A stretch of DNA of 64,000 nt from Oikopleura dioica (Eukaryota; Animalia; Chordata). The notes under the pieces were generated by a model that saw only the letters and a list, made by a program, of their open reading frames with translations, did not search any database and was not told the origin of the DNA. Numbering within the stretch: the stretch's first letter is position 1; each line of letters starts with the position of its first letter. Position numbers and translations under genes: made by a program. The stretch spans positions 12,152,001 through 12,216,000 of the forward strand of contig OU015568.1 in the NCBI GenBank assembly GCA_907165135.1. The letters run 5' to 3'. This document shows, one piece after another, positions 1-64,000 of this stretch.

Positions 1-306
1 TAGGCTCAGTTAACTGATCTAATCGTGATCTTCATTCTTGGGGCTCAAGAAAGATTGAAGATGCAAATTCTCTCGATGAAAAAATAAAATAACTCTCTGC
101 TCAAGCGTACCTCAATCATTCCCTCCCTATAATTGTAAATCTACTGTATTCACCCCGAGAAAAATAAAAACAAAACTGTTCACGTTCTTGTTCGTTCTCG
201 AGTTTATGAATTGCACCTTTTTTGGAAACAAGGGAAAAATGAATAAATTATCACAAGAATGAGCAGTAAGGTAAGATACAGTTACAGTAACGAAAGGAGA
301 ATTTGT

Positions 307-3300
307 TCACAATGTTGTAGGCTGCGGCATTTGAAAAATTTTCTGCGTGTCGTAAGGTAAACAATCTAGCATAATAGTGAATGATTTTAGATCACTAAAA
401 GCTACCTTTTAAATGTTCCATTTGCAAGATAACACCATTTTTCAATCTAAAAAGCTTAAGCTGTTCCAGATCTTTGACTTTCTGCTTCATTTGTAAGAGT
501 AAATCCATTATTTCAACTTCAGTCTTGTCCTCTGCCCAGCCGAGAACGTCTGCTTCAGACGTTGCTTCTGCGTGTAATTCCTAAAGCAAGTTACAATCTG
601 TCCACTAGAAACAGTCTCTTTACCAATATCTTGTCTCTCATTTCAATTTTCTTTCGCTCCAACCATCCGAAGAAATTCGGTCTTCTGAAAAACTCCCGAT
701 ACAGTGATGTCCAGTCGCCAGTTATTGACGATGTCAATTGGGGTCCCGATCGACTCAAGCTTTGTAGAAATGTTTTCACCTAAAAGAATTGATAGGAAAG
801 GGGAAAGTAAAGAGGGGGAACTTCGAAAGGATGAGGCGGAGGAGGAGGTTTAAAAGGGTCGATTTGCTTTTTCAATGGCATAAGCGAGGAGATGTATCTT
901 TCCAGGGGAAACTCAAAGCTTCTCGTCAGCGTTGCGAAATATCTAAAATTCGTGAACAGAGGGCCCTTGGATTAGACAACAAACCTTCTGATCATTGCAG
1001 AAGCAACTTCAGGTGGCCTTCTGGTGTTACTTAAAACATTCTTCACGACTTTTTCTATGCTGGCCTTGTCCTTGTCCAAATAGCCAGTATGTTTTGAAAA
1101 GAAGCCAGGATTGAGTTCGAGCGTTTTGATCTTGTCCAGAGATTTAGTCTTCTTGGACATCTTGTCGTTCAAACCACCGCATTTCAAAACGTGTGGCCAC
1201 TAGAAAAAATGTGTGGGTTTGAGAGAGTGAAATAGTCTTTTACCTTGGTAAGAGTTTTGCAGAAAAATGGATTCGTGACGCCAAGCATAAGCCCTTGGCG
1301 CCGTTTATTTTGATCGGTTGAACTGTCGGAATTATTGGTGAATGGCTGCGTCAGATCTTTGAAGTCAGAGTCGTGGATAGTAAAGTAAGGCCGCATTTCG
1401 TTACAGTAATGAAACGGCCTTATGAGTGAGGTAAGCCCTAGAACAGCTTGAGAGCACTGCTCAGGCGTCGCAGAGACGACCAGAAGTGGCTCACCAAGAA
1501 GAGTTAGCTCCCAAAGAACACCAAGATGATAGAAGGCGGTGTAGAGAGGACGGTAGAGATCGAGATCGGATATTTGAGGAATAAGAGTTGTTCCGCGGCT
1601 TGGAGCCATTGTCGGAAGGAGTTGATTGGACTCGACGGAGCTGTAGATTCGATTTTATTTTTCGAAATCAAGGAAGATAATATCTCACCGAACAGTTTGC
1701 GCCTCTCCGTACGCTGGCAATCTGACTCGCAGAACACTTCCTAAAAAGGGCAACTCCATCGTTTCACCCGCGATGGGACTGGGCCATCTATTAACCGCAG
1801 CCGCCATAGATTCTAGTGCCGCTTCTCCTTTGGAAAAGAACTCGGGCGCGGTGAGATCGATAATGTGTCGGAACAAGTTGTGGAATGGTAATTGAGATAG
1901 GATGATAACTGCTTTTTGATAAAAGCCACGGTGGATGCTTGCATCGCGTACTTGGCGGAAAAAGGCAATGCCGGAGAAATGACGAGTTTCTGGCTCGAGG
2001 TAACGCTCGGACTCGTTGCGTAAACGCTTGTGGATTTTTAACACGGTTGGATTTGTTTCTTTGCTGTGAAAGGGGTTTATTTTCAGAATTAATGAGGTAG
2101 CATCAGCTCTCGCTATGAAACATTTGCAAGGAATGTCTAAGAAGCATTTTATATACTAAATTTTGAAAACTGAACAGGCTATTTAGAATACAGTCGGAGT
2201 CCAAAATAAGGGACACCAAGATAAGGGACTTTTTGGCTCAAAATGCCGAAAATCAGCGGCAGAAAAAAATCCAATTTAAGGGACTTTCTGAGATTAGTAA
2301 GCTCTTTCGGTTAGCTGAGAGCCAATAAATGGTATCAATAACCTTGATTTCAATCAGTTTTGCCGCAAACTGAAGTGATTTCCCTTTCAGTATATGGTTT
2401 CCTCTTTCAAAAATGTCATAAAAGCCACAAAAACAATGACTTCAGCTTATTTTGCCGCAAAAAATATATTTTGAAAAAATTTGGCAGCGACATATTTTTT
2501 GCTTTGATGACCCAATTTAAGGGACTTTTTTCAAAAATTTTGGAGCAAAAAAAGTCCCTTATTTTGGACTCCGACTGTAGCTGTAAAAATTTTGGCCTTC
2601 CGGACCCATATATATGCCCAAAACATCTAAGAAATTGTGATAAGAATCGAACCTTTTCTTATTTGATAAAAACTGGTTTGTTCCCGATTATTTCAACCCT
2701 TTCCTTTGACGAATAGCAAGTCTTATAAATAGGGTCCACGCTCAAAAAATAAAACTTTTTAAATATTGCTTTTGAGGTCTTTTCATCAACATAAAAGATG
2801 AAGATCTCGAAGAGCTGAGTAAAACAAGCTAAATTTCAACCCGAAATGAAAAAGGGTTGAGGAGTTATGAAGAAAAAACACCCAAAAAACCATGAAGAAC
2901 GGCTCTTATAAAATTTTAATTAACACAGGCGAAATCGTAGCCCTTTTTTAACCCCAAATCGACCAATTTATTTTTGGAGGATGAAGTTTTTTCCCAGCAA
3001 TCCCGTAAAAATGGCCCTAAAAAGGCAAAAATCAGCGGCGCGCAGCTCGCTCAGCGCGCGATGGCCTAGGGGCATCGCAAGGGTGGCCACGTCGAAACTT
3101 CTTTAAAAATCCATTATTTTACAAATAAGGATAATTACACTAATGAAATTAAATAAAATCTTAACTAGAAATCAAATGAATAAAAAATAAACTCATAATA
3201 AAAATTTTTGAAAAATAAAAAAAGAAGTATTTCTTTATTTTTGTAAAGACCATAATTATATAAAATAAATGAACGATAGGTCTAACGTAAAATACGGGTG

Positions 3301-5918
3301 TGGGTGGGGTTGGGGACAAAGCTTGACTTAATGAAATGAGCTAGGTAGAGGCCCCGGCCTAAGTCAAGCCCATTTAAATTTAAAAGCCAGGGATGGGGCT
3401 GAGACGGCCCGAAGGGCCGTCAAGCCCATTTAAATTTAAAAGCCAGGGATGGGGCTGAGACGGCCCGAAGGGCCGTCAAGCCCATTTAAATTTAAAAGCC
3501 AGGGATGGGGCTGAGACGGCCCGAAGGGCCGTCAAGCCCATTTAAATTTAAAAGCCAGGGATGGGGCTGAGACGGCCCGAAGGGCCGTCAAGCCCATTTA
3601 AATTTAAAAGCCAGGGATGGGGCTGAGACGGCCCGAAGGGCCGTCAAGCCCATTTAAATTTAAAAGCCAGGGATGGGGCTGAGACGGCCCGAAGGGCCGT
3701 CAAGCCCATTTAAATTTAAAAGCCAGGGATGGGGCTGAGACGGCCCGAAGGGCCGTCAAGCCCATTTAAATTTAAAAGCCAGGGATGGGGCTGAGACGGC
3801 CCGAAGGGCCGTCAAGCCCATTTAAATTTAAAAGCCAGGGATGGGGCTGAGACGGCCCGAAGGGCCGTCAAGCCCATTTAAATTTAAAAGCCAGGGATGG
3901 GGCTGAGACGGCCCGAAGGGCCGTCAAGCCCATTTAAATTTAAAAGCCAGGGATGGGGCTGAGACGGCCCGAAGGGCCGTCAAGCCCATTTAAATTTAAA
4001 AGCCAGGGATGGGGCTGAGACGGCCCGAAGGGCCGTCAAGCCCATTTAAATTTAAAAGCCAGGGATGGGGCTGAGACGGCCCGAAGGGCCGTCAAGCCCA
4101 TTTAAATTTAAAAGCCAGGGATGGGGCTGAGACGGCCCGAAGGGCCGTCAAGCCCATTTAAATTTAAAAGCCAGGGATGGGGCTGAGACGGCCCGAAGGG
4201 CCGTCAAGCCATTTAAATTTAAAAGCCAGGGATGGGGCTGAGACGGCCCGAAGGGCCGTCAAGCCCATTTAAATTTAAAAGCCAGGGATGGGGCTGAGAC
4301 GGCCCGAAGGGCCGTCAAGCCCATTTAAATTTAAAAGCCAGGGATGGGGCTGAGACGGCCCGAAGGGCCGTCAAGCCCATTTAAATTTAAAAGCCAGGGA
4401 TGGGGCTGAGACGGCCCGAAGGGCCGTCAAGCCCATTTAAATTTAAAAGCCAGGGATGGGGCTGAGACGGCCCGAAGGGCCGTCAAGCCCATTTAAATTT
4501 AAAAGCCAGGGATGGGGCTGAGACGGCCCGAAGGGCCGTCAAGCCCATTTAAATTTAAAAGCCAGGGATGGGGCTGAGACGGCCCGAAGGGCCGTCAAGC
4601 CCATTTAAATTTAAAAGCCAGGGATGGGGCTGAGACGGCCCGAAGGGCCGTCAAGCCCATTTAAATTTAAAAGCCAGGGATGGGGCTGAGACGGCCCGAA
4701 GGGCCGTCAAGCCCATTTAAATTTAAAAGCCAGGGATGGGGCTGAGACGGCCCGAAGGGCCGTCAAGCCCATTTAAATTTAAAAGCCAGGGATGGGGCTG
4801 AGACGGCCCGAAGGGCCGTCAAGCCATTTAAATTTAAAAGCCAGGGATGGGGCTGAGACGGCCCGAAGGGCCGTCAAGCCCATTTAAATTTAAAAGCCAG
4901 GGATGGGGCTGAGACGGCCCGAAGGGCCGTCAAGCCCATTTAAATTTAAAAGCCAGGGATGGGGCTGAGACGGCCCGAAGGGCCGTCAAGCCCATTTAAA
5001 TTTAAAAGCCAGGGATGGGGCTGAGACGGCCCGAAGGGCCGTCAAGCCCATTTAAATTTAAAAGCCAGGGATGGGGCTTTTCTCCTTGTTTTCCTAAAAT
5101 GGTCATTTTGCCGACATCCGGAGGTTTTTAAAGCCTGAGAATTCTTTATTTTTGACTTCCATAGGAAAGAGATAATTGTCTGAAATAAATTAATAAATTG
5201 ATCGAGTTTTTTTGAAAAATTTAAAATTTTGACCCTTGTCTAAATTTCTAACGTGTAGTTTTAAATTGATTCTTAGTATTTATTATTCTAGAGCCATTTG
5301 TATGAAGCTTACCTGAGTTAGCTGAAGCGCCAGACAGCGCTCTGCTTTGTTTTCTTTGTGGACACCCTTGGACCGCCTGAGGCATCGCGCCGCGCGCTCT
5401 TTGAAAATGGCTCAGAATTTACGGAAAATTGTCGATTTCGTAAAATTTAGGCCATCCTCCAAAAAAAGGATTTTAGTTTCGAATTAAGAATTCAAAATAA
5501 CATATTTTTACAATTTTAAATTTAAAAAAACACGCGTTCTTGGGTGATTTTGCATTTTTGCCCACTTTGAGGCATCATTATTTCTCAACTCTTTTATAGA
5601 TTTTTTTTGAAAAAGGGTCAAAATGCTTGTTTTTTATAGTTGTTTTACATATCTAATTTTGAGAATTATAGGAGCTCTATTTCGGGTACCTATTTTTTGA
5701 GCGTGGACCCTACTTATAAAGAACCTTTCATCAATCTCCGGCTCGCTGCTCGAGTTTGAGTCTGGAAACGCCATGTAGCAGACATCAGAAGTCTCCTTCT
5801 CCCCGAGCTTGACATCTGGAGGAAAACAGTACTCAAGCTTTTGCCCAAGTTCCAGGTCAAAGGTGACCACGCCGACGCATTTCATCCACTCGTGGAACCG
5901 ACCCCATTCTTCAGACAT
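307..5918 (-). CDS. DENND6: DENN domain-containing protein 6 (FAM116), multi-exon
   Basis: Exons match DENND6 motifs: [16 protein letters not shown]...YMAFPDSNS (5634-5918), [27 protein letters not shown] (1685-2044), [15 protein letters not shown]...[12 protein letters not shown] (1184-1609), [26 protein letters not shown] (591-779). Stop TGA is probably at 307-309. The large first intron/exon-1 region holds two transposons. Confidence 0.9.
2191..2577. mobile_element. Tc1/mariner (pogo-like) MITE, 387 bp
   Basis: 24-bp TIR CAGTCGGAGTCCAAAATAAGGGAC at 2191, reverse complement ending at 2577, flanked by TA on both sides; no coding capacity. Confidence 0.85.
2730..5712. mobile_element. Non-autonomous hAT-type DNA transposon (2983 bp) containing a tandem array
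   Basis: 22-bp perfect TIR TAGGGTCCACGCTCAAAAAATA (2730-2751 / 5691-5712) and an 8-bp TSD CTTATAAA (2722-2729, 5713-5720). An 8-bp TSD with TAGGG ends is typical of hAT. No transposase ORF. Confidence 0.85.
3365..5078. repeat. 56-bp minisatellite, about 30.6 near-identical copies, each with a GC hairpin
   Basis: Unit CAAGCCCATTTAAATTTAAAAGCCAGGGATGGGGCTGAGACGGCCCGAAGGGCCGT recurs every 56 nt (3365, 3421...). Only two single-C deletions were seen, near 4210 and 4825. Confidence 0.97.
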
Positions 5919-6062
5919 TTCGAAAACGCTTTTTATAACATTATCTGAAGAGATTTTCTCAATTTTTGTTGAATGATTAATTAGATATCTTTGAAATGGG
6001 AGTTCGAAAAAGGAGTTGGCGAACAGAAAGGATGAAGGAAGAATGTTTTCAAAAGCTTGTTT

Positions 6063-6789
6063 TCAATCTTGAGACATGAGCTCTTCCGAAGCAGCGACAA
6101 AAGAAGGAGTGCTCAGGATCGTTCCGTGTTGGTAAAATGGATTGGCAGAGGCTTTGATATAGTTTGTATGAAGAGTTCGCAGTTTCGCTTTCACCTACGA
6201 TGAATTAATGAGTTGTCGACGATGAATTAACCCTTCATATTTTTTCTCACCTGATTTTCTACAATTTGATTGCTCGTCTTGTATAGTGCTAAAAACTTCA
6301 TCCTGCTCGGGGGGCAGTAGCCGTACACCCGATGTGTTTCATTTTCATACAGTGTGCCCAAGAAAATATCCTGCGTTTCCGTGGTTTTCTCGTCCATGAC
6401 GTCCAGTGAGCTGTAGGCGCAGAATGAGAGCTCCAGCTCGTTTGCTCCTTCTTTGAAGCCTAAAAGGTAAATATGAAAAGTGGGTCAGCAAATAAACGGG
6501 TAGAAGCCGCGGTGGTTTAGCCCATATTGAAACCACAAAAGTAGTTTTCCCAACAGAAAAATTTCCAGAAAAGTGTGAGTATTATGGGGAAAAGAGAAAA
6601 AATATAAAGATAAAATGAAAACAATAGCAATTCTATCAAAGATAACTGTCCCAACATCATTCAAAAGTTAACAGATTACTTCACCCTGAAATGAAGTGCC
6701 TAAATTTTCTTATCTACATATCGATAATAAGCCTTACCTTGATAAATTGGCGTATTATTCGCAGCTATCACCATCAAACTGTCACACAT
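6063..6789 (-). CDS. TRAPPC2L: Trafficking protein particle complex subunit 2-like
   Basis: Spliced reading MCDSLMVIAANNTPIYQ...FLGTLYENETHRVYGYCPPSRMKFL...LRTLHTNYIKASANPFYQHG matches the sedlin-family TRAPPC2L pattern. Confidence 0.8.
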
Positions 6790-7242
6790 ATTCTCCCTAT
6801 TCTGAAAACAATCCTCTGTTTTAATACTTTCCTCAAGAATAAAATCAAATTCAAATTTGAGAGAGACAAGCAGGAGCAGTTTATTTTTGACACTCTTGTC
6901 ACACTTAAAATGTGAAACAATAACTTTCGATAGACTATTTTTTCGAATTCCGAATTTCAATAGCTTTGAGCTATTATAATGAAAAATTGAAAAATGAAAA
7001 AATAGTTTGCGTGCGTGGATTTTTTTCTTTTCAAACAAAACGCGCGTGGAACGTGAAAATGCGCAAAGTAGGGAACAGTGATTTTGGAACAGGAACATTT
7101 TCACTTAAATCTCGGAACTATTCTTTTTGATGTTTTTTTTTCTTTGAGAAGGTAGAAGACGGGAGAGAAGAAGTGTGTACAATAAATATTTTTTTCGTAA
7201 TAAATAAAAGAAAAACAGACAGAAGAAAGGTGTAGTTTGGTA

Positions 7243-9506
7243 CTAGCTGTCTGTTGACTCGGGATTAGGATTCGCGCTGTCCGTGCCAAAGACCTTTGTC
7301 ATGTCCATTCGCCCTGGAAGGGTGAGCTTTGTGTTGTTGTTTTCACGTTTCCTTTTTTCTTGCCTTCGTTATTGTTAAATTTTAGACTTTTCAGGGTAGA
7401 CAGTACCTGGCAGCTTTCTTCGCCGCATTTTCCTGTCGTTCCCTCTTGCGGGTTTGTTTCAATTCCTCTTTCTTTTCAATTTCTGCGTGGAACTCGACAT
7501 CTGCTTCTCGCAATCTAGTCAGATCCCAGTCGCTCTCGCCCGAGGCGTGTACTTTCAAAAGCGCATCTATCTTAGCTGGATCAGCCTTGTTTTCCCGGAT
7601 GAACTTTCGCTTGATTTCGCTGGCTGATCGGCCAATGAATGCTCCCGAAAGAGCCTCAAAATCATTTCCTAGAATGGTTCAATCAATCTTTTTGATAATT
7701 ATGACTCGATTAAAACGTACCAACAATCGTCAAAGCTTCATAAAACCTATCAGTTTCGTCATCATGCCAATTCTTGCTTCTTCTCGCGAGCTTTCTCTTC
7801 CTATACGACAACGAGTTCACATTCTCGGCGAACAAGTCGAAGTCTTCTACAATTTCATCCGTGTTCAATGTTGTTTCCGACGCCTGCACTTTTTGGAAGA
7901 GTGAATCTTGATCCAAAACCATCTTTCCGTTTATAACTCTGAAATGAAGATGAAAATCAACTTAGATAGAGAAGCGAGTGTACCTGATCTTTGGCATGAT
8001 TCTTTGCGGCGTAGGAGCAGTTTCCTGCTTTGACTTGACCGTCTGAACGGTGGCGTTGCTCTTGCTAGAGAGTTGGGAAGCAGTAGTCGCCCGTTCTTTA
8101 GCTTCCCGCTGCTCTCGAAGCTTCTTGGAGAAGTTCATCTCGAAAGTGCCACACTTGCCGCCGACATGGATCAAGTCCGACATCGACACTTCGGTCTTGT
8201 CGATGATGCCGTCCTCTACGGATTTACATGGTTAGACAGAAGCTTTCCCAGCACAATTCAATATCTAGCACCCGTGGTTTCTTATCAACACTCTCCCGAA
8301 TTATAAATTTCAACAAGAAGGATAAAAGACTAATTTAAAATGACGGTTCCCGATTCTACTAGCGAATGTAATCTATGATGATTTCAGTATATTTTTCAAT
8401 ATTGAATAATTATTTCCGCAATTCAGCTTGTCCAATATTGAAAAATAGATATTATGGCCTTTTCAAAAGTGAATTTCCAGGTCTTAAAAAATCTATTTCC
8501 CGCCTTATCCGTTTACCGATTTTTCTTATATTATCGAGCTCTTCTAAAAGTTTGCTTTTTCACAAAACAATCAACACATATCAACACAAAAGAGAATCAA
8601 GATGATACCTGCTGTGTGTTTCTTTATTGTATCTTCGGCACGTTTCTTCCTAGCGATCGATTCTGCCCTCGAAGACTTGCCAGTAGAAACACTCATAGCT
8701 AAGACCTGATTCTTGGGGGTTTTCTTGGCCCGTTTTGTTGGGTTTTCAATCTCTGGCGGAGGTACTTTGAATTGAAACAACGCGTCTTGGACGGATTCCT
8801 TCTGAACAACTGGAGCGTCAGGTGGATCCATTGGCGCTCCATTTTCCGGCACTGCAACTTCTACACAGATAGTTTGTTATAGGGAAAGAAGCAGGCAGTA
8901 CCTTTTAAGATTAAATCAGCGGCAGAACTGCTGGTAGAAACTTCAGGGGCAGAAGAAGTGTTAACGAGCACGGGGGGAGTCTGTAGCTGATGATCTGCAA
9001 CTACGGGAGTTGTTGGTAACGCTGATACTTTCTCAAGGTTGAAAATTGAACCGATGGTCGTGCAATCTTTAATCTAAGATTAGACCTTTTCCTGAGAGAG
9101 ACAAATTCAACGCCGGCGCTCTTGAAGGACTCGAGCTTTTACCCGAGGGGCGGAACTTTGTCTTTGCCCGACGAGCAGAGGGTTTTGGCGACTCTGGTTT
9201 CTTGATCAACGGTGGTGGAGGTGAGAGAAGTCGTGGTGGTTGAAGTTCTGCTTGTAGAATAGGTTTAATGTCAGGTGTCACTGGTTTCACGTCGGGAAGA
9301 GATGGAGTACTGCTGATAATCGCAGTGGGAGGCGTTTCATTTAGAGCTTGTTCTGTTTTGATAGAAGGATTGGACAGGGTCGAGATGGAAGTTTGAGAAA
9401 CGCTGGGAGATAGAGTGGGCGCGATCGACAGGGGTTCTTTGGAGGGTTCATTTGATTTTGGCTTCGTACCAACACTCGGGCGAAATTTGGTTTTCGACCG
9501 GCGCAT
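7243..9506 (-). CDS. BDP1: TFIIIB component B'' (Bdp1), SANT/Myb domain
   Basis: SANT segment RRSKNWHDDETDRFYEALTIVG...DFEALSGAFIGRSASEIKRKFIREN; low-complexity Pro/Ser N-terminus (9069-9506). Multi-exon; the stop position is approximate. Confidence 0.75.
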
Positions 9507-9599
9507 ATTTACATCGGTTTCCGATCAAATCGGGGAGGACAATTTCTGAAAGTGAGCAAATTTAATTAATTGCGAGTAATTTATAATTGACCATTTCGT

Positions 9600-10920
9600 C
9601 TAATTAGAACTTGAAGGATACATTTCACGAGCTTCCGCAGAATTAGTACAAGTAGCGCTACTTTGAGTATACGACGGTAGCTGACGATATCTGTAATAAG
9701 TTTCGTCTCGCCACCATCTTGATGTGTAGCGCTTTTTAGTTGGGTCACGGCGGAGGAAATCGACGTAGAATTCGCGCTGCCGGCGGCCCCAGAAGTCGTT
9801 TTGAATGCCGCAAACGCCCTCGTTGTAATCAATAAGCAAACGCATTGGTTGACGCTGTAAATAGAAGCTGTAAATAAAACTGACAAGGGTTCAAAAAAGG
9901 TTCGCTAAAAGAAGAGGTTTTCTATGTGGCGCTAGTTGATGTTTTTGGCAGGTTTTTTCTATTGAAAGAGTTTCATCTAGTGGCGTGAGAATGGAATGAA
10001 ATGATGACAGACTGTTCATCATTTTCAGTAAAAATTAATTTTCAAATGATAGCAAAACAAAAGTAGTGGCATATAAAAATAATTGTTACGTACCTTTATG
10101 CCAAATCTTGGCCTGAGATTTCCGCCATGTCTTCCATGAATTCTGCAAATAATCGTCGACGGATCCTTATCCAGCTTCTTCAACTGTCTAAATCGACCAT
10201 TATTCATCATCCATGAAAACTCTTGCGCCTGTCTTCTGAACACTTTCGGCAACACTTTATTCTGAATAAATAAAAAACATGAGACTCGAAAACACGAAAA
10301 CACTCTCTTACATCGTGGAGGGCTTTAAGTCTGATTAAGTGCATTTGATATTGAAGTTGAATACGCTTTCGATGGGCAAATCGCTGCGCAACGTTCTTTT
10401 TGTATCTAAGGATCGGGCCATCAACGGCGCCTGCTCGGGCCGGGTTTTCGAAGCCACGATCGTACATTGCCCGGCGCCAGGTGTTCATATCATCAGAATC
10501 GTGAATAATGTCTCCTGTTGGTTTACCAGCTGATTGAAGGTGTTGTGGATTCTTCGGAGCTACGTCTTTGTCGCCAGGCTTGACCTGGTCCATCATCCAG
10601 AACATGGGAAGTGTATCCAGGTCTTTTGTAAGACTTGGTCTGTGGGCGAATTCTGAAAGAATGAGTGAAATTCATACTTGAATGCTTTTATACCTTTTTG
10701 ACGAAGCCATGGCTCCTCCTTCCTAATTCTTCTGTAGTAACCCTTGTTCATTCCATTCCCATTTCTCCAGTGATACTTTCCCATTTTCGAAAAACCATCT
10801 CTAAAGTTCCACGGGCCCTTCCACTGATCCACCGACGTCGTAGCCAAACTTCTCTTTGCCACTTGCACCGGAGTCGGGGCCAGAGCCAATTTCGAAAACG
10901 AGCCCAAAAGGGCGTTCATG
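9600..10920 (-). CDS. MRPL2: Mitochondrial-targeted protein, probably highly diverged mitoribosomal uL2m
   Basis: Presequence-like MNALLGSFSKLAL...; weak, colinear resemblance from memory to MRPL2 segments (GKYHWRNGNGMNKGYYRRI, KPTGDIIHDS, IDYNEGVCG, SRWWRDETYYRYRQLPSY). The identity is uncertain. Confidence 0.4.
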
Positions 10921-10989
10921 TCTGAAAGACTCGTGCGTAAGAGACTGATGAGCAATTTGGCAGTTATGTTGCAGTAAATTTGACTAATT

Positions 10990-11710
10990 TCACATCTCCC
11001 CGCATTGCGTGATCACAACAGGAACTCGAGGCTTGTTTTGTCCGTCAGTGGGGATGTTTTCGATCTTTCTTACGATCAGCATTCCGTCTTCAATCACCTA
11101 GAAAATAGTCTATCACAAGACTATGTAAGGATGTCTCACTTTTCCGAAGACGACGTGTTTATTGTCGAGAAAATCGCATTTTGTGCAGGTGAGGAAAAAC
11201 TGGCAGCCGTTCGTGTCCTTCCCAGAGTTCGCTAGAATTTCATCAATACCTAAACTTCTACAGAAAGTTTTACCCATGGACAGAACACCAGCAGTCTCGT
11301 GTTTTTTCACGAAGTTCTCATCTTTAAATTTTCCACCGTAAATACTTGTCAGGCCCGTTCCATCCGAGTTAATAAAATCACCTCCTTGGATCATGAAATC
11401 CTAAAATCTCTTGAAAACGACGGAAATTTCTCAGTTGTACCTTGATAACTCGATGAAAGAGGCAACCTTTGTAGCCAACGGGGATTCCATCCTTTTTATG
11501 CTCTCCGGTGCAAAACTGACGAAAGTTTTCGGCAGTTTTTGGACACACATCACGAAACAGCTGATTTTAGAGTTAAAACTTGGTTCGGCTTTTGCCAGAA
11601 TCTCAAGAACGAACCTCCATTTTTAGCCTGCCAATTTCTTTGCCTCCAACAGAAATGTCAAAAAACACGATGGGATTGTCGCGATTCGAGACTTTGATTC
11701 CACTCGACAT
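10990..11710 (-). CDS. PPIH: Cyclophilin H (U4/U6 snRNP peptidyl-prolyl isomerase)
   Basis: [75 protein letters not shown] and C-terminal VVITQCGEM* are diagnostic of PPIH. Confidence 0.9.
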
Positions 11711-11938
11711 ATCTTTTTCTGCAGTCTATGTGAAATCATGTCAACAGAAGCGGCTTATTTCCGATAAATAAGTTGTTCTTTTGAAGGAAATTTCAGTCAG
11801 TTTTGCGAGTTATTTTTTTTTAATCATGATTGATTGTTTCTTGATTTTTGAGAAGAATGCAGTTTTAGATTAATTTTAATCAAAAGAAATGATGCACACT
11901 TGGTTGATTTTCTTTTCTGTATTTAGTTATTCAATAAA

Positions 11939-12576
11939 TTATTCTTTAGCAATGATCAGGGGTCCGAGGTTGTCGCCGGTCTCCTTGTTGTACTTGTTAT
12001 GAGCACCATCGCAGTAGGGGAACTTGGCGGACTTCCAGCATCGGCAGTAGACAGCCTTGCCGTCGATGTTCTCAGTCCTGTAAAAAATTCGAATAAATTT
12101 AAAGTTCACAAGGGTTACACAAAACTTGCTTTGTAAAAACAGATGAATATTTCATTTCAAATAACTGACCACCCAGAATCTTGGGCCACTTTAAATGAGT
12201 TCGCTAAGAAGTTCAATAAAGATAGATTGTTGATAAGAGCTTTAATTCCCGCTGTAATAAAACGATTCAGAGGCCACAATCAAAGTTGAAATATTGACTT
12301 ACTTGAAAGTATCGACGACCTTATCGCTTCCAAGCTTCACAGTCGTGTTTTGTCGGTGAGGAGTTGTCAACTTCTCGGCCAAATACCACGCACCAGCTTA
12401 ACTCTTATGAACTAACAAGAAAAGAAAACATGCTAACCTCCAGTAGTTCCGAAAAAGAGGGTAAGATGCAAGACATCTTTCGCGGACAAATTCGCAACAT
12501 CGGCGAAAGATCTTGGAATTGGCAGACTGTTGAGGTATCCGGCAAGACCGTCCTGGATCACCCAAGCAAGTGGCAT
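11939..12576 (-). CDS. CISD2: CDGSH iron-sulfur domain protein (Miner1/CISD2-like)
   Basis: C-terminal [33 protein letters not shown]; N-terminal [14 protein letters not shown] resembles CISD2. Confidence 0.85.
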
Positions 12577-12655
12577 GTTTTCTAAATTCTATAATGATTT
12601 AAAAAAAGAGCTGGGAAATATGAATGAAGAAACATGTGAATAGGTCGGTACAGGT

Positions 12656-13761
12656 TCAAGATTGAAATTTTGATATTCTACTCAAATAATATCCTTTTCT
12701 AATTGGATCTATTTCAATGAGCTCTTGGAGGATTAACTTTGATGATGCTTCCCAGTTTGCATTTTTCAGTCGACTGATGATTTCAAGCAAAGAAAGGGAG
12801 ATGGAGCGAAGGGTTGAGACGTTGTTGTCTTCTTCTTTTTCCAACTCAAGGAGCTCGTTGAGGGATTCTTCGTGACTCTTGAGGATGTTTGTTAATGCTG
12901 AGAGAGGGTTAGATGGGAAAGAATTTATTGCTTTTACTTGATGAGTCAGGGGCGTTGGAAATCAAATGCCTGTGATAAATCCAGCTCGATGCATCACTTG
13001 GGTCCGTGAAGACAGCGTTAAGGACTAGATCCATTTCGTTTTCAACCACTCCTTCTTCCTCTAAAGGACAAGTTATCTTCCCATTCTAGAGAGTTGAACT
13101 CACCAAGATTCAATAATTTGGAGCGATAATGCCACGCAGAAAAGTTGGAGAAAGAGGTTTGAATCAACTTCGTCGTCAGCTGAATTTCTGTCAAGGCGTC
13201 TTGCGGGAGTGCGTTGAGTATGAGCCTTCGATGGTCCCAGCAATGAAAGTTTCTGCCCTGGTTTTCGACTTGGTCTTCGGTCCTGCTCATCAGCATCCTT
13301 TCCGTCAGCCCAACTTCTGTTTTCAAAATTTCTAGGCCTTTTTCTTCGTCAAATTGCCGGATAAGTTTGAGAATGTTTCGCCTATGCGCCCAGGTCGAAT
13401 ATGACTTTGGACTGTCTACAAGACAATTGAAGGTAAGATCTAGTTCTTGTTCAAGCGTCTCCAAGGATTTTTCTTGTTTTGAAGTGGCCATTCGCCGGAG
13501 GGCCGTGAGCCGAAGCTGCCACAAAATCGGCCAGTCCTTCATGTAATACGCCAGAGTCGAACTCTGGCTCAAATAATCTGCCATTGGCGGGAGAAATTCA
13601 TTAGTGCTTTCCAAAAGTTGTTTGAACGTGGGAACCTTGGACTCTGAGGGCTCGTAGAGCTTCTTCTTTATCTTCTGGAATTCTTGAAGCTTTCGCGCTC
13701 GCTCAGCTTCTTTTTCCGCCGCTTTTTGGGCTGAAGTTTTGACTTTTACGCGACCATGCAT
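12656..13761 (-). CDS. RABGGTA: Rab geranylgeranyltransferase alpha subunit (short form)
   Basis: MHGRVKVKTS N-terminus, prenyltransferase-alpha repeats (PKSYSTWAHRR, RNFHCWDHRR, NFSAWHYRS) and C-terminal LIEIDPIRKGYY. Confidence 0.9.
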
Positions 13762-13839
13762 TGCTCAATCTTAAATCGCGAGAATTAGGGATTTTTAAAA
13801 ACAAAAAATTTATAGTTTTAAAATTGGCAGGAAGAAAAA

Positions 13840-15162
13840 TCATTGACAGGCATGTTTTACATGCGAAATAGTCTCGGAACACTCCTTGATCAGCGCTAGA
13901 AGCTCTCTAGTCGCAGTTGGGGAGGTTGTGGTGTTGAGTTCTTCAGCGAGGGCGACCATTTTAGCGCCAATGAGTTGTTGGACTCGGTCCATAGATGTCC
14001 AATCACGAGGTTTAACATTTTCAACATCTTCTGTCTTGGCGACAGGGGCGACTTCTGAAACTGTCAAGATCGGCGTTGAGGATTTGACGAGCGTCGCCTT
14101 CGAATACAGTTCATTTCATACTTTAGGGACAGGAAAACTACCTTTGGTTTGGATTTAGGTTGAACATACGCGGCTTTTGGCTGCTTTTTCGTTTGAGCCG
14201 CGGCTTCTTCTGCGGCTACGTCGACGCAACTAACGCAGTAATTGACTCCTCCTTGAGCTTGAGGAGTTTGGAGAAGGATTGACGAGCAGACTGGGCAATA
14301 GATGATTTCAAAAAACTTTTTGTGGGGCCGGAAATCGTAAAAAAACTGCAAGTGCAGTTTTCTTCAGCTCCTCGAGACGAGTTGAATGATGGGTCTAACT
14401 CATGATAACTCTATGGATTTACCGGTTTACCGGCTGGTTACCGGAAAATACGTTGTCACCGGCCGTTTTTGTTCTAGAAGTGGTAAACAGATGCTCGACC
14501 CAGGAAACTGTTCCTTATAGTCAGTTCTATTGCAGGCTAAAAGATGAAAGTCGTATCATTACTCAGAAGATAGTTATCACTAAAAAACTATTTTTGGCGG
14601 AAATGGGACTAAAAATCAGGAACGTGCAGCGACAACAAAATTTATGCAAAATTTACTGTTTTTATGATAACTCTCTTCGGAGTAATGATACGACTTTCAT
14701 CTTTTAGCCTGCAATAGAACTGACTATAAGGAACAGTTTCCTGGGTCGAGCATCTGTTTACCACTTCTAGAACAAAAACGGCCGGTGACAACGTATTTTC
14801 CGGTAACCAGCCGGTAAACCGGTAAATCCATAGAGTTATCATGAGTTAGACCCATCATTCAATTCGTCTCGAGGAGCTGAAGAAAACTGCACTTGCAGTT
14901 TTTTTACGATTTCCGGCCCCACAAAAAGTTTTTTGAAATCATCAATATTTGTCCAACTAAAAAGCAAGTTTTTCTCGGAAAATCGTTTAGAATTTAATAC
15001 CGAATAGAGAATTTATATAAAGAAATTTCGAATAAGTACCATTCGGTATCCTTTGAGCATGTATTGGCCCATAAGGGCGGAAACACGGTCCGATCGCTTT
15101 CGTTTTTGCTTCAAGATTTCTAGCTCTGCCTCGCTAGGCGGTGTCCAATCAGAATCGTCCAT
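13840..15162 (-). CDS. ZNRD2: Zinc ribbon domain-containing 2 (SSSCA1), exon 2 interrupted by a foldback element
   Basis: Exon 1 MDDSDWTPPSEAELEILKQKRKRSDRVSALMGQYMLKGYRM; with the insertion removed, exon 2 reads LDKYCPVCSSILLQ...NYCVSC; C-terminal TRELLALIKEC. Confidence 0.85.
14301..14943. mobile_element. Foldback/MITE element, 643 bp, with about 280-bp near-perfect inverted arms
   Basis: The sequence starting at 14301 (GATGATTTCAAAAAACTTTTTGTGGGGCCGG...) is mirrored to end at 14943; 4-bp duplication AATA at 14297-14300 and 14944-14947. Confidence 0.92.
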
Positions 15163-15611
15163 TCTACGGAAAATAATGTGTTTAATTTAATCTATTTAAT
15201 ACTTTCAAAAATTAATAAAAGATAGGAAAAACAGTGATTCCCGAATGAAATATTATTCTCTCCAATAATAAACAAACAAAAGCCCCCTTCAGAATCAATA
15301 AACCATAACAATTATCTCTTCTAATCTCTCTGTTCTCTCAGAATCTCCATTGATAAGAATTTCACGCCTTTTGATCTTCATTTTTTGCAATTTTCCTCCA
15401 ATCGGGAGTGCGAGCTCGATCGAACCACTTTTTTACTACACTTCTTTGAACAGCCCGCCTACTCGCTTCTGATTGGCCCGTTTCTTCCTGCATCTTTCAA
15501 TTACCGTTTCAAACCCGTCATTCCTCCTCGATCGCCTCAGTCGCAATCAGCAAAGAGTACTACCGAAACAGGAATCGTATTTTCGATCGATTTTTCAAGC
15601 AGCAAGAAAAA

Positions 15612-15999
15612 ATGAGCACCACTTCCCAGAAACACGCAAACTTCGTAGCCGAGCCGATGGGCGAAAAAGAAGTGACCGAGTGCGCTGGAATTGGACCCAC
15701 TTATGCCAAGAGACTTGAAGAGAAAGGATACACCAAGGCCTACCAACTGCTGGCTCAGTACCTTCTCTTCACCAAGGACGAAGAGATGTTTCAAGAATGG
15801 CTCAAGGTAAGACTAAATCTATCAGATTTTTATGAATCTAAATCCATCGATTCGCACGAGAGCTTTTTCTTCCCGCTTTCTTATTCTCTATGATCAGATA
15901 CCGATAACAAAAGTTCTTCAGGACGAAATCTCGATGAAAGGAAAGCACCTCAAGGACTGCTCCACCTGCATCTCCGAATGGTCTCGAGCCTTCATGTAA
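15612..15999 (+). CDS. BANF1: Barrier-to-autointegration factor
   Basis: [51 protein letters not shown]; after one GT-AG intron, [14 protein letters not shown]. Head-to-head with ZNRD2. Confidence 0.92.
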
Positions 16000-16529
16000 A
16001 AAAATCCTCTCTCTCCAACTCATGAGCTCACAATAACCCATAACCAGAACCGTATATCCTGTAACATACTGTAATAGTTAAGAAATACCGTACTGGGTAG
16101 TGGTAAAATATCTCTAGTTTGCCGCTAACTGCCTAAAACACGCACAAAAACTGTAGGTCATTCCAAAATAAAACAAAAAAAAAAATTGAAATCATGGAAG
16201 AAATATTGTTCAATAAGCAACTTTTCTTTCAACTTGAGAATATTGATGAAGAATGAAATTGATGAACTCATAAATTAAATATCTTGACGTAGCTAGGAGG
16301 AAACGAAAGTGCGCGAAAAGTCTGTGTGTGCCTAATCCTCGCTGTGTGATTAGGTTCAAGTTGGACCAGGGATCACTCTGCCCGAGGTGACTCAAACCAG
16401 ATCAAGGCTCAGGCTCGAGAGTAGCTCATAAAAGTGCCACGCGGGGACCATTCCGCCTTCAGATTGATTCTTTTGGTACTAATTATTTTTCACACTAGTT
16501 TTTCTTAGAGATATTCAAAGAAAGGGAAC

Positions 16530-18118
16530 ATGTCAGGTAACGCTTCGTAAATATTTTGAACATAACAAATTTTAACATTTTTGTCACTCTGTTTGGTAAT
16601 TGAGGGTTTAGCAATTTTCTGCCTCAGGGGAAAGGGAAAACGAAAAGATTAATAATTTTTCTACCAAAATTATAACTGTAAGTTCAAATTCGGAACTACT
16701 CAAACTGCGAATTTCTTTTGTTTTCTTCAGCTTCCACACTTTCTTTCTATTTTACCAGCTTATTCGCTTAGAATTCAGAAAATTGTCTAATTCTGATTGA
16801 AAGAAATTAAATGCATGCAATGAAAATCTTAGTCATTATGTCAACTTTAGCACAAATAGCCGTATTTCTATAAAATCTCTTTCAATTCGCCCATAAATGT
16901 ACCACCTTGAGAAAAAACTGCTGCGTGCTAGCCTTAAACTTTTCGTAGACAATCCATTCGGCGATGATGACACTGAAAAATCCCAACAAGCGACTCCGCA
17001 ACAAACCCAAAAGCAAGATTTTCAAGTAGCTCAGGAGACATCATTCTCGCCCGAAAGTCAATCTATTTCCCGATTGACAGCGGCCACCCGCTTCTACATT
17101 CGCCGACCGCGAGAGCCCGATCAAGTTCTCGTTTCACATGATGTCACCAAGAAGTTCGAAGGTACCTAATAGCTTCACTAAATCACCAGAGGTGGTTGTT
17201 TTATTGCCGCGATCGAAGCTCAGAAATCAGCGCTCTGGGTCGATGCCTGGGCCACGCGCCAAGTTCGCTACTCATCCTTGATTTCAGTGCTCGATCAAAA
17301 TGGCGCGCCGATGTATTATCTCGTCCAGGAGGATTCTTGCTGCAGCAGAACCTTCTGCTGCATGGGAAAATGGTTCTCCGTCGATGTCTACGATCTCGAT
17401 GAAGTTCACGTCGGCCACTTAGAAAAATCGATCGGATGTCTAACATGCTGGTGCGGCTGCTGCCCGCAAAACATGGACATTCACTTTCCTCCGACAAAGA
17501 AGATTGGACAGATTTCGCAGACTTGGAATTTCTTCGGCTCGCCCGAGTTTAGGTACAATTTGAGGTTGATTTACTGCTTCCTTCACTTTTTACGATAGGA
17601 CGGTGAATGATAAACGCGACTTGGTATTTTTGTTCTCAGGAAGTGGATTGTGCGGAGTCAAGAAGATCTCTATTTCTAGTGGAACTGTGAGTCACTTGAA
17701 AGATTCGATTTGAAGACGGTTTGTTTTTAGAAAGAGCGAGTTGGAAAGATGAAGAATCAGTGGGATGGTTTACCAGCAGGAAAAGATTGAAAATATTCAA
17801 TTCAATTTATGAATAATAGACTTATTCATCATAAACTTTAGTCAGAAAAAGAGTACTCACTTCTAAATTAAGATGAATTATTTTCAATCTAAAAAAGCAC
17901 AATTCGGCAGTCAAATTTGCTTCGGAGTTGATTTTGAAAAGTCAAAGACAAAGCTCGATTTAGAACATTTATATCTTCTTCTTGGCAGCTCATTTCTAAT
18001 GGTAACTTTATACACTTTAAATTATATATTCATCTTAATATCATTCTAGGCCTACAATTACTTTGGCGCCAACAAAAAAGTGAAGCACGAAGAACTCATC
18101 GGTCTGAAATCATCCTGA
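16530..18118 (+). CDS. Phospholipid scramblase family protein, multi-exon
   Basis: EDSCCSRTFC, CCPQNMDIHFPPTKKIGQISQTW and the C-terminal FGVDF...LLLGSSFLM helix are typical of PLSCR/Tubby-like scramblases. Confidence 0.75.
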
Positions 18119-19469
18119 TTCCTTTTTTCCAATTCAGCATAAATCCTTTCTTCAAAATATGTTTTCTGTGAATTTTGAATAAAACGTAAGAATGCCAAGA
18201 TTTCATTTCCAAAACCGCTCTTTGCGCAATGAAGAAATGTCTAATGCCAATTTTGAAATTGTGGTGGGGAAAATGCACCACCACCGTGCCTGAGAAATGT
18301 CACAGCACGAAAAAGTCCACAGCGTATTTTGCTCTGAAATGTCGCCGCATAATTTCGCCGTTTTCCGTGCCATTTAGCAGCTGCATCAGACTTACCCTTG
18401 CACCAAACAAACTCTTCTTCCATCGCTTTTTCGTTGACCAAAAACTAGCAATTTTGATACGTAGAATTCATGTCCCGAAACATTCTTCGTTGCTGAGAAT
18501 CTCGAGTAGGTATTTTCACACCTTTCAGGCGATAAGAATAATTCTTATCAAAGACTACCTTGATTCCGGACTCATGGCAAGATTTGCGTCTCAACAACGA
18601 GCAAGCAGGCCACACACGTTTTCAGTATTCTGTTCGTTTGCACTTTGCGAATGAAATGGTTTTCCTCTCTGTAGAGGGATTTAGTCCAATTTTGCCTTTC
18701 TTTCCCGCTAGAATCTGGATAATAAGCCTGCGATACCTGTAATCAGTGAGGAAAGCTGTAGCCATCTGCTCGGTGGAAGTGAGTGTTTTTCAAATAACGG
18801 ATTATCCTCGATTTAGCTGAAGACTTCAAAAACTATTCCGGCCGGCGAATCAGTCTTTATCTTCGAGAATTAGAAAGAATTATATTGAATTTGACCAGTG
18901 CGAAATTCAAACTCTGAATTTTCAAATTCTATGCATAAAGTTGCATTCGAAAAAAAAATTTCAAAGTATTTTATTTCAAAAAATAAAGCACGCAAAAAGA
19001 GGTAAATTGATTGAATTTTGAGACAGTTTTTTTTTGAATGAGTAAGTTTCCTCTCTCGAAGATGTTACCAGTGAGTGTCAATGGATTCACCGTTGATGTG
19101 AGATAGCAGATAGTAAAGTCCGACGAAAGCAGCAGCAAGTATTGCCAAAGCACAAATGCTTCGCATGTCTATTGTGCATTTTACTCTAAAGCAGGTCTTT
19201 TTTTATTTCAACTACAGGTTTCTTACGGTTTCGATTGGATCAGTGGCGTGTTTTCCACTTGGATTTGAACCTGCTTGAAATTGGGAGTCTCCGGCCGTGA
19301 AACGAGCGGGCAAAGATCTAAAAAATGATGAATTTTTGAAAGGAACTTGATAGTTTTACTAACCTGATGTGCTCGAGTAGGAGTCAATTTTTTTGAGCAA
19401 TGGAAGGTGTCTCTTTGGAAATCTACTTTCGAACTCGACTCTGTCTGTAATTGCTTGTATTCTTGACAT
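18096..19469 (-). CDS. Possible multi-exon gene of unknown function
   Basis: Several open segments end at canonical donors (e.g. ...EEEFVWCK then GTAAG near 18390; MSRIQAITDRVEFESRF at 19469). No recognisable family. Confidence 0.25.
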
Positions 19470-19782
19470 TTTCGGGCGGAGTTGTTTTTAAATTTTAAAA
19501 ATTTTTTTTGAAATTTGAAATTTTGAGCAGCGCGATTTCGCTGGTCTGATTTTATACCGAAAACTGGGATTAGAAGCCTATATAACTTGACTCCCGATGT
19601 TTTTCGACCTTATCTAACTAGAGCAGCTAATCAGCTGTTTAGCAGTCTTCTGTATATTTCCGCTGTAGACAGGTATCGGTCTGAACCCCTCACGACCGCG
19701 TCTTTTGTGCTGAAGAGCTGGAACAAAAGCGAGCGCCAGGTCCGGTTGAAATATATTCTAGTGTTCTCGGACACTTCCCGTA

Positions 19783-19855
19783 GCCTCCTTAGCTCAGTGG
19801 TTAGAGCACTGGTCTTGTAAACCAGGGGTCGGTGGTTCGATTCCGCTAGGAGGCA
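19783..19855 (+). tRNA. tRNA-Thr (anticodon TGT)
   Basis: Cloverleaf: acceptor GCCTCCT/AGGAGGC, D-arm AGCTCAGTGGTTAGAGC, anticodon arm CTGGT-CTTGTAA-ACCAG, TTCGATT T-loop; TTTT downstream. Confidence 0.95.
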
Positions 19856-22800
19856 TATTTTGAACCGCGTGGTTATTTTTAACCGCGTTGACCTTTCTTA
19901 AAAATATAGAAAATATATCGCCGTATGCAATCTTTGTTTGATCATTACATCTTTCATGATTGTTGAATAAATATAAAATTCTAGGAAGCTGTAGGAGCCC
20001 CTTTTTCAAAAACGAAAAAAAAATAAAAAGTCGAAAGAGTTTCCGTGTGCTGATAAGGTTGTTGCCCAAACGCGGCTCGATAAACGACCAACTCTGCCCG
20101 AAACAGTGGTGTAAACTTAGTGTTTCACACGCAGTGCGTCAGGTGCAGCCTTATCAGCGGTTTATCAAGGTAATGCAAGTGCTCATCCCGGCTACCAATC
20201 TTAAAGCCTCGTTTCCGAATCTATAGAGAGCTTGCTTGTTGACAAAATTTGCAATTTTGCATTTCATCTTCGAAAATGAAAATACACAACTAACGTCCTC
20301 CATTAGTTTTCATATCGGCATATTTGCGTTATTTTCTTCAACAATTTTTTCTGTAGGGTTAATGAAGCCCTAATAATCCTGTAGAGCAATAATTCTAGCT
20401 CCCATTTTGTTTTCTCATGGGCGCTGATCCTTGTTCTTTAGCCCTTGTTTCTTCAAAAATTGAAATTCAGAGGCATGAAATCGAGAACACAGCACCTCCA
20501 TATTCCAACACGCAAAAGCATGCAGCAACTTTCCCTTTGATCACTACACAGTATCCCGATTTGTTGGCCTTTGAAGCTGAGCGCCGAATTAGGCAGATCA
20601 ACTCGAGTTGATTTATTTAAATGCCTCTCGCTAATTTATACAAAAATAATATACACCCCGCGCCACGGCCGATTACCGAGGTTAGAGGTACCCAAACAAT
20701 CGAAATGTCACACAACCACTCCCATGATCACAATTTCGAAAACGTAATGAGACAGCTCAATTAGGAAATTTGAATTCTAAGATGTTATCGGGTCATAGAG
20801 GTTAATATTGAGACCTATTCGCAAAGATTTAAGAAAACAAGGAGAAGCGGAAAAAAATAAATTTAGGAAAAAAATGACTGTTTATTCATCGAAAAGTTTT
20901 TCGTCGCCGACTGGTAGATTCTGTCTCCTCGACTGTGAGAATAGGACCTGGGAGCGGTTTATTACTCCCCTCGGATGTTCTTTTACGAGCTTGTTTTGCT
21001 CAAACTAACTGTATAGATTGAGACACTCAGCAAAGTCTGCCAGAAACTTTTTTCGCCGTCGCATTTTTTTTCTTTCGTTTTATAGCTTGATTGATAGCTG
21101 GTGACCTTCACTCATTCTCGTCATCGGTGTTGCGCCAGTGCTCCACTACTGGTGTAATTTGTTTTAGTAAGCTCTTCTCCCTGCGCGGTCTTTTGTTTGG
21201 CCCTTGTTTAAACGAACTGTAAACAATACCCAGCACCAGCACCAGCAAATGATTTACTCTCGGCCCATAACTTTTTCATTTTCAAGCGTCGGTAAAAGAC
21301 GTAAATTCAACGGATTTACCGTATACAAATCGGCCATTAGACCGAAACGCATCTCATTTAACCATCCAGAACTAAAATTTAAGGGTCTATTCGTAAAATT
21401 TCTTCAACGAAAATGGAGATAGAACGATTTGGCTACTAGTGAAAAGATTTTCGCCGGAAGTTCTGTCCGTGAAATTCTCCTAGCGGAATGATTCTAGTGC
21501 TGTGGTCAAGAAAATCGTGTAGTAGAAGAAAGACAATTTTCTTGCTCTCGTTTCGTCCGTGAAAAATTCCAATTGTTGTAATATCGTTGCATTGCGGGCG
21601 AAGATGTTCCCAGGGCAGCGTTTCGCGTGTGTCAGTGCTGCTGATGCGTATACTGTCAAGCCGTACATAAACCACAAAATTTAGCTGAATTTGCGACAAC
21701 GAGCTGAGAAAATTCAGTACGGAGATGGGAGAGCCAAGAATCATAGAAACTAGGTACTCTTGTGAGAGAAGGACTGTATTTTGATTCTGGGCAGTAAGCC
21801 AGTTGAACCCATACTGGCAGATTTGCCCAGCTGGGGTTGCGCCTCCAGCTGAGCGCAGTTTTCTGAAAGTCGGGTATTTCAAGTTTGAATACGCCAATTA
21901 TATATTTATACAAGCTCAGGGCTTATGAGCTGCTAATAAGGCCAGCTGCTTTTGTACCGGATGTCTCCAAATTGGGCGATCAATAAGAGTCAGTAAATGA
22001 GATTATCATAACTGTTACCTAACTGTACAACTCTACGTCAAATACGGTTAACTTTGAGTTAGAAAACACTGTCCGCGGACTTTGAAGTAGACGGACTGTA
22101 AGAAGAATCGTCAAAAGTGGATAAACTAATAACGCGAGCGGGGGTAATTAGTATTTACGCTAAGCATGGGAAGATAAGCTGTCGCTTCGCTGTATTTTTT
22201 ATCAGTACTTGTCACTGTCCAGCACCTGCCGAGTGCGCAAAACCCCACCCAGCATTATTTTACTGGCTCTTTTGATGGTAACTTTATGATGCTTACTTTT
22301 TGATTGTAAATTGAAACATGTAAAAAGCGGAAAGAAACTTGGTGGACAAGACAAATACTAACTTGCAAATCAAAGCGGATACACACAAAAGGGAGTGTGA
22401 ATTGAGAATGAAGGAGGTAGCCTACGTTTCCTCGTCGAAAAAACGTAGGTACCCGTCTTTGAGGCGTCAAGACAGTTAGAAGAAGCCGATAAGCAAAGCA
22501 ATAAGATTCACAGTCACACACACAGTATCTAAACGAGACAACATTCCATGCATCCTACTAGCCATCTCGAGTCTACTTTTTTGTATTCCTCAAAAGTCCT
22601 CACCGTTGGATTTATTTTCCATCCGCTTTGTTGAACGTTGAATTCCGGCTTATCAGGCTATTTCCACATTTGGCGGCGGGAGTTTGTAGCTTCTGTCAGT
22701 CGGCCCCACTTCCGCTGGGCTTATCACGCCGCTACCGTGTTTCTTATCGCCAAGTACATTGTGCTGCTTAGTCAACAAACCGTTTTTTATTGCGTTTTGA

Positions 22801-23701
22801 TACTGGCAGTACCTTCAAAAGACTTTACCCGCGCGATAGGCCTAGCTACTATCGAGTGCCTTCTTTCCCAGACTTGCTTTTATACGTAACGCATAGACGG
22901 GACAGAACTATGGTATTAGTAAATAGTCTGATAAGAAATGCGAAGCACACCTGGAGAATGGGCTGGGAGATATTTGGCCGCGATAATTTACAAACTGCGG
23001 ATTACACAGTGTTCGTATTAGCCGAAAAGTGTGTATTCCCGTCGAGGTTATTTTTTCAATTAGCGTCAGATACGCGTGGCATCTCCCAGTTGATTATTTT
23101 TACAGAAATTGTAAGCCTTTTCTGGGGCTCACTAGTAGTGTCGATTCTTTTGCAGAAATTATTCTCTAGGCAAAAGTAGTTTATTAGTATTAAAACTGAA
23201 TAATAAATCAACTGCAGTACTTGCTGTTTCTTTTCATCACTCGAGAGTACCCTTAATTAAATCTTTATCGCTTCTTTGGTAAAATATTGGTTGTGCACTT
23301 GGACAAGTGCTCTTCCAAGATTCAATCCGTACTCAATTTCATTGATCGATAATCTTCGCTTCCGGATAATCCTTTCTTTCCCGCCTCGGATGCTGAAAAG
23401 TCTGCAACAGCGCCACCAAGAAATTAGTACCCTGGCTGTACCCGGGACGGTGATTGGCTGTCGCGTACTGTGCTCAGAGTACAGCGAGTCTCATCGGCCG
23501 ACTCTCTCGGGTGGCGCTCATCGGAGTGCGCGGCGCTCGGGAGCAATTCTAAACCCGTCCCTGCAAAAAATAGGCGGCGGACGGGACAACTACAACTGTA
23601 CCAAAGAGAGGCACACACATAAGTTCCCTCCAATACAAAAATATAGAAACAGATATTGAAAAACAACAGAGCTTTGATTGAACACACAGACACCACTCAA
23701 C

Positions 23702-26700
23702 ATGGCAGATACACAGGTAAGAGTAAGGTAGTTTTGTTTTTGTCTCTAGAACTGTTTATAAAATTACGGGATTTCCAGGAAATCGGTCAGTTACCGGGAA
23801 ACTCTCTCTAGACCGAAAGTAAAAGTTTGTTTTCGTACCCAAAGTTTAAAATAACGTGCTTTTTAGCCGGCGAACATATCAATGTATCAAGACTTTTTAA
23901 TGAAGTTTGCGCAGCAGCAACAATCTCCGCTGCAGAAGAACTTGCTACAGACAAATCCACTTCTTCATCAGGTAAATAAAAGAGTTCATAATTAGTATTC
24001 GAGTCGAAATCGAACCAAAAGAGTGTTTTTTGAGTGCGACTCTTTTTGATTAATCTCAAAATTATCGCCATCGCATACCATCCCAGTGGTCACGTGTAAC
24101 TAAAAGTAAGTTCCTGGATGATGTGCGATGGCGAAAACGCGGATTGAAAAATTGAAATTGGAGCATTTGAGTTGAAAAACTGCTGTCCGACAATTTCAGA
24201 TTCGCCAGTCGCCCAGGCGGCGCGAAAATTTACGTTTCGATGTACTTTCTTACATTATTTTTCACAATAAGGAGGCCCCGCTCACTTTTTTTCAATTTTA
24301 GATGCAGCAGCAAATGCAAAGAGATCGTGCTACAAATGAGCGAAATTCGGTCGGTGAAAACTCGGCTGAATCGGTTTCACCGGTTTCGTCCGGTGCTCCT
24401 GCTACGTCCAGAGATTTGCTCAATGCCCTGGCTGAACAAAAGCTCCCGACTTTGATGAAACAAGAGACGCCAAAGACTCCCAGACGAAGTAAGTACCAAG
24501 CATTAGATAAACACATAAAATTAATTTGGAAGCTAATTTATTATCGCCTGTTAAACATGTTCTCAGCTTATCATTTCCTGATGCGTTTTGCTTTTTGGCG
24601 AAATCGGTTCCACGCTATTTGACAAGAATTCTCATACCTTTTTATTCAACTACAATCACAGACACAGTAATCAGTAGTCTCGCCAAGAACAACATTATTT
24701 CGAAATCAATTTTGAAAAACCGGAAATTCAGAAATTAGCGTTCACCTAGCGCGGAACTGAAGGGTGTCCCACTTAAGGATATAGCCGTTCTCAAGGCACT
24801 TTCGTAGCGCCAAAAGGGGACGATAAAATTTTTTCATTTCAAAAGGAACCCTACCTAAAATTGCCTAAGAAACCCGATTCTAGTGTTCTTTTTAATTTTT
24901 TAATGGAAAAATTTCTCTTTAGAGCAATTTTAAATCTTACGATCACTTTTTCTCGAGAATTTTCCATTAAATCGGTCGAGTTTTTTTGATAAATTAAAAA
25001 TTTGGACCTTTCTCTACATTCCTAGGGCTTAAGTTTTAATAGATTCCAAATATTTATGATTCTAGAGCCATTTTTATGAGGCTTACTTGAGTGAGCCGAA
25101 GCGTCAGACAGCGCTCTGGTTTGCTGCGCTGGGCGCCCTCCTCCATCGCGCGGTGAGGCGCGCATGTGAAAGGGCGCGCTGATTGGTCGAGCGCCCTGAA
25201 CGCAGCATTTATGAAAAAGAAAAGCAAAAAAGAAGAAGACGCTAGAATGAAAATTTGCCCGAGTTTTCAAATTTTGAAGCCCTAAGAAGCTAGATTAGCA
25301 GTTATTTATAATAAAACACGGTTTCGTTTTAGCGATTTAATTGAAAAATTTCGAGAAAAAGTGATCGTAAGATTTCAAATCGCTCCAGAGAGAAATTTTC
25401 TTTGAAAAAAATATTAAAAAACATCAGAATCGAATTCTAGACAAAATTTTAGGTAGGACCTGTCTTGAAATGAAAAACTTTTATCGCCCCATTTCGGCGC
25501 TACGAAAGTGCCTTGAGAACGGCTATATCCTTAACCTTTCGACCCCTTTCCCTGACGCTCATTTCTTCATTTAGATGATCAAAAAGAGCAGCACAAGTGT
25601 CCCAAATGCGACTACATGACCCCGTGGAAGTCGTCCATTGCCACGCACATGAAGCTCAAGCATTCCAGTAAGTAACAATACAGTAGACAATAGAGAAGTA
25701 GACCCGGAGATACTTTTATAAGTGTAACTCTAGTCTGACGCACTTGAAAATCGAATGATCAGAATCCGGGAAGGGATCTCAGTACGGAATCCCGGACATT
25801 GATTAACTCCGCGTACGGGGCACTTAAGGAGCCTAGCTTGATTATCAAACCTAGCGTAAGAATCTCGCTAGAACAAAGTTGCTCTCCGAAAAACGACGAT
25901 AATCGAAAACTAAGTACTTTCAAAGTAATTTTACCCGAGCTCCGCCATTCTACTGAAATCGGAGAGGCGAGTTCCCAGCGTGTTCGGCCATTAGCGGCAT
26001 TGTGCACCTGCCAATTTGGAACCGTTACTCCCCTCCCACAGTTGTACCTAAGCAAATTAGCCGTAACAAACGAAGGAAGCAAGCATGTTTCCGACAACTT
26101 TGCATTTTTGAAATTTGAAATTTTTAGACGAGCGACCTTGGCGATGCGACATTTGCTCCAAAGCGTATAAACTCAAGCACCATCTCAAAGCGCACATGGA
26201 AGGATCTCATGCTTCAGAAAAACCCTATCAATGCAAACTTTGTGTTTTCAGGTAAGAAAAACTTTGAACTTTGATGAGATCGGTTTATGGATACAAATCG
26301 GTTCATTAACGGGTTGTAAATCTGAGCCAGAATGTCAAAGTGTATATCGCGCCGTGGGGGATGATTAATTTCTTATCAAGTGTGCCCAAGTCCGCCTTTT
26401 GATCGCGCTCATCCGAGCGTACCTCCAGCTCGCCCCAGGGCCAGATGCGCCCACACAATCTCTATTAACTAGTGCCCAAAAATAAAGAGTCCCGCACAGC
26501 GTGAAGCGAAATCGATTCATTTTATATCGCTTCTCTAATTATATAATTTAGCTGCATCGATTCGCGCACGCTGAATAAACACATGTTCAACAAGCATGGT
26601 CGTCAGAATCCGCTCAAGCACGGCTCTGGAATGCTCGGTGGAGCCGGAGGGCCAATGCGAGGCCGCGTCCTCCCCAATATGCTTCCAATGAGTCGACCTT

Positions 26701-28296
26701 ACGATCCAACTGGTTTTACGAACCCATGGGCCCGTAAAGACATGGGACTTGGTCGCTTGCCCAACCATCTTGCTGGACTCAACCCTGGTCTTATGGGAAA
26801 TCCCATGGACAATCCAATGGTCAACCCGATTTCATCTGACCCCGCAGCGCTGATGGCTCAGATTCAGAAGAACCAAGAAATGTTTGCGGCCGCACAGGCG
26901 CAAGAAAACGCGCTCAACAATCCCATGCTCACACCTAACTCGATGCTTCTTCAACTGGCTGCTTCTATGCAGCGACAACTTCAAAATAGACTTCAACAAC
27001 AGGCTCAAACCTCTATTGCTGGCCCAATCCCCACTACATCGCCACTTCCAATGCCGTTCTCAGCCGGTCAAATGCAGCCCCAGCCAGTTGCAAGTCCTCC
27101 TACCCAGGCAATCGTCCAGGAAGTTGTTTCCAATACTGGCACTCCTGCTGGATCCCGACCTGGCTCCGTTGTCGGCTCCAACCCAGAAGAAGCTCAAGTT
27201 ATTGTAAAGACAGAATCTGTCGATGAAGATGGTCCCTCTACCAGCCCAGCAATCGTCACTCCTGAAAACAACGACATCAACGGAAACACTGAGATCCCGC
27301 CACCAGCACTCACTCCCCGGAGCACCGCCTCCGGCCAGGAAGTCGTCGTCGAGCCAGCTTCACCTCTGGGAGAAGACTCTGGTCTTCAGATCGCTGATCA
27401 GACTATCGCCACAGAGGCTTCCGAAGCTCGTTCCGCTTCAGTCAAGTCTGAGAAAATCGACGACGGTGCTAAATCCACCCACTCCGTTCACTCAAACGCT
27501 TCTGCTTCACGAAAACGCAAGCTCGAAGATCCAGGAATTGGACACATGATGTCGGAGCAGTTGTTACAGCAGCGACTTGCACAGGCGGCTCGGCCAAACA
27601 TACCATTCCCATTCGGCTTATCCCAATTCCAGGTAGCTCATCTCGCTTTATTGCAGTTCATAACACATCTTCTTAGGCACGCGAGCGACGCCCCTCAGGC
27701 GGATCATCCGACGAGTTGAGCCCGCCAGCCGCCAGAGCAGCACTTGGCGCCCAAATGCACGCATCTATGGCATTACAAAGGTAAATGATAACAAGCTGAA
27801 TATGTATTCGCGCCGGGTGGTCTGTAATACCGCTCCCATGATTTACTAATGTACTGGAACTCAGCTAACCCTCTTCTTTAGAATGCAAGGCGGCGATTTC
27901 TTCAGCCAGCTCGCTCAGCTCCAGCAACTCATGGGAGCCAACCAGAACGCTCCAATGCAGCCTTCGCGATGTGAACAATGTCAGATCACCTTCCCTGATC
28001 CAATTATGTACATGGCACATGTAGACATGCACAAGAATCCCGCCATTCATGTAAGTTGAGCACAAGAAGTCATGCGTGCCTAATTTTCACAAAAGGCAAC
28101 CTTTTTATCAAGTGGAATACTAAATCGGCGGCCTATTCCCCGATCCGTGTTCGACCTTTTTGACTACTACCACGTGACACGGCAGTACCTTAACATTCTC
28201 CTTCAGCCCTTTCAATGCTCGCGATGCAATCACATGTGCAAAGACCGAACCGAGTTCTTCCTTCACTTCAGAAACAACGAGCACCAAGAACACTAA
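23702..28296 (+). CDS. Ikaros/hunchback-type C2H2 zinc-finger transcription factor
   Basis: Three N-terminal C2H2 fingers (CPKC..HMKLKH; CDIC..HMEGSH; CKLC..HMFNKH), a long Q/P/S-rich middle (26583-27719), and the Ikaros-type C-terminal pair CQITFPDPIMYMAHVDMH...PFQCSRCNHMCKDRTEFFLHFRNNEH*. Putative first exon is MADTQ at 23702. Confidence 0.85.
24777..25530. mobile_element. TTAA-flanked MITE (Kolobok-like ends), in an intron of the Ikaros-like gene
   Basis: TIR GGATATAGCCGTTCTCAAGGCACTTTCGTAGCGCC and its reverse complement, TTAA on both sides (24773-24776, 25531-25534). GG termini with TTAA fit Kolobok better than piggyBac. Confidence 0.85.
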
Positions 28297-29430
28297 ATTC
28301 TTAAACTAGAAGAAAAAATTAATCAAAAAGAAGCTGTACTGTTAATTATTGCATTCTTTCAAATTTGCAAATTACTTTCAATTTTTCACACATTCATTTA
28401 TCTGCTGTTTATTTTGTAAAAATATAAATAACTTATTCAACACACAAAAACTGGTCCAGACTCATATTATTGCATTTTTCAGTACTGAAAACTTGGTAGT
28501 AAGTTCAAGGGAGTTGAGGTTGAGTAATACGGTGTTTATCTAAGGTAGTTAATCCTGTCAGTTTGGCGCGTGTTTGGTGTTGAAATTTTAACACCCAAAA
28601 AACACCAATTTCCTCAATTTCTGGCGTAAATCCTTCACACCTTGTCAGCCAAACTCCGCTTAGGGAATTTTCTAGTTTGTAACTTATAGCACGCATTGAA
28701 TAATATAATATGCCCGCTGTCAGTGAGCATTTGTTCCGCCTGTCGTACGGGTCGTACCGAACGGTAGCCAATTCGGTGCCTTAATTACCCGTAGACCAAA
28801 AGTAGACGCAAATTTATTCGGGTCTGTCAGGCGAACGCGAGATCCAATTCGTAAAGGGGCAGTATGCAGCGCAGCCGCAACAGTCTTCTTATAAATTTGT
28901 GAGAGACTCATTTACATAACTCAATTTAAAGAAAGGAAGAATATATTTTTGTCGTATAAGCTAAAAGTCATCTTAGAGCGCCAAAATGGCTGCTAATTCA
29001 GTTAGGGAGACAAAAACGTAAATTATGATGGCATCTGCGGTGGTATATTATTCCAATCTGTGAGGACTAAGACGGATGAAAGGAAGTATCGCAAGCTGTA
29101 GCATGTGATTTGTGCAGGACGGAAATACTGACTTCCGGGCAGAGAACGGTGAGTTCGTGTTTGGACGCACCTGCCACGAAGGGAAACTAACACTCCCAGT
29201 GCTGCAGCTCCCGCGACTAATCCCTTTTGATTCAGTCCTTTCAGTCGAGTCTTCTTATGATTTCTTATTCTAATTTGCCAATTTTAGCGAGCTTGCAATT
29301 TTGGCTTGTATATTTTTCTTGTGTTCAAGTGTTTTCAAGGACACTATCGCGGCAAGAGTACTCGTGTTTGATTAACCGACTGATTAATTAATTGAGTGAT
29401 TGGATATCAACCAACACGGTTAATTTTTAA

Positions 29431-30111
29431 GGGGGTCCCCCACGATTTTGCGATTTTGCGAATTAGATTTTTTTCTCTTCAGATCTGAATTCCTCGTGCA
29501 AAAAGCTGCAAAAAAGGTCTCTAGCTTTTTTCGATTTTTGTAGAAAAAAGTGTCTAAAATCGACCTTGAAGTTACCAATTTTGCTTCATCTTCATAAAAA
29601 TTGAAAAATCAACCCTTTTTTATAGTTGTCTAAAGGTCGCACATAGCACCTTTTTAGAAAGGCTATGAGCTAAGCTTTCTGAAAATGCCCGAAAATATGG
29701 GTTTGGGTTATGCCCAGAGGGCAATTTACATGATTGAAATTTCCGAAATCGTACATTTTTTTGATCGTCTTTGTTACATACACATTTTCTGGAAATAGAA
29801 AAAACTGAGAGACGCTTCACTAGATTAGTGTTAGAGCTTTAAGAAACAGCAGAAAAAAAATTTTTTGTAACCTAAATTTTTGGAGTAATCTCAGGTGAAA
29901 AAATGGCCAAAAACGCGATTATCTGCGAGATGCTTTCCTTCTCGGCGCCGTTGCGCAAGATGTGGTTGAATTTTAAAGAATCTGAGATACGCTTCACAAG
30001 ATCTAGGTTTGACCTACTTGTACGTGAAAAAATTTTTGAAAAATATAAGTCTGTGTCGGCGTGAGCGCCGGTCGAAAATGGCCAATTTCGGAAAAATCGT
30101 TGGGGACCCCC
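29431..30111. mobile_element. TTAA-flanked MITE (second family)
   Basis: TIR GGGGGTCCCCCACGATTTT vs AAAATCGTTGGGGACCCCC (one mismatch); TTAA at 29427-29430 and 30112-30115. Confidence 0.7.
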
Positions 30112-33100
30112 TTAATGCGTTGGGCCAACTTATACTCAAAAATGCAGCCGTAAAAATGGGGAAAATGGTTAGTATGCAAGGGATAAGCATCTGTGGAAGG
30201 TAGTTTGACAATATCTTCGGGCGCTGCCTGTCAAAGTACAAAGGCCACAGCAGCGCAAAGCAAACCTTGTTACCCATTTTACATAAAACACACACGAAAC
30301 ACCACAAGAAACACCTCACCTGCTTATTACACCAAACACGTTTTTTTTTCAAAATTTGAAAAAAAATGCTCTTCGGAAACATTTTTTTTGCGAAAATTTT
30401 CCAATCGCTGCGCAAAGTCGAAAAGTAAGCCCTATCTTTATCGCGACTGAGCGATTGTAATTATCAGATACCGGTAGGCAAGTGTGCTTTTCCGTAATGA
30501 TACGAAACCCAATCCCTAATCGTCCAACAATTCTACTTTTCAAATTGCGCTGGCTACACTAGAATTATTGATTTCTTAATCCCAAGTGATACTTCTCGGT
30601 TGGTTCTTTGATGCGCACTTGGAGAATCAAGTACCAAAGATATTGGATAGCCTCAATTCAAATTGAGCAAATTTTAGACTTGTATATTCGATTCAAGGCG
30701 AATTAAAAATTTGTATACCGAATTGACTAAAATCAACGAAAAGGTGCAATCGATCCGTCCCTTCTTTCTGGCGAGTAGCTAGTGTATCAAATATTGTTTT
30801 GCAAAATAAATGAGCTACATGGACCACAGAATGCGGTAACTTTGAAGTATGTTTTTCTTGCGCTTCCGTAAATTATTGACCAAACATCAACAGAAATTGA
30901 GTGAATAATTCCAATGAATTGTTTGCCGAAATAATATCTTACTGGATAATGTACAAGAGTGAGAGCATCACTTATTCAGCCCCTCTTCCTCTGAGAAGAT
31001 AGCCAAAGTGGGCGGTCGGATATCGCCTCCGCCAGTTTTGGCACTTTTTTGTTTCTAGTGCTTCAAATGTGTGATACTCGCTGTTTGCCAAACAGATACC
31101 AAACAGGAATGCTCCTTATCGCACGAGAACACAAAACTCACTGAAACGCCTTATCAACTCTCCTGCTGCGTTTCATTACTGAACATTTCTCTTTGTAATA
31201 GAATGTCACGACTTTTTTCTGGCACGAGAATGAGAATTATAAATCTTCAAAAACGACGATAACGATTTCAAAATTGAGAAAAAATAAATCTTCTAAAAAA
31301 TAAATCCCGAAAAAACGCAGCTTCTTTACTTTGAGATAAGAAAAAGAATTAATTCTCCATTTCTTTCTATGCCCGATTACAATTGAAAGAAAAGGCTCCT
31401 GGAGCGGATTATTGCACCTGCAGATGGAGAGACACGGAAAGACCGATTGAAGAAGTTGCGATTAGCGCGGTATTATCCGGCAATATCACAAATCGCCGGT
31501 TTCCTGCTGTGAGCCGCACGTGGCGCTGTGGCGGGCAGCCGATTGGTCGAGCGGGCAGAGTACGGGAAACTGTACTCTCGCGAGCGCCGCTTATCGAGCT
31601 CAGAATAATGAATCATCATTTTCTGAGGATTGATGACTCTTTTAAGCACCTAAGAAAGCATGAAAAGGAAGAACTCGAATATAATGGCCAATTAATTCAA
31701 GTTCTTTTTCTCAATCACTAATTCGATACGAAAATAATTATATCTCGGTGAGGGTATTTGAGAAAGTTTAGTTCTCGTTTGAAGTGCGATCTGACAGGGA
31801 TCTAATTTATTAAAACGACTTTTGTATAAGGCGCTAGTCTAAATAGTAAAAGATCCGTCTGGCAGGTCCGCCGTTCTCACGGAATCGTAAAAGTCCGCTG
31901 TTTTCAAAGACAATTTTGCCGGACTGGAAGTTAATTCGAATTCAGAAAAGTGAGCCTCTCGGAGCTCAAGTGGGTAACGTTTCGTTATCAGGGCGTATTT
32001 AGTATCTCTAGGTAAGATAGAATCAAATTTTCGACCCTCGATACTTTACGCGTAAGCCCCTGTTTGCTCCAAAACAGAAGCTACTCCCGTGTTCTTTCCT
32101 TGAGAACCATTATCTGGGATTAGAATTATGTTCTTTTGTAAATAGAGCAGGTGGACAGCGGAACAAAAACTTGCCCTTTGACAATTTTCCGCTGGGCGAA
32201 GTCCGATAATTTGGGGATATGGGAAATATGGGATTTTCTTTTTATCTTGACATGTGGTCCCCACCCACTTGCGGTCAGATGGGCGAAATTCGCTTTTCCG
32301 GGAATTTCGAACTGTTCTATCCTTAAGGGGGTAGACCTTTTTTTTGGTTGGCAAGAGCTTGATGTTCGGAAAGGTTCTAACTCAATTTTCAGAGCGTGAA
32401 ATGCGGAACATAAGTGAATCATTTATTCGAGGTAGATTTCTGTCCGTGCCAGTTTGACCAGGTTAGTTGTCCTCTTTTCCGTTACGAATTTGTCCCCGGC
32501 GCTCATTTGCCACCACAAATACAATGTAGATTCTGCACGCTCCTCAACCGCGCGGTTTTTACCTCCATCCTGGCACCACCGGGCCCGTAGACGGACATTA
32601 ATGCAATTCATAATTTTACGCTGCACTTTTGGGGCATTATGAACATTTTAAACTTCGTCTGCAAAGGCAGGTTAAATGAATCAAAGAATGAAAAAATTCA
32701 ATTCCTGTCATTTAAAAAACGTAAATCCGCTTGCTAACCGCCACTTCCGCTAATTCGCGCTAGAAATCGGATTCGGGTAAAACTCTTGTAAACATTGTTT
32801 CATCGGGCAGTAAGTATAATGTCCTTTGATCCTTAGTTCTAAAATATTCAAAGTATCTGAGCGACAGGAGCAGATCCTCTTTGCGACGCAAATATTTACG
32901 ATGGAAGGGACAACCCTAATTAGATGAAAATCTCCTCTGCAAAATATACTTCCACAGGCGAACCTGCATAAATTAACACAAAACATGCGTCGGTTATGAA
33001 TACCGAAAGAAAAAGGCCCTTTATTTTGTTGACCAGAATAAGGGGGTCAGTAAGCTAACTCTTCGAAAATTTAACTTGAAAATCACTTTGCACATCTTTA

Positions 33101-33410
33101 GTTTTGAGAATTTTCGGTAGTTTGAAAATGGCAACAAAAAGAAAGAAAACCCGACAGATTGGAAAAGTGAGATCTCTGTGGCTTTTCGATTATTTGCTTA
33201 TTTTCATTGTCGGCAGGTGAGTAACCGTCATTGTGGTGGTAAATCTATGTCGAGTGGTTATGCTTTAAAAAAAAAGAACTCGGCGTGGCTTTCAATTGTC
33301 CGATAATATTGTCCGATGCTTCGAAACATGGCGGTAGTGCAGATACGATAAAATAGATACCGACACCACCAACACCACAAATCAACCTGCGCCCGTGATG
33401 CTACAAATGT

Positions 33411-34388
<978 letters not shown>

Positions 34389-35279
34389 CTCATCATTTTT
34401 TACTTTTGATCTACTCTGTACATTTTCGAAACCATTTCATTTTTTGCATGATTTTTCTTCTAATAAACCTTCAATCATTTTTTCTCTTTTTACGGGTTAT
34501 TTTTACGATAAGTAATATTTATCCGGATTTAGCGAAGGCGAAGCTCTCGATCCACTTGTGCCTCTCAGTGGAAGAAGTATCAAAGCGGCGAGAACCTGTA
34601 TAAACCTTTCCTCAATAGGGCACTTGTTTGATTCCTCGCCATTAGCCCGTGCTAATACTCGGACGTCACTTACCACTCGGTAAGTGAGAGAGCCACCTAA
34701 CTAAATTTTCACCCTCCTCGAAAGGTTGGAAAACCGGCAGAAATGTCCGACAATCAAGATTTTAGAAACTATTTTCGTCAATTTTGAACCCTCCAGCTAA
34801 TTATGAGAATAATTGTAAGTCAGCAAATCCATTCTGTCGACCACAAATGCATTGGACTTTTTGTCAGTTTCTTTGCTTTTTATAGCCACAAAACAGAACC
34901 GTCAAAATTACCACTGGACTGGAGTCTGACCACAAAGCAGGTCCATTTGTGACCGCAGTTTTCACTACTTATGATGTGAAAAGACTCGATAAACATGAAT
35001 ATAATATGCAATAATGTATAATGGCATTTTTTACTCGCTGCGTATTCTGACAGCAGACTGATGCATTATTCAAAGAGCATCTGTAAGTGTCTCTCTTGCT
35101 CAATTTGTGCATCATCAATTCGCAAACCGCGAAGAGTTGTGAGTTCTCCTCCGATATACTAAGAAATCGATTTTGAACTCGCGCTCGTTGTCTGTCTGAA
35201 ATCATAGAAGATAAACTATTTTATTTTTCAGGATTTCTGGGTAAATAAGTCAGGAGAGGCGTAATCGACAAAGAACTCA

Positions 35280-36855
35280 TTAGAAATGATCACTGTCGAA
35301 GCAGAACTCTTCGCAGCTATTGAGGCAGATGTCAGCTTGAACTTCGTAGAAAACGGCATTGTCAAGGACTGGATCGAGCTCAGCAAGTTCAACGACGTCG
35401 TAAGGAGGGAGGAGATTCATTCTTTGGATTTCAGCGCCGGCTAGGAGAACCTCACTTCCCAGTAGAACAGCGGATCCTTCATGGAGAGGCTAAATGAGAT
35501 TTAATATTTGCTCGACATTTGGATTCCGACCTTGAGGAGTCGCTGACGGAACTGGAATCGGAAACTCTGAGTTTGGGAGTCTTCCATCATTTCGTAGACA
35601 TCAGATTGCAAGTCGTTGCTATCATAGCCGCCAAAAAGGAAGGCTTGATCAGTGTCGAGGACGGAAACAATTGTCATATCCGCGATTCCGCTGATGAAAA
35701 AATATAATTGATTTCTTTTATGAAAGTATTTCTACCTATTCTTAGGGAAATCTTCATATTCAGTCCAACCGTTTCGTCCGAGGAACTCGAGTTTACTGTT
35801 AAATGTATCGCTTTTTTGGGTTTATGATTGAATTGAACTTGAAAATTGTTGACGTGCTCAATGACAGTAAATCCGATCCTGTTCATAGCTCCGCCTCCAA
35901 TGGCAAAAACTTGTTTCTTATAGATTCCCAAGCCACCTCTAGAGTGATCATTTTTGGTCGATGCAAGAATAGGGTTGCTGTTTACGCCGTCAAACTCAAA
36001 GCAACTTTTGCTAGATGAACCGAAGCAAAAGTTCATCACTAAAAATCAATAAATTTTATAGTTTTGACATTTTCCTTACTGTCATCTTCGAATCCAATGT
36101 TGTTTTCAATGATCGCGCATTTTCCGTGATAGGAATCAAACGAGTATCCGAGCTGGACTCCAGTGTCTTCAATCGCACAACCTTCAATTTTAGCAACTTG
36201 GCGCTTCTTAGTCATACCACCGAACATCAAGTGTTCGCCCTTGAAAAACGCATAACAAGCCGCGTCGAGCTCGACATCCAAGAATGGACCGTATCGACGC
36301 TGCTCGAAGACACTTCCATCTCGACTGATGATTTTACCAACGAGTCGCATCTCTTCATCAAGAAGCACTGCGTATCGTTGGCAAGTAAAGTTGTCGCAAG
36401 GACAGCCGCCTGGGCAATTGCTTCGGCATGGACACTCGGCAACTTTTGTCTGTAGCTCCATGCTACAGTCCGCGATGCATGAATCATCTGGGCACGCCTA
36501 GAGACTAATTTTAAAACAGCGATATAGAAGATCTTACCTTCATACAAGCTGCATGCTCATCCGAAAACTTGTCCACACAGAACTCGTGCTCGCCGTTGAG
36601 ATGCAGATCCTTGCAGCTGCAAACTGGGTTGCCACAGCCAGCACAGCCGTCTGGGCACTCGTCATTGCAGGGACAGGCAGCCCCGCAACGAGCGGCTTCT
36701 CCCAAACATTCATACTGACAAGAGCTGTTCGAGCAATTGGCGTAGCACTCTGCAAGATCAGCGTTGCAGAAATCTTCGCATCGCTTTTGAAGATCCTCAT
36801 CTGGGCAAGTTTGCCCGAAAGAGGATCCAATGAGAAAAGTTGACAATAGCTTCAT
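35280..36855 (-). CDS. Secreted Cys-rich repeat plus Kelch-like beta-propeller protein
   Basis: Signal-like MKLLSTFLIGSSFG, repeated CPCxxxCPxGC modules, then propeller-like GG motifs (HLMFGG, GLGIYKKQVFAIGG). Confidence 0.6.
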
Positions 36856-36989
36856 ACTCGAGAATTTTCCGGTCTCTTGTGAAATATTGAAGAGGGGAAA
36901 ATCGAACGGCAGATTTTAATGATTGTTGGTCAAATATCAGAGGGAAGAAGGAGACGGATTGTGTAAATTTCAGACTGCAGCCTTGATTA

Positions 36990-37700
36990 CAGTCGTTACG
37001 CACAATTCCGTAACGCACAATTCCGGACATTTAGAGGAAAACGGAAAAAATTAAAAAACGCACAATTCCGGACAATTCGACAAAAAATATTAACTGAAAT
37101 TTATATCGTATAAGTTGACCAAGATTGAATGTTTCTCTTTGGATTTTATTGTGACATGTTTCGATCTTTGTAAGAGTCATTTTCAAACTAAAGAACAGCT
37201 ACAGTAAGTCACAAGTAGTAGGAGAAAAGAATACCCTTGAGTCGTTATGAATTTACGAAAAACGCAACTGAACAGAAAAAGCGAGGAGCTGCTCCATCTC
37301 AAAAACAACTGCACCTCGCTTTTTCTGTTCAATTGCGTTTTTCCTATTTAAAATTCATAACAACTCAAAGGTATTCTTTTCTCCTATTATTTGTGACTTA
37401 CTGTAGCTGTTCTTTAGTTTGAAAATGATCTAACAAAGATCGAAACATGTCACAATAAAATCCAAGGAGAAACATTAACTGAAATTTATTTTACTTGATC
37501 ATTTTCTTGCAAAAAAACTAAGAATGCTTGCTTGTTTCTTCGGCTTTTCTGGCTTCTGCTTTTTTCTCGATATTTTACGTTTTGAATAAAAAACAAGCAT
37601 TTTGAAAACAAAAATTTTTTCCATCTAGAATCCGCACAATTCCGGACATTTGGCCCTTTTTGCTGAAAAAAAAAGTGTCCGGAATTGTGCGTAACGACTG
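36990..37700. mobile_element. pogo-like MITE with a nested inverted-repeat segment (37128-37476)
   Basis: TIR CAGTCGTTACGCACAATTCCG, TA flanks (36988-36989, 37701-37702), internal CGCACAATTCCG subrepeats, and an inner segment with about 90-bp inverted arms. Confidence 0.8.
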
Positions 37701-37840
37701 TATACAGTAAAAATGGCGATCATGCGAAGTTTCTAGCTGATTTTGAGAAAAAAAGTCTCTAGATGAATTACAAACAAAAAAGTTTTCAATCAAAATCTTC
37801 AGTTTCCCGATCAAATTCCTCCTAAACGGACATTTTCAGA

Positions 37841-40500
37841 ATGAGTCTTCGTATCGGAACTATCCCGCGTGTCTTCAACCTTGAAATAACACCGGATTTC
37901 GGGGGCCCGATTCTCCTCGTTGTTCTCTATCTTGAGGCGTTGGCCCCGGATCAAAATGGACGGCGACTTCGAGCCGCTCTTTTCGACGGAAAGTACGAGC
38001 AGCAGATGATTGTAATTCGTACGAAAAGAAACATCGCTAGAGGAGACCTGATTAAAATTCCTAGCTGGAAAATGGTCGGTTGGGAACATGGAAAACACAT
38101 GCTAGGTTGAAAAAAGTTCCAATTTTATTGTCTTCATAAATACAATATTTTTCAACACAAAAACAGACCATCATGGAGATTGACGACAATTTTGAAGTCT
38201 TGCAACGAAGAATCGATGTTCGACCACACGTTCCTTTCCTCAGAAATAAGATTCTTTGGACGAATGGCGATCCCTATCCGAACATGTTTACTAACAACCT
38301 TCAACTTGCGCTTCTCAATGATGATTTCCGAAAATCCCTTCATGGATTTTTCTAACTTTATCGACATCTGCCTTTATCATTCCATTCAACTGAAACAATT
38401 TATCAGAATAAAAAATACACCATAAATTGAGATTCTCATTATTTTGATGGAATCATAAAAATAGCCATTTTGCCCAGAAAAAAGTTTTACGAGCGATTTC
38501 GAATTGAAATCAAAAACATAAAGAGAAATGATTTCCCTCAGAAACATTTTAATTTTCCTTTTCTGCTTTCAAAACGCATCCGGCGAGTGTACTGAGTCAA
38601 GCTGCAGGAAAAAAGTTTCAACCAAGTGCATATCCTCATCGAAATTCTTTTCTATCGAATTTTAGTGGCGGATTGAAGGAGAATTACGAAGTGAAGTTCA
38701 AAAATCACCTGCGCGAAGGCCAAGCTTCAGAGCTTATTCTGATGCGGGACATAGTAGTCAAGCGAAATGGCAAATTTGTCACTCAAACTGCGACGCCTCT
38801 CATTGTTGCTACGCGCATCGCCAATGGACAAGTCGTTGTTGATGTCATTCAGAAGAATAGAGGACGAAAAAGTACGCTGGGAACAGGAATGGATGAAAAT
38901 TGACTGTTTTCTGAAAAATTATTTTTCGCTTTCAATGTTATTTTTATCTAGTGAAGCTCGCGGATTCCGAAAACTAAGAAATGGGAGCTTCACCGTCGGC
39001 GTTTCAGTTCGAAGTTGTAATAATGACAACTGCCAGCTTCGCGTTAAACTCAACGGAAAAGATGCAAAGAAGAAATTTGGTCGAAACACCCAGCGAAAAA
39101 ACTATCCGTTCAAGGTTTCAAGATTGACGCTTTCGAAGGTTAATTTTGTCGCATGCAAGAATATCGATCGAATCCCAGGTAAAGGTTGACTTCAGAGCGT
39201 TCATGATCATTTTTAGTGACGGAATGTTCTGTCCAGCCAAGAATGATTCGGCGACAGTTTTGGAAGAGCTTGTCGGAGCCTAACTGTGGCAGGACGTTTA
39301 AAGTCACACCAGAAGAAATGCACGCGATTCCGAGCTTCATCAGAACGACTTTGAAAGATGACGCTGTTGACAAACATCTAAATGTACTTTTTGATTTCTC
39401 TCTCATGTCAATCACTTTTCAAGGAATGTCTTTACGCAAGTGAAAAGCTCAGAATCTCAAGAGAACATGTCGTTGGCGGAGTGAACGCATACCCTGGTCT
39501 CTCTCCTTGGACAGCATCCATCCGTGCGTTGATAAATGATAACCATCGAACTTGCGAGGCAAATGTTGGCACTGCAACGCTGATTGACAAGTGCTGGCTT
39601 CTAACTGCTGAGCACGTGGTTGGAATCGGAAGTAAACTCAGTTCCTTCAAAGTTCGTCTCGGTGATTATTTTAACCGCGGTTCTTCGACAATGCGACAAA
39701 CTGCCAACTGCGATCAAAACGACGAAAGAATGAATGGATTCTTTGGGCGAGTAGAGAGCGAGCATGAAAGTGAAATCGAACATTTTATCCGACATCCGGA
39801 CATTGACGGAGAGCATATCGATGTGGCGCTTATAAAGATGAAAAACTGCGTTGAGGATTATACAAAATATATTCAACCGGTTTGTCTCCCGGAATCTCTG
39901 AATGAGTTTAGTGATGATATTTGTGGAGTTGTTTCTGGATGGGGAAAGAGCAGCCCGACACAGGAAAGAATACCGGAAGTACAAAGTTGATGTCGCAAGA
40001 AAAATTAGTATTCGTATAAGGGCCCGTTGGAAACCCCTGCAGTTCTTCAAATTACTTCTATTGCGCATATTTCAGAAAAGCAGTGTAAAGAAGAGTTTGA
40101 TAAACAAAACACAAGAATCGATCATAAATTTAAATCTGGGGTAAATATTTGACCCCCAAATTCGGGGCCCGAGTGAAGTTCACTTTGTTCTAGGTTATTT
40201 TTTGCGCGGGAACACCAGACTCTAGTCCAACAACTCGTGACACTTGCAGTGGCGACAGCGGCGGTCCTTTTGTTTCTTATGGGTTCAGGGAAGAAGATGA
40301 GTTCACTGAAATCAAGGAAGACTACGCGCGAGATGATAGAGCTGTTTTGCTCGGAATAACTTCCAGCGGCGCGAAGGTAAAAAACCTGCACGCAAACTGA
40401 TCATAATTTTTAGAATTGCAATGTCTATGGTTTCTACAGTCGCGTTACAAGCATTATGGATTGGATTTACGAAGTCAAAATGAACGCTAAATACAATTGA
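37841..40500 (+). CDS. Trypsin-family (S1A) serine protease; N-terminal exons uncertain
   Basis: VVGG start, LTAEH (His), HIDVAL (Asp), GWGK and DTCSGDSGGP (Ser, about 40250); ends FYSRVTSIMDWI...*. Linkage of the upstream exons (37841-39400) is not established. Confidence 0.8.
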
Positions 40501-41519
40501 CTGTAATGAATTTCATCAACGGAAGAACTGTATTGTGAAAATAGCCTTCGAGATGCCTGAAAGCGACATTGACCAAGTGCATCGGAAATGTGAAACACAT
40601 CCTTGTGTCTGTTTGCTCGAAAGGCCAAACAGGAAATACTTCCGCCGCTCGCAACTTTGGTCGGACAATGTGACCGCCAGATTACGCCAATTGTACTTAT
40701 GCAAAGTCAAAAGTCAAATTCGCATATTTTTCAATTTCCCATCAATGCAACGAACTTATTTGTGTTTCATTTTGGCACTTTTACAACGTGTTCCTTTCCT
40801 GCCAAGATGTTGAAACTCGGTAGACTAGGGGAGCAGGGTTTTATGAAAAATCAAATAAGAAGGGTCTACCGTAGCGGCTGATAAGTACCACTGACCTTTT
40901 TCAATATCATCGGAACTGGTATTTTTTGAGATTTCCGAGAGCAGTAAAAGCTTATCGAAAATCAAGCCACCGAAAACATCAAAAAATCATCGAAAAAGAT
41001 AAGCACGTATTCATTCTCGTTCGAGTCAGCGTAGCGCGCGCACGAAAATAATATTTTTCGATTTTTCTTCGGAAATTTCGTTGCGCCCTTTCTTTCACTG
41101 CTTGAGCCGAGAACCTGTTCTTTTCTAGCGATCCTCGCTCCATTAGACAGGCAGTCTGGTTAACTTAACCCTAAACCTTTCTCTTTGTATTAAGGTAAGA
41201 GTCGCCTTAAAGACTCTGGCAGTTTCTCTTTGAATTACTCTAATCTTTCACGTCCACCACTGCTTGGTACAGTCGCCATAACGACTGATCTCTTCTTATT
41301 GATCTTCAGCAAGGAGGAGGAGGCTATTTCCTCCTCCTTCTTCTACTTGACGTTAAGGCTGCGGCCCCGCTACTCGCATTCGCGCCAAAAAGCGTTACTT
41401 TCTCACAAATACCCAACGGTCGCATTTGTTTCGCGCGTTCAGCTGCGCCGGACCCTGTCGCTCGGTCCTTGTTTCACTCTCTCAAAAGAGATTTTGAGAG
41501 ATTGAACTGCCCGCACTGA

Positions 41520-44500
41520 ATGAATTCCTTCTCTTTCGGCGATGGACCGCCATCACCCAGTCGACGAAACGATAAAAAGCGTAACCGAGAGGAGGATGGT
41601 ATGGCATCCTCCTCCAAAAACTCAAGAATCTCTCCAGGGCCTAGTGGAGACACTCCCCGGCCCCGTGGCACGTCGGACTTTAACCGTCGAAGATCCAACG
41701 GAAATGGTCGCTACTTCAACCCCCGCAACCGACAAAGTTTCGGTCAGCGAAAGCAAAACAAAGGTACTCCCTCCGAATAATACTGTAGTGACTTTATGCT
41801 CAGGGAATAACGGCGGAAACAACAGCGGCCCGTCGGGGCAAGCGAATAAACCGCCCAGAAAGCTATTCCAAGGGCTTAACGTCCTAACTACAGAAATTGG
41901 AGATACCCAACAAATGATTGACCATCGGTGCGACCTTGCGCGCCAGTCAGCTGTTCACCTTGCTGATCTGGATCTCAATGCTCATTCGGATATCGTTATG
42001 AACTACGACCTCTTCGACGAGAAACGTGGCTTTTTGAAAAAGGAGGATGGCTTCGACTATCTCCAATCAAGCGCATCGGAACTCACTGACTGCGGTTACA
42101 CGTCTAATAACCACGTTGTACACCGTAACGCCCCGTTCGTATCAGCAAACCACTACGAGGACATCCTCAGCACTGCCCTCCCTGTTTACAACAACCTTGT
42201 GCTCAGCTTCAGTTGGGTGCCAGAAGACTGGAAGGGTGACAAATATCAGTTTCACCTGTTCACTCGTGTCACTGTCCAAATCATGGAAGAAACACTCACA
42301 AAGTTGCACATCAGCTGGGATGAGATCCGATCCTTAATCGTCGTTAATAACAACGGTGAAATAATCCAGCCCACGTCCGATAATCTCACTCGCAATAACA
42401 GAGCCACAGTGAAAGGAATTCGCTTTCGTAGCCTTTTCCCAACGCTAAAGTTCATTATCCTAGCCAATGGGGCTCTCTCGCCGGTTGACCCATTTCATCA
42501 TGCCTATCAGATCCCACGCTGGGCAATGCTTTTCACCTTCACTGAACGCCTGAGCGGAGGAAGAGGCTTCACCGTCGTCCCAAACAACGGAGTCAAGATT
42601 CTGTCCGTACTTCGTGCAGTTCTTGAGAGATGGTTCCACTATGTGCTGAATTACCCGGGATCGTTTACCTTTCATCAAAAGTCAAACGTCCTTAACGTTC
42701 TCCCCATTGCAGCAATCTTCAACACTACCATCAGCAGTATGAATGTTGAGACCCTCTCTCCGAATGCGGCTGAATTTGACGAATGGATCTCCCGCCTAGA
42801 TCCGCTCATCTTCGACAAAAGATTTCACACGATGTCCAGGACCATCCCGCGATTTTATCATGACATCAGCAGAGCGATCATTGTGCTCCAAGAATATTTC
42901 AAAGCAGGTACTCGCTCCCACTGGTTCTCCATGACATCAGTAGAGCTCTTCATCTCAAAACTGGAACTACAGCGATCCTCCGCCAATCTAGCTGACACCA
43001 AGCTAACCGTCAAGATGCTTCAGGACCCAGATGTAATGACCTCCAAGGCCGAACTCGCTAAACGTACAAACCATCTGGCCAATGACCTCTCTAGGTCAAA
43101 GGATGATGGTCGAATTACATCCTCCGTGGACCACATTGTTAGAAATACTACCATGGGCAAGACAGTCGCGGAAGCCGAGTCCCAGCTCATCAAAGCTCAT
43201 GAAGAACGATGCCGTGCTGCCTCGGCCATTCAGAACGTTGCTCTTTATACACACTCAACCAACCGCATCCAGAACCACCAGATAATTGAGATCAGAAAAG
43301 AACTGGTTGCGTCTGCTACTACTCCTGAAGAAAGAGAAAGGAGGCAGCGTGCTCTCGACAAAGACCTGGCCTTTAATCTGCATCACGACAGGCACTTTAA
43401 TACTGACGGTACGCTTTTTGGCTCTCTCACCATCTTGAAGGACAAAAACTCGGCTCCTGCTGTGGTCAGCCTCAAAGACGATTCCAAAGTCTCTCTTACT
43501 GGCTACATGTCCGATACTCCAAATGATCAACTTGCTCGCCTGCACGAAGCGGCCTTCCACAAGAAGGAACTCTCCACCTCGCATTACTACTACAAAGCTG
43601 GCTTGCCTGAGGGTAGTCGTTCGTTGCAAGTAAACACTAATCCCTTCACCGCCGTCCAAAACGAGGTGCCGAGCGAGATATCCTTCCAAAACGCTTCTCC
43701 CTTGGACAACTCAATCACGGAAGCTGAAATGCCCTCAAATGAGAACATTCGTCAGGATGATGATCGTTCTTCAACTTACTCCTCCGATCTTCAAGCCGAG
43801 GAACTCACTCAGCGCCTCAATGAGTCCAAGGTAAAGACCACTAAACACTTTCTCTTCCAAAAGACGCTGTTGGATCACAACATTGCGATTGAACAGTTCA
43901 GCGATGATGAAAGAAGTGAGGTATCGGCCATTATTCAATCCGTCCAGCCTCCAGCTCCTGAAAATCAAGCTGAAATCTCTGCCCCGACAATTGTACAAGT
44001 GAAAACCATTGACCCCCAAAAGGGCCAAGTCGATCACGAGCTAACTGATCAATTTGCGACAGGGACAGATGCGAAATGGAACGCCATCAGCAAGATTGAG
44101 GAGCAAAACAGCTGGATTAACACTGTAGAAACATTTGACAACTCTGAGGATTTCATATTGAAGAAGAAGCCTGTTGTATTCTCCTCGGTGGAAATGTTCA
44201 ACAACGTCAAGGATAAGGCCAGTGTCCGAACCCTGAAGATCGAAAATGCAATCAGCAGATTCACTGGAATCAGCAACAAGAAAGAACTCGGAGTTCTTGT
44301 TAGAACATGGCACTCAAATATATATGAGCTCAGGGGCATCCTCGTTAACAACCTCCGTGATACAATCAACACGGACGATAAACGCAAAATTGAGAGTATG
44401 GAGCTTGATGATGCTGCATCTCTTGAAAATTGGAACAACTTTCTAGCGGGAGTCAGAGTATATCGCCTGGCTATGTATGACCCCGAATCCCTCATTTCGA

Positions 44501-44823
44501 TGCTCTTCTGCAATGCTGACACGCTCATGTCATATGTTCCAATTCCTCCGTCCAAAATAATCTACAATTGGGTCAAACTTATGATAATGGACAACAAAAA
44601 GGACAATGGTCCAAAGACGCCTCAAAACATCCTTCTTTCGCAACTGGTGGCGCTCGGCCTGCTCGTCACCAGCAGAAAATCGCACGTAGCGGTTTACAAG
44701 CGGGATGATCTACCTGGACAGCATCTCTTAACGAGCAAACCCATCTACGCCAGGATCCTAAAGGTCAGTCCTGCCCTGGTTTCAAGGCGCTTCAATATGG
44801 TAAAAACTTTATTAGAATCATAG
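41520..44823 (+). CDS. ORF1-like protein of the retroelement (short basic ORF 41520-41780 joined to the 1093-codon frame by a putative 40-nt intron)
   Basis: Long uninterrupted frame 41542-44823 upstream of pol. The overlapping RG/N-rich ORF 41520-41780 joins in frame if GT 41764-AG 41803 is spliced. No CCHC, RRM or PHD motif recognised. Confidence 0.7.
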
Positions 44824-47800
44824 CCATCAAAGAATATCAGCAAGAACTTAACTTCACTATTTTTGACTGTCCAAAGCTGGCTGAAGAAAAGCCAGGCTTC
44901 AAAGCTTTTCTTAACGAAGTTACTAGCAAATTGCTTGCTAATACTCTGCTTTGCGGCTTTCTCTGCTGGCTTCGGGACCGCAATTTCATCTCATCTTGTT
45001 CTTATAGGGGCCTTCTAACGCTTAATGACTCTGAAGATGACGATGATGACGACTCTTCCTCCGGCCTCCCACCCCTTTTACATCCTCCCCTTCTCCCAAA
45101 CTTCAAACAATATAAAAATCTTCTGGAAATCGAAACCACAACCCAACGAGAGAAGAAAGTTCTCCAATTCTTTGAATCAGGTACTGTTCCTAGAATGCCC
45201 TTCTCTCATAATATTCCGAGCCCTGAGGTCTTGGCTAAAGGTAAAGGCCTGGCTGGTATTTTGCCGCCGACCAGTGAGCTCCCAGCTCTGAAAAAATCCA
45301 TTCGATGCCCAGTTCCTACCTCAGGTGATCTCTCTGCGGCAGTTATCCAGCATAATGAGCAAATTATTAATGCCGCTGATAACATTGTGATCATCAGCGC
45401 GAACCTTGGTAACTGCAGATCCCTTGACAAAATTAAGCGACTAGTAAACCATCATCGCTCAGCCCATATTTTTTGTATTAGTGAATTGTTCATGGAAAAA
45501 GATGTGGCGCTGGATAAATCAAATTGGCCTAATGGATTCCATATTCATGTAGGCATGCCCTCTCGCGACGGCAAGAATCAGATCTTTACAATGATCATTC
45601 TACGCAATAATATTACTGTTAAGAGGATGATCCCCGATCTTCATCAAAACCTGGCGCTTCACATTGACGTCAATGGAACTCAACTTCTCGCCTGCTGTAT
45701 TTATAACTTCTGCGGCGGCCGTTATGATAACTACAAAACCAAGTACAACGTTGATGACTCGGCTTTTCTGCTGGACCTCGCCAAGGTTAGTCAAGAAAAG
45801 GGTGACTCTCCCTGCTTCATCACCGGGGACTTCAATCTCGAACTTGCAAAAAATAGCCCCAAATTTGCTCGAAAGTGTGACGCTGTAAAAAATGCCCTGT
45901 TAGATTTCAACCGTCTAACTAACTTCATTACATTCAGGCGTGAGCTTCGCAACGGCCATACCCTCGAGTCAGCAATTGATCATTTCTTCCTCTTCTCCGG
46001 CAAACTCGACCTCACCAAAGCTCTCTCCAAACCTGGTGATCACAGAACAAGTCTTCAATCTGACGGACACGTCGGCCTAGTTACCGTACTTCCCATCCGC
46101 CCCCCAAACGGTAAGATTTGGAAGTTATGGAGAGTACCCGAGGAAAAAGACCTTCATTTTTGTTACAAAACCGGCATGAAGCTAATCTACTCTAACCTAC
46201 ATAGGTTCAATGAGGAGGGAGGGATGGACACGGTTCAGGTCACACATGACCTGCTCGTGAAGTATGCTGAACTGACCCGCCCGCTAAAAGAAAAAATCAT
46301 CGTGCAAGATAATTATAAGGTCACGACTTCTGCTACCACTAGAAAGTGGCTGCGGACTGGCTTTTACCTTGAAAAGCTAATCCGGGACACTAAGAAGGAT
46401 GAAGTTCCTTCCTCCTGGTGGCGTAAGGTAGTTGACCTATGGGTTGACTGCAAGAAAGTAATTGAGAAACTCAAAACGGCTGATCGGCGGTACCACCTTG
46501 CGCGTAAAGCCGATCCGTACGAACTAAGTCTGACGGACAGCTGGGGTATTTTCAAAAACGACATTAAATTGACCAATAGCATGGAAGTGAATGACAGCCC
46601 CGATGACGTTGCAAATGAATTTTCTGAGTTGCAAAAGTCCACCAAGCCCAATTTAGAGAAATTGAAAGAAGCTGAGCCTCCCTCATCCCTTCACAAACTT
46701 CCAAAACTTGATTTTGAAACTGTTAAATATCACAAGTCATCTAACAGGCCTTCTATTCGGGAAATTTACTCCAAAAATAAAAAGAATACTTGTGATTTAT
46801 ATAATATAAATAAAAAATGTCTAGAGACCTTGCCGTGTGTCGCAACCAACTTCTTCATCCTGATGCCAATTCAGCTCTGCATTAGTGAAGGTAAGCTAAT
46901 CGATGCATGGAATATTAATAAAGTCGTCCCCATCCTAAAAAAGAATGGACGCAAAAGGCCTATCACGGTGGGAAGCTGTATTGGAGGTATTATTGAGAAA
47001 TTAGCAACCCGAACCCTTGCTGATTACCTCTTTCATTTTGGCTTAATCCCTCCCTCTCAACATGGCTTTAAGCCTTCCCACTCGTGTGGGTCGGCAATAT
47101 TTAATGTAACTAAAGTGCTTACCACTGCACTTGCGTCCCGAGTCGTGCCTAGCGGGATAATAGACCGTGCCGAACGCGCCAGCGGCGTTGTCATGATCGA
47201 CGCCGCCAACGCGTTCGGCACGGTCCCTCACGAGGTGCTCATCAGAATGATGCTCCCCTTCTGTAGCGTCAGATTTATTGAGTTCATCAGAATTTTTCTC
47301 GTGAGATTTTTCGTAGTTTCCATCAGGGGGTTTCTCAGCAGTGTATTTAAACTAGAGCCTTTCGGCTTGCCACAAGGCGCTGCGCCCTCCCCAATTCTCT
47401 TTTCCTTCTTCAGCACCAGTATCCTGCTAAACGCTCTAATTGATCCTATTCTAGTGCCTGAGCGCCCGCTTGAGCTCACCCTGTCATCCTCGTCTCTGCT
47501 GTGCAATGAGACGAACTGCCGCTGCGACCACGGAGCTCCACGTGAGTCCTGTATCACCGAAGGTATTAGTTTGGGACAGAGGATGAAGTGCGGTAATCAT
47601 CCTCGTTTAGCAGGAGCGTTTACCTTGTATGCGGACGATGTGGCAGCCGCGGTGTTTGGAGCCGACATCAACGATGTCAACGCTGGCATTGCGAGTACTG
47701 CTGAGGGCGCCGCTGATCGAATCGAGAGCCTGGGGCTTAGAGTTGCTGATCAGAAGACTGAAGTACTCTTAATAAGTAAGTCCGACCATCTCCCCAACAT

Positions 47801-48743
47801 TAACATCAGAGGCCAAGCCATCCCTGTTTCCAACTCCCTTAAATACCTCGGCGTAACCCTTGCATCCGTAAATGGCAAGTTGTCCCTTAACAATCATGAC
47901 AAGATTATCACGTGCAGGTTGCGGAGCAATCATCACAAGCTAGCCACTCTAAGAGGCGTCGTCAGTCCAAAAGCAAATGCCCAAATGGCCCGAGGCCTAA
48001 ACTACGGAATCATAAATCACACTGCAGACTATAGGCCTATCCCGCCGCAATCCACAGTGAACACATGGCAGCGTATTCACTGTAACTCGCTGTTGGGTCG
48101 TACACCTCGGCCTTGGTACATCATTGAGATGCAACGTAAAATGGAAGAGGAACAGCTCTCTTCCTCGTCCGCATCACAAAAGCCTACCCTTAATCTCCCC
48201 ATTGACTTCATCAGGCTCGAGTACGGCAAGCCTGTAGCTGATGATGACCTCATTGTCCTGGACAGATACGGTCAACCCACTGTTCTCGACAATATGGTCA
48301 CAATGGGGGTTAATAATATGCATAAAGTCTGGAAACTGCATCTCCCGGTCTGTGCATGGGAATCGCTTAAGCTCTCCTTGATCCTAGTTGACCGCAAGGG
48401 AAACAGGGTCGGTGTGCTTCCGGACTTCGGTGAGTATTCCAGGAGAAAGACATTCTTCATTAACGAGTCCAGGTTCCATCATGACAGAACATTTGGCATT
48501 CTCACCGCCAAAGAGCATGCTGAACTAGCCTCCCTGTTAGTTGAAAGGGAAAGGTTGCGCTCGCTACTATCTGCGGGACATCTCACTATTAGAATGACCC
48601 ACCCTAGGCGTGAGTTACTTAAGCAGAAAATTGATAAGAATACCTGGCCTTTTCACCTCATCAGCTTTTTAACGACCTACCAACGAGCATTCGGAACAGC
48701 TTTGTATCTGATGACTTTCCAACTATTCTTAAACTATTTATGA
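44709..48743 (+). CDS. ORF2: apurinic-like endonuclease plus reverse transcriptase
   Basis: APE motifs SANLGN, CISEL, CIYN, TGDFNL, IDHFF, SDGH; RT motifs QHGFK, IDAANAFGTVPH, GLPQGAAPSPILF, YADD, KYLGV. The frame is open from 44709 and the first ATG lies about 65 codons before the APE. Confidence 0.95.
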   Translation, partial: STWTASLNEQTHLRQDPKGQSCPGFKALQYGKNFIRIIAIKEYQQELNFTIFDCPKLAEEKPGFKAFLNEVTSKLLANTLLCGFLCWLRDRNFISSCSYRGLLTLNDSEDDDDDDSSSGLPPLLHPPLLPNFKQYKNLLEIETTTQREKKVLQFFESGTVPRMPFSHNIPSPEVLAKGKGLAGILPPTSELPALKKSIRCPVPTSGDLSAAVIQHNEQIINAADNIVIISANLGNCRSLDKIKRLVNHHRSAHIFCISELFMEKDVALDKSNWPNGFHIHVGMPSRDGKNQIFTMIILRNNITVKRMIPDLHQNLALHIDVNGTQLLACCIYNFCGGRYDNYKTKYNVDDSAFLLDLAKVSQEKGDSPCFITGDFNLELAKNSPKFARKCDAVKNALLDFNRLTNFITFRRELRNGHTLESAIDHFFLFSGKLDLTKALSKPGDHRTSLQSDGHVGLVTVLPIRPPNGKIWKLWRVPEEKDLHFCYKTGMKLIYSNLHRFNEEGGMDTVQVTHDLLVKYAELTRPLKEKIIVQDNYKVTTSATTRKWLRTGFYLEKLIRDTKKDEVPSSWWRKVVDLWVDCKKVIEKLKTADRRYHLARKADPYELSLTDSWGIFKNDIKLTNSMEVNDSPDDVANEFSELQKSTKPNLEKLKEAEPPSSLHKLPKLDFETVKYHKSSNRPSIREIYSKNKKNTCDLYNINKKCLETLPCVATNFFILMPIQLCISEGKLIDAWNINKVVPILKKNGRKRPITVGSCIGGIIEKLATRTLADYLFHFGLIPPSQHGFKPSHSCGSAIFNVTKVLTTALASRVVPSGIIDRAERASGVVMIDAANAFGTVPHEVLIRMMLPFCSVRFIEFIRIFLVRFFVVSIRGFLSSVFKLEPFGLPQGAAPSPILFSFFSTSILLNALIDPILVPERPLELTLSSSSLLCNETNCRCDHGAPRESCITEGISLGQRMKCGNHPRLAGAFTLYADDVAAAVFGADINDVNAGIASTAEGAADRIESLGLRVADQKTEVLLISKSDHLPNINIRGQAIPVSNSLKYLGVTLASVNGKLSLNNHDKIITCRLRSNHHKLATLRGVVSPKANAQMARGLNYGIINHTADYRPIPPQSTVNTWQRIHCNSLLGRTPRPWYIIEMQRKMEEEQLSSSSASQKPTLNLPIDFIRLEYGKPVADDDLIVLDRYGQPTVLDNMVTMGVNNMHKVWKLHLPVCAWESLKLSLILVDRKGNRVGVLPDFGEYSRRKTFFINESRFHHDRTFGILTAKEHAELASLLVERERLRSLLSAGHLTIRMTHPRRELLKQKIDKNTWPFHLISFLTTYQRAFGTALYLMTFQLFLNYL

Positions 48744-49171
48744 AAAGCAAGCACAAGCACCACAAAAGGGCAATCTGGTGCGACACATGCAGGCCAGGCG
48801 CACCCTTTTACAAGTTCGACCTCCATCCCTCTTTGCCACCTACCTCAAAACCATCTACTCCTCGCGTTATTCGTTCCAATTGTACTCCATCTGATCTCCG
48901 GATGGACGAATATCTGAACAATCTTGAGGAAAGTATTGAATTTACCAAGAAAGAACATGCACGGGTGTTGCTTCTTGCAGACTGGTGGTTTCCCTTTAAT
49001 AAGAAAAGAAAAATTTATGAGTCTTTTGAGTCATTTTGTAGTCTTGTGAAGTTTCTAACAGGAATATCAGGAAAGGAAAATCTTATGGCTAAGCAACTCT
49101 TGTTCGATAAGACCACAAAGCTTGCTCTTGAAAGAGCAGCCATCAAAATCACCTTGAATAAGATGAAGTAA
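48740..49171 (+). CDS. ORF3, CxxC-containing; probably the spliced C-terminus of ORF2
   Basis: Overlaps the ORF2 stop as ATGA and contains WCDTC. A GT 48704-AG 48747 intron (44 nt, AT-rich) would fuse it to ORF2 in frame. Confidence 0.6.
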   Translation: MKSKHKHHKRAIWCDTCRPGAPFYKFDLHPSLPPTSKPSTPRVIRSNCTPSDLRMDEYLNNLEESIEFTKKEHARVLLLADWWFPFNKKRKIYESFESFCSLVKFLTGISGKENLMAKQLLFDKTTKLALERAAIKITLNKMK

Positions 49172-49244
49172 CCCCCTCCTACTCTCATATGCATCAGTCA
49201 TATAATTTCTTTTAGAAGTCAACTTCCTCGGCCAACGACTTCAA

Positions 49245-51459
49245 ATGGTGATGGATGATGTTGATCCCGGCTACGCAGTCGAGTATGTGCTGTACGATAT
49301 AAAAACTGGCTCATACAAGGCTATTACTCATATCGAGATTCAGTCACCATCCTTCATCGCTGGCCGAAATGTCCATGTACTTCCATCCTTTCATGGCGAA
49401 GACATTACACGCAACTTGAATGTTACTAAAGGATATAAGTTACCCTCCCATATCCTTCGATTGGCAGATGGCTATTACAACAGCTATAGCAAACACTTCG
49501 GCTATGATAAGAACAACTTTCTCGTATGGCTTGGCGTCAAACAGCAGCTACCAAGCCCTGCCACTCGGGCGAAAATTCGTTCTGCTCGACAGGCATGGGA
49601 AAACATCGCGACTGCTCGGAATTCAGCCTGGAAGTTGGATGTTCGCTGCTCACTCTCCATCGCTGAGATCAATGAGGCCAATCCTTCTTCCTTCCCGAGC
49701 GACATGCTATTCGAATCGTCAGAGCCACATCTGGACGCTCGAATTAAAAGCTGCCAGCATCGCCCTCTACGGTGACTTCTTCATTCTCCCAACCGCAGGA
49801 GCTGCAGTTATTCTCAAGGACAAGAAGGGAACTGCGGGCGCCTGGATCAACATCAGGACGGTTGAGCTGCTCCAGAGATCAAATGATGCCATGAATGCTC
49901 TCCCATCAGTTCTCATGAAGCTATCCCACTACTACACGGTTCTTCGAGCTTTTCGTCAAACTGGGCTCTTCAGCAATCTCGACTCAAACGAGCAAATCGC
50001 CTCCATCGCAGTAAATCTCTGCTCTCAGCCCTGCAAGAGTGAGATTGCTGTCCTCAAGACTGATATCGTCTCCTTGATTCACAAGTTCGGCTGTGGGGAT
50101 GAACACACCGACATCTTTGATTATGCCCACGGAAAATCACTACCACACTCTGCGTTCTTAGGGATCAATAAGGGCATACTCGAGCAAGACCTTATCGAAA
50201 TTACTCAATTTGAGTGGAATATGATGGAGGAGGTTGCATCATCATCCTTCGGTCACTCGTTGTCCACGCTCCTGAACAAAATGGCCGCGCACGTCTCATC
50301 CTCCATGTGCAACTTCTGCTCCACGCTTAAGGACGTCGTGGATTCCCGGGACGCTGGTGCCTCCAATGCTGATCTGGAAAACCGTGCCGCTAATGCTCAG
50401 AAGATCTTAATTGCCTTCATAAACAAGCTCAAAGCCATCAGCACAAACCGTAAGTCTGGTGAATCTAGGCGGATGACCGAAAGCCTCTACTCCTTCATCC
50501 CCGCCGGTGAGGAATCTAGGATGATCCGCCACCTTCTTGAGCACCATGCTTGTCTAATTCAAGCCACTGGCTTTCTAAAAACGCGTCCCACTCGTCCAGC
50601 GCTTCATGTGCTTTGGAGATCAAGAGCTCTCACGATCCTCGTCGTCAACGATTGCTGTAAGCTTCTCAAACTACTTGTAGCTGAGATGGCTCGCATCACG
50701 GGTCCGGGAAACCCCTCCGTCGTTGATCCCGAGCTGAAGGATCACTGCACTCTCGCAATGACTCTTCTGAGCATCGTAGCGAAAACAAAATCCAAATTGG
50801 AGACCAATGGTGGCAATGCGTTTTCGAAAGCCCTGGCAAAAGTGGAGCTGGCCATTAACACCACTTTATTGAAAGCCTCTCCCTCTTTCACCATTTCGCG
50901 AGAAAAAGCCCGTGCGATCACACGTCCGGCCAAGAATCTCTGTCCAGTTCAGAGCATTGAAAAAGCGGATCAAGCTGAGCTTGACCGCTTCCCATCACTC
51001 ATTGACCCAGAACTTTCCATCATAAAAGCTATGGCTGAAGCGCAGCTTCAACTCCTAACTAATATCTTCCAAGGATCTATCACCACCTCCGGTAGCGATG
51101 TCATCGACCGAGGCTGCCCGCTTCTTTCCATGACTACTCTAAACGACTCCTCATCTCTTCCCTCGGGTGAAGAAGCCAACCTTGCGCTTGTGGAGTCAAT
51201 CCACTCGCTTCGTCTTCGCGCCCTGGTTGATTCTCGCAAGAGGCGAGGTGATTTTCTCGGCCGGCCTACTCGTTATGGACTATCCGACCGAATAATGGCA
51301 TCAACTCCAGCTGGTGCGGTCGGTGAGGAGATCTTGCATCCCAATCACACTTACGAGACCGTGTACGCAGCGACTGCTGTTGTAGAGCCTGCAATCATCC
51401 GACTGGATGATGATGAAGAGCCATCCTCCTCTGGCATGAAGCTTCGCTCAGCAAAATAA
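49245..51459 (+). CDS. ORF4 (49245-49775) and ORF5 (frame open 49420-51459): extra downstream ORF(s) of unknown function
   Basis: Two long overlapping frames, 176 and 679 codons, downstream of pol. They are preceded by an AT/pyrimidine-rich spacer ending TTTTAG (49215) and followed by a CT-rich UTR with AATAAA at 52021. Confidence 0.75.
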
Positions 51460-52392
51460 CTCTCAGTAATCATCTTTCAGTAAGTCGCTGATTATAAGTC
51501 GCACCATTCTTATTAAAAACTTCAGTCATCCGGGTACCTGCAAGTTCAGACTGGCTTATCAACCCCCGTCAACTACAAAAGCGCCAGCACTTTGTGAAGA
51601 TTCCTCTACGTAGTTTATTTACTTAATAACTCTCACTGTTTGACCCACCATCCCGCTCTTTTTCTCTACCAAAGTCCTCATCGTCATCTTTAGCTGTCTT
51701 TTAAATTCAATCCCTCTCGGATATTACTTCTCTCTCTCAAAATTCTCTCAAAACGTTTCATGACTTCTGTAATGTATACCAATCAACTCCTGCTTAGCTT
51801 ACATCTCTTGTCAATATTCCATACTTTTAAAACATCACCCTCGCCTTCCTCTTATCCTGCAAATTACTGCACATTTGTTATTTCATCACATATTGCAATA
51901 GGCTATAACCATGCTTTCATGCCACAGTCTCAGCATCTGTAAGTTTCCCCATCTCCATTCTCTTATCTCCATAATATTCTCTCCACAATTGTCAATATTT
52001 CGAACATCCTCTTACCACACAATAAATACATCTTGACAAGAAACTCTCAAAGGATTCGATACAGATTATGAGGCTGTATCTCCTCTTGATTCAGTCTTTT
52101 GAACTATTTTATTGCATGAAACACAGCAGGGCCTATGACTAAACTATATCAGTATGTCTTTACAATCTATGCGCTAATCTTAAATCCTGAAAATTATAAT
52201 TCGGAAACTGAGACTTTAACCCTATAACAATCTCCTATAAACTGAAACATTTGGTAAGTTAAAACAGTAAAACAGTCGGGTGGAACAGTAGATGTCTTCC
52301 TCAGGGTAAGCGTGGTACTTGTTGTAATATGATCTGAAGTCTGCAGTTTACACCACTAATAGGTAACAATAAACCCCCCAACCTGTGCGTGG

Positions 52393-55300
52393 CTAATTCT
52401 TTGGAAAGCAAGCGCGACCAAGGTACGATTCGGACAATGTTGTTGGCAGATGATGTCTCAGAGACAGTAGTCGCTTTCGTTCCAAATCGTAGAAACAGAG
52501 TGGTACCTGGCACTCTGGATATGTCGTAACGGATCGTCGCTTCCCGCCGCTGTTCTGGTAAATACTGTAAACTCGTCGACAGTAGAGTGTACAGAGTGCG
52601 ACCACGTCCGTCAATTGCCACTCACGTGAGAGGAGATGCTCCATAAGTGGTGGAGCACTATTTCCCTCATAGCGGCCAGTACCGAACGGAACGGAGTTTA
52701 CAACCTCTGAAATTGATCGTCAATAATTATCACATTAGATTTAAAACTATCAGAAGGATGAAGCTACGACATCCTCCTCCAGACAGACTAATGCCTCAAG
52801 CTTACCTTCGGTTAATCGATCAAAATAATCTCGAGGGAAGAACCGCTGTTGCCGTGAGGGGCGCGCGTCGGAGTAACATAAGGGCTTAAGATCGGCAGGC
52901 TCGCGCTCCCTCTCCACAAAGCTGTCGATGTCCTTAACAAGCTGCGCCCATCCCTCTCGATTCTGCGGGCAGTCGACGTCGCTACAAGTTGGCACCTCAC
53001 ACCGGTTTTGAGGAGTCGGCAGCATCTCAGCCGGGAACAATCGTGTTATCACCCGTCGTCGCCGTCGAGCCTCCAGTCCGTGCAAATGGGTGTTCAAGCG
53101 TGAAACCCGGTCTTGTACCTCGGTGGAGGACAAGCCGAACTCGAAAGGATTTTTCGTGCCAGCCAACTCCTCTCTAAAAGTTTAAAATGACTTTACATTC
53201 TCATCCTTCAGTAGTGCATGCAAATTTCTCCTGTCTACTCTTACCGGCATTGCAAGGCCAAGAGTTGCTTTCGCGATTCAGAGTCGTAATCAGCTACTAC
53301 TGGACTGTCCCTCACGCGGCGTCGGAACTGTTGGTAAATAGCGTCGGCATCCCTAGAATATGCTCACTAGTAATAAGATTGAATTGTAGACGCTCCAATG
53401 AGCGAATTAACTATGGAGGATGATGGTCTCACCTCCTCCTAATTGAACTAGGCCAAGAAATTAGCGCCTACTCTTTCTGGAAGCGTGAAGGTACTTACGA
53501 AGCCAGATAGTCTGGTGAGCCGGCAAATTCTGGTCTATCGGCGGGGCACAGCTCCTCTGGAAACGGCTGTCCTGGGAACGTATCAGGCTTGTGAGCGGCC
53601 CCATATCCAGCGGCTTGGTGCTCTGGCTCAGCCAGCAACAGATAATGTAGCCAAGTTGAAAATAGATCGGCCTGTGTCGCCGTGATGTTCGCGAAGTCGA
53701 CTATGACGTTCCCAGTGGGCATCGACAATCGTGCGGGGACGCCAAAAAGCTGGAGAATATCGCAAAGTATCCCTATCTCGCGACAGTAACGTGGATATTC
53801 CTAGTGGTTCTTGGTTAACATCTCACTTATTCTCTACTTATTATACCTTGTGAACATCTCTTTTGACCTCGTCACTGAAGACGAGATGATAGTAAGTTCC
53901 TGGGCCGGAAAAGAAGGGGTCCATCATCACTCGTTGCTGGCTTGCGACATTCTGATCGATCGCGGCCTTTCCAACAGGGTAGATGACAGCGTTGAGGTCT
54001 GTTGGTGACAAGCCAACCGATGCCTGACGATGATGTCGCATCTTCATCTCCTCGTCTTTTGATTTGAAGTCCAACACCGGGCGTACTTGTCCCTCTCTTG
54101 AAACTCTGCGCATCAACTCGGCCAAGTGCGCAAAAGTCATATACCTGATTAATTACATTTATCTTCTGCTAATTATTCTGAGGAACAGATTTTGGGACTT
54201 ACATTGTTGACACGCCAGCCAGATAACTCGCGCCTGCCCGCAAGCATGGACCATCTGTAGTGCAAGTAGGCGACAAGCACATTAGGTTGAGCGGCCCCGA
54301 ACGATGGTCGTGAGCGCTTGATTGGCAAAACACGCGTGGCAGATTCCGGGCGAGAAGGCACTGTAAGACTTCGCCGCTAAACTGAGTGGACGGGTCGTGA
54401 TAATACGCAAAGCACAGTTTCTAAATGGGTTGTATCAATACTTGCACTAAGGAGGCTGTATCTACATCCTCCTGGTCATCTCTTGTGTCTGAAAATCCTT
54501 TCGTTTCTTAACTACTCACACTTTGCAGAATTCTCTTCGACTGGGTGAAGCCGCGACCCTGCTCCTTTGCTAACGTGAACTCAGCAGCAGCGTCCACTGT
54601 TGTGGAATAATCAGCGGCACAATTTCGTCGGTAAGGGCGGTTGAACAAAGTGGCGGCGTGCATCAAAGATTGTAACTCATCCTTGGGCACCTCTCGCAGT
54701 CGCTTATCGAAAAACTCGACAACATCGTTTACTAAAAGAAGATTCGGTTATGCCCTCATCTGTAGCTAATCCTCACCAGATGTCAAGGACTTGTATATTT
54801 GAGTTGCAATGTGCATTGCTTCGCTCTCCTTAGGCAAATTCTTCTCAATGGTATCGTTCAGAATTTGTCCACATTCGCTATCTGTTAAGCCTCCGTCTCT
54901 CTTCTCACGGGCGGCTTCCCCCAACGTCGTCGTCAAATCCGTCGAGTATGGTGAAATGGTTGCTCCACCGCGGTCTGACAACTTGGGAGGACGTACACCC
55001 TTTGCTCGAAACCGGCGTAATCGCATGCTGCGTGGCTCCTGCTTGCGCTGCGCCCGTTTTATGCCCCGCCGCACGTTTCCGGTTCGAGTAGCTGGTCGCG
55101 ACGGCCGCGGCCGAGGTGGCTCTGGTGTGTCGTGGTCAGTAGATGAGGATGATCCTTCCTCATGCTTAACATTCACTGCAGGAGCCGGCGCTGGATTGAT
55201 ATTCTGTTCGTCATCGTCGCTTTCGATGACGATAATGGTGGCCTCGCTACTCGGCTGAACCATCTCTGGACCTTCGTTGGTGTCCATCTGCTCCTCAGCT

Positions 55301-57781
55301 TCAAGGACCTGCTCTTCGTTGTGAGCCATCTCTTCGACCTCGATTTCCTCCTGGCCATTCGTTGGCGTAGCTACTGGGCTAGGTCGAGGCATTCCACTTG
55401 TGGCCTGACGCTCTGCTTGAACCGATGCTGGACTTGTCGAGCCCTCTGGAACCCCTCCTGAAGCAGCTGCTTCATCCTTTTGAACAGGACTTGTCCGTCC
55501 ATGTGATGCACTTTTGGGCGATGTCTCTTCTTCCATTGGAACAGGTGCAGGGCGTGGATCGTCCAGCAGAGTATCGTAATTCGGATCAATAGTATTTTCA
55601 TTGTGATAGACAGTTTGATTCGCTATTGTCTCCAACGAAGGAATCTCTGTCTCGGTCTCCTGTACAGTCTCATCTGGTGGCGACGAGGGAGCCACTGAAG
55701 CCCCCTTTTCTGCATCTTCTGACGTATCTTTATTTCCAGCTGGAAGTTCCGTGGAAGACACGCACTCTCCGGTTTTCTCCTGGGCAGCAGCATCCAGCGG
55801 ATCGGTCACGATGATCACTTCCTCTTCTGAGTTCTGGGCCCCAGTCGATCCATCTATTTCGGGGGCCTGAGATTCGGTCTGATCTGTTTCCATAGATGCC
55901 GTCGTTGTCTCTACAGGCGCGGCGTTGGGCGAACTGGATGATACACCTTCCTCGTCCTCGGGCGTTGGCGCTGACAACGATGAAGCTTGTGCTGGCTGCT
56001 CACCTGTCGGCAGTTGTCGATTTTGCTGTGTTGTTCTTACGCTTCGTTTCACTCGCTCGGCCTCTTTTCCAACTAAAGGTTGTAATTATTATCAAAGCAT
56101 TAAAATCCTAAATTCTTGTATCACGAAAACTGTGACTTACCGATATACTCCATTCGTGAAACCTTCAAGTCTCCATCGTCGGTCTCTTCAACCATGTAAC
56201 GCGCTCTCACTCGCGAAGGTCTTGAGGATGCTTCTGCCTCCTCCTCGTCAGAAACAGGCGGGCTGCGTTGGCTCGCAGGTATAGCGCATGCTTGGCGGAA
56301 ATTGTTGTAAGTGGGCGGAGCCATGAAATGATGCAGCTCTACGCCATCATAATCGTTGAGTGGTGGAGCTTTAAGATATATGTTAAATCACGTTTGTTTT
56401 AGTATATGCTCCGTGAAGCACAACTTACCATAATCCTCTGGTGACAATGCATGCAAACACTGTCGCACACGGTGCTCCCCTACAACGGCAATATGATCCG
56501 CTGGCATGAGAGTCGCCACCAATTGTTTTGACGTGTCCAAAATTCTACATCTCATTAAGAGATAGACAGGGTCCATTGGAAGTGTAGCCATGTGTGACGC
56601 ATAATCACGGTTGTACTTCGAGTTGAACCCAACCTAAATGGAGGTTATGCCGGTCTTTAAAAGCAATCCCACAGCGCGGAAGTGCGCTACCCACCTTCAG
56701 GACATGCCCCAATAGCTTTGCTCCGATCTTCGTGGGACGGATACTCCTCACGTATGAAAATGTCTGTCGCATTATCTCGGCAATAACGGTTGGTCCCTGT
56801 CGTGAATTCTTGTCCAGCATCTCGAATAATCTAGAGTAGACAGATATTTAATCAGGATGATGTATTCTCTTCCTCCTACCTCGACTGAAACTCCTGATAT
56901 TCCGGCATCTGCGGCAGCAAATAATACTGGTCAGGTCGAAAAGCGGATTGATGACGAGCCATTTCTATCAGAGCTCCAGTTAGCCTTACCATCTTTTCAA
57001 CTCTTGGTTGAAGTTTGCTCATCTTCATCTTTGAGTTGCTTGCCTGATGCAAGAACGGTCGAATCATCTTCTGCATAAGTACACACTGCATGGTTGGGTA
57101 TTTGAGCATGCTCAAGTATGAAAGTTGCTCCGCCGAATGATAGAGCAAATCTAGCAGCTGAGAGCGTGACATTGCTCTGGAGTAAGCATCCAGCAGTGCC
57201 TCGTGCACCAACTAAAATATATTTGCATAATTTCTTGCACTCGAATGGGCTAACAATAAAATGGTTACACTCAAAATCTGTTCAAATTCTGTTCTTAAAG
57301 TCGATCTGCTCATTTTCTACAAGATACCTATTCATGACAAATCTCTTACCTCGCTCAAGAGTTCACACTCCACTCGGGAGTAATGTGAGGACGGCTCGCT
57401 GAAAACGTTGTTTCCGGGAAGGATTGTTGAGCCCTGATTCAGCTTCGTTCCTCCCAGAACTCCATTTGGTGATATCTCAACCCAGGCGGAAGTTGGTGGT
57501 ACGTAGGTAGAAGTGGAGGGGCCCTCCTCCATTAGCGATACCTCGGCTTCGTCAGAGGAGCCGCTGGTCATGCTAGACTTCTTCCCCTTCGTTTTTGCCT
57601 TGTTGAAAAACGTGCCCAATAGGGTTCGTTTGCGATCTGGCTCCTTGGTCGGGCTTCCCTCGGCATCAGCACTTGGCTTGGCGCGTTTCTTGCCCTTATC
57701 GGTGCTGTTTGCGCCGCGTGACGCCTCTACAGCAGGTTCGTGAATCTGGCCTTCTTCGCCCATCGCGGAGGAGGATGGCAT
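52393..57781 (-). CDS. Intron-rich antisense gene inside the retroelement, roughly 1,500 aa, unknown function
   Basis: Track ORFs 57332-57781, 56876-57211, 56605-56820, 56388-56591, 56121-56324, 54766-56052, 54508-54690, 53841-54140, 53495-53728, 52750-53166 and 52393-52644 mostly end or begin at GT-AG sites that join in frame (e.g. introns 56831-56879, 54732-54776). Minus-strand AATAAA at 52108-52113. Confidence 0.75.
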
Positions 57782-59197
57782 GTCTTCCTCCTTTTCCTAT
57801 TGTATAAAAGTTAATGCTAGCGTTTAGGTTAGCGATTTTCACAGGTCTTACCAAATTAGTCTCTGGGATTTTATCTTTTATCTCCCTTATCTAGTCTGTG
57901 GAGTATCCAAGATATAATAGCCGCACGGTTTATGAAAAATCTTGTGTGAAGCGACCTAATATAAGGGAAACGCAAGATTTAAACTAACTGCGATTAATTT
58001 CGAAGTTTCTCTCAACCTCACCCTTACGGTCGCAGCTGAATATTCCCGATCATTTCACATCTCCTCCCGCTATATTCCCTCTAGATAGATGTTTACCTGT
58101 GTTGGCGGAAAATAAGCGTCGACCGGTCGCACTATCTGGACTTCAGCCATCTGCAAATCTCCAAAAGGAGGAGGAGGTCGGGACATCCTCGGTCTTGCTC
58201 GTTTCGATACTCCATCTTTCAGCTGTTGTAGTAGTCACGATAAGTAGGCAACTGACCACCTCGGGCTTCCGAGCCCTCATATCAACAACAATTCTAGAGA
58301 AAATAGCATTTTTCCAGGAAATCCTCAAAAACACTCAATATGCGTCTAGAAATCATTATGTAAGTAGGATTTAACAGAATTAGTGAATAAAATTGTCAGC
58401 ATTGAACTATGCAGTAGGATTATCCAACACTGCGCGTCATCTGCGTCGTCTTCCTTATCTTCAATCAAAACAACACTTCTCTCGCGCTCCAGATCTTATC
58501 GGTCAAGTAGCGTGTGAGGCTTCGTGACGTCGCTGCCGCAGCCCAAAATTACGTAATCGCGTGGGTGGGAAGCGTGTACCCTCGGCTCACGTAGTAAGAT
58601 GCGCGAAATCGATGTGAGCCATTCTGTATGACGTCCCTGAGGTGTGTTTGCGCTTATTTCTATCTCCTCCTTTTACTAACACCTCCTTGCTTATGCTCCA
58701 ACTTTTTGTAAACGTTTTGTTATCTTGACGACGATGAGGATAGATCCTCCTCCTCCTGACGACCCGCACAAACTGCAACAAGAGAAAAGACGACAACCCA
58801 GAAGACCCGCTGCAACCTTGACGATGACGATGAGGTCCCAGGAATCCTCCACCGCTAAAGCCCTGTTTACCGCACCGAGAAGACCCAGAGAAGCCAATAA
58901 AATCCATAAAGATTTATTCATCATTCCCAATTTTTCCCCATTATATTACCTCCTCCCTTACCCTACTGTTAGTCTCTCTTTCTTTCATTCTTTCTTTCAT
59001 TCTATTTTCGTATTCTGTAACCACCACATCAGTGTTAAGCTTTGATTACGTCTCAATCAAAGTCCTCTTTCACTGTGCTATATACACTCCCATCATGCAG
59101 CCACTGTTCAGCTGCCCTATGCTCATTATATATACTGTTTCCGGAAATTGCTCCTGCTTGCGGGTTCAATTTGCCAACCACTTTCATAACTGCATCC

Positions 59198-59223
59198 AAT
59201 AAAATACCAAAAAAAAAAAAAAA
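59198..59223 (+). terminator. Polyadenylation signal and genomic poly(A) tail of the retroelement
   Basis: AATAAA, 5 nt, then A15, then the TSD copy. Confidence 0.8.
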
Positions 59224-62200
59224 CGCCCTTGGAGCACGACAAGATTTGATTTGAAATTGGTTATTTTAATTTCTTTGGTAAAAATAATTAAAGGGCACTT
59301 GAAGTGGCGGAATGAGCGGGGACCAGTTCCGGTCGGAAATTGCGCTGAAACGCGTTCTCGAATGGGTGAAAGAGGGATCCGCCGGAACCTCGGCGAATAT
59401 TCGGAGGATGTTTTCGGGACTCGATAACTAACGACTTTTTATGAAATAAATTATCATAAAACACCCTTTTTCGCATCAAATAGCAATATGTACATTTAAC
59501 CGCGAGAGCAGCGTTTCCCACCGAGCGGTAAAGAATCTGAGAATTCCTCGTCGACCACGAAACAAAATCGACTTTCAAGAGTTTCCAAGCCAAAACTACA
59601 CATTCTCGACGCTCACCACAAATACACAAAAAATGTAATCTCGTGTGAGAAAAATGCGGATCATTCGAAAGTCAAGTGGCGCCCTTCAAACTATACATAA
59701 CCTTATTTGAAAAAAGGGAAGATTATTTATCTTTCTCTCGAGGGTTGAAGCTAATTGTTATCTAAAGAGGGGTGGAGGAAGCTTGCATAGAGAAACTCTG
59801 TCGATAATAATCTGTAAATTTATTGAAGTCGAAAGTCTTCTCCTTCCTTTGGAACAACTAGAATTCAAGCCAGGATTTCGATATTTCTATACGATTAGCT
59901 TCTACATCCAATTTAGAAGCATTTCGGATATTTTGGGGGAATTCTTCACACCAAAATAAAACAGGTCGCTTTCGCCGTCACGGGAATCTGAGGAAACATA
60001 CCCTCGTACATAAACATTTTGGTCAAAGTCTTCGTCCTGTTCCTAAATATTCACGGCCAGGGCGCGTGAAATTCCGGAACATCGTCAAGGCATTTTTGAG
60101 CATCGTTGAGAAGATTTTTTAAAGCTACAGGAGAATTTTGATTTGATAGTGGATAAAAACGATTTTCTAACCAGTTAAACCTCTGCTATCTTAGGTAAAC
60201 TTATGTGTAAATTAAAATATGTTTGTTCAAGGAAAAAGAAAGGCAGCTAAAATTGAACGTGAGAAAAGAAGCACCGACGAAATGCAAATTTCCGCAATGG
60301 CCAGCCTCGGTACTGGTATCTAATTAACCTGATAAGTGCGCTGACCCTGTGCCAAGGGTCAACTTTCCAATATCCGCGTTTCCAACACGCTCCAAATACA
60401 CAAATCGCAAGCGCAAAATTATGCTTATTCAAAGCTGATAAACCACTCTAGACCGTGATGCAATAAGTACTTTAATTCCAGAGCGTTGGACATTCCAACT
60501 AAAATCAAATTTGAATCGAAAAAACTTAAATCTCTGCTATCTCGGTTTCTATCCACTGAAATCAACAACGAAAAAGAACATCAATAAGGAAAAGCCCTTA
60601 GCTTCGGTACAATCCTTTGTTTATTTTCTGTCACGTGTTTCTTGCAGTGTTCAAAACACAATTTCCAACAATTATCGACAACTGCAAAACTCTTAATCCC
60701 TCAGAAGCGCCGCCAATAATTATTTTCAAAACTCGGTCTGTCCAAACTTTCAACTTGGAAATTCGAAATCAGCGTCTGCCCTTTTCGTTTTTGTTTGGCT
60801 TGATCAGCTGATGGAGGTTTTGAATTTCTAAATTTTAGAACTTTTCGGCGCAGGTGCGGCAAATATTCGCTCGAAATAAGGACGATTGCTTGTTGACTAA
60901 ATTTGGGAGAAATTAGCAAAGCCACTGCTGCAAAAATACGTATAAACCTAGAAATCAGAGAAATTCGCATGTTTAGGTAACAGCTGAAAGGAGCGCTTTT
61001 CTAAGGTTTAATCCTATTTACACCAGCTCCATGCTCATTATTAGAGGGATAATATATTTGGACGCCGAATGCGAATCTAAAGGGATTAAAATTGTAGAAG
61101 ATAAATTCCAGCGAGTGAAAACATCGCGAAAATTTACACAATTTTTGTGAATAAAATTTGAAGCTCTTTAGTTTCTTTGAAAACGAGAAGTTAATTTTGA
61201 CAGTTTTACTTTTTCGAGCAGAAATTACTGTGTCAACAGTTGCTAATTTGAATATTCAAATTTCCGATGGCTTCTCAGCCGGATGTGCTTTAATTAGGCT
61301 GGAAATGTCACGTGGACCAGATAGCGAATTTTGGAGAAAAATGATGATGAAAATGGCTTCCTCGGCGACCTTTATCGCACCAACGAAATTCTCGGCCTCT
61401 GCCAAATTTACACCTAAATTAGCCGCTAAACTCCACCTGAAAACGATAATTTAGGAAGTCGAAGCTTTGAAGACTTTTTTTCATTCTTACTCTGCGCGAT
61501 TTTACAGTAAAGCGCACCTGCAACAGCTTACCTTCCCCAATTAGGCCAAGTTGATCCTACAAGCTCCCCATAAAATCCTAAACTCACTAAAATTCACACT
61601 CCAAATTCATTCATTACAGAAAGAAAAAGAAACGTTTCCATCTGGCTGACCCACATGGACGCATTTAATGATTCCCATGCTCCAAAAACAAGCATCAAGC
61701 AATAAATCGAGCTTTATGGGGACACTTTCGCGTGCGTCTGGTAATTTTCTTGACAGTTTATCATATTTGACACTCTTATGGTTGGCAAAATGATGTTTGG
61801 GAGAAAGTTTTCGCTGCGAACTTTATTGGTTAATTATGCCAAAAGTGTGTATCATGAAAAATAAAGTGTTTTATGCTCTAAACTTTTGGGTCTTTGAAGT
61901 TTTATCAATGCGGAATGGGCTGACCTTGAATCGGAGTCGTGTTTTGCAGGGGATGCTTATCGCAGCTTGATGGGTGTTGTTACAGACTTTTTATTTTGTT
62001 TGGCTAGTGCGGTACACATACTTTAGGAGATGTCTGAGAAGGCGGCTGCCAACTTTGATTTTTGTTGTCTGGGCCTACTCTAATGGTGCCCGCTCCAAAA
62101 TGGCAAAAATGATAATCAGGCACACACTCAGCCACCACCGATGAAAGGTTGTTTATATAGAAGAATGTACCGAAGAATATTTTCTGCAAATTATTTCCAA

Positions 62201-62513
62201 GCAATCTCTATTTCAAATACTGCTTCATCAGCGGCAAGAAAATGAAAATAAGATGTCAATGCTGACTATTTCAATTAAATTTTAATGGCAATCAGCAATA
62301 AATTGAAATGCCGATTATCTAGGTTAGGTGGACAGATGCTTTTCTGTTTTATTGATATACCCGGCTTGTCTTGGAGAACATTTATTATAATTATGGGCAG
62401 ATCCATCATAACCTTGGGAGGATTAAGTGTGCGCGAACTAATTCCAAGATTGAAATCTTCAAATAGAATTAAATTTTTTTCACAAAACAGTTTTTCCTGA
62501 TTTTGAAGAAGCC

Positions 62514-63245
62514 ATGAAGATTTTTCAAATTATATTTTCCTCCTTACAAATCGGATGTTTATCACAGGAGTTCACAGAGCCAGTACTAGAGATATCTTTG
62601 GATGAGTCAACTCAGCCCTTTACTGAGAGATCGATGTTACCCTTCACCGATGTTTTTACCGTTCCAGACTTTACCGAGACCATGACGGAAGTAGCAGCTT
62701 TCGCAGAGACAACACCAGTGTTTTTCGATCTATCATCGACATCTTCTAGCTCAACGATTACTACAACCTCCCTAACTACAACGACCACTACCACAACGAC
62801 CACTACCACAACTACGACTACGACTACGACTACGACCACGACTACCACAACGACTACGACTACGACTACGACTACGACGACAACTACGACCACGACTACG
62901 ACGACTACGACAACATCCGCCACCACAACCGAATATATCATCTCCGCCGAAGAAGCCTCCCTCCAAATGATAAACGCTACCTATCAATTTTCCCCCTTTC
63001 TCGATCAGCTTTTCTCCGCAAAAATCTCGACACTTATTCGAGCTCACGGTAAATTCGGAAGAGTCCGACTTTGGTTCGACTGGGGGTTCTGGTACTACAA
63101 CTCTCCCTGTAACGAGCCATCAGTGAGGCCTGCATATTCATACGTCTCACCTATTCTTGACGCGAACAATCCTTGCGAGTCGATAAACATGTATTCTGCA
63201 GCGCTTTATGAGCGGTTCATAAAATTGGCGAAATTAATTATCTAG
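62514..63245 (+). CDS. Secreted Thr-rich mucin-like protein (may continue in further exons)
   Basis: Signal-like N-terminus, a poly-Thr tract of more than 40 residues, then a globular Cys/aromatic domain. Confidence 0.65.
   Translation: MKIFQIIFSSLQIGCLSQEFTEPVLEISLDESTQPFTERSMLPFTDVFTVPDFTETMTEVAAFAETTPVFFDLSSTSSSSTITTTSLTTTTTTTTTTTTTTTTTTTTTTTTTTTTTTTTTTTTTTTTTTTTTTTSATTTEYIISAEEASLQMINATYQFSPFLDQLFSAKISTLIRAHGKFGRVRLWFDWGFWYYNSPCNEPSVRPAYSYVSPILDANNPCESINMYSAALYERFIKLAKLII
62775..62915 (+). repeat. (ACN)n coding trinucleotide repeat (poly-Thr)
   Basis: Degenerate ACT/ACG/ACC/ACA run. Confidence 0.9.
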
Positions 63246-64000
63246 TAATGGCAAATTTCATGAACTATAAAAGTCATTTTTCGCTGATTACGCGTGTTAC
63301 GATATTCCCTTGGAGAAATCTCATCGAGCAAGACAAACTATCAATTCTTACCAGGCGAAGAAACAAGAAGCGGACCACTTTTTCGCCTTCCTACGTCGGC
63401 TTTTAAAATGTTAAAACGTTCGACTTTTAGATTTCTGAAGAATATATAATCGCTTGTTCAAAGAGAGGTTACTTTCATTTCCTGGGAAAAACTTTGTGTT
63501 TCTAAGAAACTAAGGCCTTTCCGTCTTTATCTTCCTGAAAAGAAGGCTGGCAAAAGAATTGTGATTTTAGGATCTTCATTGAGCCCAAGTGGCCGAATAA
63601 TACAAAATCCTCGCCTCTCGCCTCGGCGCCTGTAATTACTGCTTCCTCTTTTCATCCCTTTCGCAATGCGAGACAAGTTGCTCGAGAGGCGTCTAATCCC
63701 CATTGCCCACAGAAAATCTCAAAAATTTTCAAAACGCCCAAATTGAAGATTGCAGCAAGTGTTTGATTTCACTGCTAAGGGTGGTTATCGCGCAAAACTA
63801 CAAATCCCAAAAATAAACGAGCAAAAATGCACAGCTTTTCGCGCCGAACAAGTAAATATTTGGAGCAGGAGAATTGAGCATGACATGTTTCAAATGGGGA
63901 CTGATAAGGGTTTGAGCACTGATAAAGGAAAGGTAGCCTTAGCATCTTATAAAGTCATATTCTTCATTATCTTGCTCGAAACGAAAGGAACAGCTTGAAA

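Follow-up and report, generated by a model that had tools for sequence, protein, structure and literature searches.

An 18.2-kb APE-type non-LTR retrotransposon of Oikopleura dioica in which two of four proposed sense introns are assembly errors

APE-type LINEs, such as L1, L2/CR1 and Jockey, are non-LTR retrotransposons in which an APE endonuclease precedes the reverse transcriptase (RT) and the protein ends in a Cys/His-rich region, and which have an AATAAA signal with a poly(A) tail and no terminal repeats. They are transcribed from an internal 5′ promoter, integrate by target-primed reverse transcription and show cis preference. Odin is a family of non-LTR retrotransposons regarded as proper to Oikopleura (PMC4122922; also named in PMC8008620). 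In the passages cited here, L1 3′ transductions are given as rarely exceeding 1-3 kb, and non-LTR elements are mentioned once, for such short transductions, in a review of giant transposons (PMC6431247). Retention of introns is considered highly unusual outside Penelope-like elements (PMC8557442). Among LTR elements, both spliced and unspliced RNAs have been demonstrated for Tor3a of Oikopleura (PMC4402516).

We analysed a window of 64,000 nucleotides of O. dioica DNA, in which the original prediction had proposed that short sense-strand introns stitch together the ORFs of a retroelement. The stretch around these ORFs makes up the 5′ half of a non-LTR retrotransposon of 18.2 kb with a poly(A) tail (41008..59223, sense strand; 18,216 nt), which is apparently full length and polymorphic for presence and absence. 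At its left end, contigs of the DNA run X1 branch at 41007/41008. Run X2 contains the filled allele as well as the empty one, the latter passing from 41007 directly into the sequence behind the A-tail (as a loose end), and run X9 contains the empty locus, with 331 letters between 40725 and 59281 where 337 are expected. The sequence of both ends and the empty allele indicate a target duplication of 2-3 bp (ACG or CG; left copy 41005..41007, right copy 59223/59224-59225), a length too short to be significant alone. The 3′ end (59198..59223) consists of AATAAA and, 5 nt on, an A15 tail, and neither LTRs nor TIRs were found among the repeats listed. Apart from junction (i), about 14 kb of reading frames are intact.

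Eight of 24 sequencing runs were compared (X1, X2, X3, X6, X7, X9, X12 and X14). X1 and X2 are short-read DNA runs of different samples from one study and are possibly the source of the window DNA, so that they test the assembly rather than other copies; a single filled allele was observed. From the RNA runs X3, X6 and X7 we obtained 1, 41 and 45 reads, of which 84/87 were less than 90% alike and nearly all fell on a neighbouring trypsin-like host gene. Read depth over the four junction bins was zero, except for 0.27/0.26 in the X7 bin 40634-41300, where no joint was seen, and X9, X12 and X14 covered only the flanks of the element. These six runs represent diverged lineages and thus neither support nor refute splicing. 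P0020 and P0173, public gene models under the name Oikopleura dioica, matched exons in the window at or near 100%, which establishes the host species.

The element is an APE-type non-LTR retrotransposon and is likely Odin. A quick RT tree was computed with 64 of the 137 eligible rows; in it the element belongs to a group of 27 rows, which includes every one of the 12 named O. dioica RTs kept in the tree and 14 unlabelled rows and is set apart from the 37 other rows with an SH-aLRT of 100. It resembles Odin in being a non-LTR element of O. dioica, in having its RT in a distinct group and in having O. dioica models as closest proteins; no row of the tree and no record returned by the searches was labelled Odin. 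With APE-type LINEs it shares an APE ahead of the RT, a Cys/His-bearing C-terminus, AATAAA plus poly(A) and the lack of terminal repeats. On the other hand, the element differs from these LINEs in its size of 18.2 kb, a 1,200-aa N-terminal region fused ahead of the endonuclease and RT, an extra ORF past the RT, a multi-intron antisense gene, the 2-3 bp target duplication and an RT with only 23-29% identity to generic matches.

Terminons are likewise large and have accessory ORFs, and Penelope retains a 75-bp intron in its 5′-UTR that overlaps the promoter and resembles candidate (iv) discussed below (PMC8557442, PMC6431247). In contrast to Penelope-like elements and Terminons, which have a GIY-YIG or no endonuclease, this element has an APE, ends in poly(A) and is not telomeric. 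An Rfam scan of 40900-59400 at E values up to 1 yielded no hammerhead (two sub-threshold matches, neither of them a hammerhead), and no pseudo-LTRs were present among the repeats listed; we therefore rejected this identity. The Tor LTR elements share the Oikopleura host and a third ORF after pol (PMC4402516), and this identity was also rejected, as no LTR, protease, integrase or RNase H match was found and the second ORF has no family match. Our literature search returned no report of the structure of Odin or of sense-intron retention in an APE-LINE; the original Odin descriptions lay outside its coverage, so that novelty is provisional.

The four GT..AG segments (i, 41764-41803; ii, 48704-48747; iii, 44764-44840; iv, 41195-41272) are present in the window with the lengths (40, 44, 77 and 78 nt), ends and phases given for them. 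Their sizes fit the short introns of the host, which have a median of 48-51 nt (PMC8008620). Excision of (i), (iii) and (ii) produces an open frame of 2,496 codons. The caution that in-frame GT-AG pairs can arise by chance was justified: 37 pairs of 30-150 nt repair the frame at (i) alone and many do so at (ii) and (iii), hence the restoration of the frame by (i), (iii) and (ii) is no better than chance.

Comparison with the short-read contigs located the frame shifts behind (ii) and (iii). A single X1 contig of 18,247 nt covers 40978-59196 without a substitution; it differs by 7 inserted letters, which all fall in five homopolymer runs (44801, 48665, 49745, 52373 and 58162). Three of these runs lie within ORF overlaps (44801, 48665 and 49745), and there the insertions joined the frames exactly in 3/3 cases. 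Contigs of X2, judged on net insertions per interval and not on single positions, agreed with X1 in every interval (+1, +3, +2, +1). The apparent junction (iii) stems from an A-run (44802..44806, sense strand) that is one base short in the window (net +1 in X1 and X2), and junction (ii) from a T-run (48666..48670, sense strand) that is also one base short (inserted in X1 and part of the net +3 in X2). The frame shifts behind (ii) and (iii) are therefore assembly errors, absent from the DNA. Homopolymers are described as hard to resolve for the mitochondrial draft of an O. dioica Nanopore assembly (PMC8008620).

The same result was obtained from relatives, which are mostly gene predictions. From the 39 best-ranked (P0021-P0059), four were aligned at (iii) and six at (ii), picked among those matching there, and a read-through version with an X placed at the frame break was scored against the intron version. 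Read-through scored higher in 4/4 relatives at (iii) (387/286, 139/89, 73/47 and 137/93) and in 6/6 at (ii) (174/94, 139/75, 150/72, 185/79, 83/3 and 104/40), where excision would remove the middle of a conserved motif ahead of the Cys/His end. A metagenome scan gave one locus, L001 (27% alike), in which the homologues of ORF1, ORF2 and ORF3 lie in one frame of 2,875 codons; a second ORF is present as well. Since X1 and X2 lack the shifts, the segments are conserved in all relatives aligned and L001 has a single frame, neither the 77-nt intron proposed to fuse ORF1 to ORF2 nor the 44-nt intron proposed to fuse RT to ORF3 holds; the outcome named beforehand as refuting, a single frame elsewhere with the shifts being sequencing errors, is what was found for both. 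ORF1, RT and the Cys-rich end are thus not stitched by splicing, and the proposal survives only at (i), where the frame break is real, and at the leader donor of (iv). That introns (i), (ii) and (iii) together join four ORFs into one protein is almost certainly wrong, even though the segments are present and restore the frame and the public model P0020 places an intron near (iii) as well (44800-44840); this intron of P0020 is false.

A single uninterrupted frame, ORF-A, encodes the endonuclease-reverse transcriptase protein of about 2,540 aa in all. The body of ORF-A (41804..49171, sense strand) unites ORF1, ORF2 and ORF3 and is collinear with its relatives. Both domains scored above the Pfam cut-off within ORF2, the APE endonuclease at 45402-45992 (PF03372, E 2.5e-7) and, C-terminal to it, the RT at 46932-47640 (PF00078, E 3.9e-13; YADD at 47628-47639), which bears out the LINE-like identity assigned originally. 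CDTC had also been placed correctly, at the C-terminal end of the RT protein. After homopolymer correction ORF3 is in frame with RT, and a conserved C-terminal motif with H..H/C..C lies at about 48665-48790. Pfam searches with ORF0, ORF1 and ORF3 gave nothing significant. For the ORF1 region, structure prediction reached a pLDDT of 37 and an ESM Atlas search with residues 15-420 of ORF1 returned no usable match. A PDB search gave only weak matches to R2 RT (E 0.3-0.8).

At junction (i) the situation is different, as no indel was found in either DNA run (zero in X1; in X2, a 2,514-nt contig identical to 41301-43814 and without gaps), and the frame shift is therefore real. Upstream of it lies ORF0 (41520..41780, sense strand), 86 aa, basic and rich in R, N and G, which starts at the first ATG after the leader and is likely the true N-terminus of ORF-A. 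Its composition (R+K 0.23, R+N+G 0.41) compares with 0.13-0.26 and 0.33-0.49 in the N-termini of relatives, against 0.11 and 0.10 for the alternative N-terminus in the ORF1 frame. The spliced N-terminus outscored the ORF1-frame start in 5/6 relatives, by a wide margin in two; for P0021 the scores were 101 vs 46 and for P0022 62 vs 5. The alignment of ORF0 itself is weak, its score against P0021 being reached by 29/1000 shuffles and that against P0022 by 236/1000, which is not significant. AT content is 0.57 in the 40-nt segment vs 0.47 on either flank. The same junction is used by P0020, which is itself a prediction and has false introns elsewhere.

With a splice-site matrix built from 13 predicted antisense introns of the element and ranked among sense-strand sites, the donor of (i) took rank 114 of 432 GTs and the acceptor rank 387 of 588; an alternative pair (41743-41788, 46 nt) scored better. 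In a synonymous-codon test ORF0 was not favoured (-3.6 vs +0.8 and +1.4 in the other frames). Judged by the Kozak-type consensus, the ATG at 41542 in the ORF1 frame, with G at -3 and +4, has a better context than the one at 41520. In L001 the basic N-terminus is in frame without such a break, so that the break at (i) is not family-wide. Weighing these comparisons, we regard the chances as about even that junction (i) is spliced, with a candidate sense intron of 40 nt (41764..41803) or 46 nt joining ORF0 to the body of ORF-A.

Three other readings of the break deserve consideration. Ribosomes might bypass AUG 41520 and start ORF-A at AUG 41542 (2,543 aa), with no intron involved; the ORF1 frame is open from 41524, the start context is better, the splice sites are weak, the codon test is neutral and no departure from LINE cis preference is required, but the N-terminus would then be unlike those of relatives in composition and would score lower against P0021 (46/101) and P0022 (5/62), which leaves this start rather unlikely. 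If it were used, ORF0 would either encode a small basic peptide of its own or act as a regulatory upstream ORF. We consider it less probable still that the break arose by mutation in this insertion alone, which would be a dead-on-arrival copy of a single-frame parent element. The absence of the break from L001 and the single allele observed would agree with such a mutation; against it, some 14 kb of other frames are intact and the stretch that separates the two R/N/G-rich parts has a high AT content, GT..AG ends and the stop. A programmed +1 ribosomal frameshift shortly before the stop of ORF0 could also join ORF0 to the body, since the frames overlap by 257 nt with an offset of +1 and a CCC-T run, a shift-prone sequence, lies ahead of the stop. 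It would, however, put a hydrophobic insert of 13 residues into a basic disordered stretch, and we judge it improbable, the least favoured of the three. Overall, we favour, with a probability of roughly 0.8, a single-frame 18.2-kb element in which (ii) and (iii) are errors and only the break at the start is likely closed by an intron.

The fourth proposed intron lies in the leader (41008..41519), which comprises 512 nt without an ATG. Its donor at 41195 is strong, ranking 1 of 432 sense GTs, while the acceptor at 41272 ranks 286 of 588; by the site matrix there is no strong acceptor within 330 nt of this donor, and the acceptor of (iv) is uncertain. Removal of (iv) would leave the reading frame and the protein unchanged. 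Another candidate intron-like segment (51480..51525, sense strand; 46 nt, GTAAGT..TTCAG) is located just past the stop of the second ORF. It ranks 3 of 1,581 sense GT-AG pairs of 38-70 nt, which proves little because the pair at rank 1 falls in conserved coding sequence.

Downstream of ORF-A we found ORF-B (49245..51459, sense strand; 738 aa), which a 2-base error at 49745 interrupts in the window. It contains a conserved CxxC..HxxC motif and is kept in P0021, P0023, P0026, P0035 and L001, and on these sequences ORF-B is conserved in the family. Pfam assigned no family to ORF-B, and the structure prediction for a relative reached a pLDDT of 41.

On the opposite strand, the 3′ half harbours a predicted antisense gene (52396..57781, minus strand) with 1,482 open codons in 13 coding exons, separated by 12 predicted GT-AG introns of 45-146 nt. 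The 12 introns of the model were picked by hand; the automatic splice search overran the likely stop and included doubtful introns. Most exons are common to the public model P0173. No Pfam match was found for 12 antisense exons, no homologue among the proteins searched and no usable match in an ESM Atlas search with P0173. A 6,561-nt X2 contig from a diverged relative is about 82% alike at 50209-50880 and also matches 51407-51469, 53312-53354, 53974-54152 and the sequence from 54932, that is, ORF-B and the antisense gene in order. As this relative carries both, the cargo is older than the insertion at 41008-59223. These matches speak against the antisense gene being a one-off host-gene passenger picked up by 3′ transduction in a single insertion, as do the unbroken X1 contig, which implies that there is no identical source copy, and the palindromes described below, which extend through both halves of the element. 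A passenger would explain the host-like exon-intron structure, the absence of a homologue among the proteins searched and several sense AATAAA sites upstream of the antisense gene (52021, 52368), and we give it a low probability.

A feature overlooked in the earlier reading of this DNA is a set of about 21 dispersed imperfect palindromes (41314..58860, no strand assigned) of the form GGAGGATG-(3-11 nt)-CATCCTCC, spaced by 99-2,083 nt. By a pattern defined after inspection of the repeats, 21 lie inside the element and 2 in the 45.8 kb outside, against a Markov expectation of 0.5-2.2. A matrix trained on one half of the element (threshold 16) recovered 13 sites in the remaining 7.8 kb vs 0 outside, and with the halves exchanged 11 sites in 10.5 kb vs 2 outside; these tests are only partly independent, as the training sites were drawn from the same pattern. 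Of ten sites in sense ORFs, eight read as acidic-then-serine peptides, which give the same DNA pattern, so that part of the signal may be at the protein level. Three palindromes lie in antisense introns and four outside the antisense exon model, one of these in a P0173 exon. A G-U strand test showed no strand bias (7 vs 6). L001 has one match only, which makes the palindrome a subfamily trait.

Starting from what was directly observed (the ends, the empty site, the single RT frame, the APE and RT domains, the conserved second ORF and the cargo), mobilisation may be pictured as follows. By analogy with APE-type LINEs, a full-length sense RNA would be made from an internal 5′ promoter and, as the anatomy suggests, copied into the nicked site from its poly(A) end by target-primed reverse transcription. 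The 12 antisense introns would persist through copying, since the strand that is copied does not present them as introns, and no new biology is needed. Translation would begin at the first AUG (41520) with ORF0, and removal of the 40- or 46-nt intron would place it in frame with the body. If (i) is spliced, the protein would come from the spliced RNA whereas the unspliced RNA is copied, so that protein and template derive from different RNAs, as originally suggested. Most speculatively, the palindromes are candidate binding sites by which element proteins might pick full-length RNA or DNA. A tentative and, taken whole, unlikely extension is a giant APE-LINE that keeps a sense intron in its RT frame, departs from cis preference through spliced mRNA and an unspliced 18-kb template, uses the roughly 21 palindromes as selection signals and carries ORF-B and the 12-intron antisense gene as standing family cargo.

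The idea of four stitching introns is thus mostly an artefact, but the retrotransposon behind it is unusual. Where a young, heterozygous element carries homopolymer errors, readers and public gene models such as P0020 turn them into false introns, and false introns hide intact retrotransposons. An intact, polymorphic 18-kb LINE with a family-wide extra ORF and a multi-intron antisense gene would extend the giant cargo-bearing retroelements to APE-LINEs. Splicing at (i), should it occur, would mean that the keeping of introns is not chiefly a feature of Penelope elements.

Within the element, sense AATAAA hexamers upstream of the final one were found at window positions 52021, 52368, 57255, 58386 and 58896 (+ strand). 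A short mRNA with its end near 52040 could exist alongside the full 18-kb RNA. In the distant relative L001 from the metagenome scan, a donor-like GTAAGA lies at positions 1045-1050, close to the start of the long frame, and this hexamer is identical to the candidate leader donor at window 41195.

Comparison with the contig from the short-read DNA run X1 showed that the homopolymer runs at window 52374-52379 and 58163-58166 contain fewer bases than that contig. The latter run falls within exon 1 of P0173, a public gene model with most of its exons in common with the antisense gene, and the frame of this first exon may therefore be wrong in the model.

When compared by eye, ORF1 (window 43420-43600) and ORF-B (about 49790-49950) share a short similar stretch, ILKDKNSAPAVVSL..LSTSHYY in ORF1 versus ILKDKKGTAGAWINI..LSHYY in ORF-B. 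The RT region holds a long inverted repeat (window 47163-47225; 26-nt arms, 88% complementarity), for which an Rfam scan gave only a sub-threshold match. Directly upstream of the element lies a trypsin-like host gene (PF00089; window 39382-40400), the transcription of which is seen in diverged lineages. Elsewhere, window 3363-5078 is a tandem array of 30.7 copies of a 56-bp unit (99% matches), each unit containing the perfect hairpin GACGGCCC-gaa-GGGCCGTC.

A separate X1 contig aligns only to window 51404-51429 and 58824-58858, both of which bear the imperfect palindrome dispersed through the element. The acidic-serine peptides, as which this palindrome reads at 8 of 10 sites in the sense ORFs, are retained at two homologous places in P0021, one of the related proteins. 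A distant subfamily may have kept the palindrome motif.

What the first reader, a model, noticed from the sequence alone, without database searches (positions are those of the whole stretch)
41091..59223. 18-kb giant LINE-type retrotransposon with a multi-gene, bidirectional payload
Seen: an intact APE-RT ORF, a 7-bp direct repeat CGCCCTT at 41084-41090 and 59224-59230, and AATAAA+A15 directly before the second copy. The left copy sits where AT-rich host DNA changes to a CT-rich leader. These are the hallmarks of target-primed reverse transcription, and they put everything between them in one insertion: ORF1, APE-RT, ORF3-5, a convergent intron-rich gene and a terminal mini-unit. Known: APE-type LINEs are usually about 3-8 kb with two ORFs. 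Giant, intron-bearing, bidirectional retroelements are known mainly among Penelope-like Terminons, a different RT class. Inference: this is either a new giant LINE architecture (possibly the full-length form of the larvacean Odin clade) or a roughly 7-kb 3' transduction that became fixed. The long intact ORFs suggest recent activity.
Basis: partly seen in the sequence, partly recalled or inferred. Interest (0 to 1): 0.95.

Follow-up and report, generated by a model that had tools for sequence, protein, structure and literature searches.

The report
Giant LINE carrying an antisense gene
This is an 18-kb jumping gene of the LINE type in the tunicate Oikopleura dioica whose last third is a conserved, 11-intron gene on the opposite strand, a layout I found in no description of LINEs, although the main coding frames of this copy are broken.

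Summary
In detail: CGCCCTT at 41084-41090 and 59224-59230, AATAAA plus A15 at 59198-59223, an APE-RT ORF, and a composition change at both ends. The 7-mer alone is at chance frequency. The window is Oikopleura dioica OKI2018_I69, chromosome PAR.

Paralogous elements settle the interpretation. Seven other elements of the same RT clade (OKI and Bergen genomes, 27-47% identity in the APE-RT part) were fetched with their surroundings. Six carry, downstream of the RT and convergent to it, a homologue of the minus-strand gene. A seventh lost it secondarily. AATAAA plus poly(A) lies beyond that gene. Intron positions are shared between the window and its closest relative. The antisense gene is therefore part of the element, not a 3' transduction.

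- The plus-strand "ORF1, APE-RT, ORF3-5" are fragments of two ORFs: a giant ORF-A (2400-2870 aa in intact relatives) and ORF-B (about 600-750 aa).
- In this copy they are split by at least three frame changes at homopolymer runs, so recent activity of this copy is doubtful.
- The "terminal mini-unit" is not a conserved gene.

The accessory proteins have no recognisable domain. I rate this a new variant of a known kind. Whether the clade is "Odin" could not be tested.

The parts
41084..41090 (+). Left copy of the 7-bp target-site duplication CGCCCTT
   Evidence: It sits exactly at the change to pyrimidine-rich leader. The 7-mer alone is at chance frequency.
41091..41519 (+). 5' untranslated leader, pyrimidine-rich, with a GAGGAGG..CCTCCTC hairpin at 41311-41339
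   Evidence: The 5' end is inferred from the target-site duplication and the composition break.
41520..41780 (+). Probable true N-terminus of ORF-A (basic, 'EEDGMASSS'), in a different frame from the next piece
   Evidence: The annotated gene g11947 starts at 41520. It resembles the N-terminus of the intact L001 ORF-A in style only, with no significant alignment. A frame change near 41.7-41.8 kb is inferred, not located.
41542..44823 (+).
   Evidence: Collinear with aa 199-1189 of the single 2623-aa ORF-A of L001. No Pfam or PDB match. AlphaFold2 pLDDT 34.7.
44799..48665 (+). ORF-A piece 2: APE endonuclease (about 45402-45992) and reverse transcriptase (about 46932-47930, YADD at 47631-47642); ORF called 44931-48743
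   Evidence: Pfam hits. Aligns to L001 ORF-A aa 1183-2458 at 46% identity. Catalytic columns invariant. The frame changes from piece 1 at the A5 run 44803-44807.
48668..49171 (+).
   Evidence: Aligns to L001 ORF-A aa 2460-2618. The frame changes at the T5 run 48661-48665.
49239..51459 (+).
   Evidence: Both pieces align to the single 731-aa ORF-B of L001. The frame changes near the A4 run 49742-49745. ORF-B follows ORF-A in all eight elements of the giant clade and in the metagenome contig L006. No Pfam or PDB hit.
51460..52392 (.). Convergent 3' ends: G-poor stretch, plus-strand AATAAA at 52021-52026 with no A-run after it, minus-strand AATAAA (TTTATT) at 52108-52113
52393..57781 (-). Antisense gene, 12 exons, 1446 aa: exons 57781-57350, 57211-56880, 56830-56695, 56633-56429, 56368-56141, 56072-54777, 54731-54520, 54420-54203, 54144-53847, 53800-53499, 53173-52806, 52706-52393
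   Evidence: My model is in frame with one terminal stop and GT..AG at all 11 introns (45-325 nt). The record annotates a 1344-aa gene at 52393-58186. Homologous exons lie on the minus strand downstream of the RT in L001, L003, L005, L008, L009 and L010. Intron positions are shared with L001. No Pfam hit.
57782..59197 (.). 3' terminal region: presumed promoter of the antisense gene (TATA-like TTTTATACA just upstream of the ATG) and 3' UTR of the sense RNA; conserved block at 58824-58858
   Evidence: The block is 91% identical to L001 27692-27726, whereas the rest of the two elements is unalignable as DNA apart from one 69% stretch in the RT.
59198..59223 (+). AATAAA, 5-nt spacer and A15 tail
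   Evidence: The same AATAAA-spacer-poly(A) lies beyond the antisense gene, or beyond ORF-B in L004, in all seven other elements.
59224..59230 (+). Right copy of the target-site duplication CGCCCTT

Best explanation
Window 41091-59223 is one copy of a non-LTR (APE-type LINE) retrotransposon of an Oikopleura-restricted clade. Its standard architecture is: 5' leader; a giant ORF-A (about 1100 aa of unknown function, then APE endonuclease, RT and a C-terminal tail); ORF-B (about 600-750 aa, unknown function); a convergent, intron-bearing antisense gene (about 1100-1450 aa); and a 0.8-1.8-kb terminal region ending in AATAAA plus poly(A). Shown: the parts, their order and their conservation across eight elements; shared intron positions in the antisense gene; and poly(A) lying beyond that gene. 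Inferred: an 18-kb sense RNA is transcribed from the leader, reads through the internal AATAAA at 52021 and the whole antisense gene, and is polyadenylated after 59198. ORF-A protein nicks the target and copies this RNA by target-primed reverse transcription, which leaves the 7-bp duplication. The antisense gene's 11 introns survive every round because on the sense RNA they read as CT..AC and cannot be spliced. The gene is expressed afterwards from its own promoter in the element's 3' end. Its retention across the clade implies that it serves the element. What it does is unknown. Its features are a basic, nuclear-localisation-like N-terminus, a long acidic low-complexity middle and a Cys-containing conserved C-terminal half. 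This copy has three or four frame changes in ORF-A and ORF-B. It is probably no longer autonomous, unless those are assembly errors.
For: Identity: the window equals O. dioica OKI2018_I69 OU015568.1. The nearest RT relatives are all O. dioica. Collinear protein-level homology with L001 (47% RT identity, another chromosome) runs from ORF-A through ORF-B. It continues through antisense exons 2-5 and 8-12, where all but one weak match lie in minus frames, and into the terminal block. Antisense homologues lie downstream of the RT, convergent to it, in L003, L005, L008, L009 and L010. The RT tree gives a 100/100 clade of eight. L004, the only member without the gene, is nested with L009 and P0020/L010, which have it. 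Splice junctions fall at the same protein positions in L001. AATAAA plus A6-A18 lies 8.9-11.1 kb after the RT in the antisense-bearing elements, and none has an A-run at the ORF-B-proximal AATAAA. Within the window, tetranucleotide usage of 52-59 kb correlates better with 41-52 kb (0.72) than with host DNA (0.53). GAGGA..TCCTC palindromes occur 15 times, all between 41314 and 58755, against 1.2 expected. There are no terminal or internal repeats. Sense ORFs are intronless: L004 ORF-A translates directly to its annotated protein.
Against: The 7-bp duplication is at chance frequency on its own. No duplication of 7 bp or more was found for L001, L003, L004 or L005, and L010 gave only ambiguous 7-mers, so no 5' end is independently confirmed. 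No near-identical second copy was found: the 90% cluster of the annotated protein has one member. Mobility of the full 18 kb is therefore inferred from old paralogues, not from recent copies. No transcript data were available. ORF-A and ORF-B of this copy are frame-broken. Antisense similarity to L009 (29% over 78 aa, E 2e-5) and L010 is weak.
Confidence: 0.85

Rival explanations
1. An 11-kb LINE (41091 to about 52045) read through its own poly(A) signal once and carried along about 7 kb of host DNA containing a convergent host gene (3' transduction), which then became fixed at this locus.
For: A plus-strand AATAAA at 52021 follows a 3'-UTR-like G-poor stretch, and the minus-strand gene has its own AATAAA at 52108-52113. 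3' transduction is known for L1 (PMC6431247).
Against: Homologous antisense genes sit in the same place and orientation in six other elements that differ by 53-73% in the APE-RT part, in two genomes. A one-off transduction would be private to one subfamily. L1 transductions rarely exceed 1-3 kb (PMC6431247). Composition and the palindromic motif are shared by both halves.
Confidence: 0.03
2. The LINE ends near 52.05 kb and is site-specific. It always inserts tail-to-tail next to members of a host multigene family, so the linkage reflects target choice (as R1/R2 do with rDNA) and not co-mobilisation.
For: The linkage and convergent orientation are constant. No exact duplication was found for the other elements.
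Against: No element has a poly(A) run at the ORF-B-proximal site, while all have AATAAA plus poly(A) beyond the antisense gene. In the window the poly(A) and duplication bracket the whole 18 kb. The lineage-specific GGATG/GAGGA palindromes occur in both halves of the window element and of L001, and are nearly absent from the flanks. The closest RT pair is also the closest antisense pair.
Confidence: 0.05
3. The loci are not mobile elements but old, domesticated host gene clusters (an RT-containing gene plus neighbours) that were duplicated as DNA.
For: Each subfamily is single-copy, the paralogues are very divergent, and no recent copies were seen.
Against: Every unit ends in AATAAA plus poly(A). 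The window copy has a flanking duplication. The sense ORFs are intronless in an intron-rich genome. Several copies are decayed by frame changes (window, L005, L010), unlike genes under host selection. The flanking host genes differ at every locus. Low copy number with high family diversity is what is reported for O. dioica transposons (PMC4122922).
Confidence: 0.04

Closest known systems
Odin, the Oikopleura-specific non-LTR retrotransposon clade (Volff et al. 2004, cited in PMC4122922 and PMC8008620)
   Same: Same host genus and the same class (non-LTR, LINE-type). The nearest relatives of this RT are found almost only in O. dioica, matching the description of Odin as exclusive to Oikopleura.
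   Different: No Odin reference sequence or structural description was available here. O. dioica holds at least two deep LINE clades, and I cannot say which one is Odin. No paper I could read describes an 18-kb form or an antisense gene. PMC8008620 reports LINE/Odin as almost absent from the repeat annotation of this very assembly.
Terminons, giant Penelope-like retroelements of bdelloid rotifers (Arkhipova et al. 2017; review PMC6431247)
   Same: Giant size (tens of kb), an RT-based element carrying several extra ORFs, and retention of introns.
   Different: Terminons have a Penelope/Athena RT without APE, lie at telomeres and carry hammerhead ribozyme motifs. Here there is an APE plus LINE-type RT at an internal chromosomal site, no ribozyme hit in Rfam, a poly(A) tail and a target-site duplication.
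Drosophila TART telomeric LINE and human L1 antisense features (ORF0, antisense promoter); from my own knowledge
   Same: LINEs with antisense transcription. TART is long (about 10-13 kb) and its antisense RNAs are spliced.
   Different: Neither carries a large, conserved, multi-exon antisense protein-coding gene. L1 ORF0 is about 70 aa and primate-specific, and TART antisense RNAs have no established conserved ORF.
Plant Ty3/gypsy Tat/Ogre-type LTR retrotransposons with extra or antisense ORFs, and Tor elements of Oikopleura with an env gene driven by an internal promoter (PMC4402516)
   Same: Retroelements that keep an additional gene with its own promoter inside the element.
   Different: Those are LTR elements that replicate in particles. 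Here the carrier is a LINE that uses target-primed reverse transcription, and the extra gene has 11 introns.
Engineered L1 retrotransposition reporters (an antisense marker cassette in the 3' UTR); from my own knowledge
   Same: An antisense-oriented gene placed in the 3' part of a LINE is copied along with it. This shows the mechanism can carry such a cargo.
   Different: In the reporter the intron is sense-oriented so that it is removed. Here the introns are in the gene's own (antisense) orientation, so they are preserved. The cargo is natural, 5.4 kb long and ancient.

Membership tests
APE-type non-LTR retrotransposon (LINE) | Reverse transcriptase domain with the catalytic (Y/F)ADD motif | tested here: met
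   Pfam RVT_1, E 3e-13. A901 D902 D903 are invariant among four family members. 5090 RT-containing hits in the exhaustive search.
APE-type non-LTR retrotransposon (LINE) | Apurinic/apyrimidinic-type endonuclease N-terminal to the RT in the same ORF | tested here: met
   Pfam Exo_endo_phos at aa 158-354, E 2e-7. E185, G299 D300 N302, S347 D350 H351 are invariant.
APE-type non-LTR retrotransposon (LINE) | No long terminal or terminal inverted repeats; 3' end with a poly(A) signal and A-tail | tested here: met
   No internal or terminal repeats. AATAAA plus A15, and the same in seven relatives.
APE-type non-LTR retrotransposon (LINE) | Target-site duplication flanking the whole insertion | tested here: inconclusive
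   An exact 7-bp repeat lies at both ends of the window copy, but the 7-mer is at chance frequency. None of 7 bp or more was found for L001, L003, L004 or L005, and L010 was ambiguous.
APE-type non-LTR retrotransposon (LINE) | Dispersed copies at unrelated loci, including recent or 5'-truncated ones | tested here: inconclusive
   Eight dispersed paralogous elements with different flanking genes. All are deeply divergent, and no near-identical copies were found.
Odin clade (Volff et al. 2004) | RT groups with Odin reference sequences in a phylogeny of LINE clades | not testable with these tools
   No Odin, CR1, L2 or Jockey reference sequences were available, and the defining paper is not held. 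My tree shows only a 100/100 giant clade and a second O. dioica clade.
Odin clade (Volff et al. 2004) | Restricted to Oikopleura or larvaceans | tested here: met
   18 of the 20 top hits I looked up are O. dioica proteins or cluster with one. The other two (P0023, P0026) are unnamed ENA metagenome proteins.
LINE 3' transduction | The downstream segment is host DNA private to one source lineage and absent from other family members | tested here: not met
   The antisense gene is present in 7 of the 8 elements of the clade.
Terminon / Penelope-like element | Penelope/Athena-type RT (with or without GIY-YIG), hammerhead ribozyme motifs, telomeric location | tested here: not met
   APE plus LINE-type RT. 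The only Rfam hit in the window is a tRNA. The locus lies about 12.2 Mb into a 17.1-Mb chromosome.

The most novel reading that the evidence does not exclude
A whole clade of LINEs has kept, since its origin, a third gene of cellular type: multi-exon, with its own promoter, on the antisense strand. The element needs it for its own propagation or for protection from host silencing. Its introns are routinely carried through reverse transcription. O. dioica LINEs in general (the second clade also spans at least 12 kb of ORFs) would then be the first recognised 'giant LINEs'. The scattered GGATG/GAGGA palindromes of the window-L001 lineage would be a cis-acting code read on both strands.
Probability: 0.5. 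Interest if true: 0.85.

Novelty: new variant of a known kind. Interest (0 to 1): 0.75.

Why it matters
LINEs are usually taken to be compact elements of 3-8 kb with one or two ORFs. A 2019 review of giant eukaryotic transposons lists giant LTR elements, endogenous retroviruses, Terminons, Polintons and others, but no LINE. It also notes that L1 transductions rarely exceed 1-3 kb (PMC6431247).

A LINE clade that stably moves 17-19 kb would raise the known cargo capacity of target-primed reverse transcription. That cargo includes a 5.4-kb antisense gene with up to 11 introns. It would be a natural case of introns passing through an RNA intermediate because of their orientation. It would also point to an unknown accessory function that a LINE finds worth keeping, in the most compact animal genome known, where every kilobase is thought to be under pressure.

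There is a practical side. These elements are annotated in the public record as ordinary host genes (g11947 and its minus-strand neighbour), and the repeat annotation of this assembly reports LINE/Odin as almost absent (PMC8008620).

Tried and rejected
- Exact-sequence look-ups of ORF1, ORF3 and ORF5 found nothing.
- Two word-indexed homologue searches of ORF2 (whole protein, then the RT region) gave only weak LINE hits, because close relatives are annotated as fusions of about 2500 aa. The exhaustive search solved this.
- PDB sequence searches with ORF2, ORF1 and an ORF-B profile gave no hits.
- Pfam gave nothing above threshold on ORF1, ORF3-5, ORF-B of relatives or ten antisense exons.
- AlphaFold2 of ORF1 with a 6-row alignment gave pLDDT 34.7, which is unusable.
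- AlphaFold2 of the antisense exon 9-10 region gave pLDDT 57.9 and pTM 0.54. Foldseek against PDB then gave no match better than E 0.085 or TM 0.25.
The RT alignment found only two loci.
- Searching for target-site duplications in L001, L003, L004, L005 and L010 gave nothing convincing. Alignment of the 5' leaders was uninformative.
- I considered a signal-peptide-like minus-strand ORF at about 58925 as an upstream start of the antisense gene. I rejected it because L001 has no start codon there.
- I considered programmed frameshifting at the ORF junctions. I rejected it because L001, L003 and L004 have one uninterrupted ORF-A.
- Assignment to Odin, CR1, L2 or Jockey was not possible. Volff 2004 and Denoeud 2010 are not held.
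- I could not obtain database ids for the annotated spliced antisense proteins, so they were never searched or folded whole.

Full report
**Observation.**
- CGCCCTT lies at 41084-41090 and 59224-59230, AATAAA at 59198-59203, and A15 at 59209-59223.
- The A15 is the only homopolymer A or T run of 12 or more in the window.
- The ORF at 44931-48743 carries Exo_endo_phos and RVT_1 domains, with catalytic columns conserved in relatives.
- Composition changes at both ends. Inside, GC is 0.44-0.55 with negative GC skew, and a pyrimidine-rich leader and trailer stop abruptly at 41.09 and 59.22 kb.
- The 7-mer itself is not special. It occurs 8 times in the window against 6.8 expected, four of them on the plus strand. 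The duplication counts only in combination with the other evidence.

**Identity of the locus.** An exhaustive profile-free search with ORF2 found a 100%-identical 2503-aa protein, CAG5088721.1, of Oikopleura dioica OKI2018_I69. Its contig stretch is identical to window 31520-61459 on chromosome PAR, OU015568.1. The record annotates 41520-51459 as one plus-strand gene and 52393-58186 as a 1344-aa minus-strand gene. Of the 20 top RT hits I looked up, 18 are O. dioica proteins or cluster with one.

**Family comparison, the decisive evidence.** I fetched the surroundings of seven relatives:
- L001: OKI, chromosome XSR, 47% identity
- L010: OKI, chromosome 2
- L003, L004, L005, L008, L009: Bergen assemblies

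Two metagenome contigs were also fetched. The main findings follow.

1. **The plus strand holds two ORFs, not five.**
   - In intact members the plus strand holds one giant ORF-A: 2623 aa in L001, 2402 aa in L003 and 2872 aa in L004.
   - ORF-B follows it and is about 590-750 aa.
   - L001 ORF-A maps collinearly onto three different frames of the window. These are 41845-44820, 44799-48665 and 48668-49147.
   - L001 ORF-B maps onto two frames, 49239-49637 and 49753-51273.
   - The frame changes sit at homopolymer runs: A5 at 44803-44807, T5 at 48661-48665 and A4 at 49742-49745. A fourth is likely near 41.7-41.8 kb.
   - L001, from the same assembly, has 10 kb of unbroken frames. I therefore lean to real mutations over assembly error, at roughly 60:40.

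2. **The antisense gene belongs to the element.**
   - Translated comparison of the window with L001 is collinear beyond ORF-B. All but one weak match between 52.5 and 57.5 kb lie in minus-strand frames.
   - I built a 12-exon model, 57781 to 52393, encoding 1446 aa. It has one terminal stop, and GT..AG bounds all 11 introns.
   - Its exons 2-5 and 8-12 match L001. Exons 8-12 match L003 and L005. Exons 11-12 match L008, L009 and L010.
   - These matches are always downstream of the RT and convergent to it.
   - Breaks between matches coincide with my exon junctions. L001 has canonical splice sites at the same protein positions for at least five junctions.
   - L003 lacks intron 9.

3. **The 3' end lies beyond the antisense gene.** Every element has AATAAA, a spacer of 3-16 nt and A6-A18 beyond the antisense gene. 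This lies 8.9-11.1 kb after the RT in the antisense-bearing elements. None has an A-run at the AATAAA just after ORF-B.

4. **One clade, one secondary loss.** In an RT tree the eight elements form a clade with 100/100 support. L004, which alone lacks the antisense gene, is nested with L009 and P0020/L010, which have it. Its absence is therefore a secondary loss.

**Evidence inside the window that 41-59 kb is one unit.**
- Tetranucleotide usage of 52-59 kb correlates 0.72 with 41-52 kb and 0.53 with the host. Its two 3.5-kb chunks correlate with the host at 0.42 and 0.59, below every host chunk; the lowest host chunk, the tandem repeat, is at 0.60.
- The palindrome GAGGA(N2-16)TCCTC occurs 15 times, all between 41314 and 58755, against 1.2 expected.
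- There are no internal or terminal repeats and no second copy.

**Interpretation.**
- The 3' transduction alternative fails. A one-off capture could not be shared by elements 53-73% divergent in the APE-RT part.
- A site-specific LINE that always lands beside a host gene family is disfavoured by the position of the poly(A) tails. The duplication brackets all 18 kb. The lineage-specific palindromes occur in both halves of the window element and of L001 and are nearly absent from their flanks.
- A domesticated gene cluster is disfavoured for four reasons. The units have poly(A) ends. Their sense ORFs are intronless. Several copies are decayed by frame changes. The flanking genes differ at every locus.
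- I therefore conclude, at about 0.85, that this is a giant LINE whose antisense gene is an integral, ancient component.
- The mechanistic steps are inferred from established LINE biology and were not observed. They are an 18-kb read-through sense RNA, target-primed reverse transcription, and introns protected by their orientation.

**Function of the accessory proteins.** Nothing was recognisable.
- Pfam and PDB sequence searches were empty.
- AlphaFold2 models were poor, with pLDDT 34.7 and 57.9, and Foldseek found no fold match.
- The antisense protein has three recognisable parts. Its N-terminus is basic (KGKKRAK...DRKR). Its middle is a long acidic, Ser/Pro-rich exon. Its C-terminal half is conserved, with Cys motifs and a well-conserved last exon (RRVYGVYR...FYD...LSLR..LP).
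- Retention across the clade argues that it benefits the element. Its role is open.

**What is known.**
- The literature I could read describes Odin only as an Oikopleura-exclusive non-LTR element of unclear origin (PMC4122922). It reports LINE/Odin as almost absent from the repeat annotation of this assembly (PMC8008620).
- A review of giant eukaryotic transposons lists no LINE (PMC6431247).
- The original Odin paper and the genome paper's supplement were not available. A prior structural description cannot be excluded, nor can I say which of the two O. dioica LINE clades is Odin.
- The second clade also spans at least 12 kb of plus-strand ORFs (L011), so large size may be general for O. dioica LINEs.

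**Verdict.** It is a new variant of a known kind, with interest of about 0.75.

Noticed in passing
window 41311-58755; L001 9753-28060: There are short palindromes of the type G(A/G)GGATG...CATCC(T/C)C or GAGGA...TCCTC, about 13-14 per element and spaced roughly 1-1.5 kb apart. They occur in leader, coding, intron and trailer sequence on both halves. The GAGGA..TCCTC form is absent from the flanks; under a broader arm definition the counts are 13 inside and 5 outside (window) and 14 inside and 2 outside (L001). They occur in the window and L001 but not in the six other elements. In frame they read as acidic residues followed by SSS on either strand. Three have an ATG in the loop (41589 'MASSS', 57768 minus 'MPSSS', 58168 minus). 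One is positionally conserved near the ORF-A N-terminus (window 41592-41614, L001 9813-9837). Function unknown.
   Followed up: partly
window 58824-58858 (L001 27692-27726): A 35-nt block is 91% identical between two elements that are otherwise unalignable as DNA. It lies about 370-500 nt upstream of the poly(A). It contains another GAGG...CCTC hairpin and reads ...DDEVP(G/V)(I/L)LHR-stop on the plus strand in both. It is a candidate cis element (RT recognition site or antisense promoter) or the end of a small exon.
   Followed up: partly
window 47163-47225: An imperfect 64-nt palindrome (84%) lies inside the RT coding region. It was the only self-match of the element.
   Followed up: no
L011 7584-20016 (Bergen FN653016.1): A member of the second O. 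dioica LINE clade (P0016) also has four large plus-strand ORFs (769, 2036, 352 and 582 aa) spanning 12.4 kb. A minus-strand multi-exon gene (1700 aa annotated) follows from 20.6 kb. No poly(A) was found inside the locus. Large multi-gene LINEs may be general in this species.
   Followed up: partly
window 3202-5180: A tandem array of a 56-bp unit with more than 30 copies, most of them 100% identical. GC and AT skew are raised locally.
   Followed up: no
window 14298-14946; 37128-37476; 24773-25534 with 5194-5349: There are three foldback-type inverted repeats: 307-nt arms at 96%; nested 78- and 48-nt arms at 95-96%; and 202-nt arms at 81%. A 156-nt dispersed repeat occurs at 5194-5349 and 24968-25123. 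These are possible miniature transposons of the host genome.
   Followed up: no
window 62514-63245: A 243-aa ORF contains a Thr-rich repeat with 9-15-nt periodicity (ACGACTACGACC...). It looks mucin-like.
   Followed up: no
window 19783-19855: A tRNA-Thr (TGT) gene, the only Rfam or ARAGORN hit in the window.
   Followed up: no
window 41520-51459 and 52393-58186 (public annotation): The public record models the LINE as one spliced 2503-aa host gene (g11947) and the antisense gene as a 1344-aa gene starting at 58186. In L010 the upstream 'Kelch' gene model appears to absorb the N-terminal part of ORF-A. Gene predictors bridge the frame changes with false introns.
   Followed up: partly

Follow-up and report, generated by a model that had tools for sequence, protein, structure and literature searches.

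An intron-rich antisense gene is probably a long-kept accessory gene of a giant Oikopleura dioica LINE clade

Introduction

LINEs are seen as minimal elements that encode one or two ORFs, all in sense orientation, and that lack introns, since they are copied via processed RNA. The window analysed here, a 64,000 nt stretch of Oikopleura dioica contig OU015568.1 (contig 1), contains a LINE and, on the opposite strand within it, a gene with 13 exons. The question raised by this locus is whether the gene belongs to the element or to the host, and how its introns could have been retained. The gene is likely to be an accessory gene that is integral to a clade of giant O. dioica LINEs of the APE-RT type (∼18 kb) and is inherited vertically. 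The gene, the element, their relatives and the predicted protein are described in turn below, with positions given as those of the window unless a contig is named.

Results

Structure of the antisense gene

A single open frame of 1,482 codons, distributed over 13 exons, extends from an ATG at 57781-57779 to a TAG at 52395-52393 on the minus strand. All splice junctions of the 12 introns are GT..AG, and every intron includes one or more in-frame stops. Introns 1 to 12 are 138, 49, 61, 60, 68, 45, 99, 58, 46, 146, 71 and 99 nt long. An earlier note, made from the sequence only, described about a dozen minus-strand exons with introns of 33-60 nt; the former agrees with the present model and the latter is corrected to 45-146 nt, while the introns that it placed at 56831-56879 (49 nt) and 54732-54776 (45 nt) are correct and the separate AATAAA that it assigned to the gene is present. 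The features of the gene are as follows.

52393..57781, minus strand: antisense gene, 13 exons and 12 introns, from direct reading and exon-wise conservation
57781-57350, 57211-56880, 56830-56695, 56633-56429, 56368-56141, minus strand: exons 1-5
56072-54777, 54731-54520, 54420-54203, 54144-53847, minus strand: exons 6-9
53800-53499, 53352-53245, 53173-52806, 52706-52393, minus strand: exons 10-13
52108..52113, minus strand: AATAAA of the gene, from direct reading, ∼280 nt past the stop codon
57797..57851, minus strand: candidate 5′UTR intron or mere (trans-)splice acceptor (GT 57851-57850, AG 57798-57797)
57767..57791, no strand assigned: GGAGGAGGATGG / CTTCCTCC hairpin with the ATG of the gene in its loop (fold z -1.7)

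The candidate acceptor is 15 nt upstream of the ATG and could equally well be a spliced-leader trans-splice site or the end of a 5′UTR intron. A search for exons that maximised length also proposed a 48-nt mini-exon (57316-57269) and an extra intron (52565-52605), but both were dropped as the paralogue favours the simpler model. All comparisons of the window gene were run exon by exon, or with the database proteins of its paralogues.

Hairpins GGAGGATG..CATCCTCC were also seen, and may be a binding target of the antisense protein.

The LINE containing the gene

The element and its parts are as follows.

41084..41090, no strand assigned: putative target-site duplication CGCCCTT, left copy
41091..59223, plus strand: whole LINE (non-LTR), 18.1 kb, containing the antisense gene; defined by APE and RT, poly(A), flanking repeat and a colinear paralogue
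41542..44823, plus strand: ORF1-like ORF, 1,093 aa, no Pfam domain, 34% identity to the contig-2 element
44931..48743, plus strand: APE-RT ORF, 1,270 aa, from Pfam
48740..51459, plus strand: sense ORFs 3′ of RT, of 143, 176 and 679 aa, no Pfam domain
57852..59096, minus strand: LINE 3′ region, putative site of the antisense-gene promoter
59097..59223, plus strand: LINE 3′ tail, ∼100 nt, AATAAA (59198-59203), ATACC and 15-nt poly(A) (59209-59223)
59224..59230, no strand assigned: putative target-site duplication CGCCCTT, right copy, directly after the poly(A)

The APE-RT ORF matches Pfam Exo_endo_phos at residues 158-354 (E 2.3e-7) and RVT_1 at residues 668-832 (E 3.3e-13). An endonuclease domain upstream of RT in one ORF is the arrangement of APE-type LINEs, and the element ends in a polyadenylation signal and poly(A) with no LTRs, as does the related element in contig 2. 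The gene is flanked by the APE-RT ORF and by the plus-strand AATAAA and poly(A), with CGCCCTT outside, which upholds the earlier placement of the gene inside a retrotransposon. The promoter is predicted to lie in the LINE 3′ region because the 5′ end of the antisense gene sits 1.4 kb inside the 3′ end of the element.

The 3′ tail and the 3′ end of the contig-2 element are homologous, and the extra sense ORFs 3′ of RT share 29-35% identity with their counterparts there. Two 5′-truncated copies (C4:10466524-647 and C1:15620741-866, where C denotes the contig) share 82% identity with 59097-59221 only, and each is followed by a poly(A) of its own and sits between unrelated flanks. The 7-bp CGCCCTT repeat is weak when taken alone, with a chance of ∼0.12 in a 2-kb search space, and no target-site duplication was found at the contig-2 element. 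At the DNA level the window element is single-copy, with no recent full-length sister copy. An Rfam scan of 41000-59300 and a word-based protein search with the window RT ORF each gave no match.

Related elements carrying the gene

The O. dioica OKI2018_I69 genome was searched, and five APE-RT elements with a homologue were compared. RT and antisense exons 8/10 are linked at the following loci.

C1: the window
C2: 2.42 Mb
C4: 14.13 Mb
C5: 3.72 Mb
C5: 4.31 Mb

In each, a distance of 4-5 kb separates RT from the antisense homologue, which lies downstream of RT and on the other strand. The contig-2 element (C2:2412791-2430669) is colinear with the window element from ORF1 to the 3′ tail, and the two share 29-48% amino-acid identity in ORF1, APE-RT, the extra ORFs and nine antisense exons, with almost no DNA similarity. 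Its ORF1-like part is fused with APE-RT in one open frame of 2,624 aa. The antisense exons with a match in the contig-2 paralogue (9 of 13) are 31-48% identical at the amino-acid level, and the introns have no match. Between these two elements pN is 0.48 and pS is 0.78, a saturated value from which dN/dS is not estimable.

All antisense exons are open in the five elements. The positions of introns 8|9 (phase 2) and 9|10 (phase 0) are common to all five copies, with lengths of 42-116 nt. NCBI models of three paralogues predict proteins of 1,408-1,508 aa, in which the residue position of exon 8 is that expected from the window model. Identities of the antisense gene, over ∼153 aligned residues, are 37% between the window and contig-2 copies, 42% between the two contig-5 copies and 22-28% for other pairs; the corresponding RT identities are 44%, 58% and 28-35%. 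Trees of single exons reproduce the exact RT topology in 3 of 5 cases, and each cherry was recovered in 4 of 5. No homologue is present in the 10 kb behind the RT of a more distant LINE, at C2:4.59 Mb.

The linkage in five elements, the shared introns and the match between trees indicate that the gene has long been a component of this LINE clade and is not a one-off transduction. The stable passenger proposed in the earlier note is thus supported, as the place, orientation, intron positions and intron phases of the gene are shared by five diverged elements, whose gene tree matches that of RT. A single host orthologue unlinked to RT, which that note associated with a one-off transduction, is not the pattern found.

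These data also bear on whether host genes simply happen to lie beside LINE insertions, or whether the clade prefers to insert upstream of them. Element and gene are single-copy at the DNA level and the target-site duplication is short, as such a neighbourhood would predict. However, the LINE continues past the gene to a conserved 3′ tail with polyadenylation signal and poly(A), the order, spacing and orientation are alike in five elements, and the gene and RT trees are congruent, making coincidence very improbable.

Homologues without a nearby RT

The possibility that homologues always lie next to an APE-RT ORF was borne out at the five linked loci, but three further homologues, at C1:16.98 Mb, C5:3.58 Mb and C3:2.47 Mb, have no RT nearby. 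The gene can therefore persist outside the LINE. A whole-genome RVT_1 scan was dominated by RTs of LTR elements and is uninformative on these loci. Two of the RT-less paralogues are beside a RecQ-like helicase gene. Both are intact, they share 80% amino-acid identity, and with pN of 0.15 against pS of 0.73 they are under strong purifying selection. As RT-less paralogues under such selection exist and the tree permits both directions, exchange between host and element could have gone either way.

One direction is that a host gene family, represented by the RT-less copies beside the RecQ-like gene, was picked up by one ancestral LINE. Promoter and introns would have come along with the copy, by a route such as read-through into a flank in antisense orientation, and the five elements would descend from that LINE. 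We regard this origin as a serious possibility that falls somewhat short of being probable, and it is compatible with a present accessory role. Besides the intact pair under selection, it is favoured by the location of that pair in a block that comprises several genes, spans at least 16 kb and lacks APE and RT, by the lack of the gene in the distant LINE group, and by the exon-8 tree, in which the pair joins the central branch, where an outgroup would attach, although this tree is unrooted and is based on 70-100 residues. The family was not found outside O. dioica, however, and hence there is no independent host orthologue. The block is also present twice and has a second small coding piece in common with the contig-2 LINE, so it may itself be derived from an element.

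That shared piece also speaks for the opposite direction, where the gene arose in the LINE or long resided there, and the RT-less copies stem from the element and were kept by the host or some other mobile unit. Here, 5′-truncated LINE copies would keep a 3′-proximal gene, and the RT-less copies are 26-30% identical to the window/contig-2 group, no less than the 22-28% of the LINE groups among themselves, though these identities come from only ∼153 aligned residues. Downstream of the RT-less copies there is no poly(A) or LINE tail, and homology instead runs into the RecQ-like gene; this origin is considered possible but rather doubtful.

The predicted protein

The regions of the product are listed below.

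56141..57781, minus strand: exons 1-5, N-terminal part, mainly helical, about 440 aa
54777..56072, minus strand: exon 6, 431-aa acidic, S/T/P-rich middle, probably disordered
54203..54420, minus strand: exon 8, best-conserved module, invariant C-x16-18-C-x4-C-x5-C and invariant R and G
53499..54144, minus strand: exons 9-10, conserved alpha/beta region
52806..53173, minus strand: exon 12, invariant NP, H and C-x4-C-x3-4-C-x2-N
52393..52706, minus strand: exon 13, conserved C-terminus including the TAG at 52393-52395

Exons 2, 4 and 5 share 31-35% identity with the contig-2 copy only. Exon 6 has 79 D/E against 41 K/R, and 129 S/T/P, and corresponds to the acidic or disordered middle of ∼430 aa recognised previously. 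It closes with a basic patch (54991-55170, net +12 in 60 aa) that may have a role in nuclear localisation. No similarity between paralogues is detectable in exon 6; the architecture is nonetheless alike in their NCBI models. Exons 9-10 are the best-modelled stretch in the AlphaFold model of a paralogue. The C-terminal Cys/His clusters reported earlier are those of exons 8 and 12, in which the cysteines, 7 in total, are invariant in all homologues. An exon-8 profile scored 40-75 bits when each group was left out in turn, and its search of 1.84 billion proteins gave 7 matches, all from O. dioica or unnamed fragments. Conservation extends to proteins of the Bergen lineage, including CBY34785.1 and CBY10610.1.

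The protein family is an orphan, in agreement with the earlier failure to recognise one, as Pfam, PDB-sequence and fold searches gave no convincing match. Neither the window exons nor the full-length paralogues match Pfam-A at the gathering score, and PDB sequence profiles gave nothing below E 0.1 for exons 8, 9, 12 and 13. Searches for the family in the ESM Atlas, and with Foldseek against PDB and BFVD, gave no match, and a word-based protein search with residues 900-1508 of a paralogue returned the query alone. The top VIA-align match for a paralogue structure model with a mean pLDDT of 49.7 is the Smr domain of 2vkc (Z 7.2, rmsd 3.5 Å, 102 of 105 residues), where Z < 8 is typical background; weaker matches are other Smr entries (Z 4.7-5.7) and Alba-like Pop6/7 (Z 6.3). 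The possible Smr-like fold is only a lead. A search of six full-length homologues at thresholds up to E 10 gave no Smr (PF01713) match, and a scan of the whole genome with PF01713 found only two loci, both unrelated.

The lack of domain matches and the low complexity of the middle third would suit a neutral or decaying passenger, or a prediction artefact built from chance open frames. Against this, the frame is open throughout its 13 exons with canonical junctions, conservation is limited to exons, at 22-48% identity across the five elements and the Bergen-lineage proteins, and both the seven cysteines and the intron phases are conserved. Decay or artefact is accordingly regarded as extremely unlikely.

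Discussion

An accessory gene of the LINE clade is the reading adopted here, and a mechanism can be proposed for it. The copying template of a LINE is its sense RNA. The gene, antisense near the 3′ end, lies within the copied unit, which terminates in poly(A). Because the introns of the gene appear as CT..AC in the sense RNA, they are not removed by splicing, so that each new full-length copy inherits the intron-containing gene. Transcription would start from a promoter in the last 1.4 kb of the LINE and end at the AATAAA of the gene, and with both signals its own, expression would be uncoupled from sense-RNA translation. The predicted product, with a helical N-terminus, a long acidic disordered middle, a basic NLS-like patch and a cysteine-rich C-terminal half of ∼530 aa, may be a nuclear protein acting in trans for the element. 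It might aid the RNP or integration of the element, or alternatively act as a modulator of sense-strand expression or of silencing, in the way that HBZ works from the HTLV-1 3′ end. Five element lineages have retained the gene in the same position, with intron positions and phases in common, and it has diverged in step with RT; retention over such divergence suggests that lineages losing it do not persist.

Known antisense genes of retroviruses are HTLV-1 HBZ and HIV-1 ASP. HBZ, like the LINE gene, is on the opposite strand to the replicative genes, near the 3′ end, and is transcribed from there. Its mRNA is spliced, the intron surviving since the genome is copied from sense RNA, and its nuclear product modulates expression of its own element. 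However, HBZ belongs to an LTR retrovirus and has one intron and a small bZIP protein, whereas the O. dioica case involves a poly(A) LINE, 12 introns and a predicted orphan protein of 1,482 aa. Primate L1 ORF0 is likewise an antisense-encoded LINE protein, but it is ∼70 aa, located in the 5′UTR, without internal introns and primate-specific; the O. dioica gene is 5.4 kb, multi-exon, at the 3′ end, and conserved across lineages with RTs ∼30% identical. In Drosophila, the non-LTR element TART likewise produces antisense transcripts in abundance, and these have spliced introns. TART is not known to encode a conserved long antisense protein, whereas in the O. dioica element the conserved feature is coding capacity.

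Accessory ORFs are also gained by retroelements of bdelloid rotifers (LTR elements with ORF3, and Athena/Terminons), and some are shared between element types that are unrelated, and with cellular genes (PMC5408684). The ORF3s described there have recognisable enzymatic or env-like domains, while the O. dioica gene lies antisense, has many introns and shows no recognisable domain; a term search of that paper found no mention of an intron or an antisense-coded ORF. Antisense homing-endonuclease genes with spliceosomal introns in nuclear group I introns (PMC9548176) are similar as antisense protein genes of a mobile element with spliceosomal introns, but the mobile element is of another kind and the enzyme family is known.

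Odin is an Oikopleura-specific non-LTR clade (PMC4122922, PMC8008620). The window LINE probably belongs to it, because the host is the same and Odin is the only non-LTR family reported for that host. The literature search, with the primary Odin descriptions outside its scope, returned no account of Odin structure or of an antisense gene, and no LINE described with such a retained, spliced antisense gene. For annotation, the OKI2018_I69 assembly has been called almost free of LINE/Odin (PMC8008620), yet LINE antisense genes are annotated there, in the NCBI models, as ordinary host genes.

More speculatively, and only as a tentative extension by analogy, the clade may be a 'complex' retroelement using both strands and dependent on a spliced antisense nuclear protein, expressed from a 3′-end promoter, that controls expression or shields the element from silencing in an HBZ-like manner that evolved independently. 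Transfer of the gene between element and host would have occurred as well, given the selected paralogues beside a RecQ-like helicase, and antisense placement would be a general route by which retroelements carry intron-containing genes.

Antisense placement thus appears to have allowed a LINE lineage to retain a gene of 13 exons over a long span of evolution. If the protein is necessary for the element or regulatory, the known coding repertoire of non-LTR elements would be larger, the gene would be a natural counterpart to the retroviral antisense genes, and one route would be provided by which intron-containing genes may travel and duplicate by retrotransposition.

Structure of the enclosing LINE

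The antisense gene lies inside a LINE on the forward strand of the window, which is part of contig C1 of the Oikopleura dioica OKI2018_I69 genome (C2 to C5 are further contigs of this genome). The main features of the element are:

41084-41090 and directly after the poly(A): CGCCCTT direct repeat
upstream of the APE-RT ORF, +: ORF1-like frame of 1,093 aa
44931-48743, +: endonuclease and reverse transcriptase ORF (APE-RT), with Exo_endo_phos and RVT_1 domains
after APE-RT, up to 51459, +: additional sense ORFs
ending at 59223, +: LINE 3' end (AATAAA, ATACC, 15 A), ~1.4 kb past the start codon of the antisense gene

The presence of CGCCCTT on both sides would delimit a unit of 18.1 kb, 41091-59223. 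The terminal ~125 nt, which stop precisely at the poly(A), were found again at C4:10466524-647 and C1:15620741-866 in copies that are 82% identical, each with its own poly(A) and with unrelated flanks. LINE copies truncated at the 5' end typically look like this, and the pattern puts the 3' end of the transposed transcript beyond the antisense gene. The earlier proposal that the gene is carried within a retrotransposon is thus borne out, with APE-RT on one side, the AATAAA and poly(A) of the LINE on the other, and truncated copies of the tail elsewhere.

A small sense ORF (58725-59045, +) occupies part of the last 500 nt of the LINE. Its start region (58824-58858) is the sole clear DNA identity to a paralogous element on contig 2 (35 nt, 91%), and it may represent either a short terminal gene or a cis-acting element. 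Short stable hairpins of the form GGAGGA(GG)ATG..CATCC(TCC)TCC are confined to the window element (6 pattern matches, 0.08 expected):

41313-41337, 41591-41615, 53415-53439 and 57767-57791: hairpins
52752-52778 and 47578-47605: imperfect hairpins

The loop contains an ATG in two of them, of which one lies in ORF1 and the other at the start of the antisense gene; further hairpins fall within antisense introns. The version specific to the contig-2 element is AGGATGATG..CATCATCCT, and the hairpins may act in cis as signals co-evolving with the individual elements.

The antisense gene

From reading frames and splice signals, a gene of 13 exons was modelled on the minus strand, with the ATG at 57781 and a TAG at 52393. 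The predicted CDS of 4,449 nt (1,482 codons and stop) has GT..AG at all junctions, and its introns measure, in order, 138, 49, 61, 60, 68, 45, 99, 58, 46, 146, 71 and 99 nt. The two introns verified in the earlier note are correct in this model and its AATAAA at 52108-52113 is present, but the intron range of 33-60 nt given there was too narrow, the modelled introns being 45-146 nt. The 5'UTR intron is a candidate defined by its GT..AG. The product description also holds: the N-terminal part (exons 1-5) is helical, exon 6 encodes 431 acidic, S/T/P-rich residues with a basic patch at its end, and the C-terminal half (exons 7-13) contains the cysteines.

Recurrence in other elements

The OKI2018_I69 assembly (64.28 Mb, 19 contigs) is described in PMC8008620. 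At the DNA level the antisense gene and RT of the window are single-copy in it. At the protein level, C2:2412791-2430669 is colinear with the unit over its full length, with amino-acid identities of 29-48%, and includes the ORF1-like frame, APE-RT, extra ORFs, 9 of the 13 antisense exons and a homologous 3' tail that closes with AATAAA and an A-run. The ORF1-like and APE-RT frames are separate in the window (44823/44931) and form one open frame of 2,624 aa in the contig-2 element (C2:2415743). Exon 12 is weakly similar to the reverse strand of a contig-2 post-RT ORF (C2:2421516-2421782, minus; 30% over 90 aa, E 0.001), probably by chance.

Exon 8 and 10 profiles located the antisense gene in three further elements (C4:14.13 Mb, C5:3.72 Mb and C5:4.31 Mb), each time on the strand opposite to the RT and 4-5 kb downstream of it. 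A more distant LINE at C2:4.59 Mb (RT ~28% identical) lacks an antisense-gene homologue in the 10 kb that follow its RT.

Pairwise identity between element copies (antisense gene; RT)
Window and C2: 37%; 44%
C5:3.72 and C5:4.31: 42%; 58%
All other pairs: 22-28%; 28-35%

In trees built separately for each exon, exons 8, 9 and 13 give exactly the RT topology, and each of the two cherries is recovered in 4 of 5 exon trees. Introns 8|9 (phase 2) and 9|10 (phase 0) have identical positions in all five copies, with varying sequence and length (42-116 nt), and every antisense exon is open in all five. Together these observations indicate that the gene and its introns are older than the split of the element lineages and have travelled together with the RT. 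The template for copying a LINE is its sense transcript, in which the introns of the antisense gene read CT..AC and stay unremoved, so every new copy inherits them; the conserved positions agree with this mode of inheritance. Five elements with a common gene, layout, intron positions and phases and RT-like trees support the stable passenger suggested initially; it may also have begun as the captured host gene that was the other suggestion.

Protein family

The window product was studied exon by exon or through database proteins of its paralogues. Seven cysteines are invariant, in an exon 8 motif, C-x16-18-C-x4-C-x5-C with an invariant R and G, and an exon 12 motif, NP..H..C-x4-C-x3-4-C-x2-N. 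When 1.84 billion representative proteins were scored with an exon-8 profile built from seven genomic copies, seven matched, four of them OKI2018_I69 models (P0001-P0004):

P0002: 1,508 aa, C4 copy
P0003: 1,422 aa, C2 copy
P0004: 1,408 aa, C5:4.31 copy
P0001: 858 aa, RT-less C1:16.98 Mb copy
CBY34785.1: Bergen-lineage protein
P0006: Logan match, with a second Bergen protein, CBY10610.1, in its cluster
P0007: unnamed JGI fragment

The Bergen proteins are just 31-36% identical to the nearest Okinawa copy. As first reported, no family is recognisable: window exons and/or paralogue proteins have no match in Pfam, PDB sequences, Atlas or Foldseek. The AlphaFold model of P0006 (an 805-aa fragment, the conserved half) has a mean pLDDT of 49.7, with a better core (75-90) in exons 9-10. 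Its best VIA-align matches are Smr domains (Z 7.2, 5.7, 5.3 and 4.7), with Alba-like Pop6/7 at Z 6.3, all within the background range quoted for the tool. Smr was not found in the family at the sequence level, and a predicted Smr-like fold is a lead only.

The antisense genes of these elements are annotated as ordinary host genes. CAG5094861.1, the NCBI model for the contig-2 gene, is probably a fused gene model; its first 157 aa map outside the element (C2:2431182-2431810), and a 2.4-kb intron bridges the 3' end of the LINE.

Copies without RT

Copies of the gene do not always lie beside APE-RT ORFs. Five do, but three, at C1:16.98, C5:3.58 and C3:2.47 Mb, are RT-less. The C3 copy is very diverged, with no RT within 10 kb. 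The C1 and C5 proteins are 80% identical, with pN 0.15 against pS 0.73, and are therefore selected genes. Both belong to a colinear block of several genes, at least 16 kb long, that occurs at C1:16978621-16994924 and at C5:3572999-3589608. The two copies of the block share ~68% DNA identity, with saturation at synonymous sites, and hold the RT-less paralogue, a RecQ-like helicase (DEAD and RecQ_Zn_bind), a further multi-exon gene and a short gene on the opposite strand. No APE, RT or ORF1 similarity was detected at either locus over the ~10 kb that lie on the RT side and over 5-9 kb past the 5' end of the gene, and farther out at the C1 locus no ORF of at least 150 aa has an RT or integrase domain. 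The block may be a cluster of host genes or a mobile unit of a different kind.

The contig-2 LINE has one more small minus-strand coding piece in common with the RT-less loci. This piece (C2:2423615-2423809), just 3' of the antisense gene and without equivalent in the window element, is homologous to C5:3572138-398 and C3:2483115-234, close to two RT-less copies. The exon-8 tree attaches the RT-less pair to the central branch, a position compatible both with one ancient capture of a host gene and with departure from a basal element. Transfer between LINE and RT-less loci may have run in either direction.

Implications

As a structural and evolutionary statement, it is likely that a stable, orphan, intron-rich antisense gene is carried inside this LINE; any specific activity of its putative product is held with much lower confidence. 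Expressed from the 3' end of the LINE, the gene would supply a putative accessory or regulatory protein, probably nuclear, that acts in trans and serves the element.
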